Below, piece by piece: positions 1 through 64,000 of a stretch of 64,000 nucleotides of DNA. Origin of the DNA: a phage; the sequence record PV806337.1; one strand, given 5' to 3'. A model generated the notes under the pieces. The model worked only from the letters and a program-made list of their open reading frames with translations, ran no database searches and had not been told where the DNA came from. A program made the position numbers and the translations under genes. Position 1 is the first letter of the stretch, and every line of letters begins with the position of its first letter.

Positions 1-1754
1 ACTAGGATAGATTTCTCACCCATCTCTAGAGAAGTCTGAAGTGCAACCCAAATACTGGATTCATCAGGGAACTCATAAGCATGAGCTTTTGATAGCATTT
101 TACGGTGATGATTATAAAATGCAACCGGTTTATCAAACTCAATCAAAGAACCATATGCTTCAATTGTTTCTGCACTAATATCCCCATCAGATAATATAAT
201 GATTTTTGCAGTTGCAAGAATATCCCGAAGAACCTGAATACATTCACGACGTTGTTTAACAACCGGGGCGAATAATAGGTCGTTCATTACTGCATCACAT
301 TCATCGATAAAGATTGCATCAATTTGACCAATAAAACTCTTGAACTTATGCAAAGAGTGAATAGTTGTGGACATACGGTCAATAGCACCACGCTTAAAAT
401 TAAGCATATCTACAGACTTATCGTATTGTCCTGCACTAAATTTCTTAGCATTTGAAGATACCAGTGCTCTAGTATTGGTAATTGCTAAAAAATTACCTTT
501 AATAACTCCTGAATCTAACCAACGCACAACCGCCGTGGTTTTACCTGTGCCTAAACTCGCTTTTACAAAAGTCATATAACCTTCTGGTGGCACAGTATTT
601 AGTTTCAAGAAATTATCAGTTTCTAGAGAATTAGTTTCTAGCTTTTTAAGTGGAATACCTTTTAAAATATCGGGTATATCGCGTTTAGAATTATTAACAA
701 ACGCTTTCAGAGCCTGCTTACGACCGTTATTAAAATAATCTTGAATATTACGACTGTTATCTTTAGTTGCGATATATTCTGATAAGGCTGGACGGATTTC
801 TTTTTCTAGCCATGCAAAATCAACACCATCCTCTAATGCTCTATGGTATAGTTTGGGGATAATACGCAAGTACACCCCATCCTCAGCTTCTTCTAGTTCG
901 CTGATAGTTTCCTCTACTTTATCAGAGGCAGCTTTTTTACCTTTAATTTGATCGAGTAAAGAGTAAAACTCCTCCTTAAACTCACCTCTAGTTGTTTCAT
1001 AGTCAACCAGATTATTTGGTAAATTTACTTTAGAACCTTTAACAAATACCAGACGTGAAGCACCCTCCGCTTTAAACGGATCTACTATACCATCGGTAAA
1101 TAACGGATCTGCAAAATAATGGAGCTGTACGGAAGAGTAATAAGCTAAGTCGGCAATATCAAAGCCGTACTTTTGTCTACTACTTTCATTGATAGATGTA
1201 AATAAGAATTTGATTTGACCCTGAGTTACTTTAACATTAGATTCTAGTATTAAGTGCATTCGGATACCTGGTTTTAGCCCAGCCGAAGACGATGCATGAG
1301 CGATAAACCCTGCATCAAGAGGAAACATATCCTCACTAATACTATTTAACATCCTAATAATATGTCGAGCCATGCCAACAAGATCAAACTTGTTACAACC
1401 ACCTGTATCTACAATACCATCCACGTCCATTGCAATTATATGACTTGGGTTAGATACATTAAAGTTGCCCTTCTTACGTCGCACATTATTTTTAGGTGCA
1501 AGACATCGACCTCGTACCGCAACGATATGAGGGTCAGACGTTAAACGTCTCATAAGAGGAAGCATTTCTACTAGGGTTTGAGGATCAACTTCATCAATTA
1601 CATCAAACTTGAAGGGCATTGAGGCTGGTTTACCTTCAGGATGCTTTGAGGAAAATCTTTTAGCAAAAAGATAGTCTTCTGCTTTAACTTCTCGCCAATT
1701 GCCTGTGGCTAAATCGCGATGAAATCCTGCATGACCTTGTAGGATTGAGAACAC
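1..1754 (-). CDS. P-loop NTPase, putative helicase-type replication protein (partial; 3' end beyond window start)
   Basis: Uninterrupted reverse-strand frame from GTG at 1754 (AGGAG 7 nt upstream) to window edge; Walker A GTGKTT and Walker B IFIDECD in translation; absent from ORF track because no in-window stop. Confidence 0.6.
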   Translation of the reverse strand, partial: MFSILQGHAGFHRDLATGNWREVKAEDYLFAKRFSSKHPEGKPASMPFKFDVIDEVDPQTLVEMLPLMRRLTSDPHIVAVRGRCLAPKNNVRRKKGNFNVSNPSHIIAMDVDGIVDTGGCNKFDLVGMARHIIRMLNSISEDMFPLDAGFIAHASSSAGLKPGIRMHLILESNVKVTQGQIKFLFTSINESSRQKYGFDIADLAYYSSVQLHYFADPLFTDGIVDPFKAEGASRLVFVKGSKVNLPNNLVDYETTRGEFKEEFYSLLDQIKGKKAASDKVEETISELEEAEDGVYLRIIPKLYHRALEDGVDFAWLEKEIRPALSEYIATKDNSRNIQDYFNNGRKQALKAFVNNSKRDIPDILKGIPLKKLETNSLETDNFLKLNTVPPEGYMTFVKASLGTGKTTAVVRWLDSGVIKGNFLAITNTRALVSSNAKKFSAGQYDKSVDMLNFKRGAIDRMSTTIHSLHKFKSFIGQIDAIFIDECDAVMNDLLFAPVVKQRRECIQVLRDILATAKIIILSDGDISAETIEAYGSLIEFDKPVAFYNHHRKMLSKAHAYEFPDESSIWVALQTSLEMGEKSIL

Positions 1755-2373
1755 AACAATACTCCTGTGTTGGAAATAAAATAAGTTTTCTTTAGGACTA
1801 TTCAGAAAGAATAGAACAACTGTTACTGTCAATTTCTCAACAAATTAATCGCAAATACTGAAGTGGGGTGGCAACTTCCACTTTCACGCTGCGCTGCTGC
1901 TTTGCTATATCGCACAAATCCTTGAGGATGGCCGCTAAGCCAGATTTGCTCACCTAATGCTTCATATACTAGCTCATACTAGATGCAATATAACTTACAG
2001 AATCACGTCTCGGAGTTTTTCACTCCTCCCATCTCACTTCACAACCACCTCATACTAGGTTGCTTCGAGGCCTTACCAGGGTTCCTATGGGACGCAGATC
2101 GCTAAGTATTCTATTAACTATTTGTTTAAAAACTAACACGTAACAGTTAAAACAACCCTTAATGGGGCAGCCTAACTGTTCCGTATCGCGGATTGTAAAC
2201 AAGAAAAATTAGCAAAATCAATTTTTACTAATGTCTCTCAATTCAATATAAATATTATATCAAGATTTTGGGCATCCTGCAAGTAAAATTTTCCGGATGG
2301 TGCTATCATTGGTCTTGAGTACGGATAAAACCGAGCCAAAATGACTCGGTAATCAGAGTTCAGCTAATAAAAA

Positions 2374-2766
2374 TCATTCATCATTTAAGCCTGGAACATA
2401 AATCCCAACACGGTTTAATTGTTCTTTAGCTTCTTTGAGAATATCTGGAGTGTACTCCCAAATATCATCTTCCACCTGTAAAAGATGGGGCGAACAACCA
2501 TCATCCGACACACGACATATGGCCAAACCACGTGGGTGGAACAAAGAGAAATTTAGGGCAACAATTAAACCCATAGCAGACAACTCATTCCAATCCAACT
2601 CCCATTCCCCCGCGTAGCCGGATAGGAAAACACCAACACAGGGATCATCTATTTGCTGCTCCGGAAAAGTGAAGGAGGCTTGTCTTACCCCCAACCAACG
2701 TTGTAGCAGCTTCTCCGCACGTTTCACCAAACTAGGATCAATCTGACGCCAATATACTTGTTCCAT
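2374..2766 (-). CDS. hypothetical protein, paralog of adjacent gene
   Basis: ORF track 130 aa; shares motifs (GL.VALN..LF.P, I.VPGL C-terminus) with 2776-3204 product. Confidence 0.55.
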   Translation of the reverse strand: MEQVYWRQIDPSLVKRAEKLLQRWLGVRQASFTFPEQQIDDPCVGVFLSGYAGEWELDWNELSAMGLIVALNFSLFHPRGLAICRVSDDGCSPHLLQVEDDIWEYTPDILKEAKEQLNRVGIYVPGLNDE

Positions 2767-2775
2767 TCTGCCTCC

Positions 2776-3204
2776 TTAAGCAGTTAAACCTGGGATCATA
2801 TACCCGAAACGTCGAAGTTTCTGAATCCCCTCATTTACTTCTTCCGGTGAGTAAGACCAACCATAACGTTCATTAACCTGAAAACCAGGAGATTCACTAG
2901 TTTTATAGTTAACAACAAGGCGATGCTTAGCAGGCATAAACAGCTTATAATTTAACGCAAAAACTAAGCCCATTTCGTCTAACTCTTTCCAGCCCACAAT
3001 CTCTTCAAGACCATCCTCTACCTGCACAATTAAACCAATACAGGGGGCCTCATCAATATCATCTTTAAAAGCAAAGGAGATTTCGTTATTCTCACACCAT
3101 ATTTTCAAGGAGTTAATAGCCTCATTATACAGGCTAGCCGGTAGAGTACGCCAAAAGTTAACCAAAATTGGGTTAGCTTCTTTAGAGAATACATTATTGA
3201 ACAT
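2776..3204 (-). CDS. hypothetical protein, paralog of adjacent gene
   Basis: ORF track 142 aa; tandem with 2374-2766 and similar in sequence. Confidence 0.55.
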   Translation of the reverse strand: MFNNVFSKEANPILVNFWRTLPASLYNEAINSLKIWCENNEISFAFKDDIDEAPCIGLIVQVEDGLEEIVGWKELDEMGLVFALNYKLFMPAKHRLVVNYKTSESPGFQVNERYGWSYSPEEVNEGIQKLRRFGYMIPGLTA

Positions 3205-3206
3205 AT

Positions 3207-3713
3207 TTACACCTTAAATTGTTGTAGGGCTTTACACATTTCAAGATCTGGACTAAATTCTAGCATATAGCTAACAGCCATTAAATCTTGAAGATTTATT
3301 CCAGTTCTACCGTTGACTATAACCGTTGGATACTGGTACATCATAGCACCAGCGTCATCCAGAACACACCAATGTTTGAGCTTATGCTTTTCAACGAAGC
3401 GAAGAACAGAATTACCCCTAGATAATCCACCCCCAGTAAAATCCGTTGTACCAAGAAAACGATCGATAAGACCTAATCCGGTCATAATCTGAACGTTCTC
3501 CATCTCATTCCTGACAGAGAACCATGAGGATACTCCAACAATCATTATCGGAGAAGGACGAATAAAGTCCTGAAAAGCCTTGAGAAGCGGTTTGAAAACC
3601 CAATCACTTCCAAAGAAAATCTTTTCGTCATCAGGTGCATGATGGTGGGAGATGCTCGAATTGAGCACCCCATCAATATCTAGAAAAATAATTGGAGTAT
3701 TACTTATTTCCAT
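3207..3713 (-). CDS. HAD-superfamily phosphatase-like protein
   Basis: ORF track 168 aa; N-terminal IIFLDIDGVLN motif (HAD motif I DxDGV). Confidence 0.6.
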   Translation of the reverse strand: MEISNTPIIFLDIDGVLNSSISHHHAPDDEKIFFGSDWVFKPLLKAFQDFIRPSPIMIVGVSSWFSVRNEMENVQIMTGLGLIDRFLGTTDFTGGGLSRGNSVLRFVEKHKLKHWCVLDDAGAMMYQYPTVIVNGRTGINLQDLMAVSYMLEFSPDLEMCKALQQFKV

Positions 3714-3909
3714 TTTTGTTCCTTTCTAAGAACCTATCATACTCAACCGTATCAACATATATAACACCATAGTCATCGGATTTATAGTCCATCTCCCACA
3801 GCTCACAGCGATAGCACCAACTACCATCCGCCCATACAAATATATCATCGGGGTGTGTATACACAGATTTAACTATGGACATACCTGTTTCCCTTGCTTC
3901 TCGACACAT
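3700..3909 (-). CDS. hypothetical small protein
   Basis: ORF track 69 aa, same strand as flanking operon, overlaps neighbours by a few codons. Confidence 0.4.
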   Translation of the reverse strand: MCREARETGMSIVKSVYTHPDDIFVWADGSWCYRCELWEMDYKSDDYGVIYVDTVEYDRFLERNKNGNK

Positions 3910-4705
3910 AAGGTCTACCCTCTAAATGAGCTTCTACACGAGCAATAAAATCAGGATCACTAAAAGCATCTACCGCACCTTTACTCCAGTAAGGGACACC
4001 ACGTTCTTCCAGCTGGTACATCTCACTACGAGTCATACCTTGATAGCCCGGTTCCGCCGCGAGGGCACTATCATAGTAGTTAACTACCATAAATTTCGCA
4101 GCAGTCCTATTAAGAACAGGAAATAATTCCCAGTAGAAGTTAATTACTTGGTTAGAGCAACCAACCACAATGATCATATCTTGACTGGTAATACCATCAA
4201 AAACATTATACATTTCTGCGTATGCAGGAGCATGCTCTCCAAAGAAGATTACATTAGGTTTAACCCATTTATAATCATCTGGATCAATAGAATTGTATCC
4301 TACATCAATAATCCGTTTATTGCTACTATTGTAGCTATCAGCTACAACAACCTCTTTTAAATATCCGTGAATATGCAGAATGTCACTATGTGGAACGCCA
4401 GCACGCTCAATAAGGTCATCAACGTTGGTAGTCAAGTTTACTACTTGACCTGGATATTGTTTATACCATTCACCAATACGCAAATGCGCAAGATTGGGTT
4501 CAACAGTTTTTAGCTCTTCACGACGCTTGTTGTAAAACATATGGGTTTTATGATAAAAATTACCACGAAAGGCATGAATATTACATACTTCTTCTAGATC
4601 ATAGTCATCCCACAATGCTTTACCACTAGCAGTATCAGTACGGAAGGCTCGTACACCACTTTCAACACTCAAACCCGCACCACTAATAATAATTAATCTA
4701 CGCAT
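3869..4705 (-). CDS. Sir2-family (sirtuin-like) NAD-dependent deacetylase / ADP-ribosyltransferase-like protein
   Basis: ORF track 278 aa; motifs GAGLSVESG..FR, TTNVDDL, IHG, VIFFGE, VVGCS match sirtuin core; no Zn-binding Cys pairs seen. Confidence 0.7.
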   Translation of the reverse strand: MRRLIIISGAGLSVESGVRAFRTDTASGKALWDDYDLEEVCNIHAFRGNFYHKTHMFYNKRREELKTVEPNLAHLRIGEWYKQYPGQVVNLTTNVDDLIERAGVPHSDILHIHGYLKEVVVADSYNSSNKRIIDVGYNSIDPDDYKWVKPNVIFFGEHAPAYAEMYNVFDGITSQDMIIVVGCSNQVINFYWELFPVLNRTAAKFMVVNYYDSALAAEPGYQGMTRSEMYQLEERGVPYWSKGAVDAFSDPDFIARVEAHLEGRPYVSRSKGNRYVHS

Positions 4706-4919
4706 TTTTCACCTGTTCTCTGAAGTTTTGCCCAATACTGTCTAATAGCTCAGCTAATTCTTTATTGCCTTTCTCCATTAAGGTATTAGCAATAACTTCT
4801 AGCATAGTAGCGCAGGATTCAACACCATCCTTATAGCCAGTTTCCCACTGCTGCATTAATGCATTTTCCAAAGCGGAGTTTAAACCCTTATCTGGTAGCA
4901 TCGGCTTCGAGAATGCCAT
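4698..4919 (-). CDS. hypothetical protein
   Basis: ORF track 73 aa in co-directional cassette. Confidence 0.45.
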   Translation of the reverse strand: MAFSKPMLPDKGLNSALENALMQQWETGYKDGVESCATMLEVIANTLMEKGNKELAELLDSIGQNFREQVKNA

Positions 4920-5112
4920 AAAGTTTCTCCTCTAGTTCCATAACACGATTTTCATAAGAGGCACGCAACTTTTCAATTGCCAGTGCACGCACTGTAACCT
5001 CATTAGAGTTAATAGCTAATTGGGCCAGATCTTCTGTTTCCATACGTCCGTTGTAAATTAATCGATATTTAAGGTGTTTCACATTCTTAGTCATTATTAA
5101 ACTCCACTGCAA
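4888..5112 (-). CDS. hypothetical protein
   Basis: ORF track 74 aa. Confidence 0.45.
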   Translation of the reverse strand: MQWSLIMTKNVKHLKYRLIYNGRMETEDLAQLAINSNEVTVRALAIEKLRASYENRVMELEEKLYGILEADATR

Positions 5113-5467
5113 CTGTTTCTAGGTCTTCGTCAGAAAAACTAGAGTATACATCTTTAAGATACTGTTTAATACTCCAAGTAATATCTTCGTACCCATTGGG
5201 GCTACGTTGGTATACTTTTAACACTCTATTATACACAAATTCAAGATTACATTTTACTTCATCTCTGTCTTCATCAAACAAGCAATATGGGTTATAAGGC
5301 GATACATCTAGATTTGTTCCCACCCAATCGCCAATAATGGTAGGGTATCCAACACCCTCTATATGCGAGTAATCACCTGTGGCAGCAAAGACAGCCTCAG
5401 CAATATCATCTACACCCAGATGGAAACTACCACATGTAGATTCAACTATATAGGGCTTTAATTCCAT
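5087..5467 (-). CDS. hypothetical protein
   Basis: ORF track 126 aa. Confidence 0.5.
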   Translation of the reverse strand: MELKPYIVESTCGSFHLGVDDIAEAVFAATGDYSHIEGVGYPTIIGDWVGTNLDVSPYNPYCLFDEDRDEVKCNLEFVYNRVLKVYQRSPNGYEDITWSIKQYLKDVYSSFSDEDLETVAVEFNND

Positions 5468-5566
5468 ATCTTTCTCCTCTCAAATTTATAAATCTATTAT
5501 ATATAAATTTTTGGCTGAAAGCAAATAAAATAAAAGCCAGGTCGACTAGCAACCCGGCTGATTAGC

Positions 5567-7414
5567 TTACTTAGCTCGAATATCCTGATGTTTCACCCTG
5601 CCCATAACCTCATGCTGTTTGCCTGGGTTAAATGGACGAGCACCTGGATTTCCAAGATACCCACAAACTCGACGAGTTACTTCAAGAGTTTCGGGGTCAT
5701 GATTACCACAGATAGGGCACTTAAATCCATCTTCGGATGCTATTGTTTCACCTAAGAATCCACATTTACCACAAGAATCCACTGGAGTATTAATACCGAA
5801 GTAATGAACTTTACTAGCAGCATAATTAATAACCCATTCTAGTGCATCTGGGAATCGTTTCATATCCGGTAGTTCTACATAGGAAATACACCCACCAGAA
5901 GCAATCGGAGTAAAGTTAGATTCATAATCAAATTTCACATTGGGAGCAACTTTACGTTCCACATCAAGGTGGTGAGAGTTAGTGTAGTATCCTTTGGACA
6001 GAATATCTTCATGCTCCGGGAAATATTCACGATCTAAACGGCAAAACCTATCACACAGGGACTCTGACGGTGTAGCATACAGGCTATAACCTAACTTAGT
6101 TTCTTCCTTCTTCTGATCGACTCTATCTCGCATGTACTGCAATACACGCTGAACAAACTTGATGCTGGTCTCGGACATTGTGTCTACATCTTTGCCAAAC
6201 ATGAACTGTAGCATTTCATGACAACCAATATATCCTAGAGATACAGAAGCACGGTTATAGAAATGATCGAATACGTATTCATCAGGCTCCAAGCGCAGTC
6301 CAAAGGCTCCTGACATATAGAGGATGGGTGCAGCTTTAGCTTGAATGTATTTTAAGCGATCAACTCTCCACTCCAACGCTTTTAATGCTGTATCCACACG
6401 TAGCTCAAGCAAATCAAAGAATAGATCAATATTTCCTTCAGCTTCGATAGCAATTCTAGGCAAGTTTACAGAAACAACACCTAAGTTATTACGACCTGCA
6501 GTTTCACCATCTTCTGTAGCAGCTAGGAATGAACGGCAGCCCATAGAAACTTTATAGTCACCAGTAACTTCCACAACCTTATCATAGCTGATATAATCTG
6601 GATACATACGTTCAGCAGTACATTTCATAGCTAACTTCTTGATGTCATAATTAACATCCCCTGGTTTCATATTAACGCCATCACGGAGTACAAATACCAG
6701 TTTAGGGAAGATAGCTGTACGCTTATTGATACCTAAACCATCCATGCGTACTTTCAGTATTGCTTTCTGTACTAGACGTGCTTCCCAAGAAGTTCCTAGA
6801 CCAAAACCAAAGGTAATAAATGGACTCTGCCCATTAGAGTTGAACATGGTATTGATTTCATATTCTAAACCCTGACAAGCGTCATAGACTTCTTTTTCAG
6901 TCATCTCCGTAGCCATTACGGATGCTTTGGCTTCATCCTTAGTCCAACGTTTTGCAAACGCATGATTTTTGTCATAAGATTTACGAACATAAGGGGCTAA
7001 TACTTCATCAAGGCGATCTACAGAAGTACCACCATACTGATGGGAGCTAACCTGAGTGATAATCTGAGCAGTAATAGCCGCCGCAGTAGTGATAGAGTTT
7101 GGAGTGCTAATTTCAGCATTACCAACCTTCATACCATTCTTCAACATATCTTCCAGAGCTACCAGGCAACAGTTAGTCATACCTAATGCAGCATAATCAG
7201 CATCATGGAAATGAATATCCCCAATCATATGAGCATTTCGAATCTGAATTGGCATTTCTTCTAAAATCAGATACTTACTCAATTCACCTGCAAGCATATC
7301 CCTTTGTGTAGGGAAACGTTCACTCGGTTTGTTCGCGTTATTAAAAAGTAACTCTTCATTGGCAGATCCCTCAATAATTTCCTTACAATTTCTAATCAAT
7401 TCATCTTTGTTCAT
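5567..7414 (-). CDS. nrdD: anaerobic ribonucleoside-triphosphate reductase (class III RNR)
   Basis: ORF track 615 aa; C-terminal Zn ribbon CGKCG..CPICG and glycyl-radical motif RRVCGYLG. Confidence 0.85.
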   Translation of the reverse strand: MNKDELIRNCKEIIEGSANEELLFNNANKPSERFPTQRDMLAGELSKYLILEEMPIQIRNAHMIGDIHFHDADYAALGMTNCCLVALEDMLKNGMKVGNAEISTPNSITTAAAITAQIITQVSSHQYGGTSVDRLDEVLAPYVRKSYDKNHAFAKRWTKDEAKASVMATEMTEKEVYDACQGLEYEINTMFNSNGQSPFITFGFGLGTSWEARLVQKAILKVRMDGLGINKRTAIFPKLVFVLRDGVNMKPGDVNYDIKKLAMKCTAERMYPDYISYDKVVEVTGDYKVSMGCRSFLAATEDGETAGRNNLGVVSVNLPRIAIEAEGNIDLFFDLLELRVDTALKALEWRVDRLKYIQAKAAPILYMSGAFGLRLEPDEYVFDHFYNRASVSLGYIGCHEMLQFMFGKDVDTMSETSIKFVQRVLQYMRDRVDQKKEETKLGYSLYATPSESLCDRFCRLDREYFPEHEDILSKGYYTNSHHLDVERKVAPNVKFDYESNFTPIASGGCISYVELPDMKRFPDALEWVINYAASKVHYFGINTPVDSCGKCGFLGETIASEDGFKCPICGNHDPETLEVTRRVCGYLGNPGARPFNPGKQHEVMGRVKHQDIRAK

Positions 7415-8072
7415 TAATTATTTCCTCAATAAACCTTGCTACTACTTCTGGCTCAATACTAAAAAATTCTGTAGCACCATCAAAATCTTTATATTGACAA
7501 TTATATTCCTTAAACTGTAAATGGGTTTCTCTCTCAATATGCATAGCTTTTGATCTATCTGAAAAGCTATACTCCTTAAATATTTTTAAATCATGTATGT
7601 TAGAGGAAGTTTTAATATCTCTGAGTCTATCTTTAGTTCTGCTAGACACACCTATTTTGGTTCCCACATTACTTACTAAAATATATACGTTAGTAGGATA
7701 ATTATCCTTCTCTAATAAACATATAGGACAACCAGAATTATGATTTCTAACACTATCAAGTGTAGACTCCCATTTATGATCATTCTCACAGCTGAACATG
7801 ATTTTACTCTTGGAATTGATATATTTACCTTCCATCTTTATTCCACGGGCAGCTAAAGATTCATTTACTTCTTTAAGATCTAAAGTACGGCTAGCACAAT
7901 AAGGGCAACCTCTACCACCTTTTACGTTATCTACTCTAGCCTCCCAACTATGCCCATTAGAGCACTTAAATATAGCCTTGGATTTAGCTGATACATACGT
8001 GCTTAGCATAACTATTCCTCTAGGAGCAAGTGCTAAGTTCACATCTTCTGTAGTTATTTTCTTTCTTACCAT
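7401..8072 (-). CDS. tandem zinc-ribbon + T5orf172 (GIY-YIG-like) domain protein
   Basis: ORF track 223 aa; two repeats with GCPYC/GCPIC; C-terminal YILVSN..KIGVS..R..GATEFF pattern. Confidence 0.6.
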   Translation of the reverse strand: MVRKKITTEDVNLALAPRGIVMLSTYVSAKSKAIFKCSNGHSWEARVDNVKGGRGCPYCASRTLDLKEVNESLAARGIKMEGKYINSKSKIMFSCENDHKWESTLDSVRNHNSGCPICLLEKDNYPTNVYILVSNVGTKIGVSSRTKDRLRDIKTSSNIHDLKIFKEYSFSDRSKAMHIERETHLQFKEYNCQYKDFDGATEFFSIEPEVVARFIEEIINEQR

Positions 8073-8294
8073 TAAATTCTCCTTAATTCACATATTATAC
8101 ATAATTCCACCCCATACGTCAACTACATTTTTCTAATACTATTTGACTTTTGATTTTTATCAATTTTTATTGATGCTATACAGCATAATATCTTTACATA
8201 TAAATAAATGATTATCTAGTATCATATTTCTACCTTTATAAGCAAGTAAATTTTTTATTTAAAAGCAATATCATAGGTTTATTTAAAATTATAC

Positions 8295-8323
8295 TTGCTT
8301 TTTGCTGTAAACCTTGTTATAAT
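8295..8323 (+). promoter_or_regulatory. T5-type sigma70 early promoter (TTGCTT-17-TATAAT) for phoH-nrdA operon
   Basis: -35 at 8295-8300, -10 at 8318-8323, A/T-rich upstream. Confidence 0.7.
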
Positions 8324-8399
8324 ATATTTGTAAGTTGATAAACAAGATCTCTTTGTTGATCCTCTGTTAGAAGCGAAGTACACTATAGGAGTGTTATTT

Positions 8400-9152
8400 A
8401 TGGGAAAAGCACGTCAAAAAAGAGAGAACCGCAATGGTTCAAGAAAGCGTGGCAACAAGTATGAGAATAACGTAATTCAGGCTGATTTTTCTAATGATTA
8501 CGCTAACCCAGTTGCTAAATCCCTAGTAGGTAAAAACCGCGAGCAAAAATCATATATCAATATGATCAAGAACAACACAGTGACTGTGGGCATCGGTGAG
8601 CCAGGTACTGGTAAAACCTTTATTCCGTCCGTTCTTGCAGCTCAGGAACTCGTAGACATTCACTCAGATATTGAGCAAGTGATCCTCGTACGTCCTAATG
8701 AACCTCTAGGTAAGTCTCTTGGTATGCTTCCTGGTGATCTAGCAGAAAAGCTAGAGCCTTGGTTGGAGCCAATAGCTGATGGTATGAAATGGGCCATCGG
8801 CGATCATGCCTATAAGGGATATGTCGAACGTCAGAAAATTAAATTTTTGGCTGTCGAACATGCTCGTGGCAGAACTTTCAACAACTCCTATGTAATTGTC
8901 GATGAAGCTCAGAATATTTCCGTTGAGGCAATGATTTGTCTTCTAACTCGTGTAGGGCAAGACTGCCGTTTAATTATCTGCGGAGATATAGCTCAGAAAG
9001 ACATTAAAGGTGACTCAGGTCTAGCACTCCTTATGGAAGTCTATGAGAAATACGAAAATGCCCCATTCTCAATGATCGAATTGATTGATAACGTTCGTTC
9101 TGTTGAGTCTAAAGCATTCTATGACATCTTTAAAGACATGGGGAAGGTGTAA
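8400..9152 (+). CDS. phoH: PhoH-like ATPase
   Basis: ORF track frame; ATG 8400 with AGGAG 8 nt upstream; Walker A GEPGTGKT and Walker B VIVDEAQN. Confidence 0.8.
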   Translation: MGKARQKRENRNGSRKRGNKYENNVIQADFSNDYANPVAKSLVGKNREQKSYINMIKNNTVTVGIGEPGTGKTFIPSVLAAQELVDIHSDIEQVILVRPNEPLGKSLGMLPGDLAEKLEPWLEPIADGMKWAIGDHAYKGYVERQKIKFLAVEHARGRTFNNSYVIVDEAQNISVEAMICLLTRVGQDCRLIICGDIAQKDIKGDSGLALLMEVYEKYENAPFSMIELIDNVRSVESKAFYDIFKDMGKV

Positions 9153-9153
9153 T

Positions 9154-9375
9154 ATGGGAAACGTCGTTCATCTGAGCCGTAAAACTAAAATACATCGTAC
9201 TTCACTGAGTGCTGCTAATATGATTACACGTAAGGAAGGGGAAGAAAGTCCTAAGACAACCCTAGCGTGGAAAATTGTAACCTCAAATCCAAATAAACCA
9301 TTCAATTATAACGAGTTGAGCACCTCCATAGATATTCTATTAAAAGAAGTAGCTAGAACTAAAGTAATTGAATAA
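9154..9375 (+). CDS. hypothetical protein
   Basis: In-frame ATG 9154 immediately after phoH stop within track ORF 9085-9375. Confidence 0.45.
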   Translation: MGNVVHLSRKTKIHRTSLSAANMITRKEGEESPKTTLAWKIVTSNPNKPFNYNELSTSIDILLKEVARTKVIE

Positions 9376-9517
9376 GCTAAAAAGCTAGACTGGTAATATA
9401 CAGGGCCTGGGTATGAAAATACTCGGGCCTTTTCTATCAGAAAATTTTATTTGCCTAATGACCGATAATAAAGTAGAATATTCCTTAAATCCTGATAACT
9501 ATAAAAAGGAAAGCCAA

Positions 9518-11848
9518 ATGAGCCATCGCATTGAAAAAGTAATTAAACGTGACGGTACTGTAGAAGACTTTGCTCCTGAAAAAATCAATGGTTGGGCAGA
9601 GTATGGTTGCAAAACAGTTGATGTAAGCTGGTCAGCCATTACTATGGCTGCTCAAAAAACTCTGCCTAAAGGGGTTGTAGATTCCGACACTCTGATGGAT
9701 GCATTAATTAAAGCTGCTGAAAGTCTTATTAAAGATAATCCAGCATACGATGTGCCAGCAAAGGAATTACGTCTTGCGCAAATGCGTAAACGCCTTTATG
9801 ACTCTTTCGAACCACCTTCTTTACGCTTCTTCCATGACCACATGGTTAGCGTAGGTGCATGGGAAGACATGAGTGCATGGATTACCGATGAGCAATTTGA
9901 AGCTCTGAATCAGGTTATCGACCATGATCGTGACCGTCTTTTTACTAGTGGTGGGCTGAAGCAGTTCTTTGATAAGTATTCCCGTCGTAATATAGCCACT
10001 GGTGAAATTTATGAAACCCCGCAATTCGCCTACATGGGTATGGCAATGGCGATGTTATCTCAACCTAACTGGACAATTCTAGATGCAATCGACCTCTACA
10101 ACGCAATGTCGCTCCACAAAATCAACGTTCCTACGCCGCCACTGGTTGGTCTGCGCTCTAGTGACCGTGGATTTGCTAGTTGCTGTCTCGTGGATTCCAC
10201 TGACACGTTGGATTCAATCGACACCGCCGAGCACATCGTCTTCAAAATGGTCGCAGCCAGAGCGGGAATCGGGTATCATCTTGAAAGCCGATCAATTGCT
10301 GATCCGGTGCGAAATGGGGCATTCCCGCATTCCGGAAAACTGCCATATTATCGACACATTGACCGCTCAGTAAAGGCCAATACTCAGCAAACTCGTGGTG
10401 GTTCTGCTACAGTGTCTTATCCATACTTCGACCCTGAAATCATTCAATTGATGCAGGTTAAGCAACAACGTGCTACAGATGAGAATAAAATCGATAAGAT
10501 GGATTATTCTCTGAGCTTTAACAATCTTTTGTTAAAACGTTATCTTAAAAACGAAGATATTACGCTAATGTCATACTTCTATGCTCCAGAAGTTCATGAA
10601 GCGTTTTATAGTGATGACGAGGCTAAATTTGAAGAAATCTACGTGGCAGCGGAGAAACGTGTGGCATCTCTTACAAAGATCGACCACGAAGGAAAAACAG
10701 TTCCTGCAGCTCCTAAAGTCTCTGCAAAAGAAATCCTAGATACTTGGCTACGTATCCGAATGGAAACAGGACGTATGTATGCTCACCACATTGGGGAATC
10801 TAATCGTCACGGTAACTTCCTTGATCCGATCCGTATGACAAACCTTTGTGTTGAAATTACTCAGCCTACACGCCCGTTCCATCACATTACAGAGCTGTAC
10901 AAGACAAAAGAGCAGCTTGATCAAATGAAGCCGGAGGATATTGGTGAAGTATCTCTGTGTAACTTAGGTGGTGTTGTACTTGGACGCATGGAATCTCTGG
11001 CTGAGTGGGAAAAAACTTGCTACATCCTTCTGAAGTTTGTTGATACAATTATTGAAATTCAGGATTATCCGTTCCCAACTATGGAATATACGGCCAAGAA
11101 ACGTCGTAATGTCGGTATTGGCCTAATGAACGCAGCAGGTGCAATGGCAGCAGAAGGTCTGGCTTACGAAGGTATTGAAGCTCGTAACTGGATCCACCGT
11201 GAGGCTGAAAAACTGTCTTACTTCCTGCATAAAGCCTCTGTACGCCTGGCTAAGGAACAGGGTGCATGTGAGTGGTTTGATCGTACTAAACCATCTAAAG
11301 GAATTCTGGTAATCGACACGTACAAGAAAACTGTTGATGAGCTGGTATCCGTAGGTCTAGAAATGGACTGGGAGTCTCTGCGTGCAGATATTCTGAAATA
11401 TGGTATGCGTAACTCTGTTCTGACTGCTCAGATGCCGGGAGAAAGTTCTTCTGTTCTGTTAGGTGTTACTAACTCTATCGAACCACCTCGTAAGATTGTA
11501 TCTATCAAGGGTAGTGCAGTAAATAAAGTAATTGCAATTGCTCCAGGTGCAACCGATTGGGAAACGTTAATGAGCTATAAATTGGCTTATGATGTAGATC
11601 GTATCGAGTGGATCAAATGGGTAGCAACTATGCAGAAATTCTTCAGCCAGTCTGTTAGTACTAATATGTACTACGACTACACCAAGTTTGAGAATGAAAT
11701 TATTCCTGGCCCAGTAGTAGTTCGTGATTTCATGACTGCTGTTAAATACGGGTGGAAAACTTGGTATTATGCTAACTTCAACACCGCAAATGGTGGTGGT
11801 GCTGGAGAAGAAGCAGCTGGTTGTGCATCAGGCGGTTGTACTATTTAA
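9518..11848 (+). CDS. nrdA: ribonucleoside-diphosphate reductase alpha subunit (class I RNR)
   Basis: Track ORF 9413-11848; ATG 9518 after AAAGGAAAG; N-terminal ATP-cone KRDGT, core motifs NLCVEI and C-terminal Cys pair. Confidence 0.9.
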   Translation: MSHRIEKVIKRDGTVEDFAPEKINGWAEYGCKTVDVSWSAITMAAQKTLPKGVVDSDTLMDALIKAAESLIKDNPAYDVPAKELRLAQMRKRLYDSFEPPSLRFFHDHMVSVGAWEDMSAWITDEQFEALNQVIDHDRDRLFTSGGLKQFFDKYSRRNIATGEIYETPQFAYMGMAMAMLSQPNWTILDAIDLYNAMSLHKINVPTPPLVGLRSSDRGFASCCLVDSTDTLDSIDTAEHIVFKMVAARAGIGYHLESRSIADPVRNGAFPHSGKLPYYRHIDRSVKANTQQTRGGSATVSYPYFDPEIIQLMQVKQQRATDENKIDKMDYSLSFNNLLLKRYLKNEDITLMSYFYAPEVHEAFYSDDEAKFEEIYVAAEKRVASLTKIDHEGKTVPAAPKVSAKEILDTWLRIRMETGRMYAHHIGESNRHGNFLDPIRMTNLCVEITQPTRPFHHITELYKTKEQLDQMKPEDIGEVSLCNLGGVVLGRMESLAEWEKTCYILLKFVDTIIEIQDYPFPTMEYTAKKRRNVGIGLMNAAGAMAAEGLAYEGIEARNWIHREAEKLSYFLHKASVRLAKEQGACEWFDRTKPSKGILVIDTYKKTVDELVSVGLEMDWESLRADILKYGMRNSVLTAQMPGESSSVLLGVTNSIEPPRKIVSIKGSAVNKVIAIAPGATDWETLMSYKLAYDVDRIEWIKWVATMQKFFSQSVSTNMYYDYTKFENEIIPGPVVVRDFMTAVKYGWKTWYYANFNTANGGGAGEEAAGCASGGCTI

Positions 11849-11855
11849 TAAAAAC

Positions 11856-11880
11856 AAGGAGATCTTCGGGTCTCCTTTTT
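11856..11880 (+). terminator. rho-independent terminator after nrdA
   Basis: Hairpin AGGAGATC-TTCG-GGTCTCCTT then T-run. Confidence 0.7.
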
Positions 11881-11894
11881 CTTTGAAATTTTAC

Positions 11895-11923
11895 TTGCTA
11901 ATCGCTACCAGATTTGCTATAAT
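11895..11923 (+). promoter_or_regulatory. T5-type promoter (TTGCTA-17-TATAAT) for nrdB-folA-thyA
   Basis: -35 at 11895-11900, -10 at 11918-11923, just after nrdA terminator. Confidence 0.7.
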
Positions 11924-11954
11924 ATTCCTGAAATAGTGAGAAAGAGGAAAATCA

Positions 11955-13100
11955 ATGACTACTTTACTAAACCTGAATTGGGATCATACTAACGCCGACC
12001 TTTTCCTGGGAGATTCTCTCGGTATCGCAGATTATGTACGTGTAGCACATCCAGAACTAGAACGTCTGGCACTTCTGCAGCGCTCTCAATTTTGGACTGA
12101 AACTGAAATCAGTCTGGAAGCAGATAAGAAACAATGGCCTAATCTCCCACGAGAAATTCAGGAAATTACACTCCTGAACTTAGCATGGCAAACTCAAACT
12201 GATTCCTTTATCAGTCGTGCCCCTGAAGCAGCTATTATGCCGCTTGTAAGTCGTCCAGAATTGGAAGGTATGCTCAAACAGTGGAGCTATTTTGAAGACC
12301 TGCATAGTCGTGCTTATAGCAATATTATTCGTAATGTGCTGACTGATCCAGCAGAATTTATTGATTCTGTAACCAAAAACCAAGAAGCATTCGCGCGCAT
12401 CGCTGATTCTGTTGAACTATTCGATGAACTGTACCAGTTAGGTCAGTATTTCATCGCAGTACGCGATCATCGTGGCGACAATACATATCCAGAAACTGAG
12501 TTCCCTGAAGTTAAACGTGAAACTCAGGCTAAACTATTAGACGCTTACTTTGCGATCTATGGTCTGGAAGCAATGCAGTTTTACGCATCCTTTGCATGTA
12601 CCTTTGCATTAGCAGAGAACGATATTCTGCAAGGTATTGCTAAAAATCTGCAATTAATCGCTAAAGATGAAGCTCTGCACACTCAGATGTCCAAAGCAAT
12701 CATCCAGATTATGTTTCAGCAATTTGACAAAGATCTGGTAGATGAAGCAGTGGCTAAAGCACCAGCACAGCTCCTGAAAACTCTGAAAACTGAAATTGAA
12801 TGGGGTCATTTCATTTTCAAAGGTCGTAGTCTGATTGGCTTGAATGCAGAACTTCTAGAAGAATATCTGTATTTTGTGGGACGTAATGCATTTATGCACA
12901 TCGGTGTAGAATGGCCTAGTCATTTACCAGTAATCACCAAAAACCCTATTCCGTGGATTATGAACTGGTTGGATACTACTTCTCTACAGCCTGCTCCACA
13001 AGAAATCCAGATTGGTGCAGCCTACCGTGTAGGTCAGGTAACTGAGACCTCTACTGATACTCTGAAAGATCTGGGTAATGAATTTGGAGATTTCTTATGA
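11955..13100 (+). CDS. nrdB: ribonucleoside-diphosphate reductase beta subunit
   Basis: ORF track 381 aa directly downstream of nrdA; ferritin-like di-iron type sequence. Confidence 0.85.
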   Translation: MTTLLNLNWDHTNADLFLGDSLGIADYVRVAHPELERLALLQRSQFWTETEISLEADKKQWPNLPREIQEITLLNLAWQTQTDSFISRAPEAAIMPLVSRPELEGMLKQWSYFEDLHSRAYSNIIRNVLTDPAEFIDSVTKNQEAFARIADSVELFDELYQLGQYFIAVRDHRGDNTYPETEFPEVKRETQAKLLDAYFAIYGLEAMQFYASFACTFALAENDILQGIAKNLQLIAKDEALHTQMSKAIIQIMFQQFDKDLVDEAVAKAPAQLLKTLKTEIEWGHFIFKGRSLIGLNAELLEEYLYFVGRNAFMHIGVEWPSHLPVITKNPIPWIMNWLDTTSLQPAPQEIQIGAAYRVGQVTETSTDTLKDLGNEFGDFL

Positions 13101-13630
13101 TTACAGCAATGTATGCAGTTGGGCCGAATGGGGAGTTCGGCCTCCGCGGTAAACTTCCATGGGGTTCCTTCAAAGAAGAACTAGATGCTTTCTATTCTCA
13201 ACTGGACGTGTTGAATCCAGATAACATCATCATTGGTGCGGGTACTTATTTAGCTCTTCCATACGCCGTTAGAGAACGTATGATTGGAGCTTCTGACCTA
13301 TTTATTCGTGCTGATCGTCCACTGCCAGATGATATTACACATGATATTTACACCCCAATTTCTAAGATTGGGGATGCTTTACCTACATTTCTGAAAGATC
13401 AGCAGACAGTAGTTCTAGGTGGTGCTAACCTTCTTCTAGAAATGTATCAATATGGTCATATTGAAAGTGCTTTTGTATCCACAATCTTTAGTAATCAAAA
13501 ACTAGAGGCAGATGTATATCTGGATAATACGATTCTAGATTACAACTATGAATCTACTCGTTTAGTTTACGCAACTGGCGCAAACAGTGATAACAGCCTG
13601 CGATTTGTACAGGAATTGGTTACTTATTAA
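13097..13630 (+). CDS. folA: dihydrofolate reductase
   Basis: ORF track 177 aa; stop/start overlap with nrdB and thyA; DHFR-like N-terminus (GKLPW). Confidence 0.7.
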
Positions 13631-14484
13631 TGGATCAGTATATAGAAGTTGGAAAACGTATTCTATCAGAAGGTCAGTGGGTAACGAATCCCAGAACAGG
13701 GGTTCGTTGCCTCACCATTATTGATGCAGATTTTACTTTTAACGTAGGTGCAGGTGAATTCCCACTTATTACTACTCGTAAGGCGTTTGCAAAACAAGCA
13801 ATAATGGAAATGATTGGGTATCTACGTGGGTATGATTCAGCAGCACAATTCCGCGCTATTGGTGTTAACACATGGAATGCTAATGCAAATGAAAACTTAG
13901 CTTGGCTAGACAATCCATACCGTAAAGGTGAGGATGATATGGGACGAGTCTATGGTGTTCAAGGACGTCAGTGGACTAATTCCGATGGTCTTATGTTTGA
14001 CCAACTAGTCAAGATTTATCATAATCTGAAAAAGGGCATTGATGATCGTGGGGAAATTCTAACCTTCTGGAATCCGGGGGAGTTCTCAAAGGGTTGCTTA
14101 CGTCCATGTATGCATACTCATCAGTTCTCTATTTTGGGAGATACATTATATCTGAACTCTTTCCAGAGATCTAATGACTTCCTGTTAGGCCAAGTATTTA
14201 ACATGGTTCAGTGCTATACGCTTCTAGCATTAATGGCACAGATTACAGGCCTTAAACCAGGAATTGCACGCCAGAAGATTATCAATCTTCATATCTATGA
14301 GGATCAGTATAATGTTTTGATGGAGCACAAGCAATTCGATCGTGAACCTTTTGCACTCCCAACTCTAGAAATTAATCCAAATATTAAGACTTTAGATGAC
14401 GTATTGACTTGGGTAAGTAAGGATGATTTTACTGTTCAAGGTTATGAACATCATCCAGCTATTGCATACCCATTCACTGTTTAA
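13630..14484 (+). CDS. thyA: thymidylate synthase
   Basis: ORF track 284 aa; active-site-like RPCMHTHQF and ThyA-like downstream block. Confidence 0.8.
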
Positions 14485-14497
14485 TTTAAAATATTAT

Positions 14498-14527
14498 TTG
14501 CTTTAATCCCAGTACTTATAGTATAAT
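14498..14527 (+). promoter_or_regulatory. T5-type promoter upstream of HNH endonuclease
   Basis: TTGCTT at 14498-14503, TATAAT at 14522-14527. Confidence 0.6.
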
Positions 14528-14558
14528 ATCTCCTATATACATTATAGGAGATATATTT

Positions 14559-15113
14559 ATGATCGTACAAGAGGGGTGGACAAAAGAATCCGCACGTAAT
14601 AGGTTTATCTATAATCCTCTTACTGGGGAGATTTTAAATAGAATTAACAGTGGTAGGGCTAAGAAAGGACAGATAGCCGGGTACCTAGACAAGTCTACTG
14701 GATATATTCGGGTAACATTGGCAGGAAAAAGAATGAAAGGACATCAGTTAGCCTTCTTATACATGGAAGGATATATACCTGATACTATAGATCACATCAA
14801 CAGAATAAAATCTGATAATAGATGGTGTAATTTAAGGGAATCTTCACCCCAAGAGAATGCTAGAAATATTAAAGCAAGAAGTAAATCTGGTTATTTAGGG
14901 GTTGGGTGGCATAAGCCAAGTCAAAAATGGTGGGTATATACTAAAGATGTAAAAGGAGCGCAGATTAATGGTGGTTACTTTGATTATACGAAATTAGAGG
15001 AAGCAGTCAATAAAGCTAATGAACTCCGTCAGCAATTACATGGACATACTGCTATTTTAGAAGTTTTTAATCCTGATCAACCAATACCTACCATAGAGGA
15101 ACTTAATAAATGA
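14559..15113 (+). CDS. HNH homing endonuclease with AP2-like DNA-binding domain
   Basis: ORF track 184 aa; IDHINRIKSDNRWCNLR (HNH) and SKSGYLGVGWHK (AP2-like); own promoter at 14498-14527. Confidence 0.75.
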   Translation: MIVQEGWTKESARNRFIYNPLTGEILNRINSGRAKKGQIAGYLDKSTGYIRVTLAGKRMKGHQLAFLYMEGYIPDTIDHINRIKSDNRWCNLRESSPQENARNIKARSKSGYLGVGWHKPSQKWWVYTKDVKGAQINGGYFDYTKLEEAVNKANELRQQLHGHTAILEVFNPDQPIPTIEELNK

Positions 15114-15586
15114 GTGTTTTCCACATTTACACAGATGGTGCTTGTAAGTCTAACCCAGGTCCAGGTGCTTGGGGATTTATTGTCTATGATGATAACGATG
15201 ATCGTTTAGGTTCTAAATCTGGATATAGTCCTAAAACTACAAATAATGAGATGGAACTCACGGCTATTGTAGAGGCTCTACGTTGGTCAGTTAAAAAAGA
15301 TAATAGACCAATTGTTATCTATACTGATTCTGCTTATTGCAAAAATGGTATGGAAAGTTGGATGTTTTCTTGGCAAAGGAAAGGCTGGAAGAAAGCAGAT
15401 GGTGAAGTTCCTCTTAATCTAGAACTTTGGCAGGAAGCATTTAAATTAACACAGCAGTATATCAACTTTCATAATACTAACCCTACCTTTATTAAGGTTA
15501 AAGGACATTCTGGTATTAGTGGTAATGAAGCTGTAGACGCCTTATGTAACACAGTTATTACTGAAGCTGAAATGGCTGAGATGTGA
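15110..15586 (+). CDS. rnhA: ribonuclease H
   Basis: ORF track 158 aa; N-terminal IYTDGACKSNPGPGAWG typical of RNase HI. Confidence 0.8.
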   Translation: MSVFHIYTDGACKSNPGPGAWGFIVYDDNDDRLGSKSGYSPKTTNNEMELTAIVEALRWSVKKDNRPIVIYTDSAYCKNGMESWMFSWQRKGWKKADGEVPLNLELWQEAFKLTQQYINFHNTNPTFIKVKGHSGISGNEAVDALCNTVITEAEMAEM

Positions 15587-15607
15587 TAAATAAATTAAAA
15601 AATTTTC

Positions 15608-15636
15608 TTGCTTAAAGCCCTCTAATTTAGTATAAT
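15608..15636 (+). promoter_or_regulatory. T5-type promoter
   Basis: TTGCTT 15608-15613, 17 bp, TATAAT 15631-15636. Confidence 0.7.
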
Positions 15637-15663
15637 ATTCGTATTGAAAGTGAGGAGGGCTTT

Positions 15664-15942
15664 ATGAGAATTTATAACTCAAATTCATTAGGATTTAAAC
15701 CGTTGAGAAAACGTGCACAATCACCTCGTCAAATAAGAAAGGCTAATATTGGTGAGCCAGAAACACGTCTTCCACCTCCTCCGGAACAACGTTTAGTTTA
15801 TCTGGATGAAGAATTAGCTGAACGCGAAAGAAAAGCTCAAGAAGAGATTGAGCGTAAGAAAATGTGTACTGCTCCAGCATATAATAAAGGAGCGTATCAA
15901 TATGTTTCCGATGCAGAACAAGCCAAGATGGTTGGTAGATAA
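15664..15942 (+). CDS. hypothetical protein
   Basis: ORF track 92 aa following promoter 15608-15636 and GAGGAGG RBS. Confidence 0.55.
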   Translation: MRIYNSNSLGFKPLRKRAQSPRQIRKANIGEPETRLPPPPEQRLVYLDEELAERERKAQEEIERKKMCTAPAYNKGAYQYVSDAEQAKMVGR

Positions 15943-15958
15943 TTTTTAAAAAATTCAT

Positions 15959-15987
15959 TTGCTAAACGCTTCAAATTCTCGTATAAT
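15959..15987 (+). promoter_or_regulatory. T5-type promoter with AAAAATTCATTTGCTA upstream block
   Basis: TTGCTA 15959-15964, 17 bp, TATAAT 15982-15987. Confidence 0.75.
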
Positions 15988-16025
15988 ATACTTCATAAAT
16001 TGATAAACAAAAAGGAAAATAAATA

Positions 16026-16541
16026 ATGGCTAAGCAGAAAAACGCAAAAACTCAAGCAGCCCCGGCAGTTAAAACTTTCCCTCAGACTGAGGCTAACCGC
16101 AAAGCTCGTCTGGAACGCCACCTGCGCAAGCACCCTACTGATGCTCAAGCTGCACAGGCACTGAATCGTCCGGCTCCGATTCGTCAAAAGCCGAAGGCTA
16201 AGAATACCACTCGTTCTGTAGTCCGCCTTGTGACCTATGTACAGGGTTATGGTCACAAATCTGTTCCAGTAGCACTGAGTTTCAATGCTGGAGCAGAATT
16301 GTTCCCTCGTAATGGCATGGCCATGAAAGATTACGAGAAAGCAGTTAACCAGAAACGCAAACCAACGGCAGATGTATTGCGTGATACTCGTGGACAGTTT
16401 GGTTCTGTTAAGCCAAATATCTTCGGTGTAGAGTATAGCAAAGATAATGTTCGTGCTCTATGTTACGGTGTAGGCATTAAGTTCACGGGTGATTCTGCTC
16501 GTAAATCTGCTAAACCAGCTCGTAAACGTAAAGCGAAGTAA
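16026..16541 (+). CDS. basic, Lys/Arg/Ala-rich protein (possible nucleic-acid-binding)
   Basis: ORF track 171 aa; promoter 15959-15987; highly basic termini. Confidence 0.6.
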   Translation: MAKQKNAKTQAAPAVKTFPQTEANRKARLERHLRKHPTDAQAAQALNRPAPIRQKPKAKNTTRSVVRLVTYVQGYGHKSVPVALSFNAGAELFPRNGMAMKDYEKAVNQKRKPTADVLRDTRGQFGSVKPNIFGVEYSKDNVRALCYGVGIKFTGDSARKSAKPARKRKAK

Positions 16542-16605
16542 TAGATAAATAGGGGCAGAAGCCCCTACAATCTACTAATTCTCTAACTAATCAAGGATAT
16601 TTTTT

Positions 16606-16821
16606 ATGTTCTCTAAGAAACCACGTTCCGTTACTGAAATCGTTGCTTCCTTTACCACTATCACTGATGAGCTTCAAGCTCGTATTGAGGCTGATCAAAA
16701 AATTGCGGCGGATATTCAGAAACAGCAGGAAGAACTCGCTTTAAAGTTGGCTGAAACCAACAAGAGTGAAAAATCTGCCCAAACTATTATGGAAAATATC
16801 CTTAAACTGCTGGGCAAGTGA
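16606..16821 (+). CDS. hypothetical protein
   Basis: ORF track 71 aa between two hairpins. Confidence 0.5.
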   Translation: MFSKKPRSVTEIVASFTTITDELQARIEADQKIAADIQKQQEELALKLAETNKSEKSAQTIMENILKLLGK

Positions 16822-16862
16822 TTTAAATCAGGGGGCGAAAGCCCCTCTTATTTGGAGAAACT

Positions 16863-17099
16863 ATGCGTAATTTTGTAGCAAAGAATGATTTTAACCGTGC
16901 TAGCACTCATAAGTCCGCTAGAGATTATACACGACTTTCTAGTCATGAGGTAATGGACACCTGTTATGAAGAGCTGGAAGGTAGCTGGAATGAATGGCCC
17001 GACTTCTCTATGGAAGAGAACTGGGATGTCAGTGAGGATATGCTTCCTGGCTTTAAAGACCCCAAGAAGTGGGAGTCTATTAAAGAGCTGTCTCTTTAA
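16863..17099 (+). CDS. hypothetical acidic protein
   Basis: ORF track 78 aa with GGAGA RBS; overlapping reverse ORF judged spurious. Confidence 0.5.
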   Translation: MRNFVAKNDFNRASTHKSARDYTRLSSHEVMDTCYEELEGSWNEWPDFSMEENWDVSEDMLPGFKDPKKWESIKELSL

Positions 17100-17127
17100 T
17101 AGTTTTCTACACAATAAAGGATAAGTT

Positions 17128-17829
17128 ATGAAAGTAAAACCATTTGGTATGCTAGATATTGAATCTCTGGGAACTCCAGGAGATTGTGGTACTACTCATA
17201 TCGCAATGCCTTCTTTCGCTTTTGTGGCTATGCATGGAATTGATAAAGACCCTGATCTAATATTTGTTACTTTGGATGTACAAGATCAGCTTAATTCTGG
17301 TGCCAAAGTTACAGCATCTACTCTAGCATTCTGGATGGATCAAGCTAAAAATAGCCCGTCTGCTATCCACATTATGGAAGCTATGAAGGAACGTAATCCA
17401 AAACTGATTGCCTTCCAAAATGGTAAACATCATTGCACTAATAAACTCGGCTCTAACTATGCTGCCTACTCTATGGCTAAAAATATTATGGAGTTGGCTT
17501 TAGGCGAAAATGCTTTGTATTATGGAAACGGTCCAGAGTTTGATATGACTATCTACTCTGCAAACACGTTCCATGCTGGAACCAATGAAGAGGTAGTTCC
17601 GTGGAAATTCTGGAATTTGGGTAATGTTCGATCTCTTCGTAACCTCTGGATGCAGGCTGGATACAGTTATAAAGCTCTAGAGACCGAAGGTATTAGCTGG
17701 GCAATAGCTAAAATGGAGAAGATGGACACCATTCGTTATGGGATCTATCCGGTTAAGCACGACCCAGCATTTGATGCCTTAGTTGAGAGCTATTGTGTTG
17801 CAGCTATGATCGAAAAAATGAAAATTTGA
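17128..17829 (+). CDS. DnaQ-like 3'-5' exonuclease
   Basis: ORF track 233 aa; Exo I-like MLDIESLG and Exo III-like HDPAFDAL motifs. Confidence 0.6.
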   Translation: MKVKPFGMLDIESLGTPGDCGTTHIAMPSFAFVAMHGIDKDPDLIFVTLDVQDQLNSGAKVTASTLAFWMDQAKNSPSAIHIMEAMKERNPKLIAFQNGKHHCTNKLGSNYAAYSMAKNIMELALGENALYYGNGPEFDMTIYSANTFHAGTNEEVVPWKFWNLGNVRSLRNLWMQAGYSYKALETEGISWAIAKMEKMDTIRYGIYPVKHDPAFDALVESYCVAAMIEKMKI

Positions 17830-17830
17830 T

Positions 17831-17859
17831 TTGCTTCCGGCTCCAAAATTCTGTATAAT
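17831..17859 (+). promoter_or_regulatory. T5-type promoter
   Basis: TTGCTT 17831-17836, 17 bp, TATAAT 17854-17859. Confidence 0.7.
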
Positions 17860-17899
17860 ATATTCATAAATTTGAGAAAACAATAAAAGGAAAACAAAT

Positions 17900-18082
17900 A
17901 TGCCAGTATCTAAAAATGTTCGTAAAAATGGTAAGAAAGCTACTCGTAATCTGGGTATCCGTCGTATGGCTGAACGTCAATCAGGTATCCAGAAAATCTT
18001 TGATCTGCTAAATCGTGCTAATCCTAAAATTGATAACAGTAACGATACTGTTCTGCGCACTCTGCTGGCAATTGGTCTGTAA
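17900..18082 (+). CDS. hypothetical small basic protein
   Basis: ORF track 60 aa after promoter 17831-17859. Confidence 0.5.
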   Translation: MPVSKNVRKNGKKATRNLGIRRMAERQSGIQKIFDLLNRANPKIDNSNDTVLRTLLAIGL

Positions 18083-18135
18083 TAGACCAACTTTAAACAA
18101 ATTCAAATCTCAAACTTCATATAAGGAAGCAAATA

Positions 18136-18774
18136 ATGACTACTCGTATCTCTAAAACTCGCGCTCTGGCAACTATCAAATCTCTGGAAGCTAAAATCCG
18201 TAAAGCTACTGAACAACAGCTTCTGATCGCTGTTGGTGAAGGTAAGGATAAAAATAAGGTTGTAGTTGGCGCTGCAATCGAAGTAGATGATTTATCTGAG
18301 CGTATTAAGACAGATTTCCAGTCCCTGCTGGATATGATGTCCCAGCGTGATCGTATCAAAGCTGCTCTGATTAAGAGCAATGCAGAAACGATCGTTGAGA
18401 TAGGCTCTCGTAAAATGACTGTTGCGGAAGCAATTGAAGCTAAGCGTTCTATGGAACTTAAAGCCCAACTGCTGGCTAACATGCGTAAGCAGTTCCATGC
18501 CGCCACGGTTAAGTTTAATACGCAGAAAGCACAGTTTGATGCTAAATATGAGCGTTTGCAGGATAGCATGGCTACCCGTGATAAGAAAACTTCCGAAGAT
18601 GAAGTTAAAATGCAGCTCAACCTGCTGGAACTCAAGAATACTCCATTCTTGATTGATCCGCTGGAACTGGAGAAGCTGATTAAGCAGCATGACGAGGAAT
18701 ACCAGGACTTTGCAACAAATGTTGATTTTGTTCTGTCCGAGTCTAACGCCTCTACCTTCATTGAAGTAGAGTAA
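18136..18774 (+). CDS. hypothetical protein
   Basis: ORF track 212 aa with AAGGAAG RBS; two overlapping reverse ORFs judged spurious. Confidence 0.6.
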   Translation: MTTRISKTRALATIKSLEAKIRKATEQQLLIAVGEGKDKNKVVVGAAIEVDDLSERIKTDFQSLLDMMSQRDRIKAALIKSNAETIVEIGSRKMTVAEAIEAKRSMELKAQLLANMRKQFHAATVKFNTQKAQFDAKYERLQDSMATRDKKTSEDEVKMQLNLLELKNTPFLIDPLELEKLIKQHDEEYQDFATNVDFVLSESNASTFIEVE

Positions 18775-19157
18775 TAATTTAAAAGCTAGTAAATCGGTAG
18801 ACGAAAGCCCAAGCATCTTACCTCGCAGCAGCGGTTGAAATACGAGGTTAAATAAGACCGCTGACCATACTATAAAGTATAATCTATTGGAGATTATGTT
18901 TATTACACCAGCCTTTTAAGCTGACACGTAAGAACAAAGCGTCGTTGATATTACCGACACAACTTCAAAGATCAACATTTAAGTATGAAAGCTGAAAAGT
19001 TTAAAGAACTCAAACTTCTAAACTTCTAAAGCTAAAAGATGCAAAGTATTCGTTGATGATTCAAACCCTAGATCAAAGGTACATGGCTCATAAGATATGG
19101 CCTGTGGCGCCTCTAGGCTGTTTATCGGTTTACTAGTTTCACAATTTAAAAATGTAT

Positions 19158-19186
19158 TTGCTAATTTACTAAGTTATCTGTATAAT
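19158..19186 (+). promoter_or_regulatory. T5-type promoter
   Basis: TTGCTA 19158-19163, 17 bp, TATAAT 19181-19186. Confidence 0.7.
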
Positions 19187-19216
19187 ATATTTTTAAATTG
19201 ATGAAACGAGGCTATT

Positions 19217-19534
19217 ATGACTTTTCATATTTTGATTGATGATGTGCGTAATCTTCACGGAATGGATATTATCATTCGAACCCCAGAAGCCGCTGTAGAG
19301 TTTCTGAATAAAACTGATACCACCGGCCATTTCGTTTATATGGATAATGACTTGGCTGTAGATGGTATGGAAGGTTATCAAATTCTTCGTTTACTCTTAG
19401 AATTTGGGCAGAGACCAAAGAAAGTGGTACTAGTAACCTCGAACCCAGTAGCTAAGCAAAATATGCGTAATGATTTGCTTGACTTAGGGTATAAAGAAAA
19501 TCCCAATCGTGTTGAATATGATTGGCAGGAGTAA
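19217..19534 (+). CDS. hypothetical protein
   Basis: ORF track 105 aa after promoter 19158-19186. Confidence 0.55.
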   Translation: MTFHILIDDVRNLHGMDIIIRTPEAAVEFLNKTDTTGHFVYMDNDLAVDGMEGYQILRLLLEFGQRPKKVVLVTSNPVAKQNMRNDLLDLGYKENPNRVEYDWQE

Positions 19535-19539
19535 AAAGA

Positions 19540-19989
19540 ATGAAGGCAGCTTTGCTTTTAGTAGCTGCCCTTACCTTCAGCTTTAGTAGTCAGGCATCGC
19601 ACGATGCAAAAGAAATAGATTGCATTGCTAAAAATATCTATTTCGAAAGTCGTGGTGAGGGCATAAAGGGAATGACGGCGATTGCACATGTTACTAAAAA
19701 CCGTGTAAACTCCGGTAAATTCCCAGATTCCTACTGTAAAGTAGTATATCAGTCTAACCAGTTCTCTTGGGTATCTAAGAGACCAAAAGTTGATAAAACT
19801 GATGAGGCTTGGCAAACCGCTAAGAATTTAGCTAGAGTGATATACTACGTTGATTTACCACAAGATCCTACATATGGAGCACTATACTTCCATAGTGGTA
19901 AAGATAAACCTTACTGGACAAAGAAGTTTAAGAAAACAACTAAGATTAAGGGACATACATTCTATAAACCTGTTGTCACTAAAACTTAA
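19540..19989 (+). CDS. secreted cell-wall hydrolase (SleB-like)
   Basis: In-frame ATG 19540 within track ORF; signal peptide; hydrolase-like core IYFESRGE. Confidence 0.6.
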   Translation: MKAALLLVAALTFSFSSQASHDAKEIDCIAKNIYFESRGEGIKGMTAIAHVTKNRVNSGKFPDSYCKVVYQSNQFSWVSKRPKVDKTDEAWQTAKNLARVIYYVDLPQDPTYGALYFHSGKDKPYWTKKFKKTTKIKGHTFYKPVVTKT

Positions 19990-19997
19990 AAATTTAC

Positions 19998-20026
19998 TTG
20001 CTTAGCTACTTAAATTTCTGTATAAT
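19998..20026 (+). promoter_or_regulatory. T5-type promoter
   Basis: TTGCTT 19998-20003, 17 bp, TATAAT 20021-20026. Confidence 0.7.
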
Positions 20027-20057
20027 ACTTTCATAAATTAATGAGAGGAAGCGAAAT

Positions 20058-20228
20058 ATGAAATCAGTTGTAATTATTGGTGTTAACACTCGCGGTATTC
20101 GTACTACGAAAACTGTTAAAACTTCTAACGTTGCTGAAATAACTACGAACCCTAAAAAGTTTGATTTCGCCAAAGTCTCAGCAGTTATGACAGAACAATC
20201 TTTTAACCAAGCATTGGGGATGAAATAA
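20058..20228 (+). CDS. hypothetical small protein
   Basis: 56-codon frame read by eye (below track cut-off); GAGAGGAAG RBS after promoter 19998-20026. Confidence 0.45.
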   Translation: MKSVVIIGVNTRGIRTTKTVKTSNVAEITTNPKKFDFAKVSAVMTEQSFNQALGMK

Positions 20229-20662
20229 TGGGTGAAAATATTCTAATGACCCTTCGTGGACTACTTAGTCTAGCACGTACTCACGGTGATAAGGAACGGG
20301 CACTTAATCTTCAGACCATGATTGGTGATCTGCAACGTATTGATAAAGACATTGTTACTCGAACCGAGTTCGTAGCCTATCTGAAAGCTCAGATTAAGGC
20401 TCTAGAAAATGCAAAACAACGCGCTATTAAAGTTGGTATGGAAGTTCCTACTGATGTAGACTATGAGCAACTGCTTTATTCCATGCTGCAAGAGTATCAG
20501 CCAAGTCAACTGACTGAGGTTCAGATTCGTGAGTATTTTGCAGAACTGGTTAAATTAAACCCAGGTATTACCAAAGCTCTATTAATGAAAACTATTAAGG
20601 CAGAATTTCCCGGACGTTATGACGGTAAAACAACTGCTTTGATTGCTAGTGAATTTTTCTAA
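20228..20662 (+). CDS. hypothetical protein
   Basis: ORF track 144 aa. Confidence 0.55.
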   Translation: MGENILMTLRGLLSLARTHGDKERALNLQTMIGDLQRIDKDIVTRTEFVAYLKAQIKALENAKQRAIKVGMEVPTDVDYEQLLYSMLQEYQPSQLTEVQIREYFAELVKLNPGITKALLMKTIKAEFPGRYDGKTTALIASEFF

Positions 20663-20670
20663 AAATTCAT

Positions 20671-20699
20671 TTGCTAAATGCTTATAAATTCTGTATAAT
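20671..20699 (+). promoter_or_regulatory. T5-type promoter driving ORF-free/tRNA segment
   Basis: TTGCTA 20671-20676, 17 bp, TATAAT 20694-20699. Confidence 0.7.
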
Positions 20700-20922
20700 A
20701 TATTCATAAATTAGGGAACAGCGAGCCGATTACGCTGAGTGCAGAATCCCAACCGGAGCGCATTGAATAGAGTCGGTGGGTTAGTTGTAAAACTAGTACA
20801 CAGGGGGCGGCAATCCCGGTTAGTGGCTAGAACGTGTAAAATGAGGCGTCTGAAACCTCTCCCCTAAACTCTTCTCTGATTTATAAATAGTGGGGTGTGG
20901 AAATCACTTATGTAGTAACACT

Positions 20923-20994
20923 GCCGTCCTAGTATAATTGGTATTATCAAGCCGTAACTGGTGGAAGATGTAGGTTCGAATCCTACGGTCGGTA
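20923..20994 (+). tRNA. tRNA-like gene, anticodon unresolved
   Basis: Canonical T-arm GTAGG-TTCGAAT-CCTAC followed by acceptor 3' strand; 5' acceptor pairs with one mismatch; no clean anticodon stem found by eye. Confidence 0.35.
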
Positions 20995-21496
20995 AGAACT
21001 GGATAACTGATGCTTTTAACATAAAAGCTTCCGAGGTTAGTTGCGCACTGCCTAAACCACGCGGTAGTTGGTTCCAGACTAACCAACCAGTCTGCTGAAT
21101 AGTTTTATTACGATTTAACTATGTCCAGGCTAAAGAAGAACTTTAGAAGGTATTCTAGGATAGTGAAGTTCTTTCTCCATATCGGAGTAGTTTTTCAAGC
21201 TATCCACAAAGTGGGAAATGCTGACATGAGAGATGTCACTAATGGTGCACAATAGCACAGGTAATTCGCGATAACTCCTGTTGAGTAGCAGCAAAAGGTG
21301 GGAAGTCATGACCCCAAGCCTAACCGAGTCCTCAATATACCGCAGGACATAACCACTAAGTCACCCTGACTTAAACTGGAAAATAATAGACGTTACTGTA
21401 TTTTGTCTTGAAATACTTAATGAGTGAGACTTATGACTCTCCCGGTATCGTCTGTATTTTTAAGAGTTTTTACGAGAGTTCTTAAAAATACTTAAA

Positions 21497-21571
21497 CGGG
21501 GTGTAGTCTAAGGGAGAGGCAGGAGTCTTCTAAATTCCTTTATGCAGGTTCGAATCCTGTCACCTCGGCCA
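21497..21571 (+). tRNA. tRNA-Arg (anticodon TCT)
   Basis: Acceptor CGGGGTG/CACCTCG, D-stem GTCT/AGGC, anticodon loop CTTCTAA, T-loop TTCGAAT, encoded CCA. Confidence 0.7.
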
Positions 21572-21605
21572 ATTTTATTAACTGTAACTAAAACAAAGGA
21601 AATAT

Positions 21606-22553
21606 ATGTTTGCTACTAAAAATATGAAAGAACTGACTTCTGAGCAGAAAGTAATTCGTACTATTAAACGTTGGGGTATTGGTGCTGTAGTTGGTTTAGC
21701 AGGTTTAATCCTAGCTTTTAATTCATATACTATTGTTTCTGATGGTACGGTTAAAACCCAAACATTCCTGGGTAAAGTAGACCCTAATCCAGTATTGCCG
21801 GGCTTCCATCTTGTAAACCCGTTTGCATCTTTCGATACTTTTAGTACAAAAGATATTGCTGTAAAATTAGATAAACTTCAGGTTCCTAGCCAGGATAAGT
21901 TTAAATCCACTGTTGACCTGACTGTTATGTTGCAGTTTGATGGTTCTAAAGCACCGATTAACCGTATTAACGCAGGTACTCAGGATCAGGCACTAGACAA
22001 GTATGTAACTGAAAAATTACTGTCTACTATTCGTGAGTTTGGTAAGTCTGTACCTAAAGCACAAGATTTATTTGATGCTAAAATTCAGGCTCAATTGCAA
22101 ACTGCAATTCAACAGGAAGTTGAAGAGTATGCGCGCCCATATGGTTACACAGTTAAGCAGGTATTCCTTCAGGATATTACCTTGCCGCCAGTAATCATGG
22201 AACAGGTACAGAATACCAAAGTTCGTGAAGAGCAAGTTAATGCTGCGAAAGCTGAACTTGCTCGCGTTGAACAGGAAGCACAGCAAAAAGTTAAACAAGC
22301 AGAAGCAGATCGTGAAGCTCGTAACAACCAAGCTATTGCTAATGAACGTGACGCAGATGCTAAACTGTACGCAGCTAAGAAAGAAGCTGAAGCTAACGCC
22401 GCATTGCAACGTACCATTACTCCTGAAATGATTCGTTGGAAACAACTGGAAGTTGAAATGATCCGTGCTCAGAAGTATCAAGGTGGTGTACCTCAGACTG
22501 TGGTAGGTACTGGCTACGATGGTCAAATGATCATGGATATGCGTAACAAGTAA
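21606..22553 (+). CDS. SPFH/band-7 (prohibitin/HflK-like) membrane protein
   Basis: ORF track 315 aa; N-terminal TM segment, SPFH-like core, Ala/Glu/Gln-rich coiled-coil tail. Confidence 0.65.
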   Translation: MFATKNMKELTSEQKVIRTIKRWGIGAVVGLAGLILAFNSYTIVSDGTVKTQTFLGKVDPNPVLPGFHLVNPFASFDTFSTKDIAVKLDKLQVPSQDKFKSTVDLTVMLQFDGSKAPINRINAGTQDQALDKYVTEKLLSTIREFGKSVPKAQDLFDAKIQAQLQTAIQQEVEEYARPYGYTVKQVFLQDITLPPVIMEQVQNTKVREEQVNAAKAELARVEQEAQQKVKQAEADREARNNQAIANERDADAKLYAAKKEAEANAALQRTITPEMIRWKQLEVEMIRAQKYQGGVPQTVVGTGYDGQMIMDMRNK

Positions 22554-22577
22554 TAGTTACACGTAATCTTCGAACCA

Positions 22578-22617
22578 AGCCCGCGTTTCCTACGAGAGCG
22601 CGGGCTTTTCTGTATTT
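22578..22617 (+). terminator. rho-independent terminator after SPFH gene
   Basis: Hairpin AAGCCCGCG...CGCGGGCTT then T-run. Confidence 0.7.
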
Positions 22618-22624
22618 AAGGCAA

Positions 22625-22665
22625 AAGAAAAAGCCCCTTACCTTTCGGCAGGGGCTTTTGTTTTT
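22625..22665. terminator. bidirectional terminator
   Basis: Hairpin AGCCCCTTACC-TTTCGG-CAGGGGCTT with A-run 5' and T-run 3'; lies between convergent gene sets. Confidence 0.65.
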
Positions 22666-22872
22666 GGTTTAGAACCATACTCTCGGTGTACAGCAACCAC
22701 CCATACGGGAGGCCAATCTTGACTGAAAATCTACTCTAGGGGGCAGGATAAGAGTAGGCTTAAAGGCAAAGGGATTGAACGCCGGTATTTGCGTAAACAT
22801 TGCTGGAGAGCAACAACGTGCTACAGGCACTGGGCAGCACGAAACAGATTTTCTGCAACACATATTTCCTCC

Positions 22873-23289
22873 TTAGGAGTTACTACCCCCATTTTGAGCT
22901 TTTGCAACTTGGCTTTGGCAGAAGCTATTAAACTTACCCATAAGTGATACAAGCTGTTTCCCATCCTCTGTCTTTGCGAAGTCTTCGAAAAGGGCTAGTA
23001 CTGCCTGTCCTTCCGCAGAAACCTGCGGTTGTTGGGTTTGTTGCTGAACTTGCTGCTGAGGCACCTGTTGCTGCATTTGTTGAGGCATTTGCGACTGCCC
23101 GCTCATTTGCTGCATCATTTGCATAGGACTCACACTTCCAGGGTTTTGCTGGAGTTGTTGCTGCATCTGTTGCGCTTCTGCTAAACGCTGTTGCAACTGT
23201 TGTAAGTAGGGGTTATCCAGACCCGGAATGGGCTGCTGGGAGCCCATACTTTGATTAAGTCCGTTATTTACAAAACCATATTTACTCAT
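22873..23289 (-). CDS. Gln-rich low-complexity protein
   Basis: ORF track 138 aa; GGAGGAG RBS upstream on reverse strand; long Q/M/P repeats. Confidence 0.55.
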   Translation of the reverse strand: MSKYGFVNNGLNQSMGSQQPIPGLDNPYLQQLQQRLAEAQQMQQQLQQNPGSVSPMQMMQQMSGQSQMPQQMQQQVPQQQVQQQTQQPQVSAEGQAVLALFEDFAKTEDGKQLVSLMGKFNSFCQSQVAKAQNGGSNS

Positions 23290-23310
23290 AATGGGCTCCT
23301 CCCCTTAATA

Positions 23311-24300
23311 TTAAGCCGGCAGTTTAGCCTGCAGACCAGCCAGAGTCTGAGTGATAGCACCAAGACTTAAAGCGATTTGATTAATTACCTGACCGTTAGC
23401 ACCGCTACCCGCAGCGATTGCTTCACGTAGGCGACATGCGTCTAACTCATCCTGGATACGCGCAGTAGTTACACCAGCGATCGCAGTCTGAAGTTCACAG
23501 CAACATTCAGCGATCTGACGTTCCAGAGAGTTCTGGTTAGCACACATCTGAGCCTGAACAGCGGCAAACTGGTTATTAGTTTGTAAAGTCTGCTGGAAAG
23601 CGATCTGTGCAGAATCAAACTTATCTTGTGCACGAGCTATCTGGTTAGCTGCGAAAGATTGATCAATCTGGCGAGAAAGATCGAACTGACCCTGAATAAC
23701 GTTGCGAGTTTCCTGGCAGATCTGATTAGACAGATTAGCACCTGTACCGTAGATCGTAGTTAGTACAGACTGAGTATCACGGCTCTGGTTTTGGGTTGTC
23801 TGGCTAAAACCATTGTTAACTGCGCTTAAAACAGCTCCAGTACCCTGGTTAGCCTCTGTACGAGTAGTGTTGATAGCTGCTAGAATACTAGCGGTATCTT
23901 GGTTCTGAAGTACTGCATCAACTGCGGTACCTTCACCAACTACACCACGTCCACCGAATCCACCGAAACCACCGAATCCGCCGGTTAATAGAGCACCGAT
24001 TAGGATAGCTCCGAATAGTCCCATACCTTCACCACCGAAAGCACCTGCGTTTGCTGGGTAACCACCCAGTAGGCCAGGGAAGCCACTAGTGAATACGTTT
24101 ACTGGTTCTTGCATTTTATGTTTTCCATATTTATGACAATGTTCATCATCGTCATCTTCTTCTTCATCATCGTGTTCACGATGTTTTTCTTCGTAGGCTC
24201 TGACCTTCTCCCACTTTTTCTTATCTGATTCCTCGTGACGGTGCAGTTCTGCTGCAACGCTAGCGACGGTCTCAGGACTCTTAGCTACTTCTTCTGTCAT
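23311..24300 (-). CDS. acidic N-terminus / Gly-rich hydrophobic / Gln-Asn-Thr-rich protein
   Basis: Track ORF 23311-24360; ATG at 24300 has AGGAGG RBS; GGFGGFGGFGG segment. Confidence 0.55.
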   Translation of the reverse strand: MTEEVAKSPETVASVAAELHRHEESDKKKWEKVRAYEEKHREHDDEEEDDDDEHCHKYGKHKMQEPVNVFTSGFPGLLGGYPANAGAFGGEGMGLFGAILIGALLTGGFGGFGGFGGRGVVGEGTAVDAVLQNQDTASILAAINTTRTEANQGTGAVLSAVNNGFSQTTQNQSRDTQSVLTTIYGTGANLSNQICQETRNVIQGQFDLSRQIDQSFAANQIARAQDKFDSAQIAFQQTLQTNNQFAAVQAQMCANQNSLERQIAECCCELQTAIAGVTTARIQDELDACRLREAIAAGSGANGQVINQIALSLGAITQTLAGLQAKLPA

Positions 24301-24507
24301 ATTTTGACACCTCCTAGTATATAGAAAATGTGTGTCTCTTTGATCACTCATCCATAACATATACTTTACACTACCCCAGCGAAAATGTCAAGGGGTCTTT
24401 AAAAATTGCCCCCGGATTTTTAGTGGGGTCACAAATTTTGGTCCTCCCCACTTATCTGCTACCCTTAAGTGCCCTATGATTTTCCTCTAAAAAGTTAAAA
24501 AATTTGA

Positions 24508-24536
24508 TTGCTTGAATGCTAAATTCTCTGTATAAT
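24508..24536 (+). promoter_or_regulatory. T5-type promoter
   Basis: TTGCTT 24508-24513, 17 bp, TATAAT 24531-24536. Confidence 0.7.
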
Positions 24537-24566
24537 ATATCTATAAATTTGAGAGAGGAACCAAAT

Positions 24567-25085
24567 ATGAATGTTGATGAGCTAACACAGCACCTCTTAT
24601 CCAGAGGATTTGATACAGATAAATATCATTGCTGGTTAAGTCCGGAAGGATGGCTAACAGTCCCGTTGTATGACTTCTCCGGGATGTTGCGAGGCTATCA
24701 GACGTATAATCCTTCTGCTCCAAAAGGTCATGGTAAGTGTCCCTTTGAAGCTAAATATTTTACTTATTCTACTACCCAGTGTGTATGGGGACTAGAAACT
24801 CTCAATGGAGATGAAAAAGTAGTATTGATCGCTGAATCTGTATTTAAGGCAGTTGCGCTACATAACGCTGGTTATCCAGCCCTGGCAATGTTAGGTTCTT
24901 CTCCAGGAAAAGCGTTATTAAAGCAACTGAAATTATTACCTTTTAAATTGGTAGCTGTCGGAGACAACGATCCTGCGGGTGAAAAATTTGCTAGAAAATT
25001 AAACGGCTTTGTTTCTCCCGTAGATGTGGATGAGATGTCTACCGAAAACTTGAAAAATTTTCTTGCTATGAAGCTAAATTTCTAA
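24567..25085 (+). CDS. Toprim-domain protein (primase-like)
   Basis: In-frame ATG 24567 after promoter 24508-24536; LIAESVF..VAVGDNDPAGEKFA resembles DnaG Toprim. Confidence 0.55.
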   Translation: MNVDELTQHLLSRGFDTDKYHCWLSPEGWLTVPLYDFSGMLRGYQTYNPSAPKGHGKCPFEAKYFTYSTTQCVWGLETLNGDEKVVLIAESVFKAVALHNAGYPALAMLGSSPGKALLKQLKLLPFKLVAVGDNDPAGEKFARKLNGFVSPVDVDEMSTENLKNFLAMKLNF

Positions 25086-25091
25086 TATAAT
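25063..25091 (+). promoter_or_regulatory. T5-type promoter embedded in 3' end of Toprim-like gene, driving tRNA cluster
   Basis: TTGCTA 25063-25068, 17 bp, TATAAT 25086-25091; tRNA-Ser starts at 25107. Confidence 0.65.
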
Positions 25092-25106
25092 ATATCTTAT
25101 AAATTC

Positions 25107-25195
25107 GGAAGAATAGCATAACGGTATTGCAGCAGATTGCTAATCTGTCGGTTTGAAATATAGCCTTGTGGGTTCGATTCCCACTTCTTCCGCCA
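25107..25195 (+). tRNA. tRNA-Ser (anticodon GCT)
   Basis: Acceptor GGAAGAA/TTCTTCC, anticodon loop TTGCTAA, long variable arm, T-loop TTCGATT, CCA. Confidence 0.75.
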
Positions 25196-25201
25196 AATTC
25201 T

Positions 25202-25279
25202 GGTTCTCAAGCTCATATGGTATGAGCACCCGGCTCATAACCGGAAGGTACGTAGGTTCGAATCCTCGGGGAGCCACCA
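25202..25279 (+). tRNA. tRNA with CAT anticodon (Met/fMet/Ile2 type)
   Basis: Acceptor GGTTCTC/GGGAGCC, D-stem GCTC/GAGC, anticodon loop CTCATAA, T-loop TTCGAAT with weak T-stem, CCA. Confidence 0.5.
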
Positions 25280-25299
25280 ACTTAATTAGGGGATTACAA

Positions 25300-25488
25300 G
25301 TGGAATTATACATAGTTTATGTTGTATTTATTCAAGATAGAGAATACCCGGATGAATATAAAAAAGGATATAGGTTAGCCAGAGCTACCTCTGAGGCCCA
25401 AGCTATGGATAAAGTGGCAGATTATATGATTATGGTAGAAAACGTATACTATATCGACTCCCTTGAAGCCTCAAAAGTAATTGACTAA
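25300..25488 (+). CDS. hypothetical small protein
   Basis: GTG 25300 downstream of tRNAs; 5' part of track ORF 25153-25488 overlaps two tRNAs and is rejected. Confidence 0.35.
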   Translation: MELYIVYVVFIQDREYPDEYKKGYRLARATSEAQAMDKVADYMIMVENVYYIDSLEASKVID

Positions 25489-25497
25489 GGAGACTAT

Positions 25498-25683
25498 ATG
25501 TCCAAGTTTCAAGAACTCAAGCAAGAGCTAGAAGAATGTGCCTGCCCTGAGTGTAGGGGAATTGGTGAAAGTTCTGATGCAGAAGCAGGAGATACTTTTT
25601 GCAATATCTGGATTTGTTCAAATTGCAACGGTACAGGTATTAATCCTAACTGCGGTGTTTCCCTAGATATTGAACGAGGATAA
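25498..25683 (+). CDS. Cys-rich putative zinc-binding small protein
   Basis: ORF track 61 aa; CxC..CPEC..CSNCNG pattern. Confidence 0.5.
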   Translation: MSKFQELKQELEECACPECRGIGESSDAEAGDTFCNIWICSNCNGTGINPNCGVSLDIERG

Positions 25684-25784
25684 TACCTGTGAAACTAAAA
25701 GATTATTATATTGGTTGGTTTGTGGGACTAGTAGTAGGATTTTCACTAGGCTATAATATGTATCAACTAATAAACTGATTACAT

Positions 25785-25861
25785 GGGGGTGTAATCGAAT
25801 TGGCATAGGTACTGGACTTAAAATTCAGGTTTTGTGGGTTCGAATCCCACCACCCCTACCA
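25785..25861 (+). tRNA. tRNA with TAA anticodon (Leu by anticodon) but short variable arm
   Basis: Acceptor GGGGGTG/CACCCCT, anticodon stem CTGGA/TTCAG, loop CTTAAAA, T-arm GTGGG-TTCGAAT-CCCAC, A73, CCA; variable region only 5 nt. Confidence 0.55.
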
Positions 25862-25876
25862 ACTTAAGGAAATAAG

Positions 25877-26044
25877 ATGTATAGACATCCACCTCCGCCA
25901 ACACGTCGTTCTAGGGAAGTCATCCTTATGGAATTGACTAAAAACTTCAAGGCAACTCTTGAAGATAGAGATTTAGGCACGGATGAAGACATTGATTTTA
26001 TTTGTAGACTATTAAAGATGAAACTGGAGAAACAACATGGCTAA
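25877..26044 (+). CDS. hypothetical small protein
   Basis: 55-codon frame read by eye; AAGGAAA RBS. Confidence 0.4.
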   Translation: MYRHPPPPTRRSREVILMELTKNFKATLEDRDLGTDEDIDFICRLLKMKLEKQHG

Positions 26045-26243
26045 TCCTGAAATTACCGCACAACGTTTCATGCTTAAAGGCATGATTGCTGAAGCAGGTA
26101 TGACTCAAGAGGTTGCAGACTTTCATAAGCAATTTCTTGATATTATAACTCTAGCTAAAGAGACTGGAGAAAGAGAACACGGTGCAGCAATTATGGCTAT
26201 ATCTCTTATTAGCCTAGACTTAGCTGAAGAATCTGGAATTTAG
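26037..26243 (+). CDS. hypothetical protein
   Basis: ORF track 68 aa. Confidence 0.5.
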   Translation: MANPEITAQRFMLKGMIAEAGMTQEVADFHKQFLDIITLAKETGEREHGAAIMAISLISLDLAEESGI

Positions 26244-26273
26244 CTCCTCCAAACAGAATTTTTAAAAATGTAC

Positions 26274-26303
26274 TTGCCTTTTGCTTTAAATTTCTGATAT
26301 AAT
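26274..26303 (+). promoter_or_regulatory. T5-type promoter
   Basis: TTGCCT 26274-26279, 18 bp, TATAAT 26298-26303. Confidence 0.6.
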
Positions 26304-26333
26304 AGTTATATAAATTGATGAAGGAGTTAACTA

Positions 26334-26609
26334 ATGCAAAATCGTGTTGTAGCAACTGGTATTGAAAGTGCAATCTGTAAATCCTGGGAAGGCTGGGAAG
26401 GTGAGATTGAATGGCTTTATTTCTATGATGTAGAACTTCTACCGGAAGTTAAAGCTAAATGTGTTGAAGCTGGCATGGCTCCAGATGCAAAAGCTGATAT
26501 TGATATTTCAATGTCTGAACTTAAAGGTCGTGTAATTACTGTTAGTGATGAGGGCGAAGAAGTCTTCGAACTTCCATTCTCCTTAACTGTCACTCCTAAG
26601 TTCGACTAA
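26334..26609 (+). CDS. hypothetical protein
   Basis: ORF track 91 aa after promoter 26274-26303. Confidence 0.55.
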   Translation: MQNRVVATGIESAICKSWEGWEGEIEWLYFYDVELLPEVKAKCVEAGMAPDAKADIDISMSELKGRVITVSDEGEEVFELPFSLTVTPKFD

Positions 26610-26645
26610 CTAATACAGCATTGGGTAAGTTCTTTAAAATTTGAC

Positions 26646-26674
26646 TTGCTCAGTGCCTTAAAACTTGGTATAAT
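26646..26674 (+). promoter_or_regulatory. T5-type promoter driving tRNA-Tyr/Glu/Trp/Phe group
   Basis: TTGCTC 26646-26651, 17 bp, TATAAT 26669-26674. Confidence 0.65.
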
Positions 26675-26737
26675 AGTTATCTAATTTGGAAACATATTTA
26701 AAAGTGTTTAAACTAGTATTTGAATACTTTTAAATAT

Positions 26738-26828
26738 GTTGGATTAGTATCGTAGAGGTAGCGAAGCAGACTGTAAATCTGCCGACTCGGAAGGGTCTCG
26801 GGTGGTTCGACTCCATCATCCAACACCA
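26738..26828 (+). tRNA. tRNA-Tyr (anticodon GTA)
   Basis: Acceptor GTTGGAT/ATCCAAC, anticodon stem GCAGA/TCTGC, loop CTGTAAA, long variable arm, T-loop TTCGACT, CCA. Confidence 0.8.
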
Positions 26829-26835
26829 AATTTAA

Positions 26836-26912
26836 GTCCTGTTAGACAAACTGGTAAAGTCACTACCCTTTCAAGGTAGGATTTGCGGGTTCGATCCCCG
26901 CACAGGACGCCA
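26836..26912 (+). tRNA. tRNA-Glu (anticodon TTC)
   Basis: Acceptor GTCCTGT/ACAGGAC, anticodon stem CTACC/GGTAG, loop CTTTCAA, T-arm GCGGG-TTCGATC-CCCGC, CCA. Confidence 0.8.
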
Positions 26913-26920
26913 TTTTCTGC

Positions 26921-26997
26921 ATTCCTAGAGTGTTACTGGACAGCATGTCGGTCTCCAAAACCGTACGGTCTAGGTTCGAGTCCTAGTAGGTTTGCCA
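26921..26997 (+). tRNA. tRNA-Trp (anticodon CCA)
   Basis: Anticodon loop CTCCAAA, T-arm CTAGG-TTCGAGT-CCTAG, CCA; acceptor stem has two U-U mismatches. Confidence 0.55.
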
Positions 26998-27003
26998 AAA
27001 TTT

Positions 27004-27078
27004 GCACCTTTAGCTGAGATGGATTAGCGCTTGCCTGAAGAGCTTGAGAGGTTGGATCGTTACCAACGGGGTGCTCCA
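27004..27078 (+). tRNA. tRNA-Phe-like (anticodon GAA), atypical
   Basis: Acceptor GCACCTT/GGGGTGC, anticodon loop CTGAAGA, non-canonical T-loop ATCGTTA, CCA; anticodon stem has two U-U mismatches. Confidence 0.45.
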
Positions 27079-27095
27079 AATTGAAGGAGCTGCTG

Positions 27096-27368
27096 ATGCA
27101 TCCTGAAAACTTCTTTATTTACTGCGCTGATAAGTCGCTGAAACGTAGAATTAACAAAGTCTATCATTATAGTGCTAGTCAACAGCCTTATGTATACGCT
27201 TTTGACGGTGATCACATTCCACTAGAACAATTATCTTGTGATTACATGATATTGAAGAACTTTGATGAGACGAAGATCTCGAGCGTTCACAATCGACAGA
27301 ATCCATTAACGTGGAAATATAAGAAGAAAAAGAAAGGCATCAAATTCTTAAAAAATGTAGTTGCTTAG
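27096..27368 (+). CDS. hypothetical protein
   Basis: ATG 27096 with GAAGGAG RBS, inside track ORF 27081-27368. Confidence 0.5.
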   Translation: MHPENFFIYCADKSLKRRINKVYHYSASQQPYVYAFDGDHIPLEQLSCDYMILKNFDETKISSVHNRQNPLTWKYKKKKKGIKFLKNVVA

Positions 27369-27389
27369 TTTCCAAAAGTTCTGTATAAT
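27361..27389 (+). promoter_or_regulatory. T5-type promoter driving tRNA-Cys
   Basis: TTGCTT 27361-27366, 17 bp, TATAAT 27384-27389. Confidence 0.7.
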
Positions 27390-27437
27390 AATTACATAAA
27401 TTGAACTGGAGAAGCAACATGACAGAACAAGATAAAC

Positions 27438-27513
27438 CGACCGTTGGCTGAATGGCTTAGGCGAAGGATTGCAAATCCTTTTTATGTGAGTTCAAATCTC
27501 ATGCGGTCGTCCA
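27438..27513 (+). tRNA. tRNA-Cys (anticodon GCA)
   Basis: Acceptor CGACCGT/GCGGTCG, anticodon stem AAGGA/TCCTT, loop TTGCAAA, T-loop TTCAAAT, CCA. Confidence 0.8.
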
Positions 27514-27534
27514 AATTACTAAAGGAAAGAAGTA

Positions 27535-28053
27535 GTGCATACAAAAGTTTTTGATAGTTTGGTAAAGAAAGGCGTTGTTACTAACGAGCCCTTCTATATA
27601 ACCGCAGAACTAATCCAGAGATTTATGGAAGAATATATAAATCTTTCAGGAACCAATGGTAATACCAAAAAGAATACAAATACTATGTATTCGAGAAAAC
27701 TTGCTGCACTTTCCTTTATAAAGTTTAAGCAGGAAAATAAACTTCCTATTTCTGAAGGTTTTGTATACTGTATTAGTAATCCTGCATGGAAAAATCAGTA
27801 TAAAATAGGTATGAGTCAAAATCCAAAAGAGAGATTAGCTCAATATCAGACTTATTCCCCTTATAGGGATTATAAGTTAGAGCATTGGTCTTTTTGGTTT
27901 GACAAACGAAAAGGTGAAAAACTAATTCACCAGTATTTCAAAGATTTAAAAGAACATGAGTGGTTTAGTATAAATTCTAGGGATCTTAGTAAATATCTAG
28001 AACGTATTAACTCTAGTTCTGACTTATATGGTTCCTTAGCTCTAATTGGTTAG
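27535..28053 (+). CDS. T5orf172 (GIY-YIG-like) domain protein
   Basis: ORF track 172 aa; FVYCISNP..YKIGMS..RL motif. Confidence 0.6.
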   Translation: MHTKVFDSLVKKGVVTNEPFYITAELIQRFMEEYINLSGTNGNTKKNTNTMYSRKLAALSFIKFKQENKLPISEGFVYCISNPAWKNQYKIGMSQNPKERLAQYQTYSPYRDYKLEHWSFWFDKRKGEKLIHQYFKDLKEHEWFSINSRDLSKYLERINSSSDLYGSLALIG

Positions 28054-28107
28054 AGCGGCATCTTGTTAAGTTGAGGGTTGCTGGTTCGAATCCTGCAGGA
28101 ACCGCCA
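28030..28107 (+). tRNA. tRNA-Asn (anticodon GTT)
   Basis: Acceptor GGTTCCT/AGGAACC perfect, D-arm GCTC-TAATTGGTTA-GAGC, anticodon loop TTGTTAA, T-loop TTCGAAT, CCA. Confidence 0.7.
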
Positions 28108-28209
28108 AATTCTGTGTAGAGTTAAGTAAACCGGTAGCCAACCAGCTATCATTGCTGACATCGAATTCAGCCATAGATACCATTTTCGTTAATAACTGAG
28201 GAAACAAGC

Positions 28210-28395
28210 ATGTCCAAGAATGTAATTGCGCAGCTAGAAGTTCATCGTGATAGCACTATCAACAATATTGAAGTTGAGAAGAAATACATAGAAGAACTTA
28301 AACATGATATACTGGTAAGTCTCAACCGTCTTAATGTACGAAAAGAGTTTCTTAAAGAACTTAATGCAGCTATTGAAAAACTCAAAGCTGAGTAA
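28210..28395 (+). CDS. hypothetical coiled-coil small protein
   Basis: ORF track 61 aa. Confidence 0.5.
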   Translation: MSKNVIAQLEVHRDSTINNIEVEKKYIEELKHDILVSLNRLNVRKEFLKELNAAIEKLKAE

Positions 28396-28404
28396 ATGAA
28401 TTAT

Positions 28405-28481
28405 GCGACCGGGGCTGGCTTGGTAATGGTACTCCCCTGTCACGGGAGAGAATGTGGGTTCAAATCCCATCGGTCGCGCCA
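28405..28481 (+). tRNA. tRNA-Asp (anticodon GTC)
   Basis: Acceptor GCGACCG/CGGTCGC, anticodon stem CTCCC/GGGAG, loop CTGTCAC, T-loop TTCAAAT, CCA. Confidence 0.8.
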
Positions 28482-28498
28482 AATAAGGTAGGTTAGCT

Positions 28499-28657
28499 AT
28501 GGAACGTAGGGAGTTTACTCCAGAAGAGATAGAGCAGATAAAAGAATCTGCTATGAAAAATGCTAGAATATCTCTGTCACTGGAAGGTATCATTATTAGT
28601 GATGTAAACTTTGAAAAAATCAAAGCCATAGCTGATGAACTGGAAAAAGTAATTTAA
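28499..28657 (+). CDS. hypothetical small protein
   Basis: 52-codon frame read by eye between tRNA-Asp and tRNA-Lys. Confidence 0.4.
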   Translation: MERREFTPEEIEQIKESAMKNARISLSLEGIIISDVNFEKIKAIADELEKVI

Positions 28658-28658
28658 T

Positions 28659-28734
28659 ACATCCATAGCTCAATGGTTAGAGCTACCGCCTCTTAAGCGG
28701 AGGGTTCTAGGTTCAAGTCCTAGTGGGTGTACCA
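28659..28734 (+). tRNA. tRNA-Lys (anticodon CTT)
   Basis: Acceptor ACATCCA/TGGGTGT, D-arm GCTC/GAGC, anticodon loop CTCTTAA, T-arm CTAGG-TTCAAGT-CCTAG, CCA. Confidence 0.6.
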
Positions 28735-28760
28735 AATTAAACTAGCACGAGAAATATGCT

Positions 28761-29108
28761 ATGATTAATGCTAAAGAAGAATTGTTACTTGCCCTAAAGA
28801 ATACTAATTCTGAAGTTAAGTGTATTAAGATAGAATTCGGTTATTATGGGGATAAAGAAGTTTGGGTATTACCCGTAGGTTATACAGAAAAAGATATTGA
28901 AGATTTTCTAGATAATCTAGACTTTAAATATGATTCTGGTTTCGGCGGACAATTGCTTTATGGTAACGTATGGTTTACCGATGGAACTTGGTTAGAACGT
29001 GGTGAATATGATGGTTCTGAATGGTGGGAATATAAGACTACACCAGCAATCCCAGAAGAATGCCGAACAATTAATGGTGAAGTAGATCGTACTTTACTAT
29101 TAAATTAA
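28761..29108 (+). CDS. hypothetical protein
   Basis: ORF track 115 aa. Confidence 0.55.
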   Translation: MINAKEELLLALKNTNSEVKCIKIEFGYYGDKEVWVLPVGYTEKDIEDFLDNLDFKYDSGFGGQLLYGNVWFTDGTWLERGEYDGSEWWEYKTTPAIPEECRTINGEVDRTLLLN

Positions 29109-29230
29109 CAAAATTTCAGTGCAGAACACGGAGCTAGCAATTCGGAAGTGCTGACTCATGATAAGCTGCCTATGTACTTGCGAAGCGGTCGTGTCCAAGA
29201 CTCGGACTCTTGCACTGAAAACAATCAAAC

Positions 29231-29352
29231 ATTCTAGCGTGGTTGATGGGGAAACCAGCTTGGCGAGGGCAGAAGCTCGTTCGATTCGAGTGAAAGAATG
29301 GTTCTCGTAAGTCCGCACAAGTGATAACAGGTTCGAGTCCTGTCTAGAATGA
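29231..29352 (+). ncRNA. 122-nt tRNA-like structured RNA (acceptor-like helix, D-arm, two T-arm hairpins)
   Basis: ATTCTAG (29231-29237) pairs perfectly with CTAGAAT (29346-29352); D-arm TGGT/ACCA; T-arm hairpins GCTCG-TTCGATT-CGAGT and ACAGG-TTCGAGT-CCTGT; no CCA; no ORF. Confidence 0.3.
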
Positions 29353-29500
29353 CACTATAAAGTTTACTTATTATGTAGGTTCCGATAGACCGGCGGGTCT
29401 ATTCTGGCATTTAAGAGAGGTCTCGCAAACTTCTTTGTCAGCCGTGGGGTTGGTAGCCTCCAGGTGGCCTACACAATAAGTAAATTTATTAAAAATTCAT

Positions 29501-29529
29501 TTGCTATTCTGCTTTATTATCTGTATAAT
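29501..29529 (+). promoter_or_regulatory. T5-type promoter
   Basis: TTGCTA 29501-29506, 17 bp, TATAAT 29524-29529. Confidence 0.7.
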
Positions 29530-29561
29530 ATATTTTATAAAGTGAAGAGAAGGAAAGCAAA

Positions 29562-29720
29562 ATGAAACACAAGATAGCTCAAGTTTTTATGGCATTATGG
29601 TGTATACCAATAGCTATAACAGCATTTAATCTAGATACTTTTACTATAGAAGAAAAATGTATCGGATTAGTTAGCGGTTTTATTATGCTGGGCTTATCTT
29701 TGCTGTGGTTAAAGAACTAA
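29562..29720 (+). CDS. small membrane protein
   Basis: 52-codon frame after promoter 29501-29529 and GAGAAGGAAAG RBS; hydrophobic. Confidence 0.45.
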   Translation: MKHKIAQVFMALWCIPIAITAFNLDTFTIEEKCIGLVSGFIMLGLSLLWLKN

Positions 29721-29724
29721 TATT

Positions 29725-29802
29725 CTCCGTGTAGCTCAGTTTGGCCAGAGCGTTTCGTTTGGGGCGATAGGGTCGGGGGTTCAAATCCTCCCACGGAGAC
29801 CA
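29725..29802 (+). tRNA. tRNA-Pro (anticodon TGG)
   Basis: Acceptor CTCCGTG/CACGGAG, D-arm GCTC/GAGC, anticodon loop TTTGGGG, T-loop TTCAAAT, CCA. Confidence 0.7.
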
Positions 29803-29808
29803 AACAAT

Positions 29809-29886
29809 TGCGGGTTAGATCTCTGGTAGAGATCGCTAGTCTCATAAGCTAGAAAGAGGTAGGTTCGATTCCTGCACCCGCTTCCA
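29809..29886 (+). tRNA. tRNA with CAT anticodon (Met/fMet/Ile2 type)
   Basis: D-arm GATC/GATC, anticodon stem CTAGT/GCTAG, loop CTCATAA, T-loop TTCGATT, CCA. Confidence 0.7.
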
Positions 29887-29906
29887 CTTTAATAGAGGAT
29901 TTCGAA

Positions 29907-30074
29907 ATGAAAGTATTTCGATTAGTAGTAAGTGACAAACGTTTAGGTAAGAATACCTCAAAATCCTTACTTGCTCATTATGGAAAAGATGAGAAAGAAG
30001 TAATGGCGGAGTTTGGGATTAATCACCCTTACTTGAAAGTTCACTCTATTAAAGAAGTATATAATGGTTACTAA
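29907..30074 (+). CDS. hypothetical small protein
   Basis: 55-codon frame read by eye between tRNA-CAT and tRNA-Lys. Confidence 0.4.
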   Translation: MKVFRLVVSDKRLGKNTSKSLLAHYGKDEKEVMAEFGINHPYLKVHSIKEVYNGY

Positions 30075-30075
30075 T

Positions 30076-30154
30076 AGATCGCTAGCTCAATAGGTTTAGT
30101 AGCATCCGACTTTTAATCGGAAGGTTCTGGGTTCGAGTCCCAGGCGATCTACCA
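30076..30154 (+). tRNA. tRNA-Lys (anticodon TTT)
   Basis: Acceptor AGATCGC/GCGATCT perfect, anticodon stem TCCGA/TCGGA, loop CTTTTAA, T-loop TTCGAGT, CCA. Confidence 0.8.
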
Positions 30155-30172
30155 ATTTCAAGAAAAACGCAG

Positions 30173-30201
30173 TTGCTTGATGCTTAATTTCTTGTTATAA
30201 T
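30173..30201 (+). promoter_or_regulatory. T5-type promoter driving ORF-free segment and tRNA-Ala
   Basis: TTGCTT 30173-30178, 17 bp, TATAAT 30196-30201. Confidence 0.7.
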
Positions 30202-30438
30202 ATTTATATAAATTGATGAGGAGAAATCCTCATCATAGTTCACTAAGGTATTAGCTCGACCTAGGACTGGCTACCAAAAAGCACGATCCCTACGATTTGG
30301 AGAAGTTCTAGATTAGTCCACTAGATTCAGCGGCAACTGAATAGTGTATTGGGTTTGCGAGATGACGCAGTTCCTTCCGCTCGAAGCGAAGGTGCTGTAG
30401 TTACGCCGAGCTAATAGCCTTAGTAAACTAAAGAATTT

Positions 30439-30517
30439 GGGGGATGGGTCTGCTAGGGGTGGACACCTCACTTGCACCGAGGACATCAGAACGATTCGAA
30501 TTCGTTATCCTCCACCA
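30439..30517 (+). tRNA. tRNA-Ala (anticodon TGC)
   Basis: Acceptor GGGGGAT/ATCCTCC, D-stem GTCT/GGAC, anticodon loop CTTGCAC, T-arm AACGA-TTCGAAT-TCGTT, CCA. Confidence 0.6.
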
Positions 30518-30522
30518 AATAC

Positions 30523-30599
30523 GCGTGATTGATGGAATTGGCATACATACCGTCCTTAGAAGTCGGGTTTTGAGGGTTCGAATCCCTTGTCACGCACCA
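30523..30599 (+). tRNA. tRNA with TAG anticodon (Leu by anticodon) but short variable arm
   Basis: Acceptor GCGTGAT/GTCACGC, anticodon loop CTTAGAA, T-arm GAGGG-TTCGAAT-CCCTT, A73, CCA; 5-nt variable region. Confidence 0.5.
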
Positions 30600-30724
30600 A
30601 ATTTGATGGTCAGAGTAAATTAAACCTACTATCTCGGTTGAGCTGTTTTAATGGGTTCGAATCCCAGCGAGGCGTAACTGCCTGGTGTGATAGAGGCATC
30701 ATTCCACTAACATTGGAAAAACTA

Positions 30725-30955
30725 ATGAAACGAAAATTAAAAAAGTCTTATATAATTAAGATAAATAAGCTACGAAGTAGGGCAAAAGGATGGCCACTTC
30801 GAATATTAATTGCGGATAACCATACTAGATACCATGCGGAACAACGTCATTACAAACAGTGGGAGTCATACTGCCGCTCAAAAGCAGGTCGTTTAGATGG
30901 ATCTTATGAGTTTCTATTTGGTAAGAAGCCTACTAGAGTAGCTTTAGGTAATTAA
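30725..30955 (+). CDS. small basic protein
   Basis: In-frame ATG inside track ORF 30587-30955; upstream part carries a tRNA T-arm-like motif. Confidence 0.4.
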   Translation: MKRKLKKSYIIKINKLRSRAKGWPLRILIADNHTRYHAEQRHYKQWESYCRSKAGRLDGSYEFLFGKKPTRVALGN

Positions 30956-30959
30956 TACT

Positions 30960-31050
30960 TGGAAGAGCAAATCGAATTGGCGACGAAAACCGCTTGGAAA
31001 GTGGCTGACTGGTAAAACGGCTTGAGAGTTCAAATCTCTCCTCTTCCGCC
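30960..31050 (+). tRNA. tRNA-Ser (anticodon GGA)
   Basis: Anticodon loop TTGGAAA, long variable arm, T-arm GAGAG-TTCAAAT-CTCTC, acceptor 3' CTCTTCC, CCA. Confidence 0.6.
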
Positions 31051-31062
31051 AAACAATTTATA

Positions 31063-31157
31063 TGGTAGGTCAATCCAATGGCTGGCGTGGGACTCCGACT
31101 TGAAATCGGTTGATCGTAGTGATACGGTGTAAGGGTTCGATCCCCTTACCTACCTCC
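31063..31157 (+). tRNA. tRNA-Ser (anticodon TGA)
   Basis: Acceptor GGTAGGT/ACCTACC perfect, anticodon stem CCGA/TCGG, loop CTTGAAA, long variable arm, T-loop TTCGATC, CCA. Confidence 0.7.
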
Positions 31158-31523
31158 AAATCTTGAAGTATGCCGGAATCGGTAGACGGGGCTGCCTAAA
31201 AGGTTTATAGGGAACATCCACTCCCTGCAACATACCTCATAAAGCGGCTGAGATAAATGGTCTATCTCGTGAAGGTTCAAGTCCTTCTGCTTCTTGATAT
31301 ATCTATGGCTCAAAGTGTAACGGTGCTATTTGATGCTCTTAGTAAGACTTTCCCGACATGCGTTCGGGAGTAAGCTGCTAAGGCTAGAGTAGAAGAGTTT
31401 CGGAGAGCCGCCACAATTGAAAATTCGTACTCGTCTTGAGCTGCGCGCAATAGGAGATAACTTGATTAGTATTCTAGAACATGCTAATTGAGGATGGTTT
31501 CGCTAACCCTGCGAGTTTTCAAT

Positions 31524-31600
31524 TGTGGCTATATCATAATTGGTTAATGATCCTGATTGTGAATCAGGCCTATGTGGATTCGAATTCCACTAGCCACCCC
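31524..31600 (+). tRNA. tRNA-His (anticodon GTG)
   Basis: Acceptor GTGGCTA/TAGCCAC, D-arm TCAT/ATGA, anticodon stem CCTGA/TCAGG, loop TTGTGAA, T-loop TTCGAAT, CCA. Confidence 0.8.
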
Positions 31601-31626
31601 AAATTAACTTAAACAGGAAATAAAAT

Positions 31627-31821
31627 ATGGCTGATTTCTGCAAACAATGCTCCATTGATATGTGGGGCAGAGATACTGGTGATCTTTCTGGTTTGATTAC
31701 AGAAGCTGAAGTTAAAGAAGGCTACGGTGCAGTTGTAGTTTGCGAAGGCTGTGGAGTTATTCGAGTAGATCATGAAGGCAAACGTTTAGAAGAACCTGGG
31801 CCAACTACTCTAATTCCATAG
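31627..31821 (+). CDS. putative zinc-ribbon small protein
   Basis: ORF track 64 aa; CKQC ... CEGC pairs. Confidence 0.55.
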   Translation: MADFCKQCSIDMWGRDTGDLSGLITEAEVKEGYGAVVVCEGCGVIRVDHEGKRLEEPGPTTLIP

Positions 31822-31833
31822 AGTAATAATTAT

Positions 31834-31909
31834 TGGGATGTAGATCAATTGGCAGATCGTCGGCCTCTGACTCCGAAGGTTCCACGTTCGATCCGTGGCA
31901 TCCCAGCCA
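31834..31909 (+). tRNA. tRNA-Gln (anticodon CTG)
   Basis: 76 nt; U1-A72, G73, anticodon positions 34-36 CTG, T-loop TTCGATC, CCA. Confidence 0.8.
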
Positions 31910-31915
31910 AACAAT

Positions 31916-31991
31916 TGGAGAGTAGTGTAACGGTTAGCACAACGGCCTTTGACTCCGTTAATGGTAGGTTCGATTCCTCCTTCTCCAGCCA
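31916..31991 (+). tRNA. tRNA-Gln (anticodon TTG)
   Basis: 76 nt; U1-A72, G73, D-stem GTGT/GCAC, anticodon loop CTTTGAC, T-loop TTCGATT, CCA. Confidence 0.8.
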
Positions 31992-31999
31992 AATAATAA

Positions 32000-32075
32000 G
32001 CGGTTAAGCACACGGGTTGTGTCGCAGGCCTTCCAAGCCTCGCTGAGTAGGGTTCGATTCCCTCTAGCCGCTCCA
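32000..32075 (+). tRNA. tRNA-Gly (anticodon TCC)
   Basis: Acceptor GCGGTTA/TAGCCGC, anticodon loop CTTCCAA, T-loop TTCGATT, U73, CCA. Confidence 0.8.
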
Positions 32076-32091
32076 ACTTTAAGGAAATGTT

Positions 32092-32313
32092 ATGCACGTT
32101 TTTGAGTTTCGTAATAAAAATACTGATAAGCGAGTTATCATTATTGGAGAAACATACCGAGCATATGAACAAACTGACGGCTCTGTTATCTTGAATGATG
32201 AGAAAGGAGGTTTTAGCTTTTATCCAGAAGAACCTTATGAAGAGTTTCGTACTAAGTTTCTTTTACCAGACTGGCTAGCAGTAGCTGAGCAACGAGAATC
32301 CGAAGATGGCTGA
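32092..32313 (+). CDS. hypothetical protein
   Basis: ORF track 73 aa. Confidence 0.5.
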   Translation: MHVFEFRNKNTDKRVIIIGETYRAYEQTDGSVILNDEKGGFSFYPEEPYEEFRTKFLLPDWLAVAEQRESEDG

Positions 32314-32470
32314 TAACCTAAAATTAAGGGTCGACAAACAAAAGAAATACATTGAGGTTGAATTAGGCGAAGAACGCTTAAAGCTAACTTTCGAGTTTCT
32401 TCAGCAGTTGGCAATGACAGTTATGACTGATAAGTCTCCTGTTATTGAAAAAGAAATCCCGTTGAAATAA
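32306..32470 (+). CDS. hypothetical small protein
   Basis: 54-codon frame overlapping previous stop. Confidence 0.4.
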   Translation: MADNLKLRVDKQKKYIEVELGEERLKLTFEFLQQLAMTVMTDKSPVIEKEIPLK

Positions 32471-32478
32471 CGGGTTCT

Positions 32479-32553
32479 GCTCCTAAAGCATTGCTGGCGA
32501 TGCAGTTGCCTTGTAAGCATCTGAACCGGGTTCGATTCCTGGTGGGAGCACCA
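32479..32553 (+). tRNA. tRNA-Thr (anticodon TGT)
   Basis: Acceptor GCTCCTA/TGGGAGC, D-arm GCAT/ATGC, anticodon loop CTTGTAA, T-loop TTCGATT, CCA. Confidence 0.75.
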
Positions 32554-32568
32554 AATTTAAAAATTCAT

Positions 32569-32597
32569 TTGCCTTCTCTCTTATTTCTTGTTATAAT
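32569..32597 (+). promoter_or_regulatory. T5-type promoter
   Basis: TTGCCT 32569-32574, 17 bp, TATAAT 32592-32597. Confidence 0.65.
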
Positions 32598-32627
32598 ATT
32601 TATATAAATTAATGAGAGGGAAACCAA

Positions 32628-32921
32628 ATGAAACGTTATCTTTCTGTAGTATTTCAAACTGGTGGTCAAAGATATACCTATGAATTTCCTAACTCTTGGA
32701 AAATCAAAGAAGGTGATCAAGTTGTTGTGTTAACACCACGTGAAGGATATAAAGTAGTAACTGTTAAACAAGTATTCCCAAAAGATCATGAACCAGCTAA
32801 AGGCATTTGCTATAAGATGATTCATGGTGTAGTTCGTCAAGTACCACGAGCGGAAGTCGAAATCAAAATAGATAAAGATGGTAAACTTAAATACACCTCC
32901 TGCTTAGACGAGTTGCTATAA
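32628..32921 (+). CDS. hypothetical protein
   Basis: ORF track 97 aa after promoter 32569-32597. Confidence 0.55.
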   Translation: MKRYLSVVFQTGGQRYTYEFPNSWKIKEGDQVVVLTPREGYKVVTVKQVFPKDHEPAKGICYKMIHGVVRQVPRAEVEIKIDKDGKLKYTSCLDELL

Positions 32922-33127
32922 TGAGGATTACTTTTACAGAAAAGATCATGAGTAATGGTGTTATGATCATTACCGCATGGGATGGTAATCAGTGGTGTAG
33001 TGTTTCAGGTATTAAACCTGAAGAACAAACACTAGAAAATATCTCAAAGATTAAGCGAAGAATGGCAGAACGTGCACGACTTCCAGGTGCACCCAGAAAT
33101 GGCAAACGTTCTGCAACTAAATGTTAA
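32921..33127 (+). CDS. hypothetical protein
   Basis: ORF track 68 aa, ATGA overlap with previous gene. Confidence 0.5.
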   Translation: MRITFTEKIMSNGVMIITAWDGNQWCSVSGIKPEEQTLENISKIKRRMAERARLPGAPRNGKRSATKC

Positions 33128-33128
33128 T

Positions 33129-33205
33129 GCTTCGGTAGCTTAGCGATCTAAAGCACTCGGCTGATAACCGAGAGATCGGGGGTTTAAATCCCTCCCGGAG
33201 TACCA
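33129..33205 (+). tRNA. tRNA-Ile (anticodon GAT)
   Basis: Anticodon stem CTCGG/CCGAG perfect, loop CTGATAA, atypical T-loop TTTAAAT, CCA. Confidence 0.7.
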
Positions 33206-33301
33206 AATTTAGGAATTAAGACTATGCGTCCAGGAAAGTTTAAAAAAGCTAATTGGTCTAAAGAGTATAAAGAATACTTACTTAGTCTAATAAAACATAA
33301 T

Positions 33302-33377
33302 AGTTAGTTGGCAGAGTGGTTATGCACCTCCTTCATACGGAGCGATTACAGTGGTTCAAATCCACTACTAACTACCA
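33302..33377 (+). tRNA. tRNA with CAT anticodon (Met/fMet/Ile2 type)
   Basis: Acceptor AGTTAGT/ACTAACT perfect, anticodon loop TTCATAC, T-arm AGTGG-TTCAAAT-CCACT, CCA. Confidence 0.7.
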
Positions 33378-33414
33378 TTAAAAGAGCTAGAGATAGCTAA
33401 ATATAGGAGCAGTT

Positions 33415-33609
33415 ATGTTAACAGTTAAAGTAATGGCCACTAATGGTGGTGAAGAAATTCATGACGGTACTAGTGTAGGATTTAATCCCAAAAATAAAAG
33501 TATTCATATTTCAGGATTAGATCAACCAATTTTCTTAAAAGAGAATGAAGTTGCCTATGTTATGAACCAAAATGGTAAAACTGTTTCCGTATACTATGGA
33601 AAAGTATAA
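33415..33609 (+). CDS. hypothetical protein
   Basis: ORF track 64 aa; hairpin plus T-run at 33620-33642. Confidence 0.5.
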   Translation: MLTVKVMATNGGEEIHDGTSVGFNPKNKSIHISGLDQPIFLKENEVAYVMNQNGKTVSVYYGKV

Positions 33610-33794
33610 AGAATAAAATATCAGGCCTTTGTGCCTGATTTCTATGTTTATTAAGCTGAATGGGACTATCAATCCACAAGCCGGACTACGAGCGATTATC
33701 GGGTATTCACTTAATAAACAGCCTGCCTTCCAGTTTTTATCTTGCTTCTGGGTTAACAAAAAGCTGAGCCAAATTCTAACATCGGGGAGATCTA

Positions 33795-34163
33795 ATGAAA
33801 GCATATCAAAATCTTAAATCTGGCGTAATTAACCTTGTTCATGAAAATCAGATTATTCAGCTGTACTCCGACAATGGTGAACTTAAACAGAAAGTTCTAG
33901 TTGAAGATCTAGAAGGTATCACACCACAATTCGATTCCGAAGCCTTCCGTGAAGTCAAAGTGGAAGTCGCTCCTCAAATCGAAGGTGGTCAGCACCTAAA
34001 TGTCAATGTGTTAAGCCGTGATCAGCTTTTGGATGCGCAGAAACATCCTGAAAAATATCCTCAGTTGACCATCCGTGTCTCTGGCTACGCTGTTCGATTT
34101 AATGCACTGACTCGCGAACAACAGAACGACGTTATTAGTCGTACGTTTACTCAGGCGATGTAA
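33795..34163 (+). CDS. grcA: autonomous glycyl-radical cofactor protein (GrcA/YfiD-like)
   Basis: ORF track 122 aa; C-terminal [27 protein letters not shown] matches glycyl-radical domain. Confidence 0.7.
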
Positions 34164-34244
34164 TGGGGTTTGGATACGATTTCTCCCAGCTACGCAAGGT
34201 AGTCGAGCAAACTCCATTTATCTCCCAAGTTTTAGGAGAAATGT

Positions 34245-34559
34245 GTGGATCGAGCATTAAGACGCCATCACCGGCAACGTATGAAGAACAACCGCAAGAA
34301 GTACTGGACAGTCTTTCCACATGAAGAAAGCCCTAAGCGGTTAGGTATCATCACTACTACTCCTTGCATCTGTTCTTGTTGGATGTGTGGGAACCCTCGC
34401 AAATATTATAAGAATAGTAAAGCAGGACTGAAAATTTCGGAGATTAGGAAAATGGAAGCAATGATTATGGGCATTTCAAATGATGAATTTGATGGCTTTG
34501 TAGGATTCGGAGAAGGAATCAGCTCAGGCTGTTTCGAAGATGAATGCCACGATCTGTAA
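34245..34559 (+). CDS. Cys-rich hypothetical protein
   Basis: ORF track 104 aa; terminator hairpin at 34569-34599. Confidence 0.5.
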   Translation: MDRALRRHHRQRMKNNRKKYWTVFPHEESPKRLGIITTTPCICSCWMCGNPRKYYKNSKAGLKISEIRKMEAMIMGISNDEFDGFVGFGEGISSGCFEDECHDL

Positions 34560-34568
34560 TTAATAACA

Positions 34569-34605
34569 AACCCCAGCTATTGAACAAGTAGTCTGGGGTT
34601 TTTCT
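34569..34605 (+). terminator. rho-independent terminator
   Basis: Hairpin CCCCAGCT...AGTCTGGGG then TTTTTCTG. Confidence 0.65.
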
Positions 34606-34680
34606 GTATACAGGTAAATAGTTTATGTATAATAAAATTCATCCACATTAGGTTAATTTAAAAGACTTAATGGAGGTAAT

Positions 34681-35028
34681 ATGAGCCGTACTTATCGTAA
34701 ACAATCTGGTGATCAGTGGTGGAAGTCTAAAGAACAATTCTCTCAAGAATATTCTTTCATCAAAGAAAATGGCTACTGGATTCGTGTTATTTATGCCAAA
34801 TCTTGGGACTACATCAAAAAAGAAATGAAGGAAGCAACCATTCGTAATGAGAAAAAGGATGGTTATAACTGGAATTCCATTAGTAAGAATGTTAAGTGGC
34901 ACTCTAATAAAATGGTTCGTCAAGGGAATCGTCAAGAACTCCACCGCGTGATGAAAGATACAGAAAATTATGATTATAATCGCGATCATGACATGCGTAA
35001 GCGTGGATTATGGTGGTGCTATGACTAA
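34681..35028 (+). CDS. hypothetical basic protein
   Basis: ORF track 115 aa with GGAGG RBS; opposing ORF 34648-34989 judged spurious. Confidence 0.5.
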   Translation: MSRTYRKQSGDQWWKSKEQFSQEYSFIKENGYWIRVIYAKSWDYIKKEMKEATIRNEKKDGYNWNSISKNVKWHSNKMVRQGNRQELHRVMKDTENYDYNRDHDMRKRGLWWCYD

Positions 35029-35044
35029 ATTCTGAAATAATTCA

Positions 35045-35073
35045 TTTGCTAAACCTCTCTTTTCTTGCTATAA
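35045..35073 (+). promoter_or_regulatory. T5-type promoter
   Basis: TTGCTA 35045-35050, 17 bp, TATAAT 35068-35073. Confidence 0.7.
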
Positions 35074-35104
35074 TATATTTATAAATTGATGGGAGAGGTT
35101 TGAA

Positions 35105-35386
35105 ATGAAAACTCGTCTAGACTGTGCCCTTCATGTTCTTGAGCATGATGTTGTGGGAACCTGTATGTCTTACCACGAAGCAGGTCGTTTAATTAAAGAA
35201 CGTGTGGCAGATGTGTGCGGATTGAAGATTACTGCTGAGGAATCTGAGGATCTTTTAGGTCAAGCACTGGAGAAAACCGAAATGTTTCTCTGCGATTCTT
35301 GTTCTTGGTGGTGTGAAGCTCACGAACGTTCTTTCAACGATTATGATGTATGTCGTGATTGTAGTGGGGAGGATGAAAATGAATAA
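35105..35386 (+). CDS. Cys-rich hypothetical protein
   Basis: ORF track 93 aa after promoter 35045-35073. Confidence 0.55.
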   Translation: MKTRLDCALHVLEHDVVGTCMSYHEAGRLIKERVADVCGLKITAEESEDLLGQALEKTEMFLCDSCSWWCEAHERSFNDYDVCRDCSGEDENE

Positions 35387-35678
35387 GTTTATTATTGCAC
35401 TGATGATCTCCGCAGTTAGTTTCGGTTCTATGGCGTCTACCAAAGTTTCTATGAAAAATGGCAGTGTTAAAGTCCAACAGAACGGCATTATTACCGAGTA
35501 TGGTAAAGTTCGTGATGTTAAAGAACGTAATGGTAAAGTAGAAATCTATACTAACAAAAACTTTTCTACTCCAGCTGTTACTATTGGCAAACGCGGTGAA
35601 ATAACCACTCAACGTACTAATAGCTCTAGTTCTTTTACTTGTCGTTATGATTGCGACTTTGAAGGTGAAGATGAATAA
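35379..35678 (+). CDS. secreted small protein
   Basis: ATG 35379 overlapping previous stop (ATGAATAA), inside track ORF; signal-peptide-like N-terminus. Confidence 0.5.
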   Translation: MNKFIIALMISAVSFGSMASTKVSMKNGSVKVQQNGIITEYGKVRDVKERNGKVEIYTNKNFSTPAVTIGKRGEITTQRTNSSSSFTCRYDCDFEGEDE

Positions 35679-36063
35679 TTTAGACCCTAGAATTAAATTT
35701 GCAATTACCGAAATCCAAGATCAAATTGATGAGGACTTTACTGTTTGGTCAAGGTCCGGTAACGGGGAATACTGCCAGCTTTATAGTATGAAAATGGGTA
35801 TCTCAATTGAGCTTAATATCAACTCTGAGGGTAGAGTTGAAGCCCAACCCATGTTCAGTGTTCCAGGCTTCTCTGGATTTGTTGCAGGTATAAAATTGTG
35901 CCTACCAAATAACCATCTTCATCGAGTTATTTGTCAGCTAGAGACTATTAAGCATTTCTTGCCAGAAGGTAATATTAATGACTACTACCATGAAGTTGTA
36001 GCAGCTCATATGATGAAAGAAAGTAAACGTCGGAGAGAAGAACGTGAAAAGACTAAACATTAA
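35671..36063 (+). CDS. hypothetical protein
   Basis: ATG 35671 overlapping previous stop (ATGAATAA), inside track ORF 35647-36063. Confidence 0.5.
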   Translation: MNNLDPRIKFAITEIQDQIDEDFTVWSRSGNGEYCQLYSMKMGISIELNINSEGRVEAQPMFSVPGFSGFVAGIKLCLPNNHLHRVICQLETIKHFLPEGNINDYYHEVVAAHMMKESKRRREEREKTKH

Positions 36064-36340
36064 CAGCACAGTGCAGATTCCAGCAACTAAGGATGTTTTA
36101 ACATTCCTACGAAGTGAAAACGCTCAGTTTTGGCATGATCATGTTGTAAAGAACGGTAGTATTCCAGATGTAGTTGCCTTTGCCAAAAAACGTATCGAAG
36201 AATATAAAGATCCAGAGATTAAAGATGGGATGATCACTATGCAATTGTGGGTAGCCATGAATACGTTTGGACCTACTATGAGTCTAGGAGTTACTCCACT
36301 GTTTACTAATATTCTAATTAATGAAAAGGATCTGAAATGA
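36044..36340 (+). CDS. hypothetical protein
   Basis: ORF track 98 aa. Confidence 0.5.
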   Translation: MKRLNINSTVQIPATKDVLTFLRSENAQFWHDHVVKNGSIPDVVAFAKKRIEEYKDPEIKDGMITMQLWVAMNTFGPTMSLGVTPLFTNILINEKDLK

Positions 36341-36621
36341 TTATCTCTCCATTTGCTCTTTGGTTCGTCATTGGATCTATAGTAGCTATTTACAGCTTGG
36401 TTGATGATCTGTATATTTCTAAGAATAAAGATGTAATATTATACGTTATACATAAAACTCGACCGTTAGATCTGCCTCCTCTTGATGATAAAACATTACT
36501 CAGATGTGCTAGATCTATGATATTTATTGTGGATATTCTTCTAGGCCCAACATCTGTGTTTTTCTTTTATAGAAAGACTCGTAATATGAAAAAATTTAAA
36601 GCTGAAATGCAGAATACCTAA
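36337..36621 (+). CDS. membrane protein
   Basis: ORF track 94 aa with hydrophobic segments. Confidence 0.5.
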   Translation: MIISPFALWFVIGSIVAIYSLVDDLYISKNKDVILYVIHKTRPLDLPPLDDKTLLRCARSMIFIVDILLGPTSVFFFYRKTRNMKKFKAEMQNT

Positions 36622-36731
36622 AGAACTCGCGTAGGACCGAGTTGCGTCACCTGCAACTGTTACGGATAAGGGAGTCGTGCCCCTTAGTGCGGTAAGTGGT
36701 GAGGTGGCTGCTAGCCATAACTGGAGATAAT

Positions 36732-37076
36732 ATGACTATATTACTAATTCTTGTTACAACTTGGTTTTTAATCGGTGCTGTATATGCGATAGCTATTATT
36801 AGACATTTGGATGAACATTCTGCTGAATGGTTTGTTAAGTATCTACGTATTGATGATCAAGAACAGAAGTTTAAAGATGAAAAGCAGAAAAAAGCAGTAA
36901 ATAATATGACAGCCAAAGAATGCTTGTTCTACATGCGTATTGTAGGGTTCTTTGGACTATTAGTTGCTGGCCCAATTGGTTCTACCATTGCTCCATATAA
37001 AGAAACAGTTGCTGACATCAAATTGTGGAGAAATGCAGGGGTACTACGCAAAGCTAGAGAAACTAATATTACATAA
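36732..37076 (+). CDS. membrane protein
   Basis: ATG 36732 with GGAG RBS, inside track ORF 36696-37076; two hydrophobic segments. Confidence 0.5.
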   Translation: MTILLILVTTWFLIGAVYAIAIIRHLDEHSAEWFVKYLRIDDQEQKFKDEKQKKAVNNMTAKECLFYMRIVGFFGLLVAGPIGSTIAPYKETVADIKLWRNAGVLRKARETNIT

Positions 37077-37119
37077 GATTGATACTAAATCAACTTACTA
37101 GCAAAAGCAAATAATGACA

Positions 37120-37156
37120 AAGCCCAGCCTGCACTTTTGCGACTGGGCTATTTTTA
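37120..37156 (+). terminator. rho-independent terminator
   Basis: Hairpin AGCCCAGCCTGCAC-TTTTGC-GACTGGGCT then T-run. Confidence 0.65.
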
Positions 37157-37170
37157 TAATAAAATTTTAG

Positions 37171-37199
37171 TTGCTTAGATGCCCAAACTTTTGTATAAT
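37171..37199 (+). promoter_or_regulatory. T5-type promoter
   Basis: TTGCTT 37171-37176, 17 bp, TATAAT 37194-37199. Confidence 0.7.
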
Positions 37200-37230
37200 A
37201 TGTTTATAGATTGAGGCAAGAGGATTAAAT

Positions 37231-37929
37231 ATGAGGATTATTTCTAAGTTCGCCGATGTGTATGATTTGCAGAACAGTTTGTTCGACCCAGATCGTGTTT
37301 GGGAGCGTAAAACTGAAGAGTTGCTGGTTAAAGTAACCGATGATGCAGAAAAGAACATTGTGCATACTCGCCAGGTATTTCGTGATGGCTCGCTATCTTT
37401 TCGTGGTGATTTCGAATATTTTGTAAACCCACTATTTGTTGCAGGTGAAGTTTACTGGTTGCACGAGCTGTACTGCTGGCATCCGGCATTTAGCTTCAAA
37501 ACGTTCAACCTCGACACTATGTTCGATAAAATGGAAGAGATGGGGTTGCATGCCCGCTCTTATTTAATGGATAAGAGTCGCGGAGATGTTCGTGAAACAA
37601 TGCGTGATTTGCTCGCTGAAGCAAAACCTAAAGCAGAACGTATCTTATCCGAACTGCGTGTACCGATTGCATATGTGAAAGGTATTAAAAAGAACGATAA
37701 CGATGATGTTCGTAACTTCGTGATTCAGACTAACATTCGTTTCCATCAGTCAGGTATTCCGTGGCAGGAAATTGAAAGTAACTTATACCGTTTACACCAA
37801 GTTCTCGAACAGTATATCTTCGGTGTACTAGGAACTGGTGAGCCTGATATGATTAAAGTATCAGATAAAGACAGGTTAGCAGCGCATGGATTTGATACAA
37901 AAACTTCTTTCAGGAATATGGCAAGGTAA
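37231..37929 (+). CDS. hypothetical protein
   Basis: ORF track 232 aa after promoter 37171-37199. Confidence 0.6.
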   Translation: MRIISKFADVYDLQNSLFDPDRVWERKTEELLVKVTDDAEKNIVHTRQVFRDGSLSFRGDFEYFVNPLFVAGEVYWLHELYCWHPAFSFKTFNLDTMFDKMEEMGLHARSYLMDKSRGDVRETMRDLLAEAKPKAERILSELRVPIAYVKGIKKNDNDDVRNFVIQTNIRFHQSGIPWQEIESNLYRLHQVLEQYIFGVLGTGEPDMIKVSDKDRLAAHGFDTKTSFRNMAR

Positions 37930-38335
37930 GTGGTATATCCTGGGAGCAGGTCTAGCGATAGGCATCGGGTTCGGTGCTTATCACTTAGTAGATAAAGTGG
38001 AGACTTTAGCAGGAGATCTTGCGGTAGCTACTAAAAAGATTTCTTCTCTAGAGACTTCCCTCAATAAGGTGAAAGCTGAAAGCGAACTTCGTGAGACTAG
38101 AATGAATCAGTATTTCACAATGAATAATATTTCGCAAGCAGATCTAGACAAAAAGATTAAGCAGTTAGACAAAGCTCTTAGTCGCCAAGATATTATAGCT
38201 GCAAAGCCTGGATTGGTAACATTAATTGCTAAAAAGCAGAGTAAAGAGTTCGAGGAAAGATTAGCATGTTTAACTGGAAACTTGGAATACTGCTCGCAGC
38301 CGCAATCACAATCACAGGCTGTGCAGAAGAAATAA
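37886..38335 (+). CDS. candidate i-spanin (N-terminal TM + coiled coil)
   Basis: ORF track 149 aa; single N-terminal hydrophobic segment then charged helical region. Confidence 0.45.
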   Translation: MDLIQKLLSGIWQGKWYILGAGLAIGIGFGAYHLVDKVETLAGDLAVATKKISSLETSLNKVKAESELRETRMNQYFTMNNISQADLDKKIKQLDKALSRQDIIAAKPGLVTLIAKKQSKEFEERLACLTGNLEYCSQPQSQSQAVQKK

Positions 38336-38619
38336 AACCAGAGCCATCTCATGAGTTAAAGCAAGCTCATGTAGACTGGCCTAAAGGACTTCAACCTTGT
38401 AGCTTTGACTTTAAGTTTGAAAAGAAAGTAGCTACAAATGGAGAAGATGGCGTAGTAGTTGTTGTACCATATAAAGATTGGAATATGTTGGCAAAATGCC
38501 GTGAGGCAGAATATTCATATATTTCACGACTGACAAGTATGGTTTGCTTCTATCGCCAAGATTTACAAGAAAAACGTTGCTTAGTTTACTATCCACCCAT
38601 TACAAATAGGAAAGATTAA
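38266..38619 (+). CDS. candidate o-spanin / outer-membrane lipoprotein
   Basis: ORF track 117 aa; lipobox AITITGC; starts inside 3' end of previous gene in another frame. Confidence 0.45.
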   Translation: MFNWKLGILLAAAITITGCAEEIKPEPSHELKQAHVDWPKGLQPCSFDFKFEKKVATNGEDGVVVVVPYKDWNMLAKCREAEYSYISRLTSMVCFYRQDLQEKRCLVYYPPITNRKD

Positions 38620-39371
38620 TGTCAGTATTAGTCGGTTTACATGGTGAAGCTGGTTCGGGAAAAGATACCGTTGCAAAATTAATTATCGATTGGTGTAATG
38701 ACACGTATCCAACGTGTTTACCCCGTCGTTATAGTTTTGCTAAGCCCGTTTATGAACTTGCATCCGTAATCCTCGGTGTAACTCCAGAGTTTCTAGGAGA
38801 GCGCAGGGGAAAAGAGGTTGACCAATGGTTTACGGTCACACAATCTCAATTGGAGCGAGCCAGAGATGTGTGGTTTAAGTACGGTATCGATAAGTTTGAA
38901 GACTTCTCGTACGTTTGGCCTATTTTTGAGGAAAAATATCTTAATCCTCAACAACTTATCTCAGAGAGTAAAAAAGACGGACTTTATAGTTTATTTATTT
39001 CTCCGAGAAAAATGTTACAGCTCGTAGGAACTGAGCTAGGAAGGCAGCTGGTGCATGAACGCATTTGGCTCATAATTCTGGAGCAATCCATCGCTAAAGA
39101 CGACCCAGACGTCGCCGTAATAACAGATGTTAGATTCCCCAATGAAGGAGAGTTACTCAGAGAAACAAACCATTTAGATATGGATTCTTTGATAGTAAAT
39201 GTAGTACCCGCTGAGCAGAAGTTCACTATTAAATCAGATCATCCATCTGAAAGTGGTATTCCTGCAAAATATATTACTCACGAATTAGTTAATAAATTCG
39301 ATGGTATCAATAACCTTAAACTAGAAGTTTATAACTTCTGTGACTTAGAGCTAGAACCACTAGTTGGATAA
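38619..39371 (+). CDS. dnk: deoxynucleoside monophosphate kinase
   Basis: ORF track 250 aa; P-loop GEAGSGKDT at N-terminus. Confidence 0.7.
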   Translation: MSVLVGLHGEAGSGKDTVAKLIIDWCNDTYPTCLPRRYSFAKPVYELASVILGVTPEFLGERRGKEVDQWFTVTQSQLERARDVWFKYGIDKFEDFSYVWPIFEEKYLNPQQLISESKKDGLYSLFISPRKMLQLVGTELGRQLVHERIWLIILEQSIAKDDPDVAVITDVRFPNEGELLRETNHLDMDSLIVNVVPAEQKFTIKSDHPSESGIPAKYITHELVNKFDGINNLKLEVYNFCDLELEPLVG

Positions 39372-39383
39372 TCAAGGATCGCT

Positions 39384-39983
39384 ATGACTAATAAAAAAGA
39401 AGAAAAGACTAACCTGTTTCACTCCATTCGCCAATCTAATGAGTATACCTTTTTCTTTGATGAAGAATTAGGTCCACCTGATGAATACCGTGATTTATCA
39501 ATGGTACTTATGCAGGCAAATGAGGACGACGAAATTAATCTGATGATTAATGGCCCGGGTGGTTATGTTGATACTGCCGCACAGTTATCTAACTTAATTG
39601 CTAATTGCCGTGGAACAGTTATAGGACACCTGATTGGTCCTAGTGCTTCTGCTTACTGCACAATTTTCCTATCTTGTCATGGATGGGTAGTACACCCACA
39701 TGCTACGCTAATGGGACACACGTTCTCTGGCGGGTTCTGTGAGAAAGGTCAAGAAATCAAGAAAGCCTATGAATCTTACAACAAGTTCGTAGAAGATATG
39801 ATGCTAGATGTCTACTATCCATTCTTCTCAATAGATGAAATCGACGAGATGGTAAAAGACAACAAAAATATCTATCTAGATAGCAAGGAAATACATAAGC
39901 GTATTGAAATCTTGGCAAAATATCGATCTGAGCAATATAATAAAATGCAGTTACCTCAATCCGAGGGGCACAACGAAGAGTAA
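39384..39983 (+). CDS. ClpP-like serine protease
   Basis: ORF track 199 aa; INGPGGYV ... GPSAS ... HP resembles ClpP catalytic core. Confidence 0.6.
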   Translation: MTNKKEEKTNLFHSIRQSNEYTFFFDEELGPPDEYRDLSMVLMQANEDDEINLMINGPGGYVDTAAQLSNLIANCRGTVIGHLIGPSASAYCTIFLSCHGWVVHPHATLMGHTFSGGFCEKGQEIKKAYESYNKFVEDMMLDVYYPFFSIDEIDEMVKDNKNIYLDSKEIHKRIEILAKYRSEQYNKMQLPQSEGHNEE

Positions 39984-39992
39984 GTAATTTTA

Positions 39993-40022
39993 AGCCAGGG
40001 TTAAGTACCCTGGCTTTTCTTT
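39993..40022 (+). terminator. rho-independent terminator after ClpP-like gene
   Basis: Hairpin GCCAGGGTTAAGTACCCTGGC then TTTTCTTTT. Confidence 0.7.
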
Positions 40023-40085
40023 TATCTAAAATTCTTCTTGACAACGACATAATTTTGTGCTCCAAGTGTAACATTTAAAAACCCA

Positions 40086-40114
40086 TTGAAATTTTCCTCC
40101 AAAATTAGTATAAT
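40086..40114 (+). promoter_or_regulatory. sigma70-type promoter of lysis cassette
   Basis: TTGAAA 40086-40091, 17 bp, TATAAT 40109-40114; holin start TTG 40140. Confidence 0.55.
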
Positions 40115-40139
40115 GGTACTGGTTAGAGGAGGTTACAAA

Positions 40140-40796
40140 TTGGAAAAGTTCTTACAATTATTAACAGTACTGCTCCAAGAAGCGAAAGACCCAGCATCGC
40201 TTCTTAAACGTCTGCTAACTATCTTAGTTGCTGTCATTATTTTCTTATTTGTTAGTAATACTAGTGAAGTGATGTCATTCTTAAAGACTTTTTCCACGTC
40301 TGCAGTTTTACAGGATTTACAAACCCAGAGGATAGATAACTTCCCTAATGTGGCGAGGGAAAAGAGCATGGTTCTCTTCTCTCAGACGGGTGCAGATGCT
40401 GTTTTTGTAGTCAAGTATAAACCAGATGCTATCAATGACTATTCCAATATTATTGCATGGGAAAGTAATGCGCAATTAGATAGGGCTGACTTGGCCGATA
40501 AAGCGGTAAATAAAACGTCTGAATTATACAGACGTCATTTAGAGGGCTTTAACTACGCATCGGATCTAAGTGTAAGAGTAAATAAATATATGGGGTTAAA
40601 TATACCTGCGTTTAAAAACGTTACTTTTAATTACATATACACTTGTCCATACTTCAATCTAAAAAATATCTATGCTGGGTACATTGGTATTGCTTGGAAA
40701 GATAATCCGGTAGATACAGCTGATTCTGAACAGTTCAAGGAATATTTAGCAAAGCTCTGTTCCCCACAACAGAGATCTTTAGGTAGATCAATATGA
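40140..40796 (+). CDS. holin-like membrane protein
   Basis: TTG 40140 with GAGGAGG RBS after promoter 40086-40114; 218 codons; N-terminal TM; immediately upstream of endolysin. Confidence 0.55.
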   Translation: MEKFLQLLTVLLQEAKDPASLLKRLLTILVAVIIFLFVSNTSEVMSFLKTFSTSAVLQDLQTQRIDNFPNVAREKSMVLFSQTGADAVFVVKYKPDAINDYSNIIAWESNAQLDRADLADKAVNKTSELYRRHLEGFNYASDLSVRVNKYMGLNIPAFKNVTFNYIYTCPYFNLKNIYAGYIGIAWKDNPVDTADSEQFKEYLAKLCSPQQRSLGRSI

Positions 40797-41206
40797 GTTT
40801 TAAATTTGGTAAAAATAGTGAAAAACAATTAGCTACCGTTAAGCCCGAACTACAAAAAGTAGCTCGTAGGGCTTTAGAACTATCTCCGTATGATTTCACA
40901 ATCGTGCAAGGTATTCGTACAGTAGCACAAAGTGCCCAGAACATTGCTAATGGTACTTCATTTCTAAAAGATCCTAGTAAAAGCAAACATATTACTGGGG
41001 ATGCTATTGATTTTGCTCCATATATTAATGGCAAAATTGATTGGAATGACTTAGAAGCATTTTGGGCAGTTAAAAAGGCTTTTGAACAAGCTGGTAAAGA
41101 GCTAGGCATTAAACTTCGTTTTGGTGCTGATTGGAATGCTTCGGGAGATTATCACGACGAAATAAAACGTGGTACCTATGATGGCGGTCATGTCGAACTA
41201 GTTTAA
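40793..41206 (+). CDS. lys: endolysin, L-alanyl-D-glutamate peptidase (M15/VanY-like)
   Basis: ORF track 137 aa; SKHITGDAIDF and DGGHVEL zinc-peptidase motifs; terminator at 41214-41241. Confidence 0.8.
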   Translation: MSFKFGKNSEKQLATVKPELQKVARRALELSPYDFTIVQGIRTVAQSAQNIANGTSFLKDPSKSKHITGDAIDFAPYINGKIDWNDLEAFWAVKKAFEQAGKELGIKLRFGADWNASGDYHDEIKRGTYDGGHVELV

Positions 41207-41213
41207 TTAATAA

Positions 41214-41241
41214 CTGAGGCGGGAATATTCCCGCCTTTTTA
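41214..41241 (+). terminator. rho-independent terminator after endolysin
   Basis: Hairpin GGCGGGAATATTCCCGCC then TTTTT. Confidence 0.7.
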
Positions 41242-41283
41242 GGCAAAGGGGGCTTTAATAATTTTTGAAGATAGGAGAAAGCC

Positions 41284-41700
41284 ATGTTTGCAGAACTATT
41301 CACTATGATGCTGCTAGGTATCTGGAAAATAAGTCTAGTAGTATTCGTTTTAATGATAGTCTTTACTATCATTGCATTAACTACCCGAAATAGCTTATTA
41401 ATAAAGGTTATTCACGGACTAGAGTATATAATTATGGGTTCATTCGGCGTTTGTAAATGCAATTGCCATAGAGATACGAAATATTGTTGGTTATGGATGG
41501 AACTAGAGAATCCTATATCCATAGCTTTGGCTGTTTCATTCGGTATGATTCTTATGGCCCTTACTCTAGCATTAATACCTTTGATGTTAGCTGGGGGAGT
41601 TACAGCGTATTTCACCCTTTTCTCCCCGATACTTATGTACTCAATTTACCCAATAACTATGTATCTAGTTAGGAAAAAATTTATACATACAGTAGATTAA
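41284..41700 (+). CDS. multi-pass membrane protein
   Basis: ORF track 138 aa, several hydrophobic segments. Confidence 0.5.
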   Translation: MFAELFTMMLLGIWKISLVVFVLMIVFTIIALTTRNSLLIKVIHGLEYIIMGSFGVCKCNCHRDTKYCWLWMELENPISIALAVSFGMILMALTLALIPLMLAGGVTAYFTLFSPILMYSIYPITMYLVRKKFIHTVD

Positions 41701-41713
41701 GATAAAAAAGTAG

Positions 41714-41742
41714 TTGACTTTTAGCCCTAGTTATTATATAAT
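41714..41742 (+). promoter_or_regulatory. sigma70-type promoter
   Basis: TTGACT 41714-41719, 17 bp, TATAAT 41737-41742. Confidence 0.65.
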
Positions 41743-41775
41743 ATATACATAAATTAGTTAAGAGAGGTATATATT

Positions 41776-42207
41776 ATGTCTGATCGTTTCTATACTCAAA
41801 TGGCGGAACATTTTCGTATACCACATTACGAGCTAAACATTGCACTCCGTGATCATGACTCTCCTGAGTACAAAAAGCTCGAAAAGAAAGCGGAAAAATC
41901 TATTGATACAAAGGTAGGTGCATCTATGTCTAAGGGCAAAAAGTTAACTCGTCTTGATCTTAATAAAATTTTAACTGAACTTTTGGGTACTGATATTGAA
42001 GGTGCTAAATTACCGCTTCTTGTACTAGAGACTATGATTAAAAAGGTCAAAAATAAAGAATATAAGAAGGTAGAAGTGCCAGAAGGCAGATTGAAGGCTC
42101 CTTATCAGGAAGCATTAACCGAGTGTTTGGGTGTAAATCTTGATCTAAGCACCGCAACCGTAAAAACTATGAAAAACTTCTTAGAGGCCATTAATAACTA
42201 TGAGTAA
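41776..42207 (+). CDS. hypothetical protein
   Basis: ORF track 143 aa after promoter 41714-41742. Confidence 0.55.
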   Translation: MSDRFYTQMAEHFRIPHYELNIALRDHDSPEYKKLEKKAEKSIDTKVGASMSKGKKLTRLDLNKILTELLGTDIEGAKLPLLVLETMIKKVKNKEYKKVEVPEGRLKAPYQEALTECLGVNLDLSTATVKTMKNFLEAINNYE

Positions 42208-42490
42208 ATTAGTATATCTATTGAAAGGTTCCACTTGCAATCCTTGCAAAATGTTTGAGCCAGTATTTGATAAAGTAGTCAATGACTATAATTTGGAAAT
42301 CCATAAAGAGACTGATAATACAGAATTAATGCAGAAATTTGGTGTGCGCCAAGTTCCTGTAGTAGTTCTGGCAGATCGCTTACCTAATGGTCGAGTAGAA
42401 GCTAATCATATTCTGATTGGACGTCAGCTTCGTAAAGAAACTATGCACGAAGCTATTAAAAATTTCCTGGATGATAATCCAGAGGACTAA
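42200..42490 (+). CDS. thioredoxin-like protein
   Basis: ORF track 96 aa; CNPC motif near N-terminus. Confidence 0.5.
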   Translation: MSKLVYLLKGSTCNPCKMFEPVFDKVVNDYNLEIHKETDNTELMQKFGVRQVPVVVLADRLPNGRVEANHILIGRQLRKETMHEAIKNFLDDNPED

Positions 42491-42497
42491 TAAACAA

Positions 42498-42530
42498 AGC
42501 CTGATCTTAGCGGATCAGGCTTTTATTTTA
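42498..42530 (+). terminator. rho-independent terminator
   Basis: Hairpin AGCCTGATC-TTAGC-GGATCAGGCT then TTTTATTTT. Confidence 0.7.
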
Positions 42531-42531
42531 C

Positions 42532-42560
42532 TTGCTTTTTGCTAAAAATTTTGGTATAAT
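42532..42560 (+). promoter_or_regulatory. T5-type promoter
   Basis: TTGCTT 42532-42537, 17 bp, TATAAT 42555-42560. Confidence 0.7.
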
Positions 42561-42587
42561 ATTTATATAAATTGATCGGAGGATTAA

Positions 42588-42833
42588 ATGTTAGCGGAAC
42601 AGGCAAAACGTTTAGCCAGAATAAATAGAGCTGCACTTCTTAAAAGCAGAAAGAAACAATATAAGTATGTTAAAAAGAGAATAGTTTCTTCTGTGGGGAT
42701 TGGAGGTTCTTTTGTACAGTTTAATCGTGATGAAATTGGTTATGAAGCTATAAAAGCCCTCTATAAAGAGGGTTATACCCTCCAACTATCTAATGATTAT
42801 GGCACAACTATTTTAACTGTTATTTGGGAATAA
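42588..42833 (+). CDS. hypothetical protein
   Basis: ORF track 81 aa after promoter 42532-42560. Confidence 0.5.
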   Translation: MLAEQAKRLARINRAALLKSRKKQYKYVKKRIVSSVGIGGSFVQFNRDEIGYEAIKALYKEGYTLQLSNDYGTTILTVIWE

Positions 42834-42835
42834 TT

Positions 42836-43699
42836 ATGAAAAAAGAATTTAATGTACATAAAACTCTAGTAGTGCCGGATGATGCCAACTTGTTTTTCGT
42901 TGGTGATATTCATGGGTGCAACGATTTGCTAGAAGATGCGTTAAAATTAGCTGGGTATAATAGCAAAAAAGATTGCGTAGTATGTGTTGGTGACTTAATT
43001 GACCGAGGCACACAAAACTTACAAGTTTTAGCCAAATTCCTGTATAATCCACGCTTTATCAGTGTCCGTGGCAATCATGACCAATTTATGATTGTGGGAG
43101 ATTGGGCTAACTGGATGTATAATGGTGGTATGTGGGCCATGAATGAACTAGATGCTGACACCATTAAAAATATTGCCGAAGATATGGCTGAAAAAATGCC
43201 AGTATTCCTAACTGTTAGACATCGTGGTAAGAAGTTTGGTGTTGTTCATGGTGGTATACCTTTTACATACAAAGAATGTGGTAATGAAGTAGAAACCCCA
43301 GTATGGGATAATCTTATTGCACAAGTAGAAGCAACTAAGGAAGACCCACATGACCATCCGGGATACCATGTTGAACCATATTTATGGGATCGAGATGTAA
43401 TCCAAGAAATAGGCTTCTACTTGTCCAAAAATGGTGAGGAACACCCATATTTCCAGCGTTATGCAGGATTTAAAGAAAAATACATGGTAGAAGTGCCTGA
43501 AGTTAAAGGGGTAGATTTCGTGTTTCACGGGCATACTGGGGTCCCTTACCCACTTCTTTATAAAAACCGTGTTTATCTTGATACTGGCGGTGTTTTCAAC
43601 GGGCAGTTGACGGTTGCGCAGGTTAATGATGAAACGGGCAAAATCACCACATTTACTACACTCCGGGAAGATAGCTGTGGTGTACAGAGGATTCTTTAA
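42836..43699 (+). CDS. serine/threonine protein phosphatase (calcineurin-like metallophosphatase)
   Basis: In-frame ATG of track ORF; GDIHGC, GDLIDRG, GNHD motifs. Confidence 0.75.
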   Translation: MKKEFNVHKTLVVPDDANLFFVGDIHGCNDLLEDALKLAGYNSKKDCVVCVGDLIDRGTQNLQVLAKFLYNPRFISVRGNHDQFMIVGDWANWMYNGGMWAMNELDADTIKNIAEDMAEKMPVFLTVRHRGKKFGVVHGGIPFTYKECGNEVETPVWDNLIAQVEATKEDPHDHPGYHVEPYLWDRDVIQEIGFYLSKNGEEHPYFQRYAGFKEKYMVEVPEVKGVDFVFHGHTGVPYPLLYKNRVYLDTGGVFNGQLTVAQVNDETGKITTFTTLREDSCGVQRIL

Positions 43700-43998
43700 T
43701 GAATGATAGAATGAAAGAAGTACGAGAAGAATTACGAGCAATGCGTATTGATGCCCTTCGTTGGAGGGCATTAGTTAATGCTTTCGTCAAAGGAGATACT
43801 GGGGTAATATATTCTGGGATAGCAGTCAATTTTTGTTTTAATTCTCCTACTGAAATAGAGGTAGAAACAAGGCTTACTACCTATCTTAATGAGGTAGACC
43901 TTAAGGAAGGAGAGACTTCCGAGGAGTTTAAAACCAAAGTGTTAACCTCTTGGGTTGATAGTTTAATACAGAATAAGGAAAAGAGTAATGAAAGTTAA
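43699..43998 (+). CDS. hypothetical protein
   Basis: ORF track 99 aa. Confidence 0.5.
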   Translation: MNDRMKEVREELRAMRIDALRWRALVNAFVKGDTGVIYSGIAVNFCFNSPTEIEVETRLTTYLNEVDLKEGETSEEFKTKVLTSWVDSLIQNKEKSNES

Positions 43999-44578
43999 AT
44001 TCTGGTCAGACTTGCACCTAGACCACCCTGGAGCGTTACGTTTCCGTCCGTGGTTTAAGAACATGAAGGAGCACGATGAGTATATTCTAGACACTTTGTC
44101 CAAGCATATTGGTAAACGAACAAAACTTATTTTGCTAGGAGATATTGCAGTAGGTCGTGAAGGTCTGGCCAAGTTAAAGTCGGTTATCCACAATGTCCCT
44201 AATCAACTCATTATGGGTAATCATGATGCGGAGCGTCAAGGACTGAGTATTAGGGACTTAGCGGAAGTTTATGACGATATTCAAGCTCTAGGCAAACAGA
44301 CTGGAGGTGGCAAAAAGTTTTGGCTATCTCACTGCCCTTTGCATCCCAATGAACTTCGTGGCAAACTAAATATTCACGGACATGTACATACTACTTCTTT
44401 ACGTGACCCACGTTATATTAATGTCTCATTTGAAATGAGTAGAACTCCAATTCCACTAGAGGATATTGTGTCTGGTAAGTTTACTAGTTACGATAGAGTG
44501 GTTAATTGTACTACCGGCGAGGTATTACAAATAGGAGAAGACGTAGCTGCTGTATTGCGTGGCGATATAAATGTCTAA
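43988..44578 (+). CDS. metallophosphoesterase
   Basis: ORF track 196 aa; DLHLDH, GDIAVG, GNHD motifs. Confidence 0.6.
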   Translation: MKVKFWSDLHLDHPGALRFRPWFKNMKEHDEYILDTLSKHIGKRTKLILLGDIAVGREGLAKLKSVIHNVPNQLIMGNHDAERQGLSIRDLAEVYDDIQALGKQTGGGKKFWLSHCPLHPNELRGKLNIHGHVHTTSLRDPRYINVSFEMSRTPIPLEDIVSGKFTSYDRVVNCTTGEVLQIGEDVAAVLRGDINV

Positions 44579-44686
44579 GTATATAGCTGAGGTTATTATT
44601 AAACGAATCATACAGGCGATAGCAATACTTATAATCATTTGTATTGCTATTGGCACAGGATTAGGCATTTTAATTAAAAGTTTTAT

Positions 44687-44715
44687 TTGCTAAAATGCTT
44701 AAGTTTCTGTATAAT
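44687..44715 (+). promoter_or_regulatory. T5-type promoter
   Basis: TTGCTA 44687-44692, 17 bp, TATAAT 44710-44715. Confidence 0.7.
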
Positions 44716-44745
44716 TGCTGTATAAATTGATGAGAAGGAATCAAA

Positions 44746-45177
44746 ATGAACAAAGTTGATAAAGCTCTAGTTTTCGCAGCAGCAGATAAGTTTGAACAAG
44801 TTAAGGCAACTTTCCGAACCCTGTTTCAGTCTTACGTACAGGATAAGTCTAATCCTATTTCTGAACGCTTGATGGTTTGGGAGTGTCATGCTTGCAATGC
44901 CTTATTAATTGCGGATTATCGTAGCGATATAGATAAAGATCTATGCGAAATTCTTATCGCTGAGGAGGCAGAACGTTATCAGTTAGTCTCTTTCCAAGAT
45001 TTGGCGGAGCATATCATTCCCGATGATCTTTGGGATAAATACTATGGTGATCCTGAAGATGAAGGAATGACTCCAGAAGCATGTATTGAGCTGATCTGCA
45101 AAGATCATCCTGAAATTGCAGAGAAATTTGAAAAAGTTTTTGCTTCTGAGTTCTCCGGCGTTGTTAACGATTGGTAA
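44746..45177 (+). CDS. hypothetical acidic protein
   Basis: ORF track 143 aa after promoter 44687-44715. Confidence 0.55.
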   Translation: MNKVDKALVFAAADKFEQVKATFRTLFQSYVQDKSNPISERLMVWECHACNALLIADYRSDIDKDLCEILIAEEAERYQLVSFQDLAEHIIPDDLWDKYYGDPEDEGMTPEACIELICKDHPEIAEKFEKVFASEFSGVVNDW

Positions 45178-45194
45178 GTAATTAAAAAATTCAG

Positions 45195-45223
45195 TTGCTT
45201 TAAGCCTTAAAATTCTGTATAAT
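45195..45223 (+). promoter_or_regulatory. T5-type promoter
   Basis: TTGCTT 45195-45200, 17 bp, TATAAT 45218-45223. Confidence 0.7.
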
Positions 45224-45255
45224 AAGTTCATAAATTAATGAGAGAGGAAATTCTA

Positions 45256-45507
45256 ATGGAAAACATGACTAAAAACGAAATGGCTAACGTTCTGGCAATT
45301 CTCCTCGACATGCAGGGTTTTGAAGGACAGCTCATGAAGATGTCTATTCCGGCGATGAAAAAGATGTATGATTCTCTGAATAAGAATGCTATGGCGTTCA
45401 ACCTTGCAAAACAGGAAGCTCGTTTTGCTAAAGAGCATCAAGCGACTGCCGAACGTCGTGCAGCATCTTTTGAGCGTGAAGTTAAGCAACTGAAAGGTAA
45501 GAAATAA
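45256..45507 (+). CDS. hypothetical protein
   Basis: ATG 45256 after promoter 45195-45223 and GAGAGAGGAAA leader. Confidence 0.5.
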   Translation: MENMTKNEMANVLAILLDMQGFEGQLMKMSIPAMKKMYDSLNKNAMAFNLAKQEARFAKEHQATAERRAASFEREVKQLKGKK

Positions 45508-45529
45508 GGACTAAGGGAGTATATAATTA

Positions 45530-45811
45530 ATGTTGATTGAAATTCTTATTGGGTTACTAGTTCTTACTACGCTAGTAGCGATTGGCGGAGTTATTGGGAT
45601 TGTGAATGCACGAAAAAGCATGGAAAATATGCTTATTACTAATGATGGACTACACCACCGTTTGCTAGAGCAAGAGCAGGATATTGAATTAGCACAAAGA
45701 CGCTCGGATATTCTTAAGGAAAAATTAAATAATATAGAAGCAGTAGTTGGGAATAATAAATTACCTGCTAAAGTAATGCGTACACAGATAATCACGGAGA
45801 TTAAAAAATGA
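45530..45811 (+). CDS. membrane-anchored coiled-coil protein
   Basis: ORF track 93 aa. Confidence 0.5.
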   Translation: MLIEILIGLLVLTTLVAIGGVIGIVNARKSMENMLITNDGLHHRLLEQEQDIELAQRRSDILKEKLNNIEAVVGNNKLPAKVMRTQIITEIKK

Positions 45812-46053
45812 TGATGTTTATCCTAGCATTTTATTTGATTGTGGTAGGGGTTCTAGTTACTAAGTACCACATATGGGCACCAAATAATGTAGGTAAGGTA
45901 GCACTGTTTGTTATCCCAGTTCCACTTATTATACTTTCTATGTTACTGGTGATGTTAATAGGTAAAGTAACAAAAACAGATGTTAAGCGCATTGCTGACG
46001 AATTGCAACAGTCCTGTGATATGGTTGAGGATATTCTTAAAGATGAAGTTTAA
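45808..46053 (+). CDS. membrane protein
   Basis: ORF track 81 aa. Confidence 0.5.
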   Translation: MMMFILAFYLIVVGVLVTKYHIWAPNNVGKVALFVIPVPLIILSMLLVMLIGKVTKTDVKRIADELQQSCDMVEDILKDEV

Positions 46054-46369
46054 TTTTAATGAATTAAATACCTTACATGAGATATTACAGTTTGTGAATA
46101 ATAATATTAGTATTCCAGATGATACACTAGAAGTTCTCATGTTAATCGAGAAAAAGGTAGGAATTGAAATTGAGGATTCTTGGAAACCACTTTCTGTATT
46201 AACACCTCTTAATATGAAAGTGATAGTTAAAAATATTGATACTGGTGAAGAGTGTGAAATGATTCGTAAAGAACTAGCTGATAGCTACTCACCAAAGTCT
46301 GTAGTAATGTACCATGATGATACCGCTAAGACTCTACAGACAGCTAATTACGTATGGCGTCTCCCATGA
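46043..46369 (+). CDS. hypothetical protein
   Basis: In-frame ATG 46043 inside track ORF 45980-46369. Confidence 0.45.
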   Translation: MKFNFNELNTLHEILQFVNNNISIPDDTLEVLMLIEKKVGIEIEDSWKPLSVLTPLNMKVIVKNIDTGEECEMIRKELADSYSPKSVVMYHDDTAKTLQTANYVWRLP

Positions 46370-46468
46370 TTAATTTAGTACCAATTACTGCGTGGCTAAT
46401 AGCACTATTAGTGCTCGCAGTTTTTATTATTGTGGAGCAGGCCAAAGTAATAAGGAGACTTAAAAACA

Positions 46469-46669
46469 ATGATAAAACGTCTTGTTTATCAGGCACCAAA
46501 GATTGTAACTGAGTATTTTGTATTACTGCCTCAGATTGTATTTCTAACAGCATTATTTAATATACTTTTTCGACATCTAGGAATAACGGAAAATATCTTC
46601 TACACTTCTGGACTACTTCCTTTTATGTACGAAGGCATTATCGTGGCAATTAACGGAGTTCGTAAATGA
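46469..46669 (+). CDS. membrane protein
   Basis: ORF track 66 aa. Confidence 0.45.
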   Translation: MIKRLVYQAPKIVTEYFVLLPQIVFLTALFNILFRHLGITENIFYTSGLLPFMYEGIIVAINGVRK

Positions 46670-47127
46670 CAGCACTACAACAACTACAGAATTACTGGTT
46701 TGATAACCAATTTAACGATCTTTTCATCCAGTTGTTTGTCGAAACGAACGGACGCTTCAACTACCGATTCTTTAACAAGTTTCACGAAACAAAATTCTCG
46801 CATACAGAAATTAATGCAGCGATCCAAGACCTAACTGGTTCTAAAGTAGTTCAATATCGTGAAGTAGACTTTACACCAGATTGTTTTGGGTTTGAGTTGT
46901 TTAAGAAAGCATATAAATTTGGTAAGTTTGAGGATGCTCGTCAATGGGTTCATGATTTCTGGTACAACACTGATATTGTTCCTAGTCGTGTACTGATTCT
47001 TAACTGGATTGCTAAACAACATCCGCCTAAAGCTCAATCATCCTTCTTACCAACTGACACAGGAAACCTCTACCATGACAGAAAAGAAAAATCCATTATT
47101 GGAGCAGATGAAGGAGTGGGAGAGTAA
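46666..47127 (+). CDS. hypothetical protein
   Basis: ORF track 153 aa. Confidence 0.55.
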   Translation: MTALQQLQNYWFDNQFNDLFIQLFVETNGRFNYRFFNKFHETKFSHTEINAAIQDLTGSKVVQYREVDFTPDCFGFELFKKAYKFGKFEDARQWVHDFWYNTDIVPSRVLILNWIAKQHPPKAQSSFLPTDTGNLYHDRKEKSIIGADEGVGE

Positions 47128-47446
47128 TATTGAATCTGGTCTAGTAGACGGAGAAGATATTGTTAACTCCATGCTAGAAGTAACAGTAGATAATATTAAT
47201 CCTATTTTGGCCAAAGAAACCTCCGATCTTATAGGACTCTCTAGCACATTTGATTCTTTAGCTAAATTAGCCTTAGATGACGAAGAGATAACCAAAGAAG
47301 ATCTCGCCTCAGCTATGAATATGGCTATTAACGCTTACATTGGTAAACGTACCGATGAACTTGGTAAACAGATCAATAAGCGTGATGCTACGCTAGGTCT
47401 TATGGAAACGGCCACTATGTTAAGAAGTGGTAAACAACTTCATTAA
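47075..47446 (+). CDS. hypothetical acidic protein
   Basis: ATG 47075 inside track ORF 47009-47446; terminator 47454-47481. Confidence 0.5.
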   Translation: MTEKKNPLLEQMKEWESNIESGLVDGEDIVNSMLEVTVDNINPILAKETSDLIGLSSTFDSLAKLALDDEEITKEDLASAMNMAINAYIGKRTDELGKQINKRDATLGLMETATMLRSGKQLH

Positions 47447-47453
47447 TTCTAGA

Positions 47454-47481
47454 GGCCAGGACTTAATTGTTCTGGCCTTTT
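47454..47481 (+). terminator. rho-independent terminator
   Basis: Hairpin GGCCAGGAC...TTCTGGCC then TTTTG. Confidence 0.65.
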
Positions 47482-47505
47482 GAGTACATATAAAAGGAGA
47501 CTATA

Positions 47506-47739
47506 GTGGAAATTGTATTAGTTATTCTTGCAATAGCACTATTATTCGCAATCAGCGTATCTATTAAAAAGACTCGTGATCTTAATAGGACTATAGATGA
47601 TAACAGAAAACTACGTGGTGAAAAGGCTAGGCTTAACCTACAACATGAAGCTCTGAAGTTATTTGTAGTTCAGGGCAATAGAAACCATACTCCTGAAGAC
47701 TTTATTAAACAGCTTAAAAAGCACTTAGGGCTCAAATAA
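47506..47739 (+). CDS. small membrane-anchored protein
   Basis: ORF track 77 aa; AAGGAG RBS. Confidence 0.5.
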   Translation: MEIVLVILAIALLFAISVSIKKTRDLNRTIDDNRKLRGEKARLNLQHEALKLFVVQGNRNHTPEDFIKQLKKHLGLK

Positions 47740-47924
47740 TGGAAACTCTTTTTCTTTTAATGCTCGTAGGTTCTCTGTTACTAATACTAGCACTTCTACT
47801 AATCTGCAATATTCTTAATAATAAGAATCTAGAGCTAAAGTGTGAGAACCAAATCCTTAACCGTGAACTTAAACAATATAATCTAGCAGCCTATAAACTG
47901 TTAGACAAACTGGAGAATAAATAA
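47739..47924 (+). CDS. small membrane protein
   Basis: ORF track 61 aa. Confidence 0.45.
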   Translation: METLFLLMLVGSLLLILALLLICNILNNKNLELKCENQILNRELKQYNLAAYKLLDKLENK

Positions 47925-48526
47925 TGACTTTTAATGCGCAACAATCTATTCAAGTAGTGCCAGATCATGAACTGAACACATGGGATTATAGCTTTAAAGA
48001 TTTAACCGCTACTGTACAATTTAAATCTATGAAGCTAACATTTGCACACACTGACCTTAGAGCATGTAAAGGTCTTGAGGATAAGCTCGAAGATGCTCGC
48101 AAGATTTTTGGTAAGGCTCGCATCCCAGCTGATAATCTAATTAACGCATTAATCGATGCAGGGTACAAACTTGTGAAGACTGAGGTGAACCGCCCTAGTA
48201 CTCCAGTGACTATTAGAGATCCGTGGCAGTCAGGGACAATCGCAATGCTGAATAAATCATCGGATTTGCACAATGTTCCTTGTGGGGGTGTGATAAGTAG
48301 TACGCAGTCATATAAGTTTGGGGAAGATTACGGCCCTTCTGTACAGTTGAAACATACTCAAGAAGCTTTTGAATCTGATATGCGAAGCGTAGCACCTGCG
48401 GATGCTGAAGGTTTTAGAAGTCCCATCTATGTTACTCACTTTAATAATCTTAGGCCTGGGAGTATAAATGATGCTATCCTTGAAGCGTTGGGAGCTGCTA
48501 TTAATGAAGATAAGAGGGGTAATTAA
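47924..48526 (+). CDS. hypothetical protein
   Basis: ORF track 200 aa; internal reverse ORFs judged spurious. Confidence 0.55.
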   Translation: MTFNAQQSIQVVPDHELNTWDYSFKDLTATVQFKSMKLTFAHTDLRACKGLEDKLEDARKIFGKARIPADNLINALIDAGYKLVKTEVNRPSTPVTIRDPWQSGTIAMLNKSSDLHNVPCGGVISSTQSYKFGEDYGPSVQLKHTQEAFESDMRSVAPADAEGFRSPIYVTHFNNLRPGSINDAILEALGAAINEDKRGN

Positions 48527-49251
48527 TGAGTATAAAAAAGAATTTAGCAGAGATTATTAAGTTAGCTAGAGCTTGTAATGGAAAATGTGTTTCTCAGCTT
48601 AATGAACTAGAAGCACATGCAGTAGCATTTTGTGCAGAGTTTTATCCTGCATACCTTAATGCTAGTGGGCAACCTAAATATAATAAGGATGCCGAAGAAG
48701 TTACGTTAGCTCCTTCATATATTAGCTTGCGTCGTTTAATTCAAACCGTTGATCCTACTATTAAAGGATTCTCAGCAGATTCATTCCACGTCTTTGCAGA
48801 TAAAGAACTCCCGTATTTTAAAGAAGGAAATGCAAAGTCATGTTTAGAATGTTATCCTAATATACTGATGATTCCTCAAAAGCAATGTAAATACGATCAT
48901 CTTCCTAGACTTACAAAGAAAGTAGCACCACCTTATTCTTCTCTATCTGAATTAAAGCTAGGAATTGTATCTACACTTGCGCAGATTCATCTAAGTATAG
49001 TTGACGACTCAACAACATCTAACCCTATTCTAGATGCTGCTCACTTTGAAATTTTACGTGATCCTGAACAAGCTAGAAAAGTTGCTAAGTCTGTTAAGTT
49101 TGATATATCAACAATTCTTGACACTAAACAAGAAACTAGACCTAGAGGAAGTGTAGATTATTCTGCGCTAAATTCCGAGTCATCTTACTTAGCAACATTC
49201 CTTTTCATGGCGTCAAAAGGGGTTATTCTAAAGGTTAATAAAGATGGATGA
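48526..49251 (+). CDS. hypothetical protein
   Basis: ORF track 241 aa. Confidence 0.55.
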   Translation: MSIKKNLAEIIKLARACNGKCVSQLNELEAHAVAFCAEFYPAYLNASGQPKYNKDAEEVTLAPSYISLRRLIQTVDPTIKGFSADSFHVFADKELPYFKEGNAKSCLECYPNILMIPQKQCKYDHLPRLTKKVAPPYSSLSELKLGIVSTLAQIHLSIVDDSTTSNPILDAAHFEILRDPEQARKVAKSVKFDISTILDTKQETRPRGSVDYSALNSESSYLATFLFMASKGVILKVNKDG

Positions 49252-49972
49252 TTTACGTGCTGAAATTAATAAAAAGTTACGAGAGGAAGCCCGGAGGTTT
49301 CCTCTTAAAAACTTTTTGAAGTCAAATGGCTCTACTAATATAACGAAGATTAGGCAACTTCACCCTGACTTCCAACAAGAGGCCTTAAACCTTATCTTTA
49401 TTAGGAAAGCTTTAAAAGTCCAGAAAGAAGAGTATGGGTATGAAAGAGTTAATTATAAGACAGCCAATCAGTTAGTAGAGATATGGTGCTATAAACATAA
49501 AGGATACTTTATGCAAACTGCTAGATCTCACCTAGATGGGCACGGTTGTTTACAATGTGCTAGGGAAAGCAACCTAAATACACCTATCGAGAAACCGGAG
49601 GTAGAAGAAGATGTTCAGTCCCCCACATATCTCTATATCTTCTCTAATAAAGATCAGTCTAGGAAGAAATTAAAGACAAAGATTGGGGTTTCTAGAGAGC
49701 CACATCAAAGGTTTAAGAATCTAGAGTATGATAAATTGCGTGTGCCGGGTTTTGAAGATATGGAAGTATTTGGTATCTACCAGTATAAGAAAGGATCGAA
49801 AGAACTCGCTTACAAAATAGAACACCAAGCACATAAATTTTTCGAGAATAAATTTGCTAACCATTATAAATTCGATGGAGCAAAAGAGATATTCAACATT
49901 AAAGCTGTAGAGGCAGAAGAATATCTATTAAGTCAAGGTTGCATAAAAATTTACCCAACTCCAAACTCATGA
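49244..49972 (+). CDS. zinc-ribbon + T5orf172 (GIY-YIG-like) domain protein
   Basis: ORF track 242 aa; GHGCLQC ribbon; YLYIFSN..KIGVS..FDGAKEIF pattern. Confidence 0.6.
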   Translation: MDDLRAEINKKLREEARRFPLKNFLKSNGSTNITKIRQLHPDFQQEALNLIFIRKALKVQKEEYGYERVNYKTANQLVEIWCYKHKGYFMQTARSHLDGHGCLQCARESNLNTPIEKPEVEEDVQSPTYLYIFSNKDQSRKKLKTKIGVSREPHQRFKNLEYDKLRVPGFEDMEVFGIYQYKKGSKELAYKIEHQAHKFFENKFANHYKFDGAKEIFNIKAVEAEEYLLSQGCIKIYPTPNS

Positions 49973-49999
49973 CAAAAATTTAAAAGTAACGAAATCTGC

Positions 50000-50029
50000 T
50001 TGACATTCGTGAGAATAATGTGTTATAAT
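50000..50029 (+). promoter_or_regulatory. consensus sigma70 promoter (TTGACA-18-TATAAT) with no ORF downstream
   Basis: TTGACA 50000-50005, TATAAT 50024-50029; next about 300 nt lack a credible ORF and lead into the repeat field. Confidence 0.6.
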
Positions 50030-50369
50030 AATCTCATAGATTAAAAACATCAACTTGTTTTTACCTCTAGGCCGTAGATTTACATCATTCCTCGTAGGAA
50101 AACACTTGATGACGGTTCTGCTCGCAGGTTCTCGTCAATTGTTCTTCCACACCGAGACTTAGGAGGATGTATCAAATCGCACGCGCCTAGAGGGGCTAAC
50201 TCTCATGAAATGGGGGTATATTTACTTTTAAATAACTAAAAAATATTTAAAGGCAATATCTGTGTTCAAGATGATACACCTGTTGCCGCTCTCCATCTCT
50301 AGGATCACATACACTTTCCTAGAAACTCCAGAGTTCTCACTAAATACTCACGAAATATCACACTTCTAG

Positions 50370-50442
50370 TGGGCGGTTCTCCTAAGTTTCTAGGAACATA
50401 TACTAGGCGGTTAATATAGGGCGGTTAATATAGGGCGGTTAT
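50370..50442. repeat. tandem GGCGGTT-containing direct repeats (TAGGGCGGTTAATA x3 plus variant)
   Basis: Copies at 50405-50417, 50417-50430, 50431-50442, variant 50370-50380. Confidence 0.8.
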
Positions 50443-50485
50443 TTCTAGGAGACATTTTTCCAAAACACATTTCCAGAAATTACTA

Positions 50486-51085
50486 TCGGATTTGCACATT
50501 GTGTTTCTAGAAATTTATGGTCGGATTTGCACAAACGCCTAAGTTTTTAGGAACTCTTACTCCCCTGAAAATGGCAGCATTATTTCGGGCCGAAGGCCCA
50601 TAATTGCCTGAGTTTTTAGAGCCACAGAAATTTTCACTTGTCAAGCTATTTTGCCCCATTTTGCTAATAAAATTTTACTTTATCTCCACTAATCTCAAAT
50701 TAACCCAAATCTTCTCAACTCTTCCCCAAAAACGCAGCAAATCAGGCGTTGCACGCCACCCATGCTGCTCCTCCAGTTTCTCCCCTTATTTTCTCTCGCT
50801 CTCTCATCTTCTCCTCAAACCCATACAATCACACACCCTCTCATCGAAGTCACAAAAATCTTGTCGGATTCGCACATCTTAATCCTAGAAAAACCGTGTC
50901 GGATTTGCACATACCCCACAGGATTCGAACGCAGTTCGTGATTGCTGGAGTTTTTAGGAAAATTCATTGTCGGATTTGCACACTATAAAAATTTTTCGGG
51001 TCGGATTTGCACACTACCAAAAATTGTCGGATTTGCACACACACGCCCACGCGTAATCCATGGGGGCAAATGTCGGTTTTGCACA
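50486..51085. repeat. dispersed 14-bp direct repeat GTCGGATTTGCACA, 8 copies (injection-stop-signal-like region)
   Basis: Copies near 50486, 50520, 50863 (variant), 50898, 50969, 51000, 51026, 51072 (variant), irregular spacing. Confidence 0.8.
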
Positions 51086-51119
51086 AAAGCGCAGGGCAAT
51101 TGCCCTGCTCGCCTGAATG

Positions 51120-51300
51120 CGAATGATAATGAGAATGATTCTCATTTAAAAAGCGGAATGAGAATGATAATAATTCGCATTTAAGAATGGAAGTGAGAAT
51201 TATTCAGGAAGTGAAACGATTCTCATTTAAAAAGCAGAATGATTCTCATTTAGAAAGTGGAACGCAAATAATAGTGATTCGTATTTAAGAACGGAAGTGA
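51120..51300. repeat. palindromic repeat family (GAATGAGAATGATTCTCATTTAAAAAGC-like)
   Basis: Several similar ~25-bp units, each a near-palindrome around GAGAATGATTCTC; further copy at 51623-51643. Confidence 0.7.
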
Positions 51301-51426
51301 GAAACACTATTATTTAAGTTATCCACAGACTTATTAACAGCACGATTTGACTTGACAGAATCCTAGCCATTTTGGGGTGTTATTAACAGACTTATCCACA
51401 GCTTATCCTACTGTATAAATATACAG
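51297..51426. repeat. left arm of ~130-bp imperfect inverted repeat with two DnaA-box motifs
   Basis: TTATCCACA at 51319-51327 and 51392-51400; ends in palindrome CTGTATAAATATACAG; reverse complement matches 55251-55380. Confidence 0.8.
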
Positions 51427-51794
51427 TATTCCTACGCAGTGAATAATTCTAATATAGCGTTAAAACGTCCTAGATCGCATTCTAACGCGTTTAATTTTGG
51501 TGGAGATACTAAAACAAGGGCAAAATTGGAGGAGGCTTGAAAATTAGTTAGCTCGCTAACGATCACACAAGGCGACACGTAACACCCTAATCATTAGCAG
51601 GCTAACCATCGCGGGCGCGGTCAAATGAGAATGATTCTCATTTGAGAATTGGGGGCACTTCCCGATAGTTGCGCCCCGTGATTATTATAGTAGCGGGCAA
51701 CCGTTACGCTTTGCCCACTCCCGCCACTCATCTTGATGCCTAGACTTGCGACGGCGTACTAAAAACCGCTTGTACCAGTGATTAAACCATCGTT

Positions 51795-51998
51795 TCATAA
51801 ACCCTCCTCCGGTAGTCGATGCGTGATCTTCTCCTCCTCCCCGTAGGAATCCACCAAATACTGATAATAACCATCGTGATCATAAATCACTTTATCATAT
51901 TCGCCCCGCTCGACCGCTTGCCGATTCTCCGGCGTATCTGGCACGTAAAAAACATCAACCATTGTACTGATTTTGGTTACAATAATTTTATTGCTCAT
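51795..51998 (-). CDS. hypothetical protein (pre-early block)
   Basis: ORF track 67 aa in GC-richer block between inverted repeats. Confidence 0.45.
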   Translation of the reverse strand: MSNKIIVTKISTMVDVFYVPDTPENRQAVERGEYDKVIYDHDGYYQYLVDSYGEEEKITHRLPEEGL

Positions 51999-52221
51999 AA
52001 TAACGCTCCGTTATTAAAAATTACCATATATTCCCGGCCAAATTTTACTAGTAACATAAGTTACTATTCCTGCCGTAATTATGCTATAAACTACTAATAA
52101 GGTAAACATTAAACCAGACATAATAACTCCTAGTAAATATATTTTTGCCAATGGTGGCGAACGTTGTCGCCACCAGCGGAATCATTAGCTGCCTTAACAT
52201 TACCAACGAAAATATATAATC

Positions 52222-52581
52222 TCATTGCGCCACCTTTCGAAATGCTGTTTCAATACTTTCCGCAGTTGATTGAATATACACGCCTTTCATTATCAAGCGC
52301 TCAGTGCATACCTTACGGAAAATATTAATAAAATCCTCTTCATTTTCCGCGATTAATGCCTCACCCATAACCTGAACGTCACAAGATGCAAAGGTCAAAA
52401 ATTGAAATGCTAGTTCACGGGCAACGACCGCATTAATTTTATAATGCGCCTTTCCCTCATAAATATTAATAACGCCCTTATAAGCTGGGGAAAGCTGGTT
52501 TAAATAGTTTGCTAATAATGCCGGACGGCAATTAGCAACAAAGCGATTGCCTTCATAAATTATCATTTGCATAGCTCCCAA
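52222..52581 (-). CDS. hypothetical protein (pre-early block)
   Basis: ORF track 119 aa. Confidence 0.5.
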   Translation of the reverse strand: MGAMQMIIYEGNRFVANCRPALLANYLNQLSPAYKGVINIYEGKAHYKINAVVARELAFQFLTFASCDVQVMGEALIAENEEDFINIFRKVCTERLIMKGVYIQSTAESIETAFRKVAQ

Positions 52582-52681
52582 ATAGTTCCGCCGATGATCA
52601 TTAGCTGACTAATAATTATCAGAATAAAACCAATTGAAGGCAGGACGCCCCAAAAACGAAAAGCCGTTTTAATTTGCTGAA

Positions 52682-52894
52682 TCATAATACCCCACGAAAA
52701 GCAGCGTAAAAGGTGGCAAAATGTTTAACTGTTTCAGCTATCACGTTGCCGCGCTTATCAAATTTTTTCTCGGTAACACGAAAGGCATTTTTGTTACGTG
52801 CTACATATTCGATTTTACAATCTTCCCGCTCGAACGTGTTAACATCCACCAGCTTAAAGCCTTTCGAACGTGCAAGGGAAACGTTGCGGATCAT
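52682..52894 (-). CDS. hypothetical protein (pre-early block)
   Basis: ORF track 70 aa; overlapping forward ORFs judged spurious. Confidence 0.45.
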   Translation of the reverse strand: MIRNVSLARSKGFKLVDVNTFEREDCKIEYVARNKNAFRVTEKKFDKRGNVIAETVKHFATFYAAFRGVL

Positions 52895-53095
52895 TTTTAT
52901 TCTCCTTTACTAGTCATGCAGCCCAGCAGATAAGAAAACGCAGCAATGCCAGCGCCAATAATAACAGCGTGAACGCCGAAAGCTATCGCAAATAACGATA
53001 AAATAGCGCCCAAGATACCCGCTAAAATAGATCGAAAAATAACCATTTGTGATAGCCTCCTAGTTATCGGGGCGAAAGTAACGCCCCGTTATTAA

Positions 53096-53404
53096 TTACA
53101 TTAAAACAATTTTAGCGGCTTGTTTTTTAGTGCAATGTTCAGCTTTCAGGGTATCCAGTAAAAAGCCAGCCGTTTGCTGATCGATTTTATCGGCGTTATA
53201 TAGTTCCTGAATGGTATTATAAGTTTTAGCAATGCCGAACTCCTGCACCATTTCATAGATGACAGCACGATTAGATACCCAGCCTTGCGCGGTAAACAGA
53301 TGACTAGCAGAAGAATAAGCAACCATTTTAAGCCTCCAAATTTTTGGGAAAATTTTCAATCCACCGTTTTGGTGTAAAAGCATTATAACAAAAAAGGCCA
53401 CCAT
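53096..53404 (-). CDS. hypothetical protein (pre-early block)
   Basis: ORF track 102 aa. Confidence 0.5.
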   Translation of the reverse strand: MVAFFVIMLLHQNGGLKIFPKIWRLKMVAYSSASHLFTAQGWVSNRAVIYEMVQEFGIAKTYNTIQELYNADKIDQQTAGFLLDTLKAEHCTKKQAAKIVLM

Positions 53405-53431
53405 AAAAGGCGACCTTTACAAAACTTTACA

Positions 53432-53926
53432 TTAGACTACTTGCAGGGATTCAATATTGAAACATCGTTTCAATTCGTCATGCAAAACAGCGTATTCATC
53501 CCATCGGGTACTATCAGGAATATAAACAAGCTGTTTTAATCGGTTTGCGTATATTACCGCTTTGTTATCAATTATCTCGACGCCACCATATTTAATAATT
53601 AATTTCATGACGGAATTAATAGGATCGCCGCCGTTTACATATGTGCCGGATTTACTTAGCTGATAATGATAAAGGCTTGCATATACGTTTTCATTTTCAT
53701 ACCATTCGCCAGTTTCTTCGTCTTCATAGCCATCGCTACCAAAACGAGAAGCATTATCAATAGCCATTTCATGAGCGAAAGCGTCCAGATCCGTACCAGC
53801 AGGAACAAAGTATTCTTCGGTGTTCCCTTCTCCGCAATAGCCAGTATGACAATCGACTAAAATGATCATATCATGTTTAGCCGTGCTCACTTCTCCTAGC
53901 GAGAAGCCGTATTTTTCCTCAGCCAT
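53432..53926 (-). CDS. hypothetical acidic protein (pre-early block)
   Basis: ORF track 164 aa. Confidence 0.55.
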   Translation of the reverse strand: MAEEKYGFSLGEVSTAKHDMIILVDCHTGYCGEGNTEEYFVPAGTDLDAFAHEMAIDNASRFGSDGYEDEETGEWYENENVYASLYHYQLSKSGTYVNGGDPINSVMKLIIKYGGVEIIDNKAVIYANRLKQLVYIPDSTRWDEYAVLHDELKRCFNIESLQVV

Positions 53927-53991
53927 TAGTTAGCCTCCTATTAATTAACAAGGGAATAGTAAAGTGGGGAAATAATCCCCACTAAATATTA

Positions 53992-54984
53992 TTACTCGAT
54001 TTCGGTGCTAGTGGTAAAAGTAGAAATATCAATACCTTTCACCATTTCATCAATCATTTCAGCGATGTTAAAACTTTGCACCATTTCCAGCATTGCCGCT
54101 TCCATAGCCGCCCCTGCTACCGCTTTCGCTTTCTGGTTAGTCGGTGCGTACTGGTCAACCGCTACACTTAGCAGGTTAGCAATCACTACTCGACCAATCG
54201 GCGTATCAATATAGCCTTTAATCATGAACGGTGCTTTTTTAGCCGCTACTTTCGTGATTTGAGTCAGTGCAATTTTACCCGCTTCCAGTTTTGCAGCATT
54301 TACAACAGCAGACTTATTGGCGGCAACGATATTAGCGATCTTGGTCATGGTATTTTTTCCTTTGTTTTCAGTAGTTTGAGTGTTAACGCTTTGAGTGTTA
54401 GAATTTACAGCATGTTTTTCGATGTTGTCAATAGGCTGATCTTCCTCCTTCCAGAAAGTAAAACCAGCCTCCTCTATTAAATCATTATATACATACGGGT
54501 ATAATTCCGACGGTAGCAAAAAATTACCGTTATCATCAAAAGCCATTATAGCCGCAAAACGATACCCGTGATAATCTGATCGATTCCACCCAATTGATAA
54601 ATAACGCCAAAATGAATCGAGAAAATTTTCTACGTCATAAAGATCCTTATCATAAGGCTCATAATTTTCTATCGTGAAAACTTCTAAGCCCATCCCCGCA
54701 TCATAGGCTTTTACTGTACTGCCTTTCACTATAATAAAATCAGTATCTGGCCCTCGACTAGTAAGCAAGTGAGATTCCTGATTATATAAAACAAGCGTTG
54801 CCCCTTGATTATATAACGGTAGAAAACTATTCATATTATAAGCATCGTAATCATCAAGAAAATTACGATGAATAGTTTCAATATTGAAAACAAAATGTTT
54901 AATGCTGGTTGTTCTGCTACCGTCCAGCAGGTTACGCAGCGCGCCTTTTAAGACGGTTGCGTTATCTGGTTTATACAGCCTCAT
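53992..54984 (-). CDS. hypothetical protein (pre-early block)
   Basis: ORF track 330 aa. Confidence 0.55.
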   Translation of the reverse strand: MRLYKPDNATVLKGALRNLLDGSRTTSIKHFVFNIETIHRNFLDDYDAYNMNSFLPLYNQGATLVLYNQESHLLTSRGPDTDFIIVKGSTVKAYDAGMGLEVFTIENYEPYDKDLYDVENFLDSFWRYLSIGWNRSDYHGYRFAAIMAFDDNGNFLLPSELYPYVYNDLIEEAGFTFWKEEDQPIDNIEKHAVNSNTQSVNTQTTENKGKNTMTKIANIVAANKSAVVNAAKLEAGKIALTQITKVAAKKAPFMIKGYIDTPIGRVVIANLLSVAVDQYAPTNQKAKAVAGAAMEAAMLEMVQSFNIAEMIDEMVKGIDISTFTTSTEIE

Positions 54985-55250
54985 TTGTTGGCCTCCCTCG
55001 TTAATCGGTGAGTGAATGATAAAGGTAATTTTCTAGCATGGGCAAATATTATTTTACCTTTTTATTTTCCTTGCCTAACGCCTAGTTTTATGCTAACCGC
55101 GCAGCGGTGCAATAAAGAGCAAAACACGGCGAAGCCACCAGGGCGACGCGTTGCGGCTTTACTTTAACATTACCCTACAGCATTTTGCTCGTTAGAAAGC
55201 GATTTAGGCCGCTTAAAATTGATTGCAGTTGTTAACACTACCTTTTTACC

Positions 55251-55380
55251 CTGTATATTTATACAGTAGGATAACCTGTGGATAAGTCTGTGTAAAAGTC
55301 CTTATATCGCCGCCTATCGTGTCAAGTCAAAAAGTGCTGTGGATAACTTTGTGTATAACTTAAATGATAGTGGTTCTCAC
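55251..55380. repeat. right arm of ~130-bp imperfect inverted repeat with two DnaA-box motifs
   Basis: TGTGGATAA at 55277-55285 and 55338-55346; starts with CTGTATATTTATACAG; inner ~40 bp nearly identical to left arm, outer part diverged. Confidence 0.8.
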
Positions 55381-55900
55381 TTAGCTAGATGATTTCTTAT
55401 AGTTATTATTTCTCATTAATTTATATGTATATTATATATCATGAAATAGTTAGTTGGCTAATGAGATTTTTCCGTGATTAATAGTCTGCTAATAATTCAG
55501 GTCGTTACAATCCACCAGCATGATTATCATTCTAGCAATTATTAGTCTGCTATCTTTCCGATGCATACTAACAAATAAAAGTCAATTAATTTATTTCATA
55601 AAATAAGTAGTTATCCACTGGAAAATAAAAGTCAAGTGGATAACTAGGAAAATTTCATTTTTGCTTTTGGGGATAAGTTATCAACAAGGCTAGAATGCGC
55701 CTAAAACGCTCCAGAACGCAATAAAGTTTTTAGCCATCCCATCATAAGGGGATAAGCCGTTTATCGTTACCACGAGCTTTTTAGATTTTGTCAAGTAGGG
55801 CAAAGCAAATATAAATGAAAAAATTACTTGCCTATTTGCTTTATTTTGTGGTATTCGCGCGCCCGTTTCTTTTAATTTTAGGCCGTCGCCGCACGGTGTC
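55380..55900. promoter_or_regulatory. AT-rich non-coding control region with further DnaA-box-like motifs upstream of pre-early genes
   Basis: TTATCCACT (~55610) and GTGGATAAC (~55637) in inverted orientation; repeated AATAAAAGTCAA; no ORF. Confidence 0.45.
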
Positions 55901-56090
55901 CGGTGAGTTTTACCTTTACATTTCTTTACAAAAATAAGGTTGCGCCATTTTCGGGAATCCCCTATTATTTATCTCGTAGGGCGGCAATGACGAACTACAC
56001 GGCGGGAAGTTTACCGCCACGCTCTTTAAAAATTGGGTATATCTTAAAGCCTATCGGCGGTAAACTTATTCATTATAAGGAATCGACGAT

Positions 56091-56294
56091 ATGAAACAAA
56101 CGCTTTTGATCACTGGCAAGCCTAGCAAGGCACTAGATAGCAAAACAAAAAACTTGTTGACAGTAGCGCAAAATTCTGTAAAATGGCGATTCAAGCAATA
56201 TTTGCAAGGTCGCCAGCAAGGTTTAGAAATGATCTGGCGAAACATTATGATTGACCTGAAGGAAAATCATAAAAAATCTCAAAAAATTGTTTGA
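56091..56294 (+). CDS. hypothetical small protein
   Basis: ORF track 67 aa. Confidence 0.4.
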   Translation: MKQTLLITGKPSKALDSKTKNLLTVAQNSVKWRFKQYLQGRQQGLEMIWRNIMIDLKENHKKSQKIV

Positions 56295-56520
56295 CAGCCT
56301 AGCCGATAGGTTTTAAGATGTACCCAGTTCGAAAAGAGCGATAACTTGATAAAATTTGACGGTCGGTGCTTACCATAATGCATCCCGCCCCCTAACGGGA
56401 TATAGCGGCCTACGTGGAGTTCTTTAAATTGATTAAACTGGCGAGCGGATTGTTACTTATTACCTGCTACTTTCTAGCAGGTAATGCGGAACAATCCCCA
56501 AATAACTAGGAGTTTATATT

Positions 56521-56772
56521 ATGCAAAACGTTATTACCGCGCCTAAAATTGGTCAATCCGTTTTTATTCCTTTCGTTACTAAAACGGACGAATTAACCGG
56601 AAAAGCCGAACGTATTAAAGGTGCGGCGCTTATGCCGTTCGATACAATCGACGCGGTATACACTGAAAATGAACGCAGTAACAACGGCAAGCCCGTTTTT
56701 AGCGTTCGCGTTAAATCCGGCGATGTTGTAAAGGTTGTTCAACGCAACGAAAAATGGGAAGCTGTTTTATAA
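56521..56772 (+). CDS. hypothetical protein
   Basis: ORF track 83 aa with AGGAG RBS. Confidence 0.5.
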   Translation: MQNVITAPKIGQSVFIPFVTKTDELTGKAERIKGAALMPFDTIDAVYTENERSNNGKPVFSVRVKSGDVVKVVQRNEKWEAVL

Positions 56773-56870
56773 TTTAGTGCTAACTTTATATCCCTCTTAT
56801 TTCAGGGGGATATAACGATTAACATTAAGTTAATCTAATCCCTTAAATTAAACTAATAGGAGTTTTTACC

Positions 56871-57278
56871 ATGACTAACGCAAAAACCGCAAAATTCGCA
56901 TGGAATGAAGAAAACACTCAGAAAGCTGTTACCATGTACCAGCAGTTAATCAACGAAAACGGTTTAGATTTTGCAAATAGCGACGGCCTGAAAGAGATTG
57001 CAAAAGCAGTAGGCGCGGCCTCCCCCGTATCCGTTCGCTCAAAATTGACCAGTGCAAAAGCCTATCAAAAAAGCGATAAGCCGCGTAAAGTTGGCGGCGG
57101 TAGCTCTGTGCGTAAAGCTCACTATGTGCGCGTTATCGCTAAACATGCTATTGATTCCGGCATTATCAAAGACGCCGATGATTTGGCAAGCCTTGAAAGT
57201 GCAAAACTTGAAACGCTGGACGCAGTAGCGCAATTGTTAGGCGTTGCCGATGAAGTAAAACAGGCCGCAGGCGAATAA
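56871..57278 (+). CDS. hypothetical protein
   Basis: ORF track 135 aa with AGGAG RBS; terminator hairpin 57291-57311. Confidence 0.55.
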   Translation: MTNAKTAKFAWNEENTQKAVTMYQQLINENGLDFANSDGLKEIAKAVGAASPVSVRSKLTSAKAYQKSDKPRKVGGGSSVRKAHYVRVIAKHAIDSGIIKDADDLASLESAKLETLDAVAQLLGVADEVKQAAGE

Positions 57279-57290
57279 TAGTTATATCTT

Positions 57291-57315
57291 GCCCCCTTTT
57301 AGTGAGGGGGCAATA
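57291..57315 (+). terminator. rho-independent terminator-like hairpin
   Basis: GCCCCCTTTTAGTGAGGGGGC palindrome after 56871-57278 gene. Confidence 0.5.
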
Positions 57316-57368
57316 ATATAACTGTTTAGCGATAGTTATTTTCTTCCCTTAAATCAGGAGTTTTAAAA

Positions 57369-57566
57369 ATGGTTTTCTTCCCTACTGAATCTTTAATTCT
57401 AGGCTTATTTATTATGGCGGCCTCTCTATTATTCGCTTATTTTCAAAATGATTTAGATTCATATTATTTTAAACGCAAATCTAAATTGGCAAAGCGTTTG
57501 GGCTTACTTTGTTTTATCGCTGCCGTTGCTTGTGGTGTTAGTTCTAGCCTAGTGCCTTTAAATTAA
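57369..57566 (+). CDS. small membrane protein
   Basis: ORF track 65 aa. Confidence 0.45.
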   Translation: MVFFPTESLILGLFIMAASLLFAYFQNDLDSYYFKRKSKLAKRLGLLCFIAAVACGVSSSLVPLN

Positions 57567-57656
57567 TGTTGCAAATTATAACGCCTATTGTTCGAGGCGT
57601 TATATTTGGCAATATTGCCGTTATTAACCTAATCCCTTTAATGGAGTTTTATTACT

Positions 57657-59327
57657 ATGATTATTTCCGCAGAAAAACAAACCGTTATCCTGAAAATGGC
57701 CGCTGACTTTAATTTCTATGGTAAACGTCTGCGCGCTACTAAGCTGGAAGTCTGCGACGATATATCAAAAGCGGTTTACGATACTACAAAACACTCCACC
57801 GCCATTTGTGATTGGTTGGAAGCAAATAAACCAGCGAAACCAAAAGCGGCAAAAGTAGCAAAAGCCATTAAAAATGATGAGCGCCCAGAAGCGGCTGGGA
57901 TTGTTTCTAGTACGGTGGAGCAATGGGAAGTAAAACAAGGTAAACGCTTTATTATTACATCGATTCAGAATAATACTTTCCCACATAAAAACTTTTTAGC
58001 CTCACTGGAGCAATTTGCTAAATATATCGGTGCTGATTTGCTTGTTTCTAAGTATATTTATAATAAAAACGGTTTTCAAAATGGGGAAGGTGCGGATGGA
58101 ATCAAATATGATTCCGCGTTCGATAAATATATTTGCAGCAAAAACGTGTTTTTAAATAACCGCCGCTTTGCTTTTATGGCTGAAATTAATGTTTTGCCAA
58201 CCGCAGATTATCCGCTTTCTGGATTCGCTGAAACTGCAACGGCGCTTAATCTTGAAGGTCTGGCAATTGGTCACGCCAAAATTACCGCCGAAAGCGTGCC
58301 AGCTTTAAAAGGTGAAGTAGTGCGCCGCATGTATTCAACCGGAACGGCAACGCTCAAAAACTACATTCAGCAGAAAGCAGGGCAAAAAGCCGAAGCGCTG
58401 CATAATTTCGGTGCGCTTATTGTTGAGTTCGACGAGGACGGGGAATTTTTTGTTCGCCAGCTTGAAACAATGGACGAAAGCGGGGTGTTTTATGATCTGA
58501 ACGTTTGCGCTACTCCTGCCGGATGCTATGAGACATCGGGGCATGTTTTAGGCTTGCAGTATGGCGATATTCACGCCGAAAAATTAGATGAGGAGTGCGC
58601 CGCCGCATCTTGGGGGCATGGTGATACTTATGGGCTAGTAGATATTCTTAAACCAAAATATCAGTTTGTGCATGACGTTCATGATTTTACATCCCGCAAT
58701 CATCATAACCGCGCATCCGGTGTATTCCTAGCGAAACAATATGCCGCCGGACGTGATAAAGTTCTGGATGATCTTATCGATACGGGGCGCGTACTGGAAT
58801 CAATGGAGCGCGATTTTAGTCAAACAATCATTGTTGAATCGAATCACGATTTGGCGCTATCCCGTTGGCTTGATGATCGTAATGCTAACATCAAAGACGA
58901 TCCAGCAAACGCCGAGTTATATCACCGCCTGAATGCTGCAATTTACGCGGCAATCGGTGAACACGACGAAACGTTTAACGTGCTAGATTATGCGTTGCGC
59001 AAGGTTGCAGGTTGTGAATTTAACGCCATTTTCCTGACCACTGATCAATCTTTCAAGATTGCAGGCATTGAATGCGGCGTACACGGTCACAATGGCATTA
59101 ACGGCAGTCGTGGCAATCCTAAACAATTTAAAAAATTGGGCAAGTTAAACACGGGGCATACCCATACCGCCAGCATTTATGGCGGCGTATATACCGCTGG
59201 CGTAGCTGGTAGTCTGGATATGGGCTACAACGTTGGCGCGTCAAGTTGGACGCAGACGCATTTAATTACCTATGCAAACGGTCAACGCACTTTGATCGAC
59301 TTTAAAAACGGTAAATTCTTTGCGTAA
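57657..59327 (+). CDS. A1: pre-early A1-like protein (metallophosphoesterase-type)
   Basis: ORF track 556 aa (matches recalled size of T5 A1); GDIHAEK and GHNGINGSRGN phosphoesterase-like motifs; next to A2- and dmp-like genes. Confidence 0.6.
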   Translation: MIISAEKQTVILKMAADFNFYGKRLRATKLEVCDDISKAVYDTTKHSTAICDWLEANKPAKPKAAKVAKAIKNDERPEAAGIVSSTVEQWEVKQGKRFIITSIQNNTFPHKNFLASLEQFAKYIGADLLVSKYIYNKNGFQNGEGADGIKYDSAFDKYICSKNVFLNNRRFAFMAEINVLPTADYPLSGFAETATALNLEGLAIGHAKITAESVPALKGEVVRRMYSTGTATLKNYIQQKAGQKAEALHNFGALIVEFDEDGEFFVRQLETMDESGVFYDLNVCATPAGCYETSGHVLGLQYGDIHAEKLDEECAAASWGHGDTYGLVDILKPKYQFVHDVHDFTSRNHHNRASGVFLAKQYAAGRDKVLDDLIDTGRVLESMERDFSQTIIVESNHDLALSRWLDDRNANIKDDPANAELYHRLNAAIYAAIGEHDETFNVLDYALRKVAGCEFNAIFLTTDQSFKIAGIECGVHGHNGINGSRGNPKQFKKLGKLNTGHTHTASIYGGVYTAGVAGSLDMGYNVGASSWTQTHLITYANGQRTLIDFKNGKFFA

Positions 59328-59383
59328 TTAAATTATTTCCCTAGCGGCTTGAAATATAGCCGCTATTACAGGAGTCACAAAAA

Positions 59384-59641
59384 ATGAAAGTTACATTACC
59401 CAAAACATTGGACGAAAAAGTATTCATTTCACCGGATGAAATGGAATCTGATAAAGTTTACAGCTTCGGGCCTATCCTAGCCGCTAAAACTAATACTGAT
59501 GGTATTATTTCCGTCGATTCCCGTGATAATGATGTTGTTCCTTTTGATGACGATGGCGCTTTTTATGAGTGGCTAAGCGATAATAATTTACCCGTAAACG
59601 GTGAATTAACGCCGTACCAGATGCAGATTATTATCAAATAA
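59384..59641 (+). CDS. hypothetical acidic protein
   Basis: ORF track 85 aa. Confidence 0.5.
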   Translation: MKVTLPKTLDEKVFISPDEMESDKVYSFGPILAAKTNTDGIISVDSRDNDVVPFDDDGAFYEWLSDNNLPVNGELTPYQMQIIIK

Positions 59642-59679
59642 ATTAAATCCATTATTAAACTAATTGGGGTTTTATAAAT

Positions 59680-60072
59680 ATGAAAAAGCAAAATATTCCA
59701 TTCGATCGCGCTCAATCTTCCATTGTTCTGGTTTATTCTAATGGCGAACGTTACCACGTCGAGGCGGGGCACGTTATTGATGAACTACTAGACTTTAATG
59801 ACGCTTTGCAGGTTACTACCTTTGCCTATACGCAAGGCCGCGCAAGTAGTTACATTAAGGCCGCAGGCGTTTATGTTGACACGGTGAAACAAGAAACGAT
59901 TATCATCGACGCCGTAAAATCCGGCCTAGCCTTTGCAGTTGTCGCGCCTTGCCCCGCTTGCCTTGATGATCAATTGATCAGCGCAAAAGTATATACTTGT
60001 GCGGGGATTCGTTCCAGCGTATCCGGTGAAGATGTTAGTTTTATTGCCGATGCGTTGGCTTATGGTCTTTAA
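59680..60072 (+). CDS. A2: pre-early A2-like protein
   Basis: ORF track 130 aa; position between A1-like and dmp-like genes; assignment by synteny and size only. Confidence 0.45.
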   Translation: MKKQNIPFDRAQSSIVLVYSNGERYHVEAGHVIDELLDFNDALQVTTFAYTQGRASSYIKAAGVYVDTVKQETIIIDAVKSGLAFAVVAPCPACLDDQLISAKVYTCAGIRSSVSGEDVSFIADALAYGL

Positions 60073-60151
60073 TAGTTAATTTATTATTACCCGCTTATAA
60101 ATAGCGGGTAATGCTGAATAAACTAAATCCCTTTAACGGAGAATGTAACAA

Positions 60152-60886
60152 ATGAGTAAAGCTATTATGAATATTTCCCGCAGCTTCCCGCATATTTCCC
60201 GCGTCATGATTTGGGATCTGGACGGCACTATCATTAATTCTTTCCATCGTGTAGCACCCTGCTTTGATAGCGAGGGCAATTTAGATTTAAATAAGTATAA
60301 AAATGAAGCCTGCAAACATGATTTAATAATGCAAGATACTTTATTGCCCCTTGTTACATATATGCGCCAGTGCATGAATGACGCAAATACATTAAACATT
60401 ATTTGCACCGCTCGACTGATGAGCAAGTCGGATTATTATTTCTTGCGTAAACAAGGCTTGCGCGGTCGTGATAAAAGCAATATCCGCGTTTTTTCCCGCG
60501 ACACACTGCATAAATATTTTGAAGCTGATAAAGTTAGCGAAATTTACCATAGTAAAGACGCTATATATAAAAGCCATTATTTTGAGCTATTTAAACAGTT
60601 ATATCCGAACGCTGATTTTACGATGATTGACGATCATAAAGGTGTGCTATCGGCGGCGGCATCATACGGATTTAAAACGCTGGACGCGCAAGCTATTAAC
60701 GATATTCTATCGATTGGGGTTACATTGATAGGTGAAACCTTTATTGATGAATCTCTTGAGGATGATAATGATTATCAGTTCCTAGCCGACCGCCTGCAAT
60801 TATGTTGGGAAGGTATGACCGAAGAAGAACGCGCAGAATATAGTTGCAGCCCGCAACAATATATTGAGAAATTAAAAGTTGCGTAA
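60152..60886 (+). CDS. dmp: 5'-deoxyribonucleotidase (HAD-like)
   Basis: ORF track 244 aa; N-terminal MIWDLDGTIINS HAD motif; size and synteny as recalled for T5 dmp. Confidence 0.6.
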   Translation: MSKAIMNISRSFPHISRVMIWDLDGTIINSFHRVAPCFDSEGNLDLNKYKNEACKHDLIMQDTLLPLVTYMRQCMNDANTLNIICTARLMSKSDYYFLRKQGLRGRDKSNIRVFSRDTLHKYFEADKVSEIYHSKDAIYKSHYFELFKQLYPNADFTMIDDHKGVLSAAASYGFKTLDAQAINDILSIGVTLIGETFIDESLEDDNDYQFLADRLQLCWEGMTEEERAEYSCSPQQYIEKLKVA

Positions 60887-60902
60887 TAATTAAAGTTGAA
60901 AT

Positions 60903-60937
60903 AGTCACGGTGTGTAATGATAACATGCCGTGACTAT
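60903..60937. terminator. hairpin between convergent dmp-like and reverse small genes
   Basis: TAGTCACGG...CCGTGACTA inverted repeat. Confidence 0.5.
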
Positions 60938-61037
60938 TAGCCTGCTAAGTACCGGGCGGTAATGAGACTCATTCTCATCTGGAGGACCACTGGACACACC
61001 TCCATGTGTAATCTTATGAAATTTGGCAAAAGTCAAA

Positions 61038-61283
61038 TTAGCGCATAGAAGGGTCATCAAACCTGTGTTCTGGTCTGAACTCACGGAATCTCTTTCGCGA
61101 CGCCCGAGATCCATCCGACCACTCCCGCTCAAACTCCGCACGTTTCTCATCAAACTTCCGCTCCCTTTCCGCAATCTCCCGCGATACTTCCGCAGTATAC
61201 TTACGATGCTTGTTAATAGCCGCAGTCATTCCGAAAACTCCCGCGAGTACCCCGATAATAAAAGCAATTACAATACTAAACAT
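61038..61283 (-). CDS. small membrane protein
   Basis: ORF track 81 aa; N-terminal TM then charged tail. Confidence 0.45.
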   Translation of the reverse strand: MFSIVIAFIIGVLAGVFGMTAAINKHRKYTAEVSREIAERERKFDEKRAEFEREWSDGSRASRKRFREFRPEHRFDDPSMR

Positions 61284-61470
61284 CTAATTCCCTCTCAATT
61301 TGCAGAATACGGGTACTATCACAACGTTGGAGTTCTACTAATTTTTCTATGGCAAATTGTTGCTGCTTTACCTGGGCCTCTAGAGTTTTTAGGCGAACAT
61401 ACGCGGTGTAAGAAATAATGAAAACTGCCCAGACTAGTATTACTATTAGTGTAGCTACCACTTCCATCAT
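61276..61470 (-). CDS. small membrane protein
   Basis: ORF track 64 aa; N-terminal TM. Confidence 0.45.
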   Translation of the reverse strand: MMEVVATLIVILVWAVFIISYTAYVRLKTLEAQVKQQQFAIEKLVELQRCDSTRILQIERELDV

Positions 61471-61880
61471 TTACGTTTCTCCAATAATAAGGTTTCAATT
61501 CTAGCTAAGTGATTATCTAAAATACATTGCCCAGTAATAACAACCCCTAGTAGTGCAATAATTATCCATTCCATTAAATCCACCCCGCCATAGCTGCTAA
61601 CCAAAAACCTACGAAAATAAAGAATAGGATAGTTCCGAATCCAAAGCTATTAATCCAGCTATCGTACACTTCTCCACGTCTGCTCTTTCTTTTGTTTGAC
61701 ATATCTTTCATGCTCCTATAAATATGGTATTTTAAAATATTTTATAATTTGTGTAATAACCAACCATGCTTGTGACTTCCTAGAAGGACTTCTACTTTTC
61801 TTACATAGTGGTTTCTGCCAATATACCATCCAAAAAATAAAAAATTTAGTTTACTTGGATGTCTTTTTGCTTTATACTAA

Positions 61881-62147
61881 TTACAGGTAGTTAGATTGCT
61901 CTAGTTTAAATTTACAATCACCATATTTAAGGTCAAACTGACTGAGATCCCACCACCCAAACTTAGTACGGAGCTGTACTACTGGGAAGCGATCTCCCTT
62001 AATACGAACTTTTTGAATCTTGAGGCCGTAATGTTCTTCTCCCGCACCGCCAAAAGATTTTACAAATCCAGTACAAAATGGTTTGGGAGCAGGTGCACAA
62101 CCAGATAACATAACTGCGGCAACTAGTGCAATCACAAACTTTTTCAT
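61881..62147 (-). CDS. llp: lytic-conversion-type lipoprotein (Llp-like)
   Basis: ORF track 88 aa; lipobox MLSGC; GGAGAG RBS; divergent from adjacent receptor-binding gene. Confidence 0.6.
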   Translation of the reverse strand: MKKFVIALVAAVMLSGCAPAPKPFCTGFVKSFGGAGEEHYGLKIQKVRIKGDRFPVVQLRTKFGWWDLSQFDLKYGDCKFKLEQSNYL

Positions 62148-62232
62148 ATTTATCTCTCCATTTCTAATTTATGAATCTATTATAGCAAAATAGAGGGATG
62201 AAAGCAAATACATTTTTATAATAGGAGATTAT

Positions 62233-63990
62233 ATGGGTTTTTTCGCTGGAAAATATAGCGATGGTAAGACCGTACTATCCTTAAATACTGAATCTGGTGG
62301 TGACATTAATCGTCACTATAGTCCAAATAATAATAGTATTTTTCATAGTGATATGCCATTTGTTCTAGTTGATGGTACTTATGAGGTAGGATTAGGTGAT
62401 GCCGGGAATGGGTTTTTCGTATGTCAGATGCCTCCTGATATAGTAAATATTAAATCTAATGATCCTGGTAGAGTTATACTAACTGCTATTGAAATTAACG
62501 GCACTCACAGAGCTTTTCTTAATGGTACTCAGAGTAAGGTTGGTCAAACTATAGTTGCCACTCAAGCAGATCCCTTTAGATCTTTTGCTAGTGTTTCTCA
62601 AACCAGTGGATTTGCCTTTGGTAATAGTCTAGCATCCGGCACTTATAATTATAATCCCTCTCTAGGGCACGAAGAATCTATCTCTAGGAGTGGTACAGGG
62701 GGTACTACGTTACATAGTACCTACCATGGGATAGTTAGGCCCGGTGCGGGAGCTCCTGTAGGTATTACTGTTGCAGAAGCTTTTGCACAATTAGGTTTTC
62801 CTACTAATAGTAGCACAGTACCTATAGATGGCAATAACCCGTACTATTGGGATCCTGGATGGATATCACCTCTAGGAGCAGCGCATAGAGGGCATGATTG
62901 GTTTTATGTCTGCAATTCTAATATACGTGGATATGGTGGGGTTAGGCAAGGGCTCCCAGGTAATGTAAATACTATGTACCACGACGGTGGGAACAGATTT
63001 GTTTGTAGGGGATCTACTACTAATCTGGCCAACCAGTCTGGCAATCCTACGGTAATACAGGACTGGTATAATATAACTCCTACTAAGGTTATTTGGTATG
63101 TTCTTAATTTAAGGTACTCTAATGGTGGAATGAGTATTTCAGGCAACCCCTTTACTGGTTCTGATATTCTTATATCGCCTTCTAACTTCATAATTAAAGG
63201 GGTGAGTCTCCCTAATACCGGATATAAATTTATAAATCAGAATGCTTTTGGTAACCTAGGTTACCGTCCTGATATGGAGTATATAGGAAATAACGCAGCG
63301 TATACCGGGGTTTTTGGTGATACCACGGCAAGATGTGAACTTGTAGGGTCTAGTAATGGAGGGTTGTGGTCTCCTGTAGATTATGGAGGAGCTAAATCTC
63401 AAATTAGTATTTATAGATTCGGAGTAGGTAAACAGTGGTATGTAAACTCTAACGATAATACTATTGGTAATGAGCATGGAGTTGTTTGGGGACCCTCAGC
63501 AGTTCCACTGCGACTTTTTGGTGGAAATGTAGGTAGTTCTTATATGGGAGATGATATTACTCCCAGCTACCCAGGAACGGGTGATAGATACGTTGGTTTA
63601 TCAACTATTGGGCTAGGTATACCAGGCGGAAATGCTACAGTAATTCTTACTACTGAAGTTATATCAGGTAATCTTAATTGTGCGGGTGTTCCAGCTAATA
63701 CATGGAATAATGGTGTGTTTCAAGTGCAAGGAAGAAGAGCATATAGCTATAGCGGCGGGGATGCAATATTCCACCAGATTTTAACGCTACCTGTGGGCTA
63801 TCTAGTACCTTTTCATACTACATCTGCTTTTAGATATACACCTAACAATGCTCTAAGTAGAAACAGTTTTATATACACTGTTAAAAATTTAGGAAATGGA
63901 AATGTAGAGTTAGGAGTAGTTATGCACGTGAGTTTGGGTAGTGCAGTTTTCCTACCTAGATTAAGAGTAACAGTTCAACGCCTTACCTAA
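62233..63990 (+). CDS. oad: receptor-binding tail protein (pb5/Oad-like)
   Basis: ORF track 585 aa; AGGAG RBS; Gly/Asn/Ser/Thr-rich; N-terminus MGFFAGK..IFHSDM, internal KVIWYV.NL and FIIKGV, C-terminal QRLT resemble T5 pb5 as recalled. Confidence 0.65.
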   Translation: MGFFAGKYSDGKTVLSLNTESGGDINRHYSPNNNSIFHSDMPFVLVDGTYEVGLGDAGNGFFVCQMPPDIVNIKSNDPGRVILTAIEINGTHRAFLNGTQSKVGQTIVATQADPFRSFASVSQTSGFAFGNSLASGTYNYNPSLGHEESISRSGTGGTTLHSTYHGIVRPGAGAPVGITVAEAFAQLGFPTNSSTVPIDGNNPYYWDPGWISPLGAAHRGHDWFYVCNSNIRGYGGVRQGLPGNVNTMYHDGGNRFVCRGSTTNLANQSGNPTVIQDWYNITPTKVIWYVLNLRYSNGGMSISGNPFTGSDILISPSNFIIKGVSLPNTGYKFINQNAFGNLGYRPDMEYIGNNAAYTGVFGDTTARCELVGSSNGGLWSPVDYGGAKSQISIYRFGVGKQWYVNSNDNTIGNEHGVVWGPSAVPLRLFGGNVGSSYMGDDITPSYPGTGDRYVGLSTIGLGIPGGNATVILTTEVISGNLNCAGVPANTWNNGVFQVQGRRAYSYSGGDAIFHQILTLPVGYLVPFHTTSAFRYTPNNALSRNSFIYTVKNLGNGNVELGVVMHVSLGSAVFLPRLRVTVQRLT

Positions 63991-64000
63991 AGGAGGAAAT

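What the first reader, a model, noticed from the sequence alone, without database searches (positions are those of the whole stretch)
25785..25861. tRNA with Leu-type anticodon UAA but a class I (short) variable arm
By hand folding, the anticodon stem CTGGA/TTCAG encloses loop CTTAAAA (anticodon UAA, reads UUA), the discriminator is A73, and the variable region is only ~5 nt. Bacterial tRNA-Leu normally has a long variable arm. This may be an unusual phage Leu isoacceptor, a tRNA charged with a different amino acid, or a misfold on my part. It is not an ochre suppressor, which would need anticodon UUA.
Basis: seen in the sequence. Interest (0 to 1): 0.55.

Follow-up and report, generated by a model that had tools for sequence, protein, structure and literature searches.

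The report
Short-armed leucine tRNA of T5-like phage
This is a real phage tRNA gene that reads the leucine codon UUA but lacks the long extra arm that bacterial leucine tRNAs normally carry; it keeps every other feature the host's leucine-charging enzyme is known to need, and the same short-armed design turns out to be common in many unrelated phages.

Summary
Window 25785-25861(+) is a 77-nt tRNA with anticodon UAA, a 5-nt variable loop (GUUUU), A73 and an encoded CCA (ARAGORN; Rfam tRNA 57.4 bits against a cut-off of 29). The window is a T5-like phage (98% identical to Tequintavirus genomes). The gene is at least 99% identical in 293 phage records, where it is annotated tRNA-Leu. A second Leu tRNA (UAG, 30523-30599) has the same short-arm design; the phage's Ser and Tyr tRNAs keep long arms.

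Best explanation: a working leucine tRNA charged by host LeuRS. It keeps the published E. coli LeuRS determinants: A73, A14, A15-U48, G18G19, A20a and the 3-bp D stem with an 11-nt loop. That D-arm signature occurs in 7/7 host tRNALeu genes and 0/27 other host tRNAs. An anticodon-masked isotype model trained only on long-arm Leu tRNAs calls it Leu. UUA and CUA are the phage's commonest Leu codons and sit at invariant Leu positions of NrdA.

It is not a T5 oddity. At least 185 short-arm Leu tRNAs occur in 120 mostly unrelated viral contigs, with full covariation, against 1 of 124 in cellular genomes. Charging was not shown experimentally, and I found no paper describing this class in phages.

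The parts
25785..25861 (+). Whole gene: short-arm (class I) tRNA-Leu(UAA), 77 nt including the encoded 3' CCA
   Evidence: ARAGORN; Rfam RF00005 57.4 bits; at least 99% identical in 293 phage records, annotated tRNA-Leu
25785..25791 (+). Acceptor stem 5' strand GGGGGUG; pairs with 25851-25857 (CACCCCU), giving a G1.U72 wobble as in host tRNALeu(UAA) leuZ and tRNALeu(GAG) leuU
25794..25810 (+). Leu-type D arm AUC-GAAUUGGCAUA-GGU (positions 10-25): 3-bp stem, unpaired G13/A22, A14, A15, G18G19, C20, A20a, U21
   Evidence: The signature '3-bp stem + RAAUYGG.A.A' is in 7/7 host tRNALeu genes, 0/27 other host tRNAs, and only the 2 Leu tRNAs among 21 phage tRNAs
25812..25828 (+). Anticodon arm CUGGA-CUUAAAA-UUCAG; it contains the A36-A37-A38 motif that the identity review names as a determinant for i6A37-dependent modification of tRNALeu(UAA)
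   Evidence: motif statement in PMC9976931
25819..25821 (+). Anticodon UAA (reads UUA, and UUG by wobble)
25829..25833 (+). Five-nucleotide variable loop GUUUU; its last base is U48, partner of A15 in the Levitt pair
   Evidence: U48 is invariant in 138 canonical viral relatives
25834..25850 (+). T arm GUGGG-UUCGAAU-CCCAC with U54, U55, C56 and A58, the partners of G18, G19 and U54:A58
25858..25858 (+). Discriminator A73
   Evidence: A73 in 181/185 viral short-arm Leu tRNAs
30523..30599 (+). Paralog: short-arm tRNA-Leu(UAG), 77 nt, with the same D loop GAAUUGGCAUA, the same variable loop GUUUU, A73 and CCA
   Evidence: classified Leu by the anticodon-masked model with a margin of 8.9-12.2 log units

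Best explanation
It is a functional, phage-encoded leucine tRNA of class I (short-arm) architecture. After T5-like infection it is cut out of a longer early transcript. No promoter or terminator signal stands out above chance in the 1.9 kb around it, and it lies co-oriented between two small ORFs. The host leucyl-tRNA synthetase then charges it with leucine. LeuRS does not read the anticodon or the long arm. It reads A73 and the shape of the D/T-loop corner: A14, the A15-U48 Levitt pair, G18G19 placed by a 3-bp D stem with an 11-nt loop, and A20a. The phage tRNA keeps all of these. It then decodes UUA (and UUG), the most frequent leucine codon of this AT-rich phage. Its UAG paralog decodes CUA and related codons in the same way. 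Shown here: the gene, its fold, the determinant set, its specificity, the codon usage and the wide distribution of the design. Inferred: charging by LeuRS with leucine, use on the ribosome, and processing from a longer transcript. The tRNA belongs to a coherent short-arm tRNALeu lineage that is widespread in unrelated, tRNA-rich phages and rare in cellular genomes.
For: Fold and anticodon. Phage identity: 98% identical to Tequintavirus genomes. Conservation: at least 99% identical in 293 records. Published E. coli Leu identity set, with the long arm dispensable: PMC9976931 and PMC6614811 introduction; every listed nucleotide determinant except those within the arm is present. The D-arm signature is in 7/7 host Leu genes, 0/27 other host tRNAs and 2/21 phage tRNAs. 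In viral loci it is in 147/185 short-arm Leu tRNAs against 2/1083 other class I tRNAs, and none of those 2 has A73. Isotype model with the anticodon masked, the variable region dropped and Leu trained on long-arm genes only: the target is called Leu by 2.2 log units, or 4.3 with motif-free training; the paralog by 8.9 and 12.2; control accuracy is 17/21. Codon usage in 51 long ORFs: UUA 27.3% and CUA 19.5% of Leu codons. NrdA: invariant Leu columns L119 and L518 are UUA, and L385 (96% Leu) is CUA; mean Leu fraction is 0.58 at UUA columns against 0.59 at CUG columns. Family: 185 short-arm Leu tRNAs (175 distinct) in 120 viral loci, with A73 in 181 and U48 in 180, while Ser (98/99) and Tyr (40/40) stay long-armed. 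99% of cells are paired and 20/20 pairs show compensatory changes, against 34-43% for slid controls. No ORF in the window long enough to be a LeuRS matches an aaRS family.
Against: No aminoacylation, tRNA-seq or charging data for this tRNA could be found or run. E. coli LeuRS failed to charge the only bacterial type I tRNALeu tested so far, S. coelicolor tRNALeu(CAA), and those authors describe EcLeuRS as charging only type II. That tRNA does have C48 rather than U48. One reported E. coli element, the position of the unpaired base 47n in the arm, cannot exist here, and the LeuRS C-terminal domain contact with 47f-47i is lost. The isotype-model margin for the target is modest (2.2-4.3 log units over Tyr). 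Overall sequence similarity to host tRNALeu is not elevated. The tRNA content of T5-like phages varies between isolates, so the gene may be dispensable in the laboratory.
Confidence: 0.8

Rival explanations
1. The arm loss is an adaptation, not merely tolerated: the short-arm tRNALeu is still charged by LeuRS but escapes a host factor, such as a defence nuclease or toxin, that recognises tRNALeu through its long variable arm. This would keep leucine decoding alive during infection. It extends the main explanation rather than excluding it.
For: The short-arm form is strongly enriched in viruses: 12/120 pattern-matched loci against 1/120 cellular, p = 0.003. It makes up 19 of 58 tRNA-Leu genes in viral loci with at least 10 tRNAs and 0 of 45 in loci with 1-2 tRNAs. 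It is a coherent lineage with its own core states (U21, A9) rather than sporadic deletions. Phage tRNAs are known to rescue infection from tRNA-cleaving defences (PMC10264068, PMC11555353, PMC12409363). Human SLFN11 is reported to select type II tRNAs (title of a reference cited in PMC13056530).
Against: I found no bacterial factor that recognises the long arm of tRNALeu. The one bacterial Schlafen characterised cleaves anticodon arms of class I tRNAs (Lys, Met, Ala, Val, Phe, Ile), not type II tRNAs. 45 of 120 viral loci carry both short- and long-arm Leu tRNAs. Ser and Tyr tRNAs never lose the arm, which the synthetases' requirement for it explains without invoking any defence.
Confidence: 0.15
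2. The tRNA is not used for translation. It would act as a decoy or sponge for a host tRNA-binding factor, or as a processing or regulatory element in the early transcript, and need not be aminoacylated.
For: The tRNA complement of T5-like phages varies between isolates. No direct evidence of charging exists. Several neighbouring tRNA-like genes in the cluster are aberrant.
Against: A decoy would not need A73, U48, A15, A20a and an encoded CCA to be nearly invariant across relatives that are only 62% identical. It would also not need the anticodons to be restricted to the six Leu anticodons. The two anticodons in this phage match its two commonest Leu codons.
Confidence: 0.07
3. The tRNA is charged by a synthetase other than LeuRS, for example PheRS because A35-A36 are shared with tRNAPhe, or another A73-accepting enzyme. 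UUA would then be partly recoded during infection.
For: Class I shape plus A73 is shared with many isotypes. Anticodon UAA differs from the Phe anticodon GAA only at position 34.
Against: The PheRS determinants listed in the review (G34, U20, U59) are absent: the target has U34, C20 and A59. There is no G3:U70 for AlaRS and no long arm for SerRS. The UAG paralog shares the same body. In the viral scan the pattern allowed GAA, yet 0 of 123 matching tRNAs had it. UUA occupies invariant Leu columns of NrdA. The anticodon-masked model ranks Leu first.
Confidence: 0.03
4. The cloverleaf is a misfold or chance match, and the true RNA, if any, has another register or anticodon.
For: MFE folding does not give a cloverleaf, and its energy is not better than that of shuffles (z = -1.2).
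Against: Two independent tRNA detectors agree. The Rfam score is 28 bits above the gathering score. All 20 pairs covary in 138 relatives. The reverse strand shows nothing.
Confidence: 0.01

Closest known systems
E. coli (bacterial) type II tRNALeu, especially tRNALeu(UAA) leuZ
   Same: Anticodon UAA with A36A37A38; A73; G1.U72; U8:A14; A15-U48; a 3-bp D stem with unpaired G13/A22; an 11-nt D loop GAAUUGG-N-A-N-A (9 of 11 loop bases identical to host GAAUUGGUAGA); and U54, U55, C56, A58.
   Different: No long variable arm: 5 nt against 13-15 nt. U21 instead of G21, A9 instead of G9, A10:U25 and C12:G23 instead of G:C pairs. Overall identity to host Leu tRNAs is only about 0.5-0.6, with no BLAST match to any E. 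coli chromosome, so it was not recently captured from the host.
Streptomyces coelicolor type I tRNALeu(CAA) (PMC6614811)
   Same: A natural bacterial-world tRNALeu with a 5-nt variable loop that coexists in one cell with type II tRNALeu and a single LeuRS. Five nucleotides was found to be the shortest loop compatible with good charging.
   Different: The S. coelicolor tRNA has variable loop ACAGC (C48). It is charged by a LeuRS that uses C74 rather than A73 and needs a particular leucine-specific-domain linker, and E. coli LeuRS does not charge it. The phage tRNA has U48, A15 and A73, the E. coli-type determinants, and would have to be charged by E. coli/Salmonella LeuRS.
Animal mitochondrial tRNALeu(UUR)
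   Same: Class I tRNALeu with anticodon UAA whose identity rests mainly on A73 and A14.
   Different: The mitochondrial tRNA has a floppy anticodon arm and a dedicated mitochondrial LeuRS that contacts the anticodon stem. The phage tRNA is a fully canonical cloverleaf with bacterial D/T-loop elements.
Engineered minimal E. coli tRNALeu lacking the variable arm (Larkin et al. 2002; Asahara et al. 1998, as summarised in PMC9976931)
   Same: Arm-less E. coli tRNALeu variants remain LeuRS substrates as long as A73 and the D/T-loop tertiary contacts are intact. The phage tRNA is the natural counterpart of that design.
   Different: Those are laboratory constructs assayed in vitro. This one is a natural, conserved gene, and its charging has not been measured.
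Other T5 tRNAs with demonstrated roles (T5 tRNALys, tRNAThr, tRNAAsn, tRNATyr against PARIS, PrrC and retron Eco7)
   Same: Same gene cluster and phage; these are phage copies of host tRNAs that differ from the host versions.
   Different: Those differ from the host tRNAs by point changes, mostly in the anticodon loop. Here a whole structural domain is missing, and no defence system is known to target tRNALeu in this way.

Membership tests
tRNA (Rfam RF00005) | Covariance-model score above the curated gathering score over the full model | tested here: met
   57.4 bits against 29, model positions 1-71 of 71; ARAGORN concurs
E. coli-type tRNALeu (LeuRS substrate) | Leucine anticodon (NAG or YAA) | tested here: met
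   UAA at 25819-25821
E. coli-type tRNALeu (LeuRS substrate) | Discriminator A73 | tested here: met
   A at 25858
E. coli-type tRNALeu (LeuRS substrate) | A14 (U8:A14) and the A15-U48 trans Levitt pair | tested here: met
   U8, A14, A15 and U48 are all present. In the host, A15:U48 together with A73 occurs only in tRNALeu
E. coli-type tRNALeu (LeuRS substrate) | G18G19 and A20a positioned by a 3-bp D stem with an 11-nt loop | tested here: met
   D arm AUC-GAAUUGGCAUA-GGU. The signature is in 7/7 host Leu genes and 0/27 other host tRNAs
E. coli-type tRNALeu (LeuRS substrate) | D/T-loop tertiary pairs G18:U55, G19:C56, U54:A58 | tested here: met
   T loop UUCGAAU supplies U54, U55, C56 and A58. 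This is sequence-level only; the 3D contacts were not modelled
E. coli-type tRNALeu (LeuRS substrate) | Long variable arm (type II architecture), including the unpaired base 47n | tested here: not met
   The variable region is 5 nt. The review states that the arm's sequence and folding are not correlated with leucylation and that arm-less variants stay active, so this fails the structural definition but not necessarily the functional one
E. coli-type tRNALeu (LeuRS substrate) | Leucylation by LeuRS | not testable with these tools
Natural type I tRNALeu (S. coelicolor CAA type) | Five-nucleotide variable loop in a tRNA with a Leu anticodon, coexisting with type II tRNALeu and one LeuRS | tested here: met
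   5-nt loop. Host type II tRNALeu genes are present. No aaRS-like ORF in the window
Natural type I tRNALeu (S. coelicolor CAA type) | C48-type variable loop (ACAGC) and dependence on a Streptomyces-type LeuRS | tested here: not met
   The target has GUUUU with U48, and the host is enterobacterial. So it is a type I tRNALeu but not of the S. coelicolor identity type
Viral short-arm tRNALeu lineage (defined here) | Leu anticodon + 5-6-nt variable loop + A73 + U48 + 17-nt Leu-type D arm, typically with U21 | tested here: met
   The target has all of these. The consensus of 138 distinct members shows A14, A15, G18, A22, U48 and A73 invariant and U21 at 80%. Named members: Aeromonas phage AhP_Mru1 and Streptomyces phage Teutsch
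tRNAPhe (rival isotype) | G34, A35, A36, U20, U59 | tested here: not met
   U34, C20 and A59. The anticodon-masked model does not place Phe among its top three isotypes
Ochre suppressor tRNA | Anticodon UUA | tested here: not met
   The anticodon is UAA

The most novel reading that the evidence does not exclude
Short-arm tRNALeu is a distinct lineage that spreads horizontally among phages. It makes up roughly a third of leucine tRNAs in tRNA-rich phage loci. It would be maintained by selection because shedding the long arm lets the tRNA escape a host factor that recognises tRNALeu by that arm, while ordinary bacterial LeuRS, including E. coli LeuRS (currently described as type II-only), still charges it.
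Probability: 0.15. Interest if true: 0.75.

Novelty: new member of a known kind. Interest (0 to 1): 0.5.

Why it matters
Textbooks and recent primary literature treat bacterial tRNALeu as type II. A 2019 study presented S. coelicolor as the first cell in which one LeuRS serves both tRNA types, and described E. coli LeuRS as type II-only. If this tRNA is charged in infected cells, then every T5-type infection of E. coli or Salmonella is a second, much more accessible example. It would also be a natural confirmation of the in vitro finding that E. coli LeuRS ignores the arm. The contrast within single phage genomes, where Leu loses the arm and Ser and Tyr never do, is a clean natural experiment on which synthetases need the arm. 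For annotation, it means that 75-78-nt tRNAs with Leu anticodons in phage genomes should be accepted as tRNA-Leu rather than flagged as errors. The family also provides many natural sequences for studying what the long arm contributes, and compact Leu-accepting scaffolds for engineering.

Tried and rejected
(1) Whole-sequence nearest-neighbour comparison of each phage tRNA with 34 E. coli tRNAs, anticodon and variable region excluded. Only 5 of 20 phage tRNAs were nearest to their own isotype, so the method fails its control and was not used.
(2) Thermodynamic folding. The MFE is not a cloverleaf and z = -1.2, which says nothing either way.
(3) BLAST of the 77-mer against 5,426 E. coli genomes. 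There was no chromosomal match, only 23-nt T-arm matches to plasmid 'tRNA-OTHER' genes, so no evidence of recent host capture.
(4) First recoding test, using tblastn against an Aeromonas T5-like phage. It gave only 615 aligned codons and was underpowered, so it was discarded and replaced by the NrdA test.
(5) First isotype model. Its Leu training set was enriched for the search motif taken from the target, which is circular, so I repeated it with motif-free training.
(6) The idea that bacterial Schlafen nucleases select type II tRNAs. The one characterised cleaves class I tRNAs.
(7) Literature. Eight full-text searches found no description of short-arm tRNALeu in phages. The classic T5 tRNA papers (PMC283332, PMC432352) are not held, and the 1980s T5 tRNA sequencing papers are outside the library, so an earlier description cannot be excluded. 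The Schlafen paper's supplements are not held.
(8) E. coli loci were not exported to the sandbox, so their tRNAs were passed through an alignment call.

Full report
**What is there.** The window is part of a T5-like phage. The 2.2 kb around the finding is 98.2% identical to Escherichia phage SUT_E1520 and 98.1% identical to T5_ev212 (Demerecviridae, Tequintavirus), and 491 phage records match it. ARAGORN finds 21 tRNA genes between 21.5 and 33.4 kb, all on the + strand, and Rfam finds 23. The finding is one of them: tRNA-Leu(taa), 25785-25861, 77 nt. Rfam's tRNA model matches it end to end at 57.4 bits against a gathering score of 29 (E = 9e-10), with the same register.

ARAGORN's structure has these parts:
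- a 7-bp acceptor stem with G1.U72;
- a 3-bp D stem enclosing an 11-nt loop;
- anticodon stem CUGGA/UUCAG around loop CUUAAAA;
- a 5-nt variable loop GUUUU;
- a normal T arm, A73 and an encoded CCA.

Minimum-free-energy folding alone does not recover the cloverleaf (z = -1.2). The support for the fold is therefore the covariance model and comparative data, not energy.

**It is not alone in the phage.** The only other Leu-anticodon tRNA in the window, tRNA-Leu(tag) at 30523-30599, is also 77 nt. It has the same D loop (GAAUUGGCAUA), the same variable loop (GUUUU), A73 and CCA. The phage's Ser tRNAs (89 and 95 nt) and its Tyr tRNA (91 nt) keep long arms. The three tRNAs that only Rfam detects are 72-75 nt, so the window holds no long-arm Leu tRNA. 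The target differs by one base (C20/U20) from the copy in T5_ev212, is at least 99% identical in 293 phage records, and is annotated there as tRNA-Leu.

**Which synthetase?** The 2023 identity review lists these elements for E. coli LeuRS: A73, the A15-U48 Levitt pair, G18G19, A20a, and the tertiary pairs G18:U55, G19:C56 and U54:A58. A14 is given as a further E. coli element in the introduction of PMC6614811. The review states that neither the anticodon nor the long arm matters, and that variants lacking the arm stay active if A73 and the D/T contacts are intact.

I fetched 34 E. coli K-12 tRNA genes covering all 20 isotypes and all five Leu isoacceptors and tabulated these features. All seven host Leu genes have a 3-bp D stem, unpaired R13/A22 and the loop RAAUYGG-N-A-N-A. 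None of the other 27 host tRNAs has this. Among the 21 phage tRNAs, only the two short-arm Leu tRNAs do.

The target has A73, U8, A14, A15, U48, G18G19 in register, A20a, and U54/U55/C56/A58. It even shares the G1.U72 wobble with host tRNALeu(UAA). Only the arm is missing, and with it the '47n' element and the arm's contact with the LeuRS C-terminal domain.

Determinants of the rival enzymes are absent. The target has U34, C20 and A59 where PheRS needs G34, U20 and U59. It has no G3:U70 for AlaRS and no long arm for SerRS.

**An isotype-model test with controls.** A simple nearest-host-tRNA comparison failed its own control (5 of 20 correct) and was dropped. I then built position-specific models for the 20 isotypes from ARAGORN-labelled tRNAs in the fetched viral and cellular loci. 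The anticodon was masked, the variable region was reduced to base 48, and the Leu model was trained on long-arm Leu tRNAs only.

On the window's 21 tRNAs, the anticodon-implied isotype ranks first in 17. Both short-arm tRNAs are called Leu: the target by 2.2 log units over Tyr and the paralog by 8.9. Many training Leu sequences had been fetched with a motif taken from the target, so I repeated the test with motif-free training (86 sequences). The margins rose to 4.3 and 12.2, with the same control accuracy. The margin for the target is real but modest.

**Do UUA and CUA mean leucine in this phage?** In 51 long ORFs of the window, UUA (27.3%) and CUA (19.5%) are the two commonest Leu codons. 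These are exactly the codons that the two phage tRNAs read. From established knowledge, CUG dominates in E. coli and the UAA and UAG isoacceptors are minor.

I aligned the phage's NrdA (9413-11848) with 25 homologs at 38-52% identity. Of the three invariant Leu columns, two (L119, L518) are encoded by UUA, and a column that is 96% Leu (L385) is encoded by CUA. UUA codons sit in columns as Leu-rich (0.58) as those of CUG (0.59). The numbers are small (7 UUA, 6 CUA), but they argue against any recoding.

**The design is widespread in viruses.** I scanned IMG/VR for the fixed-spacing pattern Leu-type D loop + U33-N-A-R-R + 5-nt variable loop + GGTTCRA. All 123 matching tRNAs carry Leu anticodons, and none has GAA, although the pattern allowed it.

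In those 1.15 Mb, ARAGORN finds 185 short-arm Leu tRNAs, 175 of them distinct. A73 is present in 181, U48 in 180, a 5-nt variable loop in 167, and all six Leu anticodons occur. In the same loci 98 of 99 Ser tRNAs and 40 of 40 Tyr tRNAs are long-armed. Forty-five loci carry both short- and long-arm Leu tRNAs.

The 62 short-arm Leu tRNAs that the pattern did not select show the same features (A73 60/62, U48 59/62). Of 1,083 other class I tRNAs in those loci, only 2 carry the D-arm signature, and none has it together with A73.

Only 6 of the 120 loci share any protein similarity with this window, at 27-48% identity. The carriers are therefore mostly unrelated to T5. Named examples:
- Aeromonas phage AhP_Mru1 (Demerecviridae) has three 77-nt Leu tRNAs with long Ser and Tyr.
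- Streptomyces phage Teutsch (Stanwilliamsviridae) has 75- and 76-nt Leu tRNAs.

**Covariation.** Across 138 distinct 74-nt members (median pairwise identity 62%), 99.0% of cells in the 20 helix pairs are standard pairs, and all 20 pairs show changes on both sides. Controls give 34-43% pairing with the partner slid by 1-3 columns and 63.6% after shuffling. U8, A14, A15, G18, A22, U33, A35, U48, C56, A58 and A73 are invariant. One caveat: ARAGORN detection favours paired stems, and positions 13-19 were fixed by the search pattern in about two thirds of the set.

**Viruses against cells.** A pattern with a variable gap accepts both arm lengths, so it samples the two forms without bias. It gave 12 short-arm loci among the first 120 viral loci and 1 among the first 120 cellular loci (Fisher p = 0.003).

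The single cellular case is an Actinomycetales MAG tRNA-Leu(CAA). That is the same kind of organism and the same anticodon as the published S. coelicolor type I tRNALeu, but it has the phage-type D loop and U48.

In the viral sample the short-arm form is concentrated in tRNA-rich loci (this assumes the 12 re-used loci are L016-L027):

| Sample | tRNAs in locus | Short-arm Leu | Long-arm Leu |
|---|---|---|---|
| Viral | 10 or more | 19 | 39 |
| Viral | 3-9 | 7 | 62 |
| Viral | 1-2 | 0 | 45 |
| Cellular | all | 1 | 123 |

**A lineage, not sporadic deletions.** For 122 of 150 short-arm Leu tRNAs, the nearest Leu tRNA outside their own locus (variable region and anticodon excluded) is another short-arm one; 37% would be expected if the two classes were mixed. 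Short- and long-arm Leu tRNAs in the same locus are only 61% identical at the median. The two classes differ at core positions:
- position 21: U in 73% of short-arm tRNAs, G in 83% of long-arm ones;
- position 9: A in 37% against 2%;
- pairs 10:25 and 12:23.

The target has all the short-arm states (A9, A10:U25, C12:G23, U21). It is not a recent derivative of a host gene either: there is no E. coli chromosomal BLAST match, and identity to host Leu tRNAs is only about 0.5-0.6.

**Local anatomy.** The gene lies between two co-oriented small ORFs, 25498-25683 and 25877-26044; the first corresponds to the CDS annotated 'antitermination protein Q' in T5_ev212. Promoter-like sites are no more frequent than chance (7 against 5.5 expected), and there is no + strand terminator. 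I infer release from a longer transcript by the host's tRNA-processing enzymes. No ORF in the window is long enough to encode a LeuRS and matches an aaRS family: the four ORFs of at least 450 aa are NrdD, NrdA and two without a Pfam match.

**Comparison with what is known.** Type I tRNALeu is known from animal mitochondria and from S. coelicolor tRNALeu(CAA). The S. coelicolor case differs in identity rules: it has C48, it depends on C74 rather than A73, and it needs a special LeuRS linker. E. coli LeuRS did not charge it, and its authors describe E. coli LeuRS as type II-only and their system as the first with one LeuRS for both types.

The phage tRNAs instead keep the E. coli-type determinants. 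They look like the natural counterpart of the engineered arm-less E. coli tRNALeu variants that remain active. I therefore file the target as a tRNALeu that fails the structural 'type II' criterion and meets every testable functional determinant, that is, a new member of the known type I tRNALeu kind.

The gene itself is already in GenBank as 'tRNA-Leu' in hundreds of phages. I found no paper that notes its short arm or the viral family. The 1970s-80s T5 tRNA literature is outside the library, so an earlier description cannot be excluded.

**What remains open.** Charging by LeuRS is inferred, not shown. Why phages favour the short-arm form is also unexplained. The permissive reason is clear: LeuRS, unlike SerRS and bacterial TyrRS, does not need the arm. 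A positive advantage, such as escape from a factor that reads the arm, is speculative. The one bacterial Schlafen nuclease studied does not support it.

Noticed in passing
window 30523-30599 (+): The phage's second Leu tRNA (anticodon UAG) is also 77 nt, with the same D loop and the same 5-nt variable loop GUUUU as the target. Both Leu tRNAs of the phage therefore lack the long arm.
   Followed up: yes
window 27004-27078 (+): A tRNA detected only by Rfam (31.5 bits), with anticodon GAA; it is annotated tRNA-Phe in T5_ev212. Its T arm is aberrant (GGUUGGAUCGUUACCAAC, no GUUC T loop), and ARAGORN does not call it.
   Followed up: no
window 20923-20997 (+): A tRNA-like gene detected only by Rfam (35.5 bits). 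It is annotated just 'tRNA', without an isotype, in T5_ev212, and its 3' end is not CCA.
   Followed up: no
window 29809-29886 (+): tRNA-Met(CAT) with a U1:U72 mismatch at the top of the acceptor stem and U73. T5_ev212 annotates it as tRNA-fMet, so it is probably a phage initiator tRNA with an unusual 1:72 mismatch.
   Followed up: no
window 33129-33205 (+) and 26921-26997 (+): tRNA-Ile(GAT) lacks G18G19 in its D loop and has T loop UUUAAAU. tRNA-Trp has two acceptor-stem mismatches and scores only 36.3 bits. Several tRNAs of the cluster deviate from canonical tertiary elements.
   Followed up: no
window 21497-33377 compared with L001 (T5_ev212) 4924-16848: The tRNA repertoire differs between close relatives. 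T5_ev212 carries Ala, Gly and an extra Ser gene, with Ala and two Ser genes flanking its Leu(UAG) gene; ARAGORN finds no Ala, Gly or third Ser in this window.
   Followed up: partly
window 9413-11848 (+) and 5567-7414 (-): The phage encodes a class Ia ribonucleotide reductase large subunit (NrdA) and an anaerobic NrdD. Some close NrdA homologs in related phages are about 1,100-1,150 aa long and carry a LAGLIDADG (PF14528) insertion, i.e. inteins. The window's copy is intein-free.
   Followed up: partly
L333 232-306 (MAG, Actinomycetales bacterium M60): This is the only short-arm tRNA-Leu in the cellular sample. It is a tRNA-Leu(CAA) with D loop GAAUUGGCAUA identical to the T5-like one and with U48, unlike the published S. 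coelicolor type I tRNALeu(CAA) loop ACAGC. It may be phage-derived.
   Followed up: partly
L364 13904-13978 and 14801-14879 (Aeromonas phage AhP_Mru1): This distant T5-family phage carries two tRNAs that its record annotates as 'suppressor tRNA', alongside three short-arm Leu tRNAs.
   Followed up: no
viral loci L016-L135 (family level): Short-arm Leu tRNAs differ from long-arm ones at core positions: U21 instead of G21, A9 tolerated, and relaxed 10:25 and 12:23 pairs. G1.U72 is frequent (52 of 138). This looks like a compensatory re-packing of the tRNA core after arm loss.
   Followed up: partly

What the first reader, a model, noticed from the sequence alone, without database searches (positions are those of the whole stretch)
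29110..29485. ORF-free structured segment with a 122-nt tRNA-like element and a long-range helix
No ORF is present. Positions 29231-29352 form a tRNA-like unit: a perfect 7-bp acceptor-like helix (ATTCTAG/CTAGAAT), a D-arm (TGGT/ACCA), and two canonical T-arm hairpins with TTCGATT and TTCGAGT loops, but 122 nt long and with no CCA. Further downstream, 29363-29379 (TTTACTTATTATGTAGG) pairs with 29468-29484 (CCTACACAATAAGTAAA) to close an ~90-nt domain. T5 is reported to make small stable RNAs of unknown function from its tRNA region; this could be one, or a fused or decayed tRNA.
Basis: partly seen in the sequence, partly recalled or inferred. Interest (0 to 1): 0.65.

Follow-up and report, generated by a model that had tools for sequence, protein, structure and literature searches.

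The report
T5 stable RNAs RNA2 and RNAIV
This gene-free stretch of a T5-like phage encodes two small stable RNAs already catalogued in phage T5 (RNA2, a tRNA look-alike that cannot read codons, and RNAIV); RNA2 also turns out to belong to a conserved family found in the tRNA gene clusters of many unrelated large phages, and its job is still unknown.

Summary
The window is a T5-like phage. The segment maps base for base onto two features of the T5 reference record. These are rna2 ("tRNA-like stable RNA with unknown functions", window 29230-29354) and rnaIV ("stable RNA with unknown functions", 29373-29475). Promoter P13a follows them. As an object it is therefore already known.

New here: RNA2 is not T5-specific. 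I collected 38 non-redundant relatives from T5-like phages, jumbo phages and uncultivated phages; T4-like Acinetobacter phages carry relatives too. All 38 are tRNA cloverleaves in which the 7-nt anticodon loop is replaced by a conserved module of about 55 nt. The module holds GGGY, a second canonical T-loop hairpin, a small YGG-loop hairpin and the near-invariant block CGUAANUCCGCA.

Covariation strongly supports the acceptor stem, the anticodon-position stem, the second T hairpin and the T arm. That rules out a decayed or fused tRNA.

RNAIV is a four-way-junction RNA restricted to T5 relatives. It appears to be excised from a long AT-rich helix. A third element at 29114-29220, closed by an 11-bp helix, is unannotated and unresolved.

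Function remains inferred. My best guess is a non-decoding tRNA mimic or decoy.

The parts
29114..29220 (+). Unannotated, ORF-free element closed by an 11-bp helix (29114-29124 with 29210-29220). Possibly a third small RNA, or the 3' UTR of the upstream 115-aa ORF. Unresolved.
   Evidence: The helix is read from the sequence. The fold is not exceptional (z = -1.6). It is found in 220 phage records, all T5 relatives at 94.5% identity or more, so covariation has no power. In one phage (L008) it directly follows a tRNA 3' end. The T5 record has no annotation here.
29230..29354 (+). RNA2 (T5 gene rna2): a tRNA-shaped stable RNA whose anticodon loop is replaced by a conserved module.
   Evidence: Coordinates were transferred from the NC_005859 annotation (97% identical, ungapped match). 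The family model gives 77 bits (the seed included near-identical T5-type sequences).
29231..29237 (+). Acceptor-like stem, 5' strand. It pairs with 29344-29350.
   Evidence: All 7 pairs show changes on both sides across 38 relatives, and 91% of cells are paired.
29240..29257 (+). D arm: stem TGGT/ACCA with loop TGATGGGGAA containing the GG.
   Evidence: Read from the sequence. T5-like variants show compensatory changes (CGGT/ACCG, TGGC/GCCA). Relatives carry canonical D arms such as AGCUCAGUUGGUAGAGC and align to the D arm of Rfam tRNA.
29258..29262 (+). Stem A, at the anticodon-stem position, 5' strand GCUUG. It pairs with CAAGU at 29318-29322.
   Evidence: 5 pairs, 98% of cells paired, all with changes on both sides. 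The Rfam tRNA model aligns this stem as the anticodon stem in relatives.
29263..29317 (+). Conserved 55-nt module that replaces the anticodon loop. It consists of: J strand GCGA; helix C (GGGC 29267-70 with GUCC 29311-14); strand AGAAG; hairpin B; linker; hairpin S1 (AGAA 29295-98 with UUCU 29302-05, loop UGG 29299-301); junction strand CGUAA 29306-10; and GCA 29315-17.
   Evidence: Invariant or near-invariant blocks are seen in all relatives. Helix C is supported by the exclusive association of C with G and of U with A or U at its variable pair (pair 44:96). Hairpin S1 is supported by AU/UA/CG/GU exchange at its middle pair.
29276..29290 (+). Hairpin B: a second canonical T arm, CUCG-UUCGAUU-CGAG.
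   Evidence: 4 pairs, 99% of cells paired. Three pairs show changes on both sides. The loop-closing G:C is invariant in 38 of 38, as G53:C61 is in tRNA.
29306..29317 (+). Near-invariant 12-mer CGUAAGUCCGCA; the family consensus is CGUAANUCCGCA.
   Evidence: This block was used as the search anchor, so its conservation is partly built in (see evidence against). It is present with at most two changes in every member listed.
29327..29343 (+). True T arm: ACAGG-UUCGAGU-CCUGU.
   Evidence: 5 pairs, 96% of cells paired, 4 with changes on both sides.
29363..29484 (+). Precursor hairpin of RNAIV. A 17-position helix (29363-29379 with 29468-29484) closes a four-way junction.
   Evidence: z = -5.1. The outer AT-rich helix is conserved even in Pectobacterium phage DU_PP_V, whose interior has diverged.
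29373..29475 (+). RNAIV (T5 gene rnaIV), the mature stable RNA. It has hairpin 1 (29384-29403, GGCG loop), an arm with hairpin 2 (29404-29441, loop CUCGCAA at 29422-28) and hairpin 3 (about 29445-29462).
   Evidence: Coordinates come from the T5 annotation. 13 of 41 predicted pairs keep pairing through changes on both sides. The GGCG and CUCGCA loops are conserved with covarying stems in TrudiGerster and DU_PP_V.
29501..29529 (+). Promoter P13a (TTGCTA-17-TATAAT) of the next transcription unit. It marks the downstream boundary of the RNA2/RNAIV unit.
   Evidence: Consensus scan, falling inside the T5-annotated promoter P13a, which maps to window 29482-29556.

Best explanation
The segment carries the orthologues of two known phage T5 small stable RNAs, plus one unannotated upstream element.

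RNA2 is a tRNA-shaped RNA that cannot decode. It keeps a full tRNA body: acceptor stem, D arm, 5-bp anticodon-position stem, short variable loop and T arm. I infer that it is cut out of the tRNA-array transcript by the ordinary tRNA-processing enzymes and is stable for the same reasons tRNAs are. In place of the anticodon loop it displays a conserved three-way-junction module of about 55 nt. The module consists of helix C, a second T-loop hairpin, a small hairpin with a YGG loop, and the single-stranded CGUAA/GCA strands.

The tRNA body varies freely between phages, while the module is nearly invariant. So the module is the working part and the tRNA body is the scaffold.

The mechanism I commit to is a trans-acting tRNA mimic (decoy or sponge). 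It would occupy a conserved tRNA-binding factor without being usable or cleavable at an anticodon loop. That factor could be a tRNA-targeting defence nuclease or a tRNA-processing or tRNA-modifying enzyme.

RNAIV is a separate RNA confined to T5 relatives. It is a four-way-junction RNA released by cleavage inside its long AT-rich closing helix (RNase III-like cleavage, inferred).

My sub-confidences are as follows:
- Identity with T5 rna2 and rnaIV: about 0.97.
- RNA2 is a selected, structured, functional RNA with the fold described: about 0.85.
- The decoy or mimic mechanism specifically: about 0.3.
For: Identity. The window is 97-100% identical to T5-like phages over 29100-29500. T5 annotates rna2, rnaIV and promoter P13a at the homologous positions.

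Breadth. Relatives occur in Sugarlandvirus, Hongcheonvirus, Epseptimavirus, Serratia phage Kamaji, Acinetobacter T4-like phages 133 and Acj9, contigs of 160-360 kb, many metagenome contigs and two MAGs.

Structure.
- 92% of cells are paired, against 59% in shuffles. The covariation score is 0.83 against 0.19 in shuffles and 0.09-0.15 in slid controls. The nested model gives the same picture.
- An unbiased mutual-information scan ranks pairs of the proposed helices highest.
- The Rfam tRNA model independently aligns relatives end to end, with a 51-56-nt insert in place of the anticodon loop.

Scaffold versus module. Acceptor sequences and discriminator bases differ freely between members. GGGY, the second T loop, YGG and CGUAANUCCGCA are invariant or nearly so.

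Context. The element usually sits inside a phage tRNA array on the same strand, and is single-copy in the window. No protein family is consistently linked to it.

Background. An ~8-kb region of T5 containing tRNA-Tyr is lost in viable spontaneous deletion mutants and was named an 'anti-defence island'; its tRNA-Tyr counters a retron (bioRxiv 10.1101/2023.03.15.532788).

RNAIV. The T5-annotated ends, 29373 and 29475, lie opposite each other inside the long helix. Its hairpins covary.
Against: No experiment on function exists, and none could be run here. The decoy mechanism rests only on anatomy and context.

The module is invariant across phages of very different hosts. That fits a universal cellular target better than a patchily distributed defence nuclease.

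A few members have no tRNA within 5-10 kb (L055, L150, L264). The Acinetobacter T4-like subgroup lacks a clear acceptor stem, so a complete tRNA body is not always required.

The structural alignment was built partly by searching for complementarity in the acceptor stem and in the 5' strand of stem A. Counts for those two helices therefore lean towards the model. Hairpin B, hairpin S1, helix C and the T arm were placed by sequence anchors only.

Members were collected with patterns containing the T-loop motif and CGTAANTCC. Conservation of those two blocks is therefore partly built in.

In the published fragment screen of the T5-type anti-defence island, only the fragments carrying tRNA-Tyr, ORF71/72 and rad rescued phage from the three retrons tested. 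I could not establish whether RNA2 lies within that deleted region.
Confidence: 0.55

Rival explanations
1. Ribosome- or translation-directed RNA, analogous to tmRNA. In this reading RNA2 receives CCA, is charged, is delivered by EF-Tu, and its bulky module acts in or near the decoding centre, for example on stalled or empty A sites.
For: RNA2 has a complete tRNA body with an intact acceptor stem and T arm. The module occupies exactly the anticodon-loop position. A universal target such as the ribosome would explain why the module is invariant across hosts. Phage tRNA arrays do carry tmRNA-like pieces: L144 1395-1463 scores 45 bits against Rfam tmRNA.
Against: Acceptor sequence and discriminator base are not conserved, so no single aminoacylation identity is maintained. 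Most members, including the window copy, do not encode CCA. ARAGORN finds no tmRNA and Rfam tmRNA gives no hit at E up to 10. There is no conserved reading frame: the T5 and KPN4 copies differ by a 1-nt indel in the module. The resemblance I noticed to tmRNA pseudoknot 1 is recalled from memory and no model-based test supports it.
Confidence: 0.1
2. Cis-acting processing or stability element only. In this reading the tRNA-like unit and the RNAIV hairpin serve as RNase P and RNase III 'punctuation' and as 3' protective structures for the polycistronic tRNA/ORF transcript. The excised RNAs would be by-products.
For: Both elements sit at the end of a transcription unit, just upstream of promoter P13a, and no intrinsic terminator was found. 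The annotated RNAIV ends lie inside a long helix, as expected of a processing site. The outer helix of RNAIV is more conserved than its interior.
Against: A punctuation role needs only a tRNA-like body. It does not explain a near-invariant 55-nt module kept in unrelated phages at varied positions within their arrays. It also does not explain the conserved GGCG and CUCGCAA loops with covarying stems in RNAIV.
Confidence: 0.15
3. A decayed, fused or intron-containing tRNA gene. This means either a pseudogene formed from two tRNAs, or a tRNA whose 55-nt insert is spliced out to give a decoding tRNA.
For: The unit has two T-arm-like hairpins and one D arm. The Rfam tRNA model treats the insert of some relatives like an intron. 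The 12-mer resembles the 3' half of a tRNA-Tyr anticodon arm: window 26772-26783 reads TGTAAATCTGCC.
Against: The insert is the best-conserved part of the RNA and has its own covarying helices, which is the opposite of decay. The 5' junction strand between stem A and GGGY varies from 1 to 5 nt and has no conserved U33-like position, so no fixed 7-nt anticodon loop could be regenerated. The insert is far shorter than group I introns, and no intron family matched. Matches to the 12-mer with up to 3 mismatches, the level of the tRNA-Tyr resemblance, are no more frequent than chance (35 found against 43 expected).
Confidence: 0.03
4. A tRNA-scaffolded aptamer or regulator whose module binds a small molecule, or base-pairs with another RNA, rather than binding a tRNA-binding protein.
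For: The module is a compact three-way junction with invariant unpaired nucleotides (CGUAA, GCA and the YRA strand), as is typical of ligand pockets.
Against: No riboswitch or sRNA family matches. Candidate pairings I examined by eye in the sequences are not maintained when one side varies. These were the RNAIV loop CUCGCAA with the RNA2 strand GCGAG, and the same loop with UUGCGA in the upstream element. There is no downstream expression platform.
Confidence: 0.07

Closest known systems
Phage T5 rna2 (RNA2) and rnaIV (RNAIV), annotated in NC_005859/AY543070, phage 5 AJ604531 and (rna2) BF23 AJ604530
   Same: Same genes: same order (ORF T5.067 homologue, spacer, RNA2, RNAIV, promoter P13a) and 97% identity with no gaps.
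   Different: Nothing material. The records give 'unknown functions' and no structure or family. The 29114-29220 element is not annotated in them.
Canonical tRNA (Rfam RF00005)
   Same: RNA2 has a 7-bp acceptor stem, a D arm with GG, a 5-bp anticodon-position stem, a 4-5-nt variable loop and a T arm with G53:C61 and UUCRA. It lies in a tRNA array. Several relatives pass the Rfam tRNA threshold end to end.
   Different: There is no anticodon loop; a conserved 55-nt module with a second T arm takes its place. The window copy is missed by ARAGORN and by Rfam. CCA is not encoded, although the neighbouring true tRNAs of the window do encode it.
tmRNA (SsrA)
   Same: It is a tRNA-like RNA without an anticodon, in which structured RNA replaces the anticodon end.
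   Different: RNA2 has no mRNA-like reading frame and no pseudoknot ring, but does have a full D stem. Neither ARAGORN nor Rfam detects a tmRNA. The pseudoknot alternative for the module (YGG with CCR) has no covariation support, whereas the nested helix C does.
Bacterial Y RNA YrlA (Rfam RF02553), a tRNA-mimicking RNA bound by Ro60/Rsr (PMC4201824)
   Same: It is a non-decoding RNA with tRNA-like D and T arms, also found in some phages, and is a substrate of tRNA enzymes.
   Different: In YrlA the 5' and 3' ends form the Ro-binding stem, and the stem at the acceptor position is closed by a loop (my recollection of the published structure). In RNA2 the ends form the acceptor stem. Rfam YrlA gives no hit in the window and only sub-threshold hits of about 23 bits, against a gathering score of 69, in two related loci. 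No Ro gene is nearby.
Phage T4 species 1 and species 2 RNAs (rnaC, rnaD)
   Same: They are small stable RNAs of unknown function encoded at the end of a phage tRNA cluster.
   Different: No sequence similarity was found: no T4-named record was among those listed for the Acj133 or T5 queries. They lack the second T hairpin plus CGUAANUCCGCA arrangement.
Engineered 'tRNA scaffold' for expressing recombinant RNAs in E. coli (PMC3753655; background knowledge)
   Same: The design principle is the same: a foreign structured RNA grafted onto the anticodon stem of a tRNA, so that the chimera is processed and stabilised like a tRNA.
   Different: That is a laboratory construct. RNA2 would be a natural counterpart with a conserved payload. 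This is an analogy of architecture, not of descent.

Membership tests
T5 RNA2 / RNAIV orthologues | Homologous sequence at the syntenic position between the T5.067 homologue and promoter P13a | tested here: met
   97.2% identity over 397 nt in one ungapped piece to NC_005859. The features rna2, rnaIV and P13a lie under the match.
T5 RNA2 / RNAIV orthologues | Accumulate as discrete stable RNAs in infected cells | not testable with these tools
   Stated only in the notes of the GenBank records ('stable RNA'). No expression data were available here.
Canonical tRNA (RF00005) | Cloverleaf body: 7-bp acceptor stem, D arm, 5-bp anticodon stem, T arm with T loop | tested here: met
.
Canonical tRNA (RF00005) | 7-nt anticodon loop with U33 and an anticodon | tested here: not met
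   The loop is replaced by 51-56 nt. The junction strand varies from 1 to 5 nt, with no conserved U33.
Canonical tRNA (RF00005) | Detected by tRNA finders at their thresholds | tested here: not met
   The window copy gets no ARAGORN call and no Rfam hit, even at E up to 10. Some relatives do pass (44.8-50.6 bits).
Canonical tRNA (RF00005) | 3' CCA and aminoacylation | not testable with these tools
   CCA is not encoded (GACA follows the stem). Post-transcriptional CCA addition and charging cannot be assessed here.
tmRNA | tRNA-like domain plus a tag reading frame with resume and stop codons, and pseudoknots | tested here: not met
   No ARAGORN tmRNA. No Rfam tmRNA hit. No conserved frame, given the 1-nt indel between the T5 and KPN4 copies.
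tRNA with group I intron | An intron of 200 nt or more with the group I core; splicing restores a 7-nt anticodon loop | tested here: not met
   The insert is about 55 nt. No intron family matched. The variable 5' junction length is incompatible with a fixed restored loop.
YrlA / bacterial Y RNA | Match to RF02553; 5' and 3' ends form a Ro-binding stem; Ro60 gene nearby | tested here: not met
   No hit in the window. The ends form the acceptor stem. No recurrent neighbouring protein was found.
RNA2-like phage family (defined here) | tRNA body plus a module with GGGY, a second T-loop hairpin, a YGG hairpin and CGUAANUCCGCA at the anticodon-loop position | tested here: met
   The window copy has every block and scores 77 bits on model R1. 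The model's seed included near-identical T5-type sequences.

The most novel reading that the evidence does not exclude
RNA2 is the founding member of an undescribed, widespread class of phage effector RNAs. These would be natural 'tRNA scaffolds' that display a conserved module with a second tRNA-elbow-like element in place of the anticodon. Large virulent phages would use them to neutralise or hijack a universal tRNA-recognising component: a tRNA-targeting immune nuclease, RNase P, CCA-adding or modification enzymes, or the ribosome. The family is absent from Rfam 15. In GenBank phage records it is unannotated outside T5, BF23 and phage 5. My literature searches did not find it.
Probability: 0.35. 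Interest if true: 0.75.

Novelty: already known. Interest (0 to 1): 0.5.

Why it matters
The small stable RNAs of T5, like species 1 and 2 RNAs of T4, are still labelled 'unknown functions' in the reference records.

RNA2 is not a T5 oddity. It belongs to a family spread through the tRNA arrays of many unrelated large phages, with a tRNA body that drifts and a 55-nt module that does not. This turns an old curiosity into a tractable problem. It names the nucleotides to mutate: the second T loop, YGG and CGUAANUCCGCA. It predicts how the RNA is processed. It also places the RNA in current work on phage tRNAs as counter-defence tools.

If the module targets a tRNA-binding factor, this would be a natural RNA decoy built on a tRNA scaffold.

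The practical consequence for annotation is smaller but immediate. Gene callers either leave this RNA unannotated or lay 'hypothetical protein' calls over it in hundreds of phage genomes.

Tried and rejected
1. Pseudoknot model of the module (YGG pairing with CCR of the 12-mer, recalling tmRNA PK1). It shows no two-sided covariation. The nested alternative, GGGY with NUCC, is supported by the exclusive C:G and U:A/U association. The tmRNA PK1 resemblance came from memory, and no tmRNA model hit backs it.

2. Resemblance of CGUAAAUCCGCA to the 3' half of the tRNA-Tyr anticodon arm. The phage's own tRNA-Tyr matches with 3 mismatches, and such matches are no more frequent than chance in the window (35 found against 43 expected).

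3. Intron hypothesis. It was rejected because of the variable junction length and the conserved insert.

4. Helix between the purine-rich strand after GGGY and the strand after YGG (AGAA/UUCU in T5). It is not maintained across the family. The strand before YGG is what covaries.

5. RNA-RNA pairing of the RNAIV loop CUCGCAA with the RNA2 strand GCGAG, or with UUGCGA in the upstream element. By eye, variants on one side (GCUAG; UUGCAA/UUGCUA) are not compensated on the other.

6. Linked partner protein. All-against-all BLASTP of ORFs within 5 kb of 44 members found only homing-endonuclease-like and lineage-specific small ORFs.

7. RNAIV outside T5 relatives. A scan for its conserved outer helix returned only known T5-like loci plus AT-rich chance matches.

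8. Upstream element 29114-29220. It has no Rfam hit, an unexceptional fold, and too little divergence to test.

9. T4 rnaC/rnaD as relatives. They show no similarity.

10. Literature searches for functional work on T5 RNA2/RNAIV, or for a description of the family, found none. The older T5 papers behind the GenBank notes did not appear in my searches of the held library.
Full report
What the window is. ARAGORN finds 21 tRNA genes on the + strand between 21.5 and 33.4 kb, and Rfam finds 23 tRNA matches. The 401 bases around the finding are 97-100% identical to more than 200 T5-like phages. The finding lies between tRNA-Lys(CUU) followed by a 115-aa ORF (28761-29108) and a small ORF followed by tRNA-Pro.

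Check of the observation. Every element described is present at the stated coordinates:
- ATTCTAG 29231-37 pairs with CTAGAAT 29344-50, and C29230:G29351 adds an eighth pair.
- The D arm is TGGT/ACCA.
- The hairpins are CTCG-TTCGATT-CGAG (29276-90) and ACAGG-TTCGAGT-CCTGT (29327-43).
- No CCA is encoded.
- A 17-position helix, 29363-79 with 29468-84, has one A/C mismatch at 29373/29474.
- Only short, overlapping ORFs of 20-72 aa exist.

The downstream domain folds far better than shuffled sequence (z = -5.1). The tRNA-like unit (z = -1.3) and the first 120 nt (z = -1.6) do not. ARAGORN calls nothing here. Rfam gives only two junk matches at E above 2, downstream of 29441, and nothing over RNA2, even with permissive filters.

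What it is: two known T5 RNAs. The T5 reference record annotates three features at the homologous positions (locus coordinate + 27899 = window coordinate; the match is ungapped):
- misc_RNA rna2, 'tRNA-like stable RNA with unknown functions', at window 29230-29354.
- misc_RNA rnaIV, 'stable RNA with unknown functions', at window 29373-29475.
- Promoter P13a, at window 29482-29556.

Phage 5 carries the same annotations, and BF23 annotates rna2. The consensus scan finds TTGCTA-17-TATAAT at 29501-29529, inside P13a, and finds no intrinsic terminator. The domain closed by the long helix is the precursor of RNAIV. The annotated RNAIV ends (29373 and 29475) face each other inside that helix. I read this as excision by a double-strand-specific nuclease such as RNase III; that is an inference. 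The first 120 nt (29110-29229) belong to neither RNA.

RNA2 is not confined to T5. BLAST with the window picked up short but strong matches in Klebsiella Sugarlandvirus phages, Pectobacterium phage DU_PP_V and the T4-like Acinetobacter phage 133. In phage 133 the match lies in an unannotated 105-nt gap between tRNA-Gly and tRNA-Cys. Searches from those copies added Acinetobacter phage Acj9, Serratia phage Kamaji, Yersinia phiR2-01 and others. The shared core is a T-loop hairpin followed by ...AUGGU..CGUAANUCCGCA.

I scanned with patterns built on that core. The scans recovered clear relatives in uncultivated viral contigs of 20-360 kb, in metagenome contigs and in two bacterial MAGs, alongside chance matches that I discarded. 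GenBank annotates the element only in T5, BF23 and phage 5. Elsewhere the match carries no feature, or a 'hypothetical protein' call overlaps it.

Anatomy of the family. I parsed each member around sequence anchors. All full members share the following, in order:
- A 7-bp acceptor stem.
- A D arm, often textbook (UAGCUCAGUUGGUAGAGC).
- A 5-bp stem at the anticodon-stem position.
- A module of 50-60 nt.
- The 3' strand of that stem.
- A 4-5-nt variable loop.
- A T arm.
- The acceptor 3' strand.

The module reads: a 1-5-nt strand (often NCGA or YUA); GGGY; a few purine-rich nucleotides; a 4-5-bp hairpin with loop UUCGAUU and an invariant G:C closing pair; a linker (often UGAAAG..); YGG; 2-6 nt; then CGUAANUCCGCA.

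I submitted the structural alignment of 38 non-redundant members as an N-padded alignment, and MAFFT kept its columns (A2). Pair counting on it gave these results:
- 92.1% of cells are paired, against 58.8% in shuffles.
- 349 cells have changes on both sides, against 107.
- The covariation score is 0.83, against 0.19 in shuffles and 0.09-0.15 in slid controls.
- The acceptor stem has 7 of 7 pairs with two-sided changes, stem A 5 of 5, the second T hairpin 3 of 4, and the T arm 4 of 5.

An unbiased mutual-information scan over all column pairs ranks pairs of these helices highest (13 of the 13 highest-scoring pairs). It adds two further pairs. One is the middle pair of a small hairpin whose loop is YGG: AU 13, UA 13, GU 3, CG 2, other 7. 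The other pairs the Y of GGGY with the N of CGUAA-N-UCC: U:A 19, C:G 8, other 11 (from the member sequences these are U opposite U), so C occurs only with G.

This second pair places UCC opposite GGG, forming helix C, so the module is a nested three-way junction. In the window it comprises helix C (29267-70 with 29311-14), T-loop hairpin B (29276-90) and hairpin S1 (29295-98 with 29302-05, loop UGG). The single strands are AGAAG, UGAA, CGUAA and GCA.

My earlier pseudoknot idea (YGG with CCR) has no two-sided support. I suspect that the UGG loop contacts the second T loop the way D-loop G18/G19 contact the T loop in tRNA. That would make a second 'elbow', but both partners are invariant, so it cannot be tested by covariation.

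Independent checks and caveats. The Rfam tRNA model aligns several relatives end to end above its threshold, with 51-56 nt in place of the anticodon loop (L235 50.6 bits, L205 47.9, L092 44.8). This confirms the tRNA body and the position of the insert without using my alignment. A covariance model built from A2 scores the window copy at 77 bits and ordinary tRNAs of the window at 18-34 bits, and finds no second copy. The model's seed included two T5-type sequences of at least 97% identity, so the 77-bit score is partly built in.

There are three caveats. The acceptor stem and the 5' strand of stem A were located by complementarity, so their counts lean towards the model. The collection patterns included the T-loop motif and CGTAANTCC, so conservation of these blocks is partly built in. 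The D stem was not scored because its register varies.

Variation in the theme. The Acinetobacter T4-like subgroup (phage 133, Acj9, MAG contig L175) keeps the module, stem A and the T arm but has no convincing acceptor stem.

Context. Most members lie within tRNA arrays on the same strand as the tRNAs, but three have no tRNA in the fetched flanks. No protein family recurs next to the element beyond homing-endonuclease-like and lineage-specific small ORFs. CCA is usually not encoded, whereas the true tRNAs flanking RNA2 in the window do encode it. Acceptor sequences and discriminator bases differ between members.

How it most likely works. Several things are shown:
- A tRNA body maintained by selection.
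- A non-decoding, near-invariant module at the anticodon end.
- Residence in tRNA arrays.
- No linked protein.

The following are inferred. RNA2 is matured and stabilised like a tRNA, with RNase P cutting at 29230/31 and 3' trimming. The body is a scaffold and the module is the active part. The RNA acts in trans as a tRNA mimic that engages a tRNA-recognising factor without offering an anticodon loop.

Recent work frames the T5 tRNA region as counter-defence. Viable spontaneous mutants lack about 8 kb of an 'anti-defence island', and the tRNA-Tyr within it neutralises a retron (bioRxiv 10.1101/2023.03.15.532788). Phage tRNAs have also been proposed to evade anticodon nucleases (PMC10264068). 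I could not establish whether rna2 lies inside that deletion, and the rescuing fragments reported there carry other genes.

Against a narrow decoy role, the module is invariant across very different hosts, which points to a universal target. I put the mimic or decoy mechanism at about 0.3. The rivals are: a tmRNA-like ribosomal role 0.1; a purely cis processing or stability role 0.15; an aptamer or RNA-pairing regulator 0.07; a decayed, fused or intron-bearing tRNA 0.03.

RNAIV. Among T5 relatives, the closing helix, hairpin 1 (GGCG loop), the arm carrying hairpin 2 (loop CUCGCAA) and hairpin 3 are kept. This holds through compensatory changes in TrudiGerster and in DU_PP_V, whose interior sequence is largely different. 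RNAalifold finds 13 of 41 pairs with two-sided changes. A scan for the conserved outer helix found it only in T5-like loci. RNAIV is thus a lineage-restricted four-way-junction RNA. Its function is unknown.

The upstream element. Positions 29114-29124 pair with 29210-29220 (11 bp including one G:U), closing about 85 nt. The element occurs in 220 records, all at 94.5% identity or more. In one phage it directly follows a tRNA 3' end. In TrudiGerster it is preceded by a further tRNA-like piece. The few differences are not obviously compensatory, so it remains unresolved.

Comparison with known things and novelty. As objects, RNA2 and RNAIV are already known and annotated in T5, so the finding itself is not new. 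RNA2 fails the defining tests for a canonical tRNA (no anticodon loop), for tmRNA, for an intron-bearing tRNA and for YrlA. It shows no similarity to T4 rnaC/rnaD. Several things appear not to be recorded: the breadth of the RNA2 family, its covariation-supported fold, and the identity of its conserved module. No Rfam 15 family specific to it matched, it is unannotated outside three records, and my literature searches did not find it. I cannot exclude a description in papers outside the held library.

Noticed in passing
window 29114-29220: Highly conserved, ORF-free element closed by an 11-bp helix, lying between the 115-aa ORF and RNA2. The T5 record does not annotate it, and it is restricted to T5 relatives. 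It could be a third small RNA.
   Followed up: partly
L301 (Escherichia phage TrudiGerster) about 357-445: Between tRNA-Lys and the upstream element lies an extra piece of about 90 nt. It has a 7-bp acceptor-like pairing (GGGGTCT/AGACTCC) and ends in ACCA, but was not annotated as a tRNA. It may be another unusual tRNA-like RNA.
   Followed up: no
L257 1967-2098 (- strand): A different long tRNA of 132 nt (47 bits on Rfam tRNA) carries an unrelated insert of about 60 nt in the anticodon loop. It lies in the same metagenomic tRNA array as an RNA2-family member. tRNA bodies carrying inserted modules may be a broader phenomenon in phage arrays.
   Followed up: no
L144 1395-1463: A 69-nt element in a phage tRNA array scores 45 bits on Rfam tmRNA (gathering score 47). 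It has a tmRNA-like 5' end (GGGAAUGCAUUGGUUUCGACG) and a 3' T arm followed by CCACCA. It looks like a tmRNA tRNA-like domain without the rest.
   Followed up: no
L003 1464-1568 (Acinetobacter phage 133), L046 398-500 (Acj9), L175: A T4-like subgroup of the RNA2 family keeps the module, stem A and the T arm but lacks a clear acceptor stem. The candidate terminal pairings overlap the CCA end or the 5' end of the neighbouring tRNAs.
   Followed up: partly
window 20923-20994, 25202-25276, 27004-27075: Rfam tRNA matches (31-40 bits) that ARAGORN does not call. They could be further non-standard tRNA-like genes of the array. The T5 record annotates other 'tRNA-like' RNAs, such as rna3 and rna2H, in this region.
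   Followed up: no
L002 (phage 5) 1471-1641; L012, L017; Epseptimavirus loci L016, L027, L044: The RNA2-RNAIV junction is a hot spot for insertions. Phage 5 carries a small ORF (trn 2.10.1) there. A tRNA-Gly lies between the two RNAs in Epseptimavirus, and a homing endonuclease gene (hegB) replaces the ORF downstream of P13a in phage 5.
   Followed up: no
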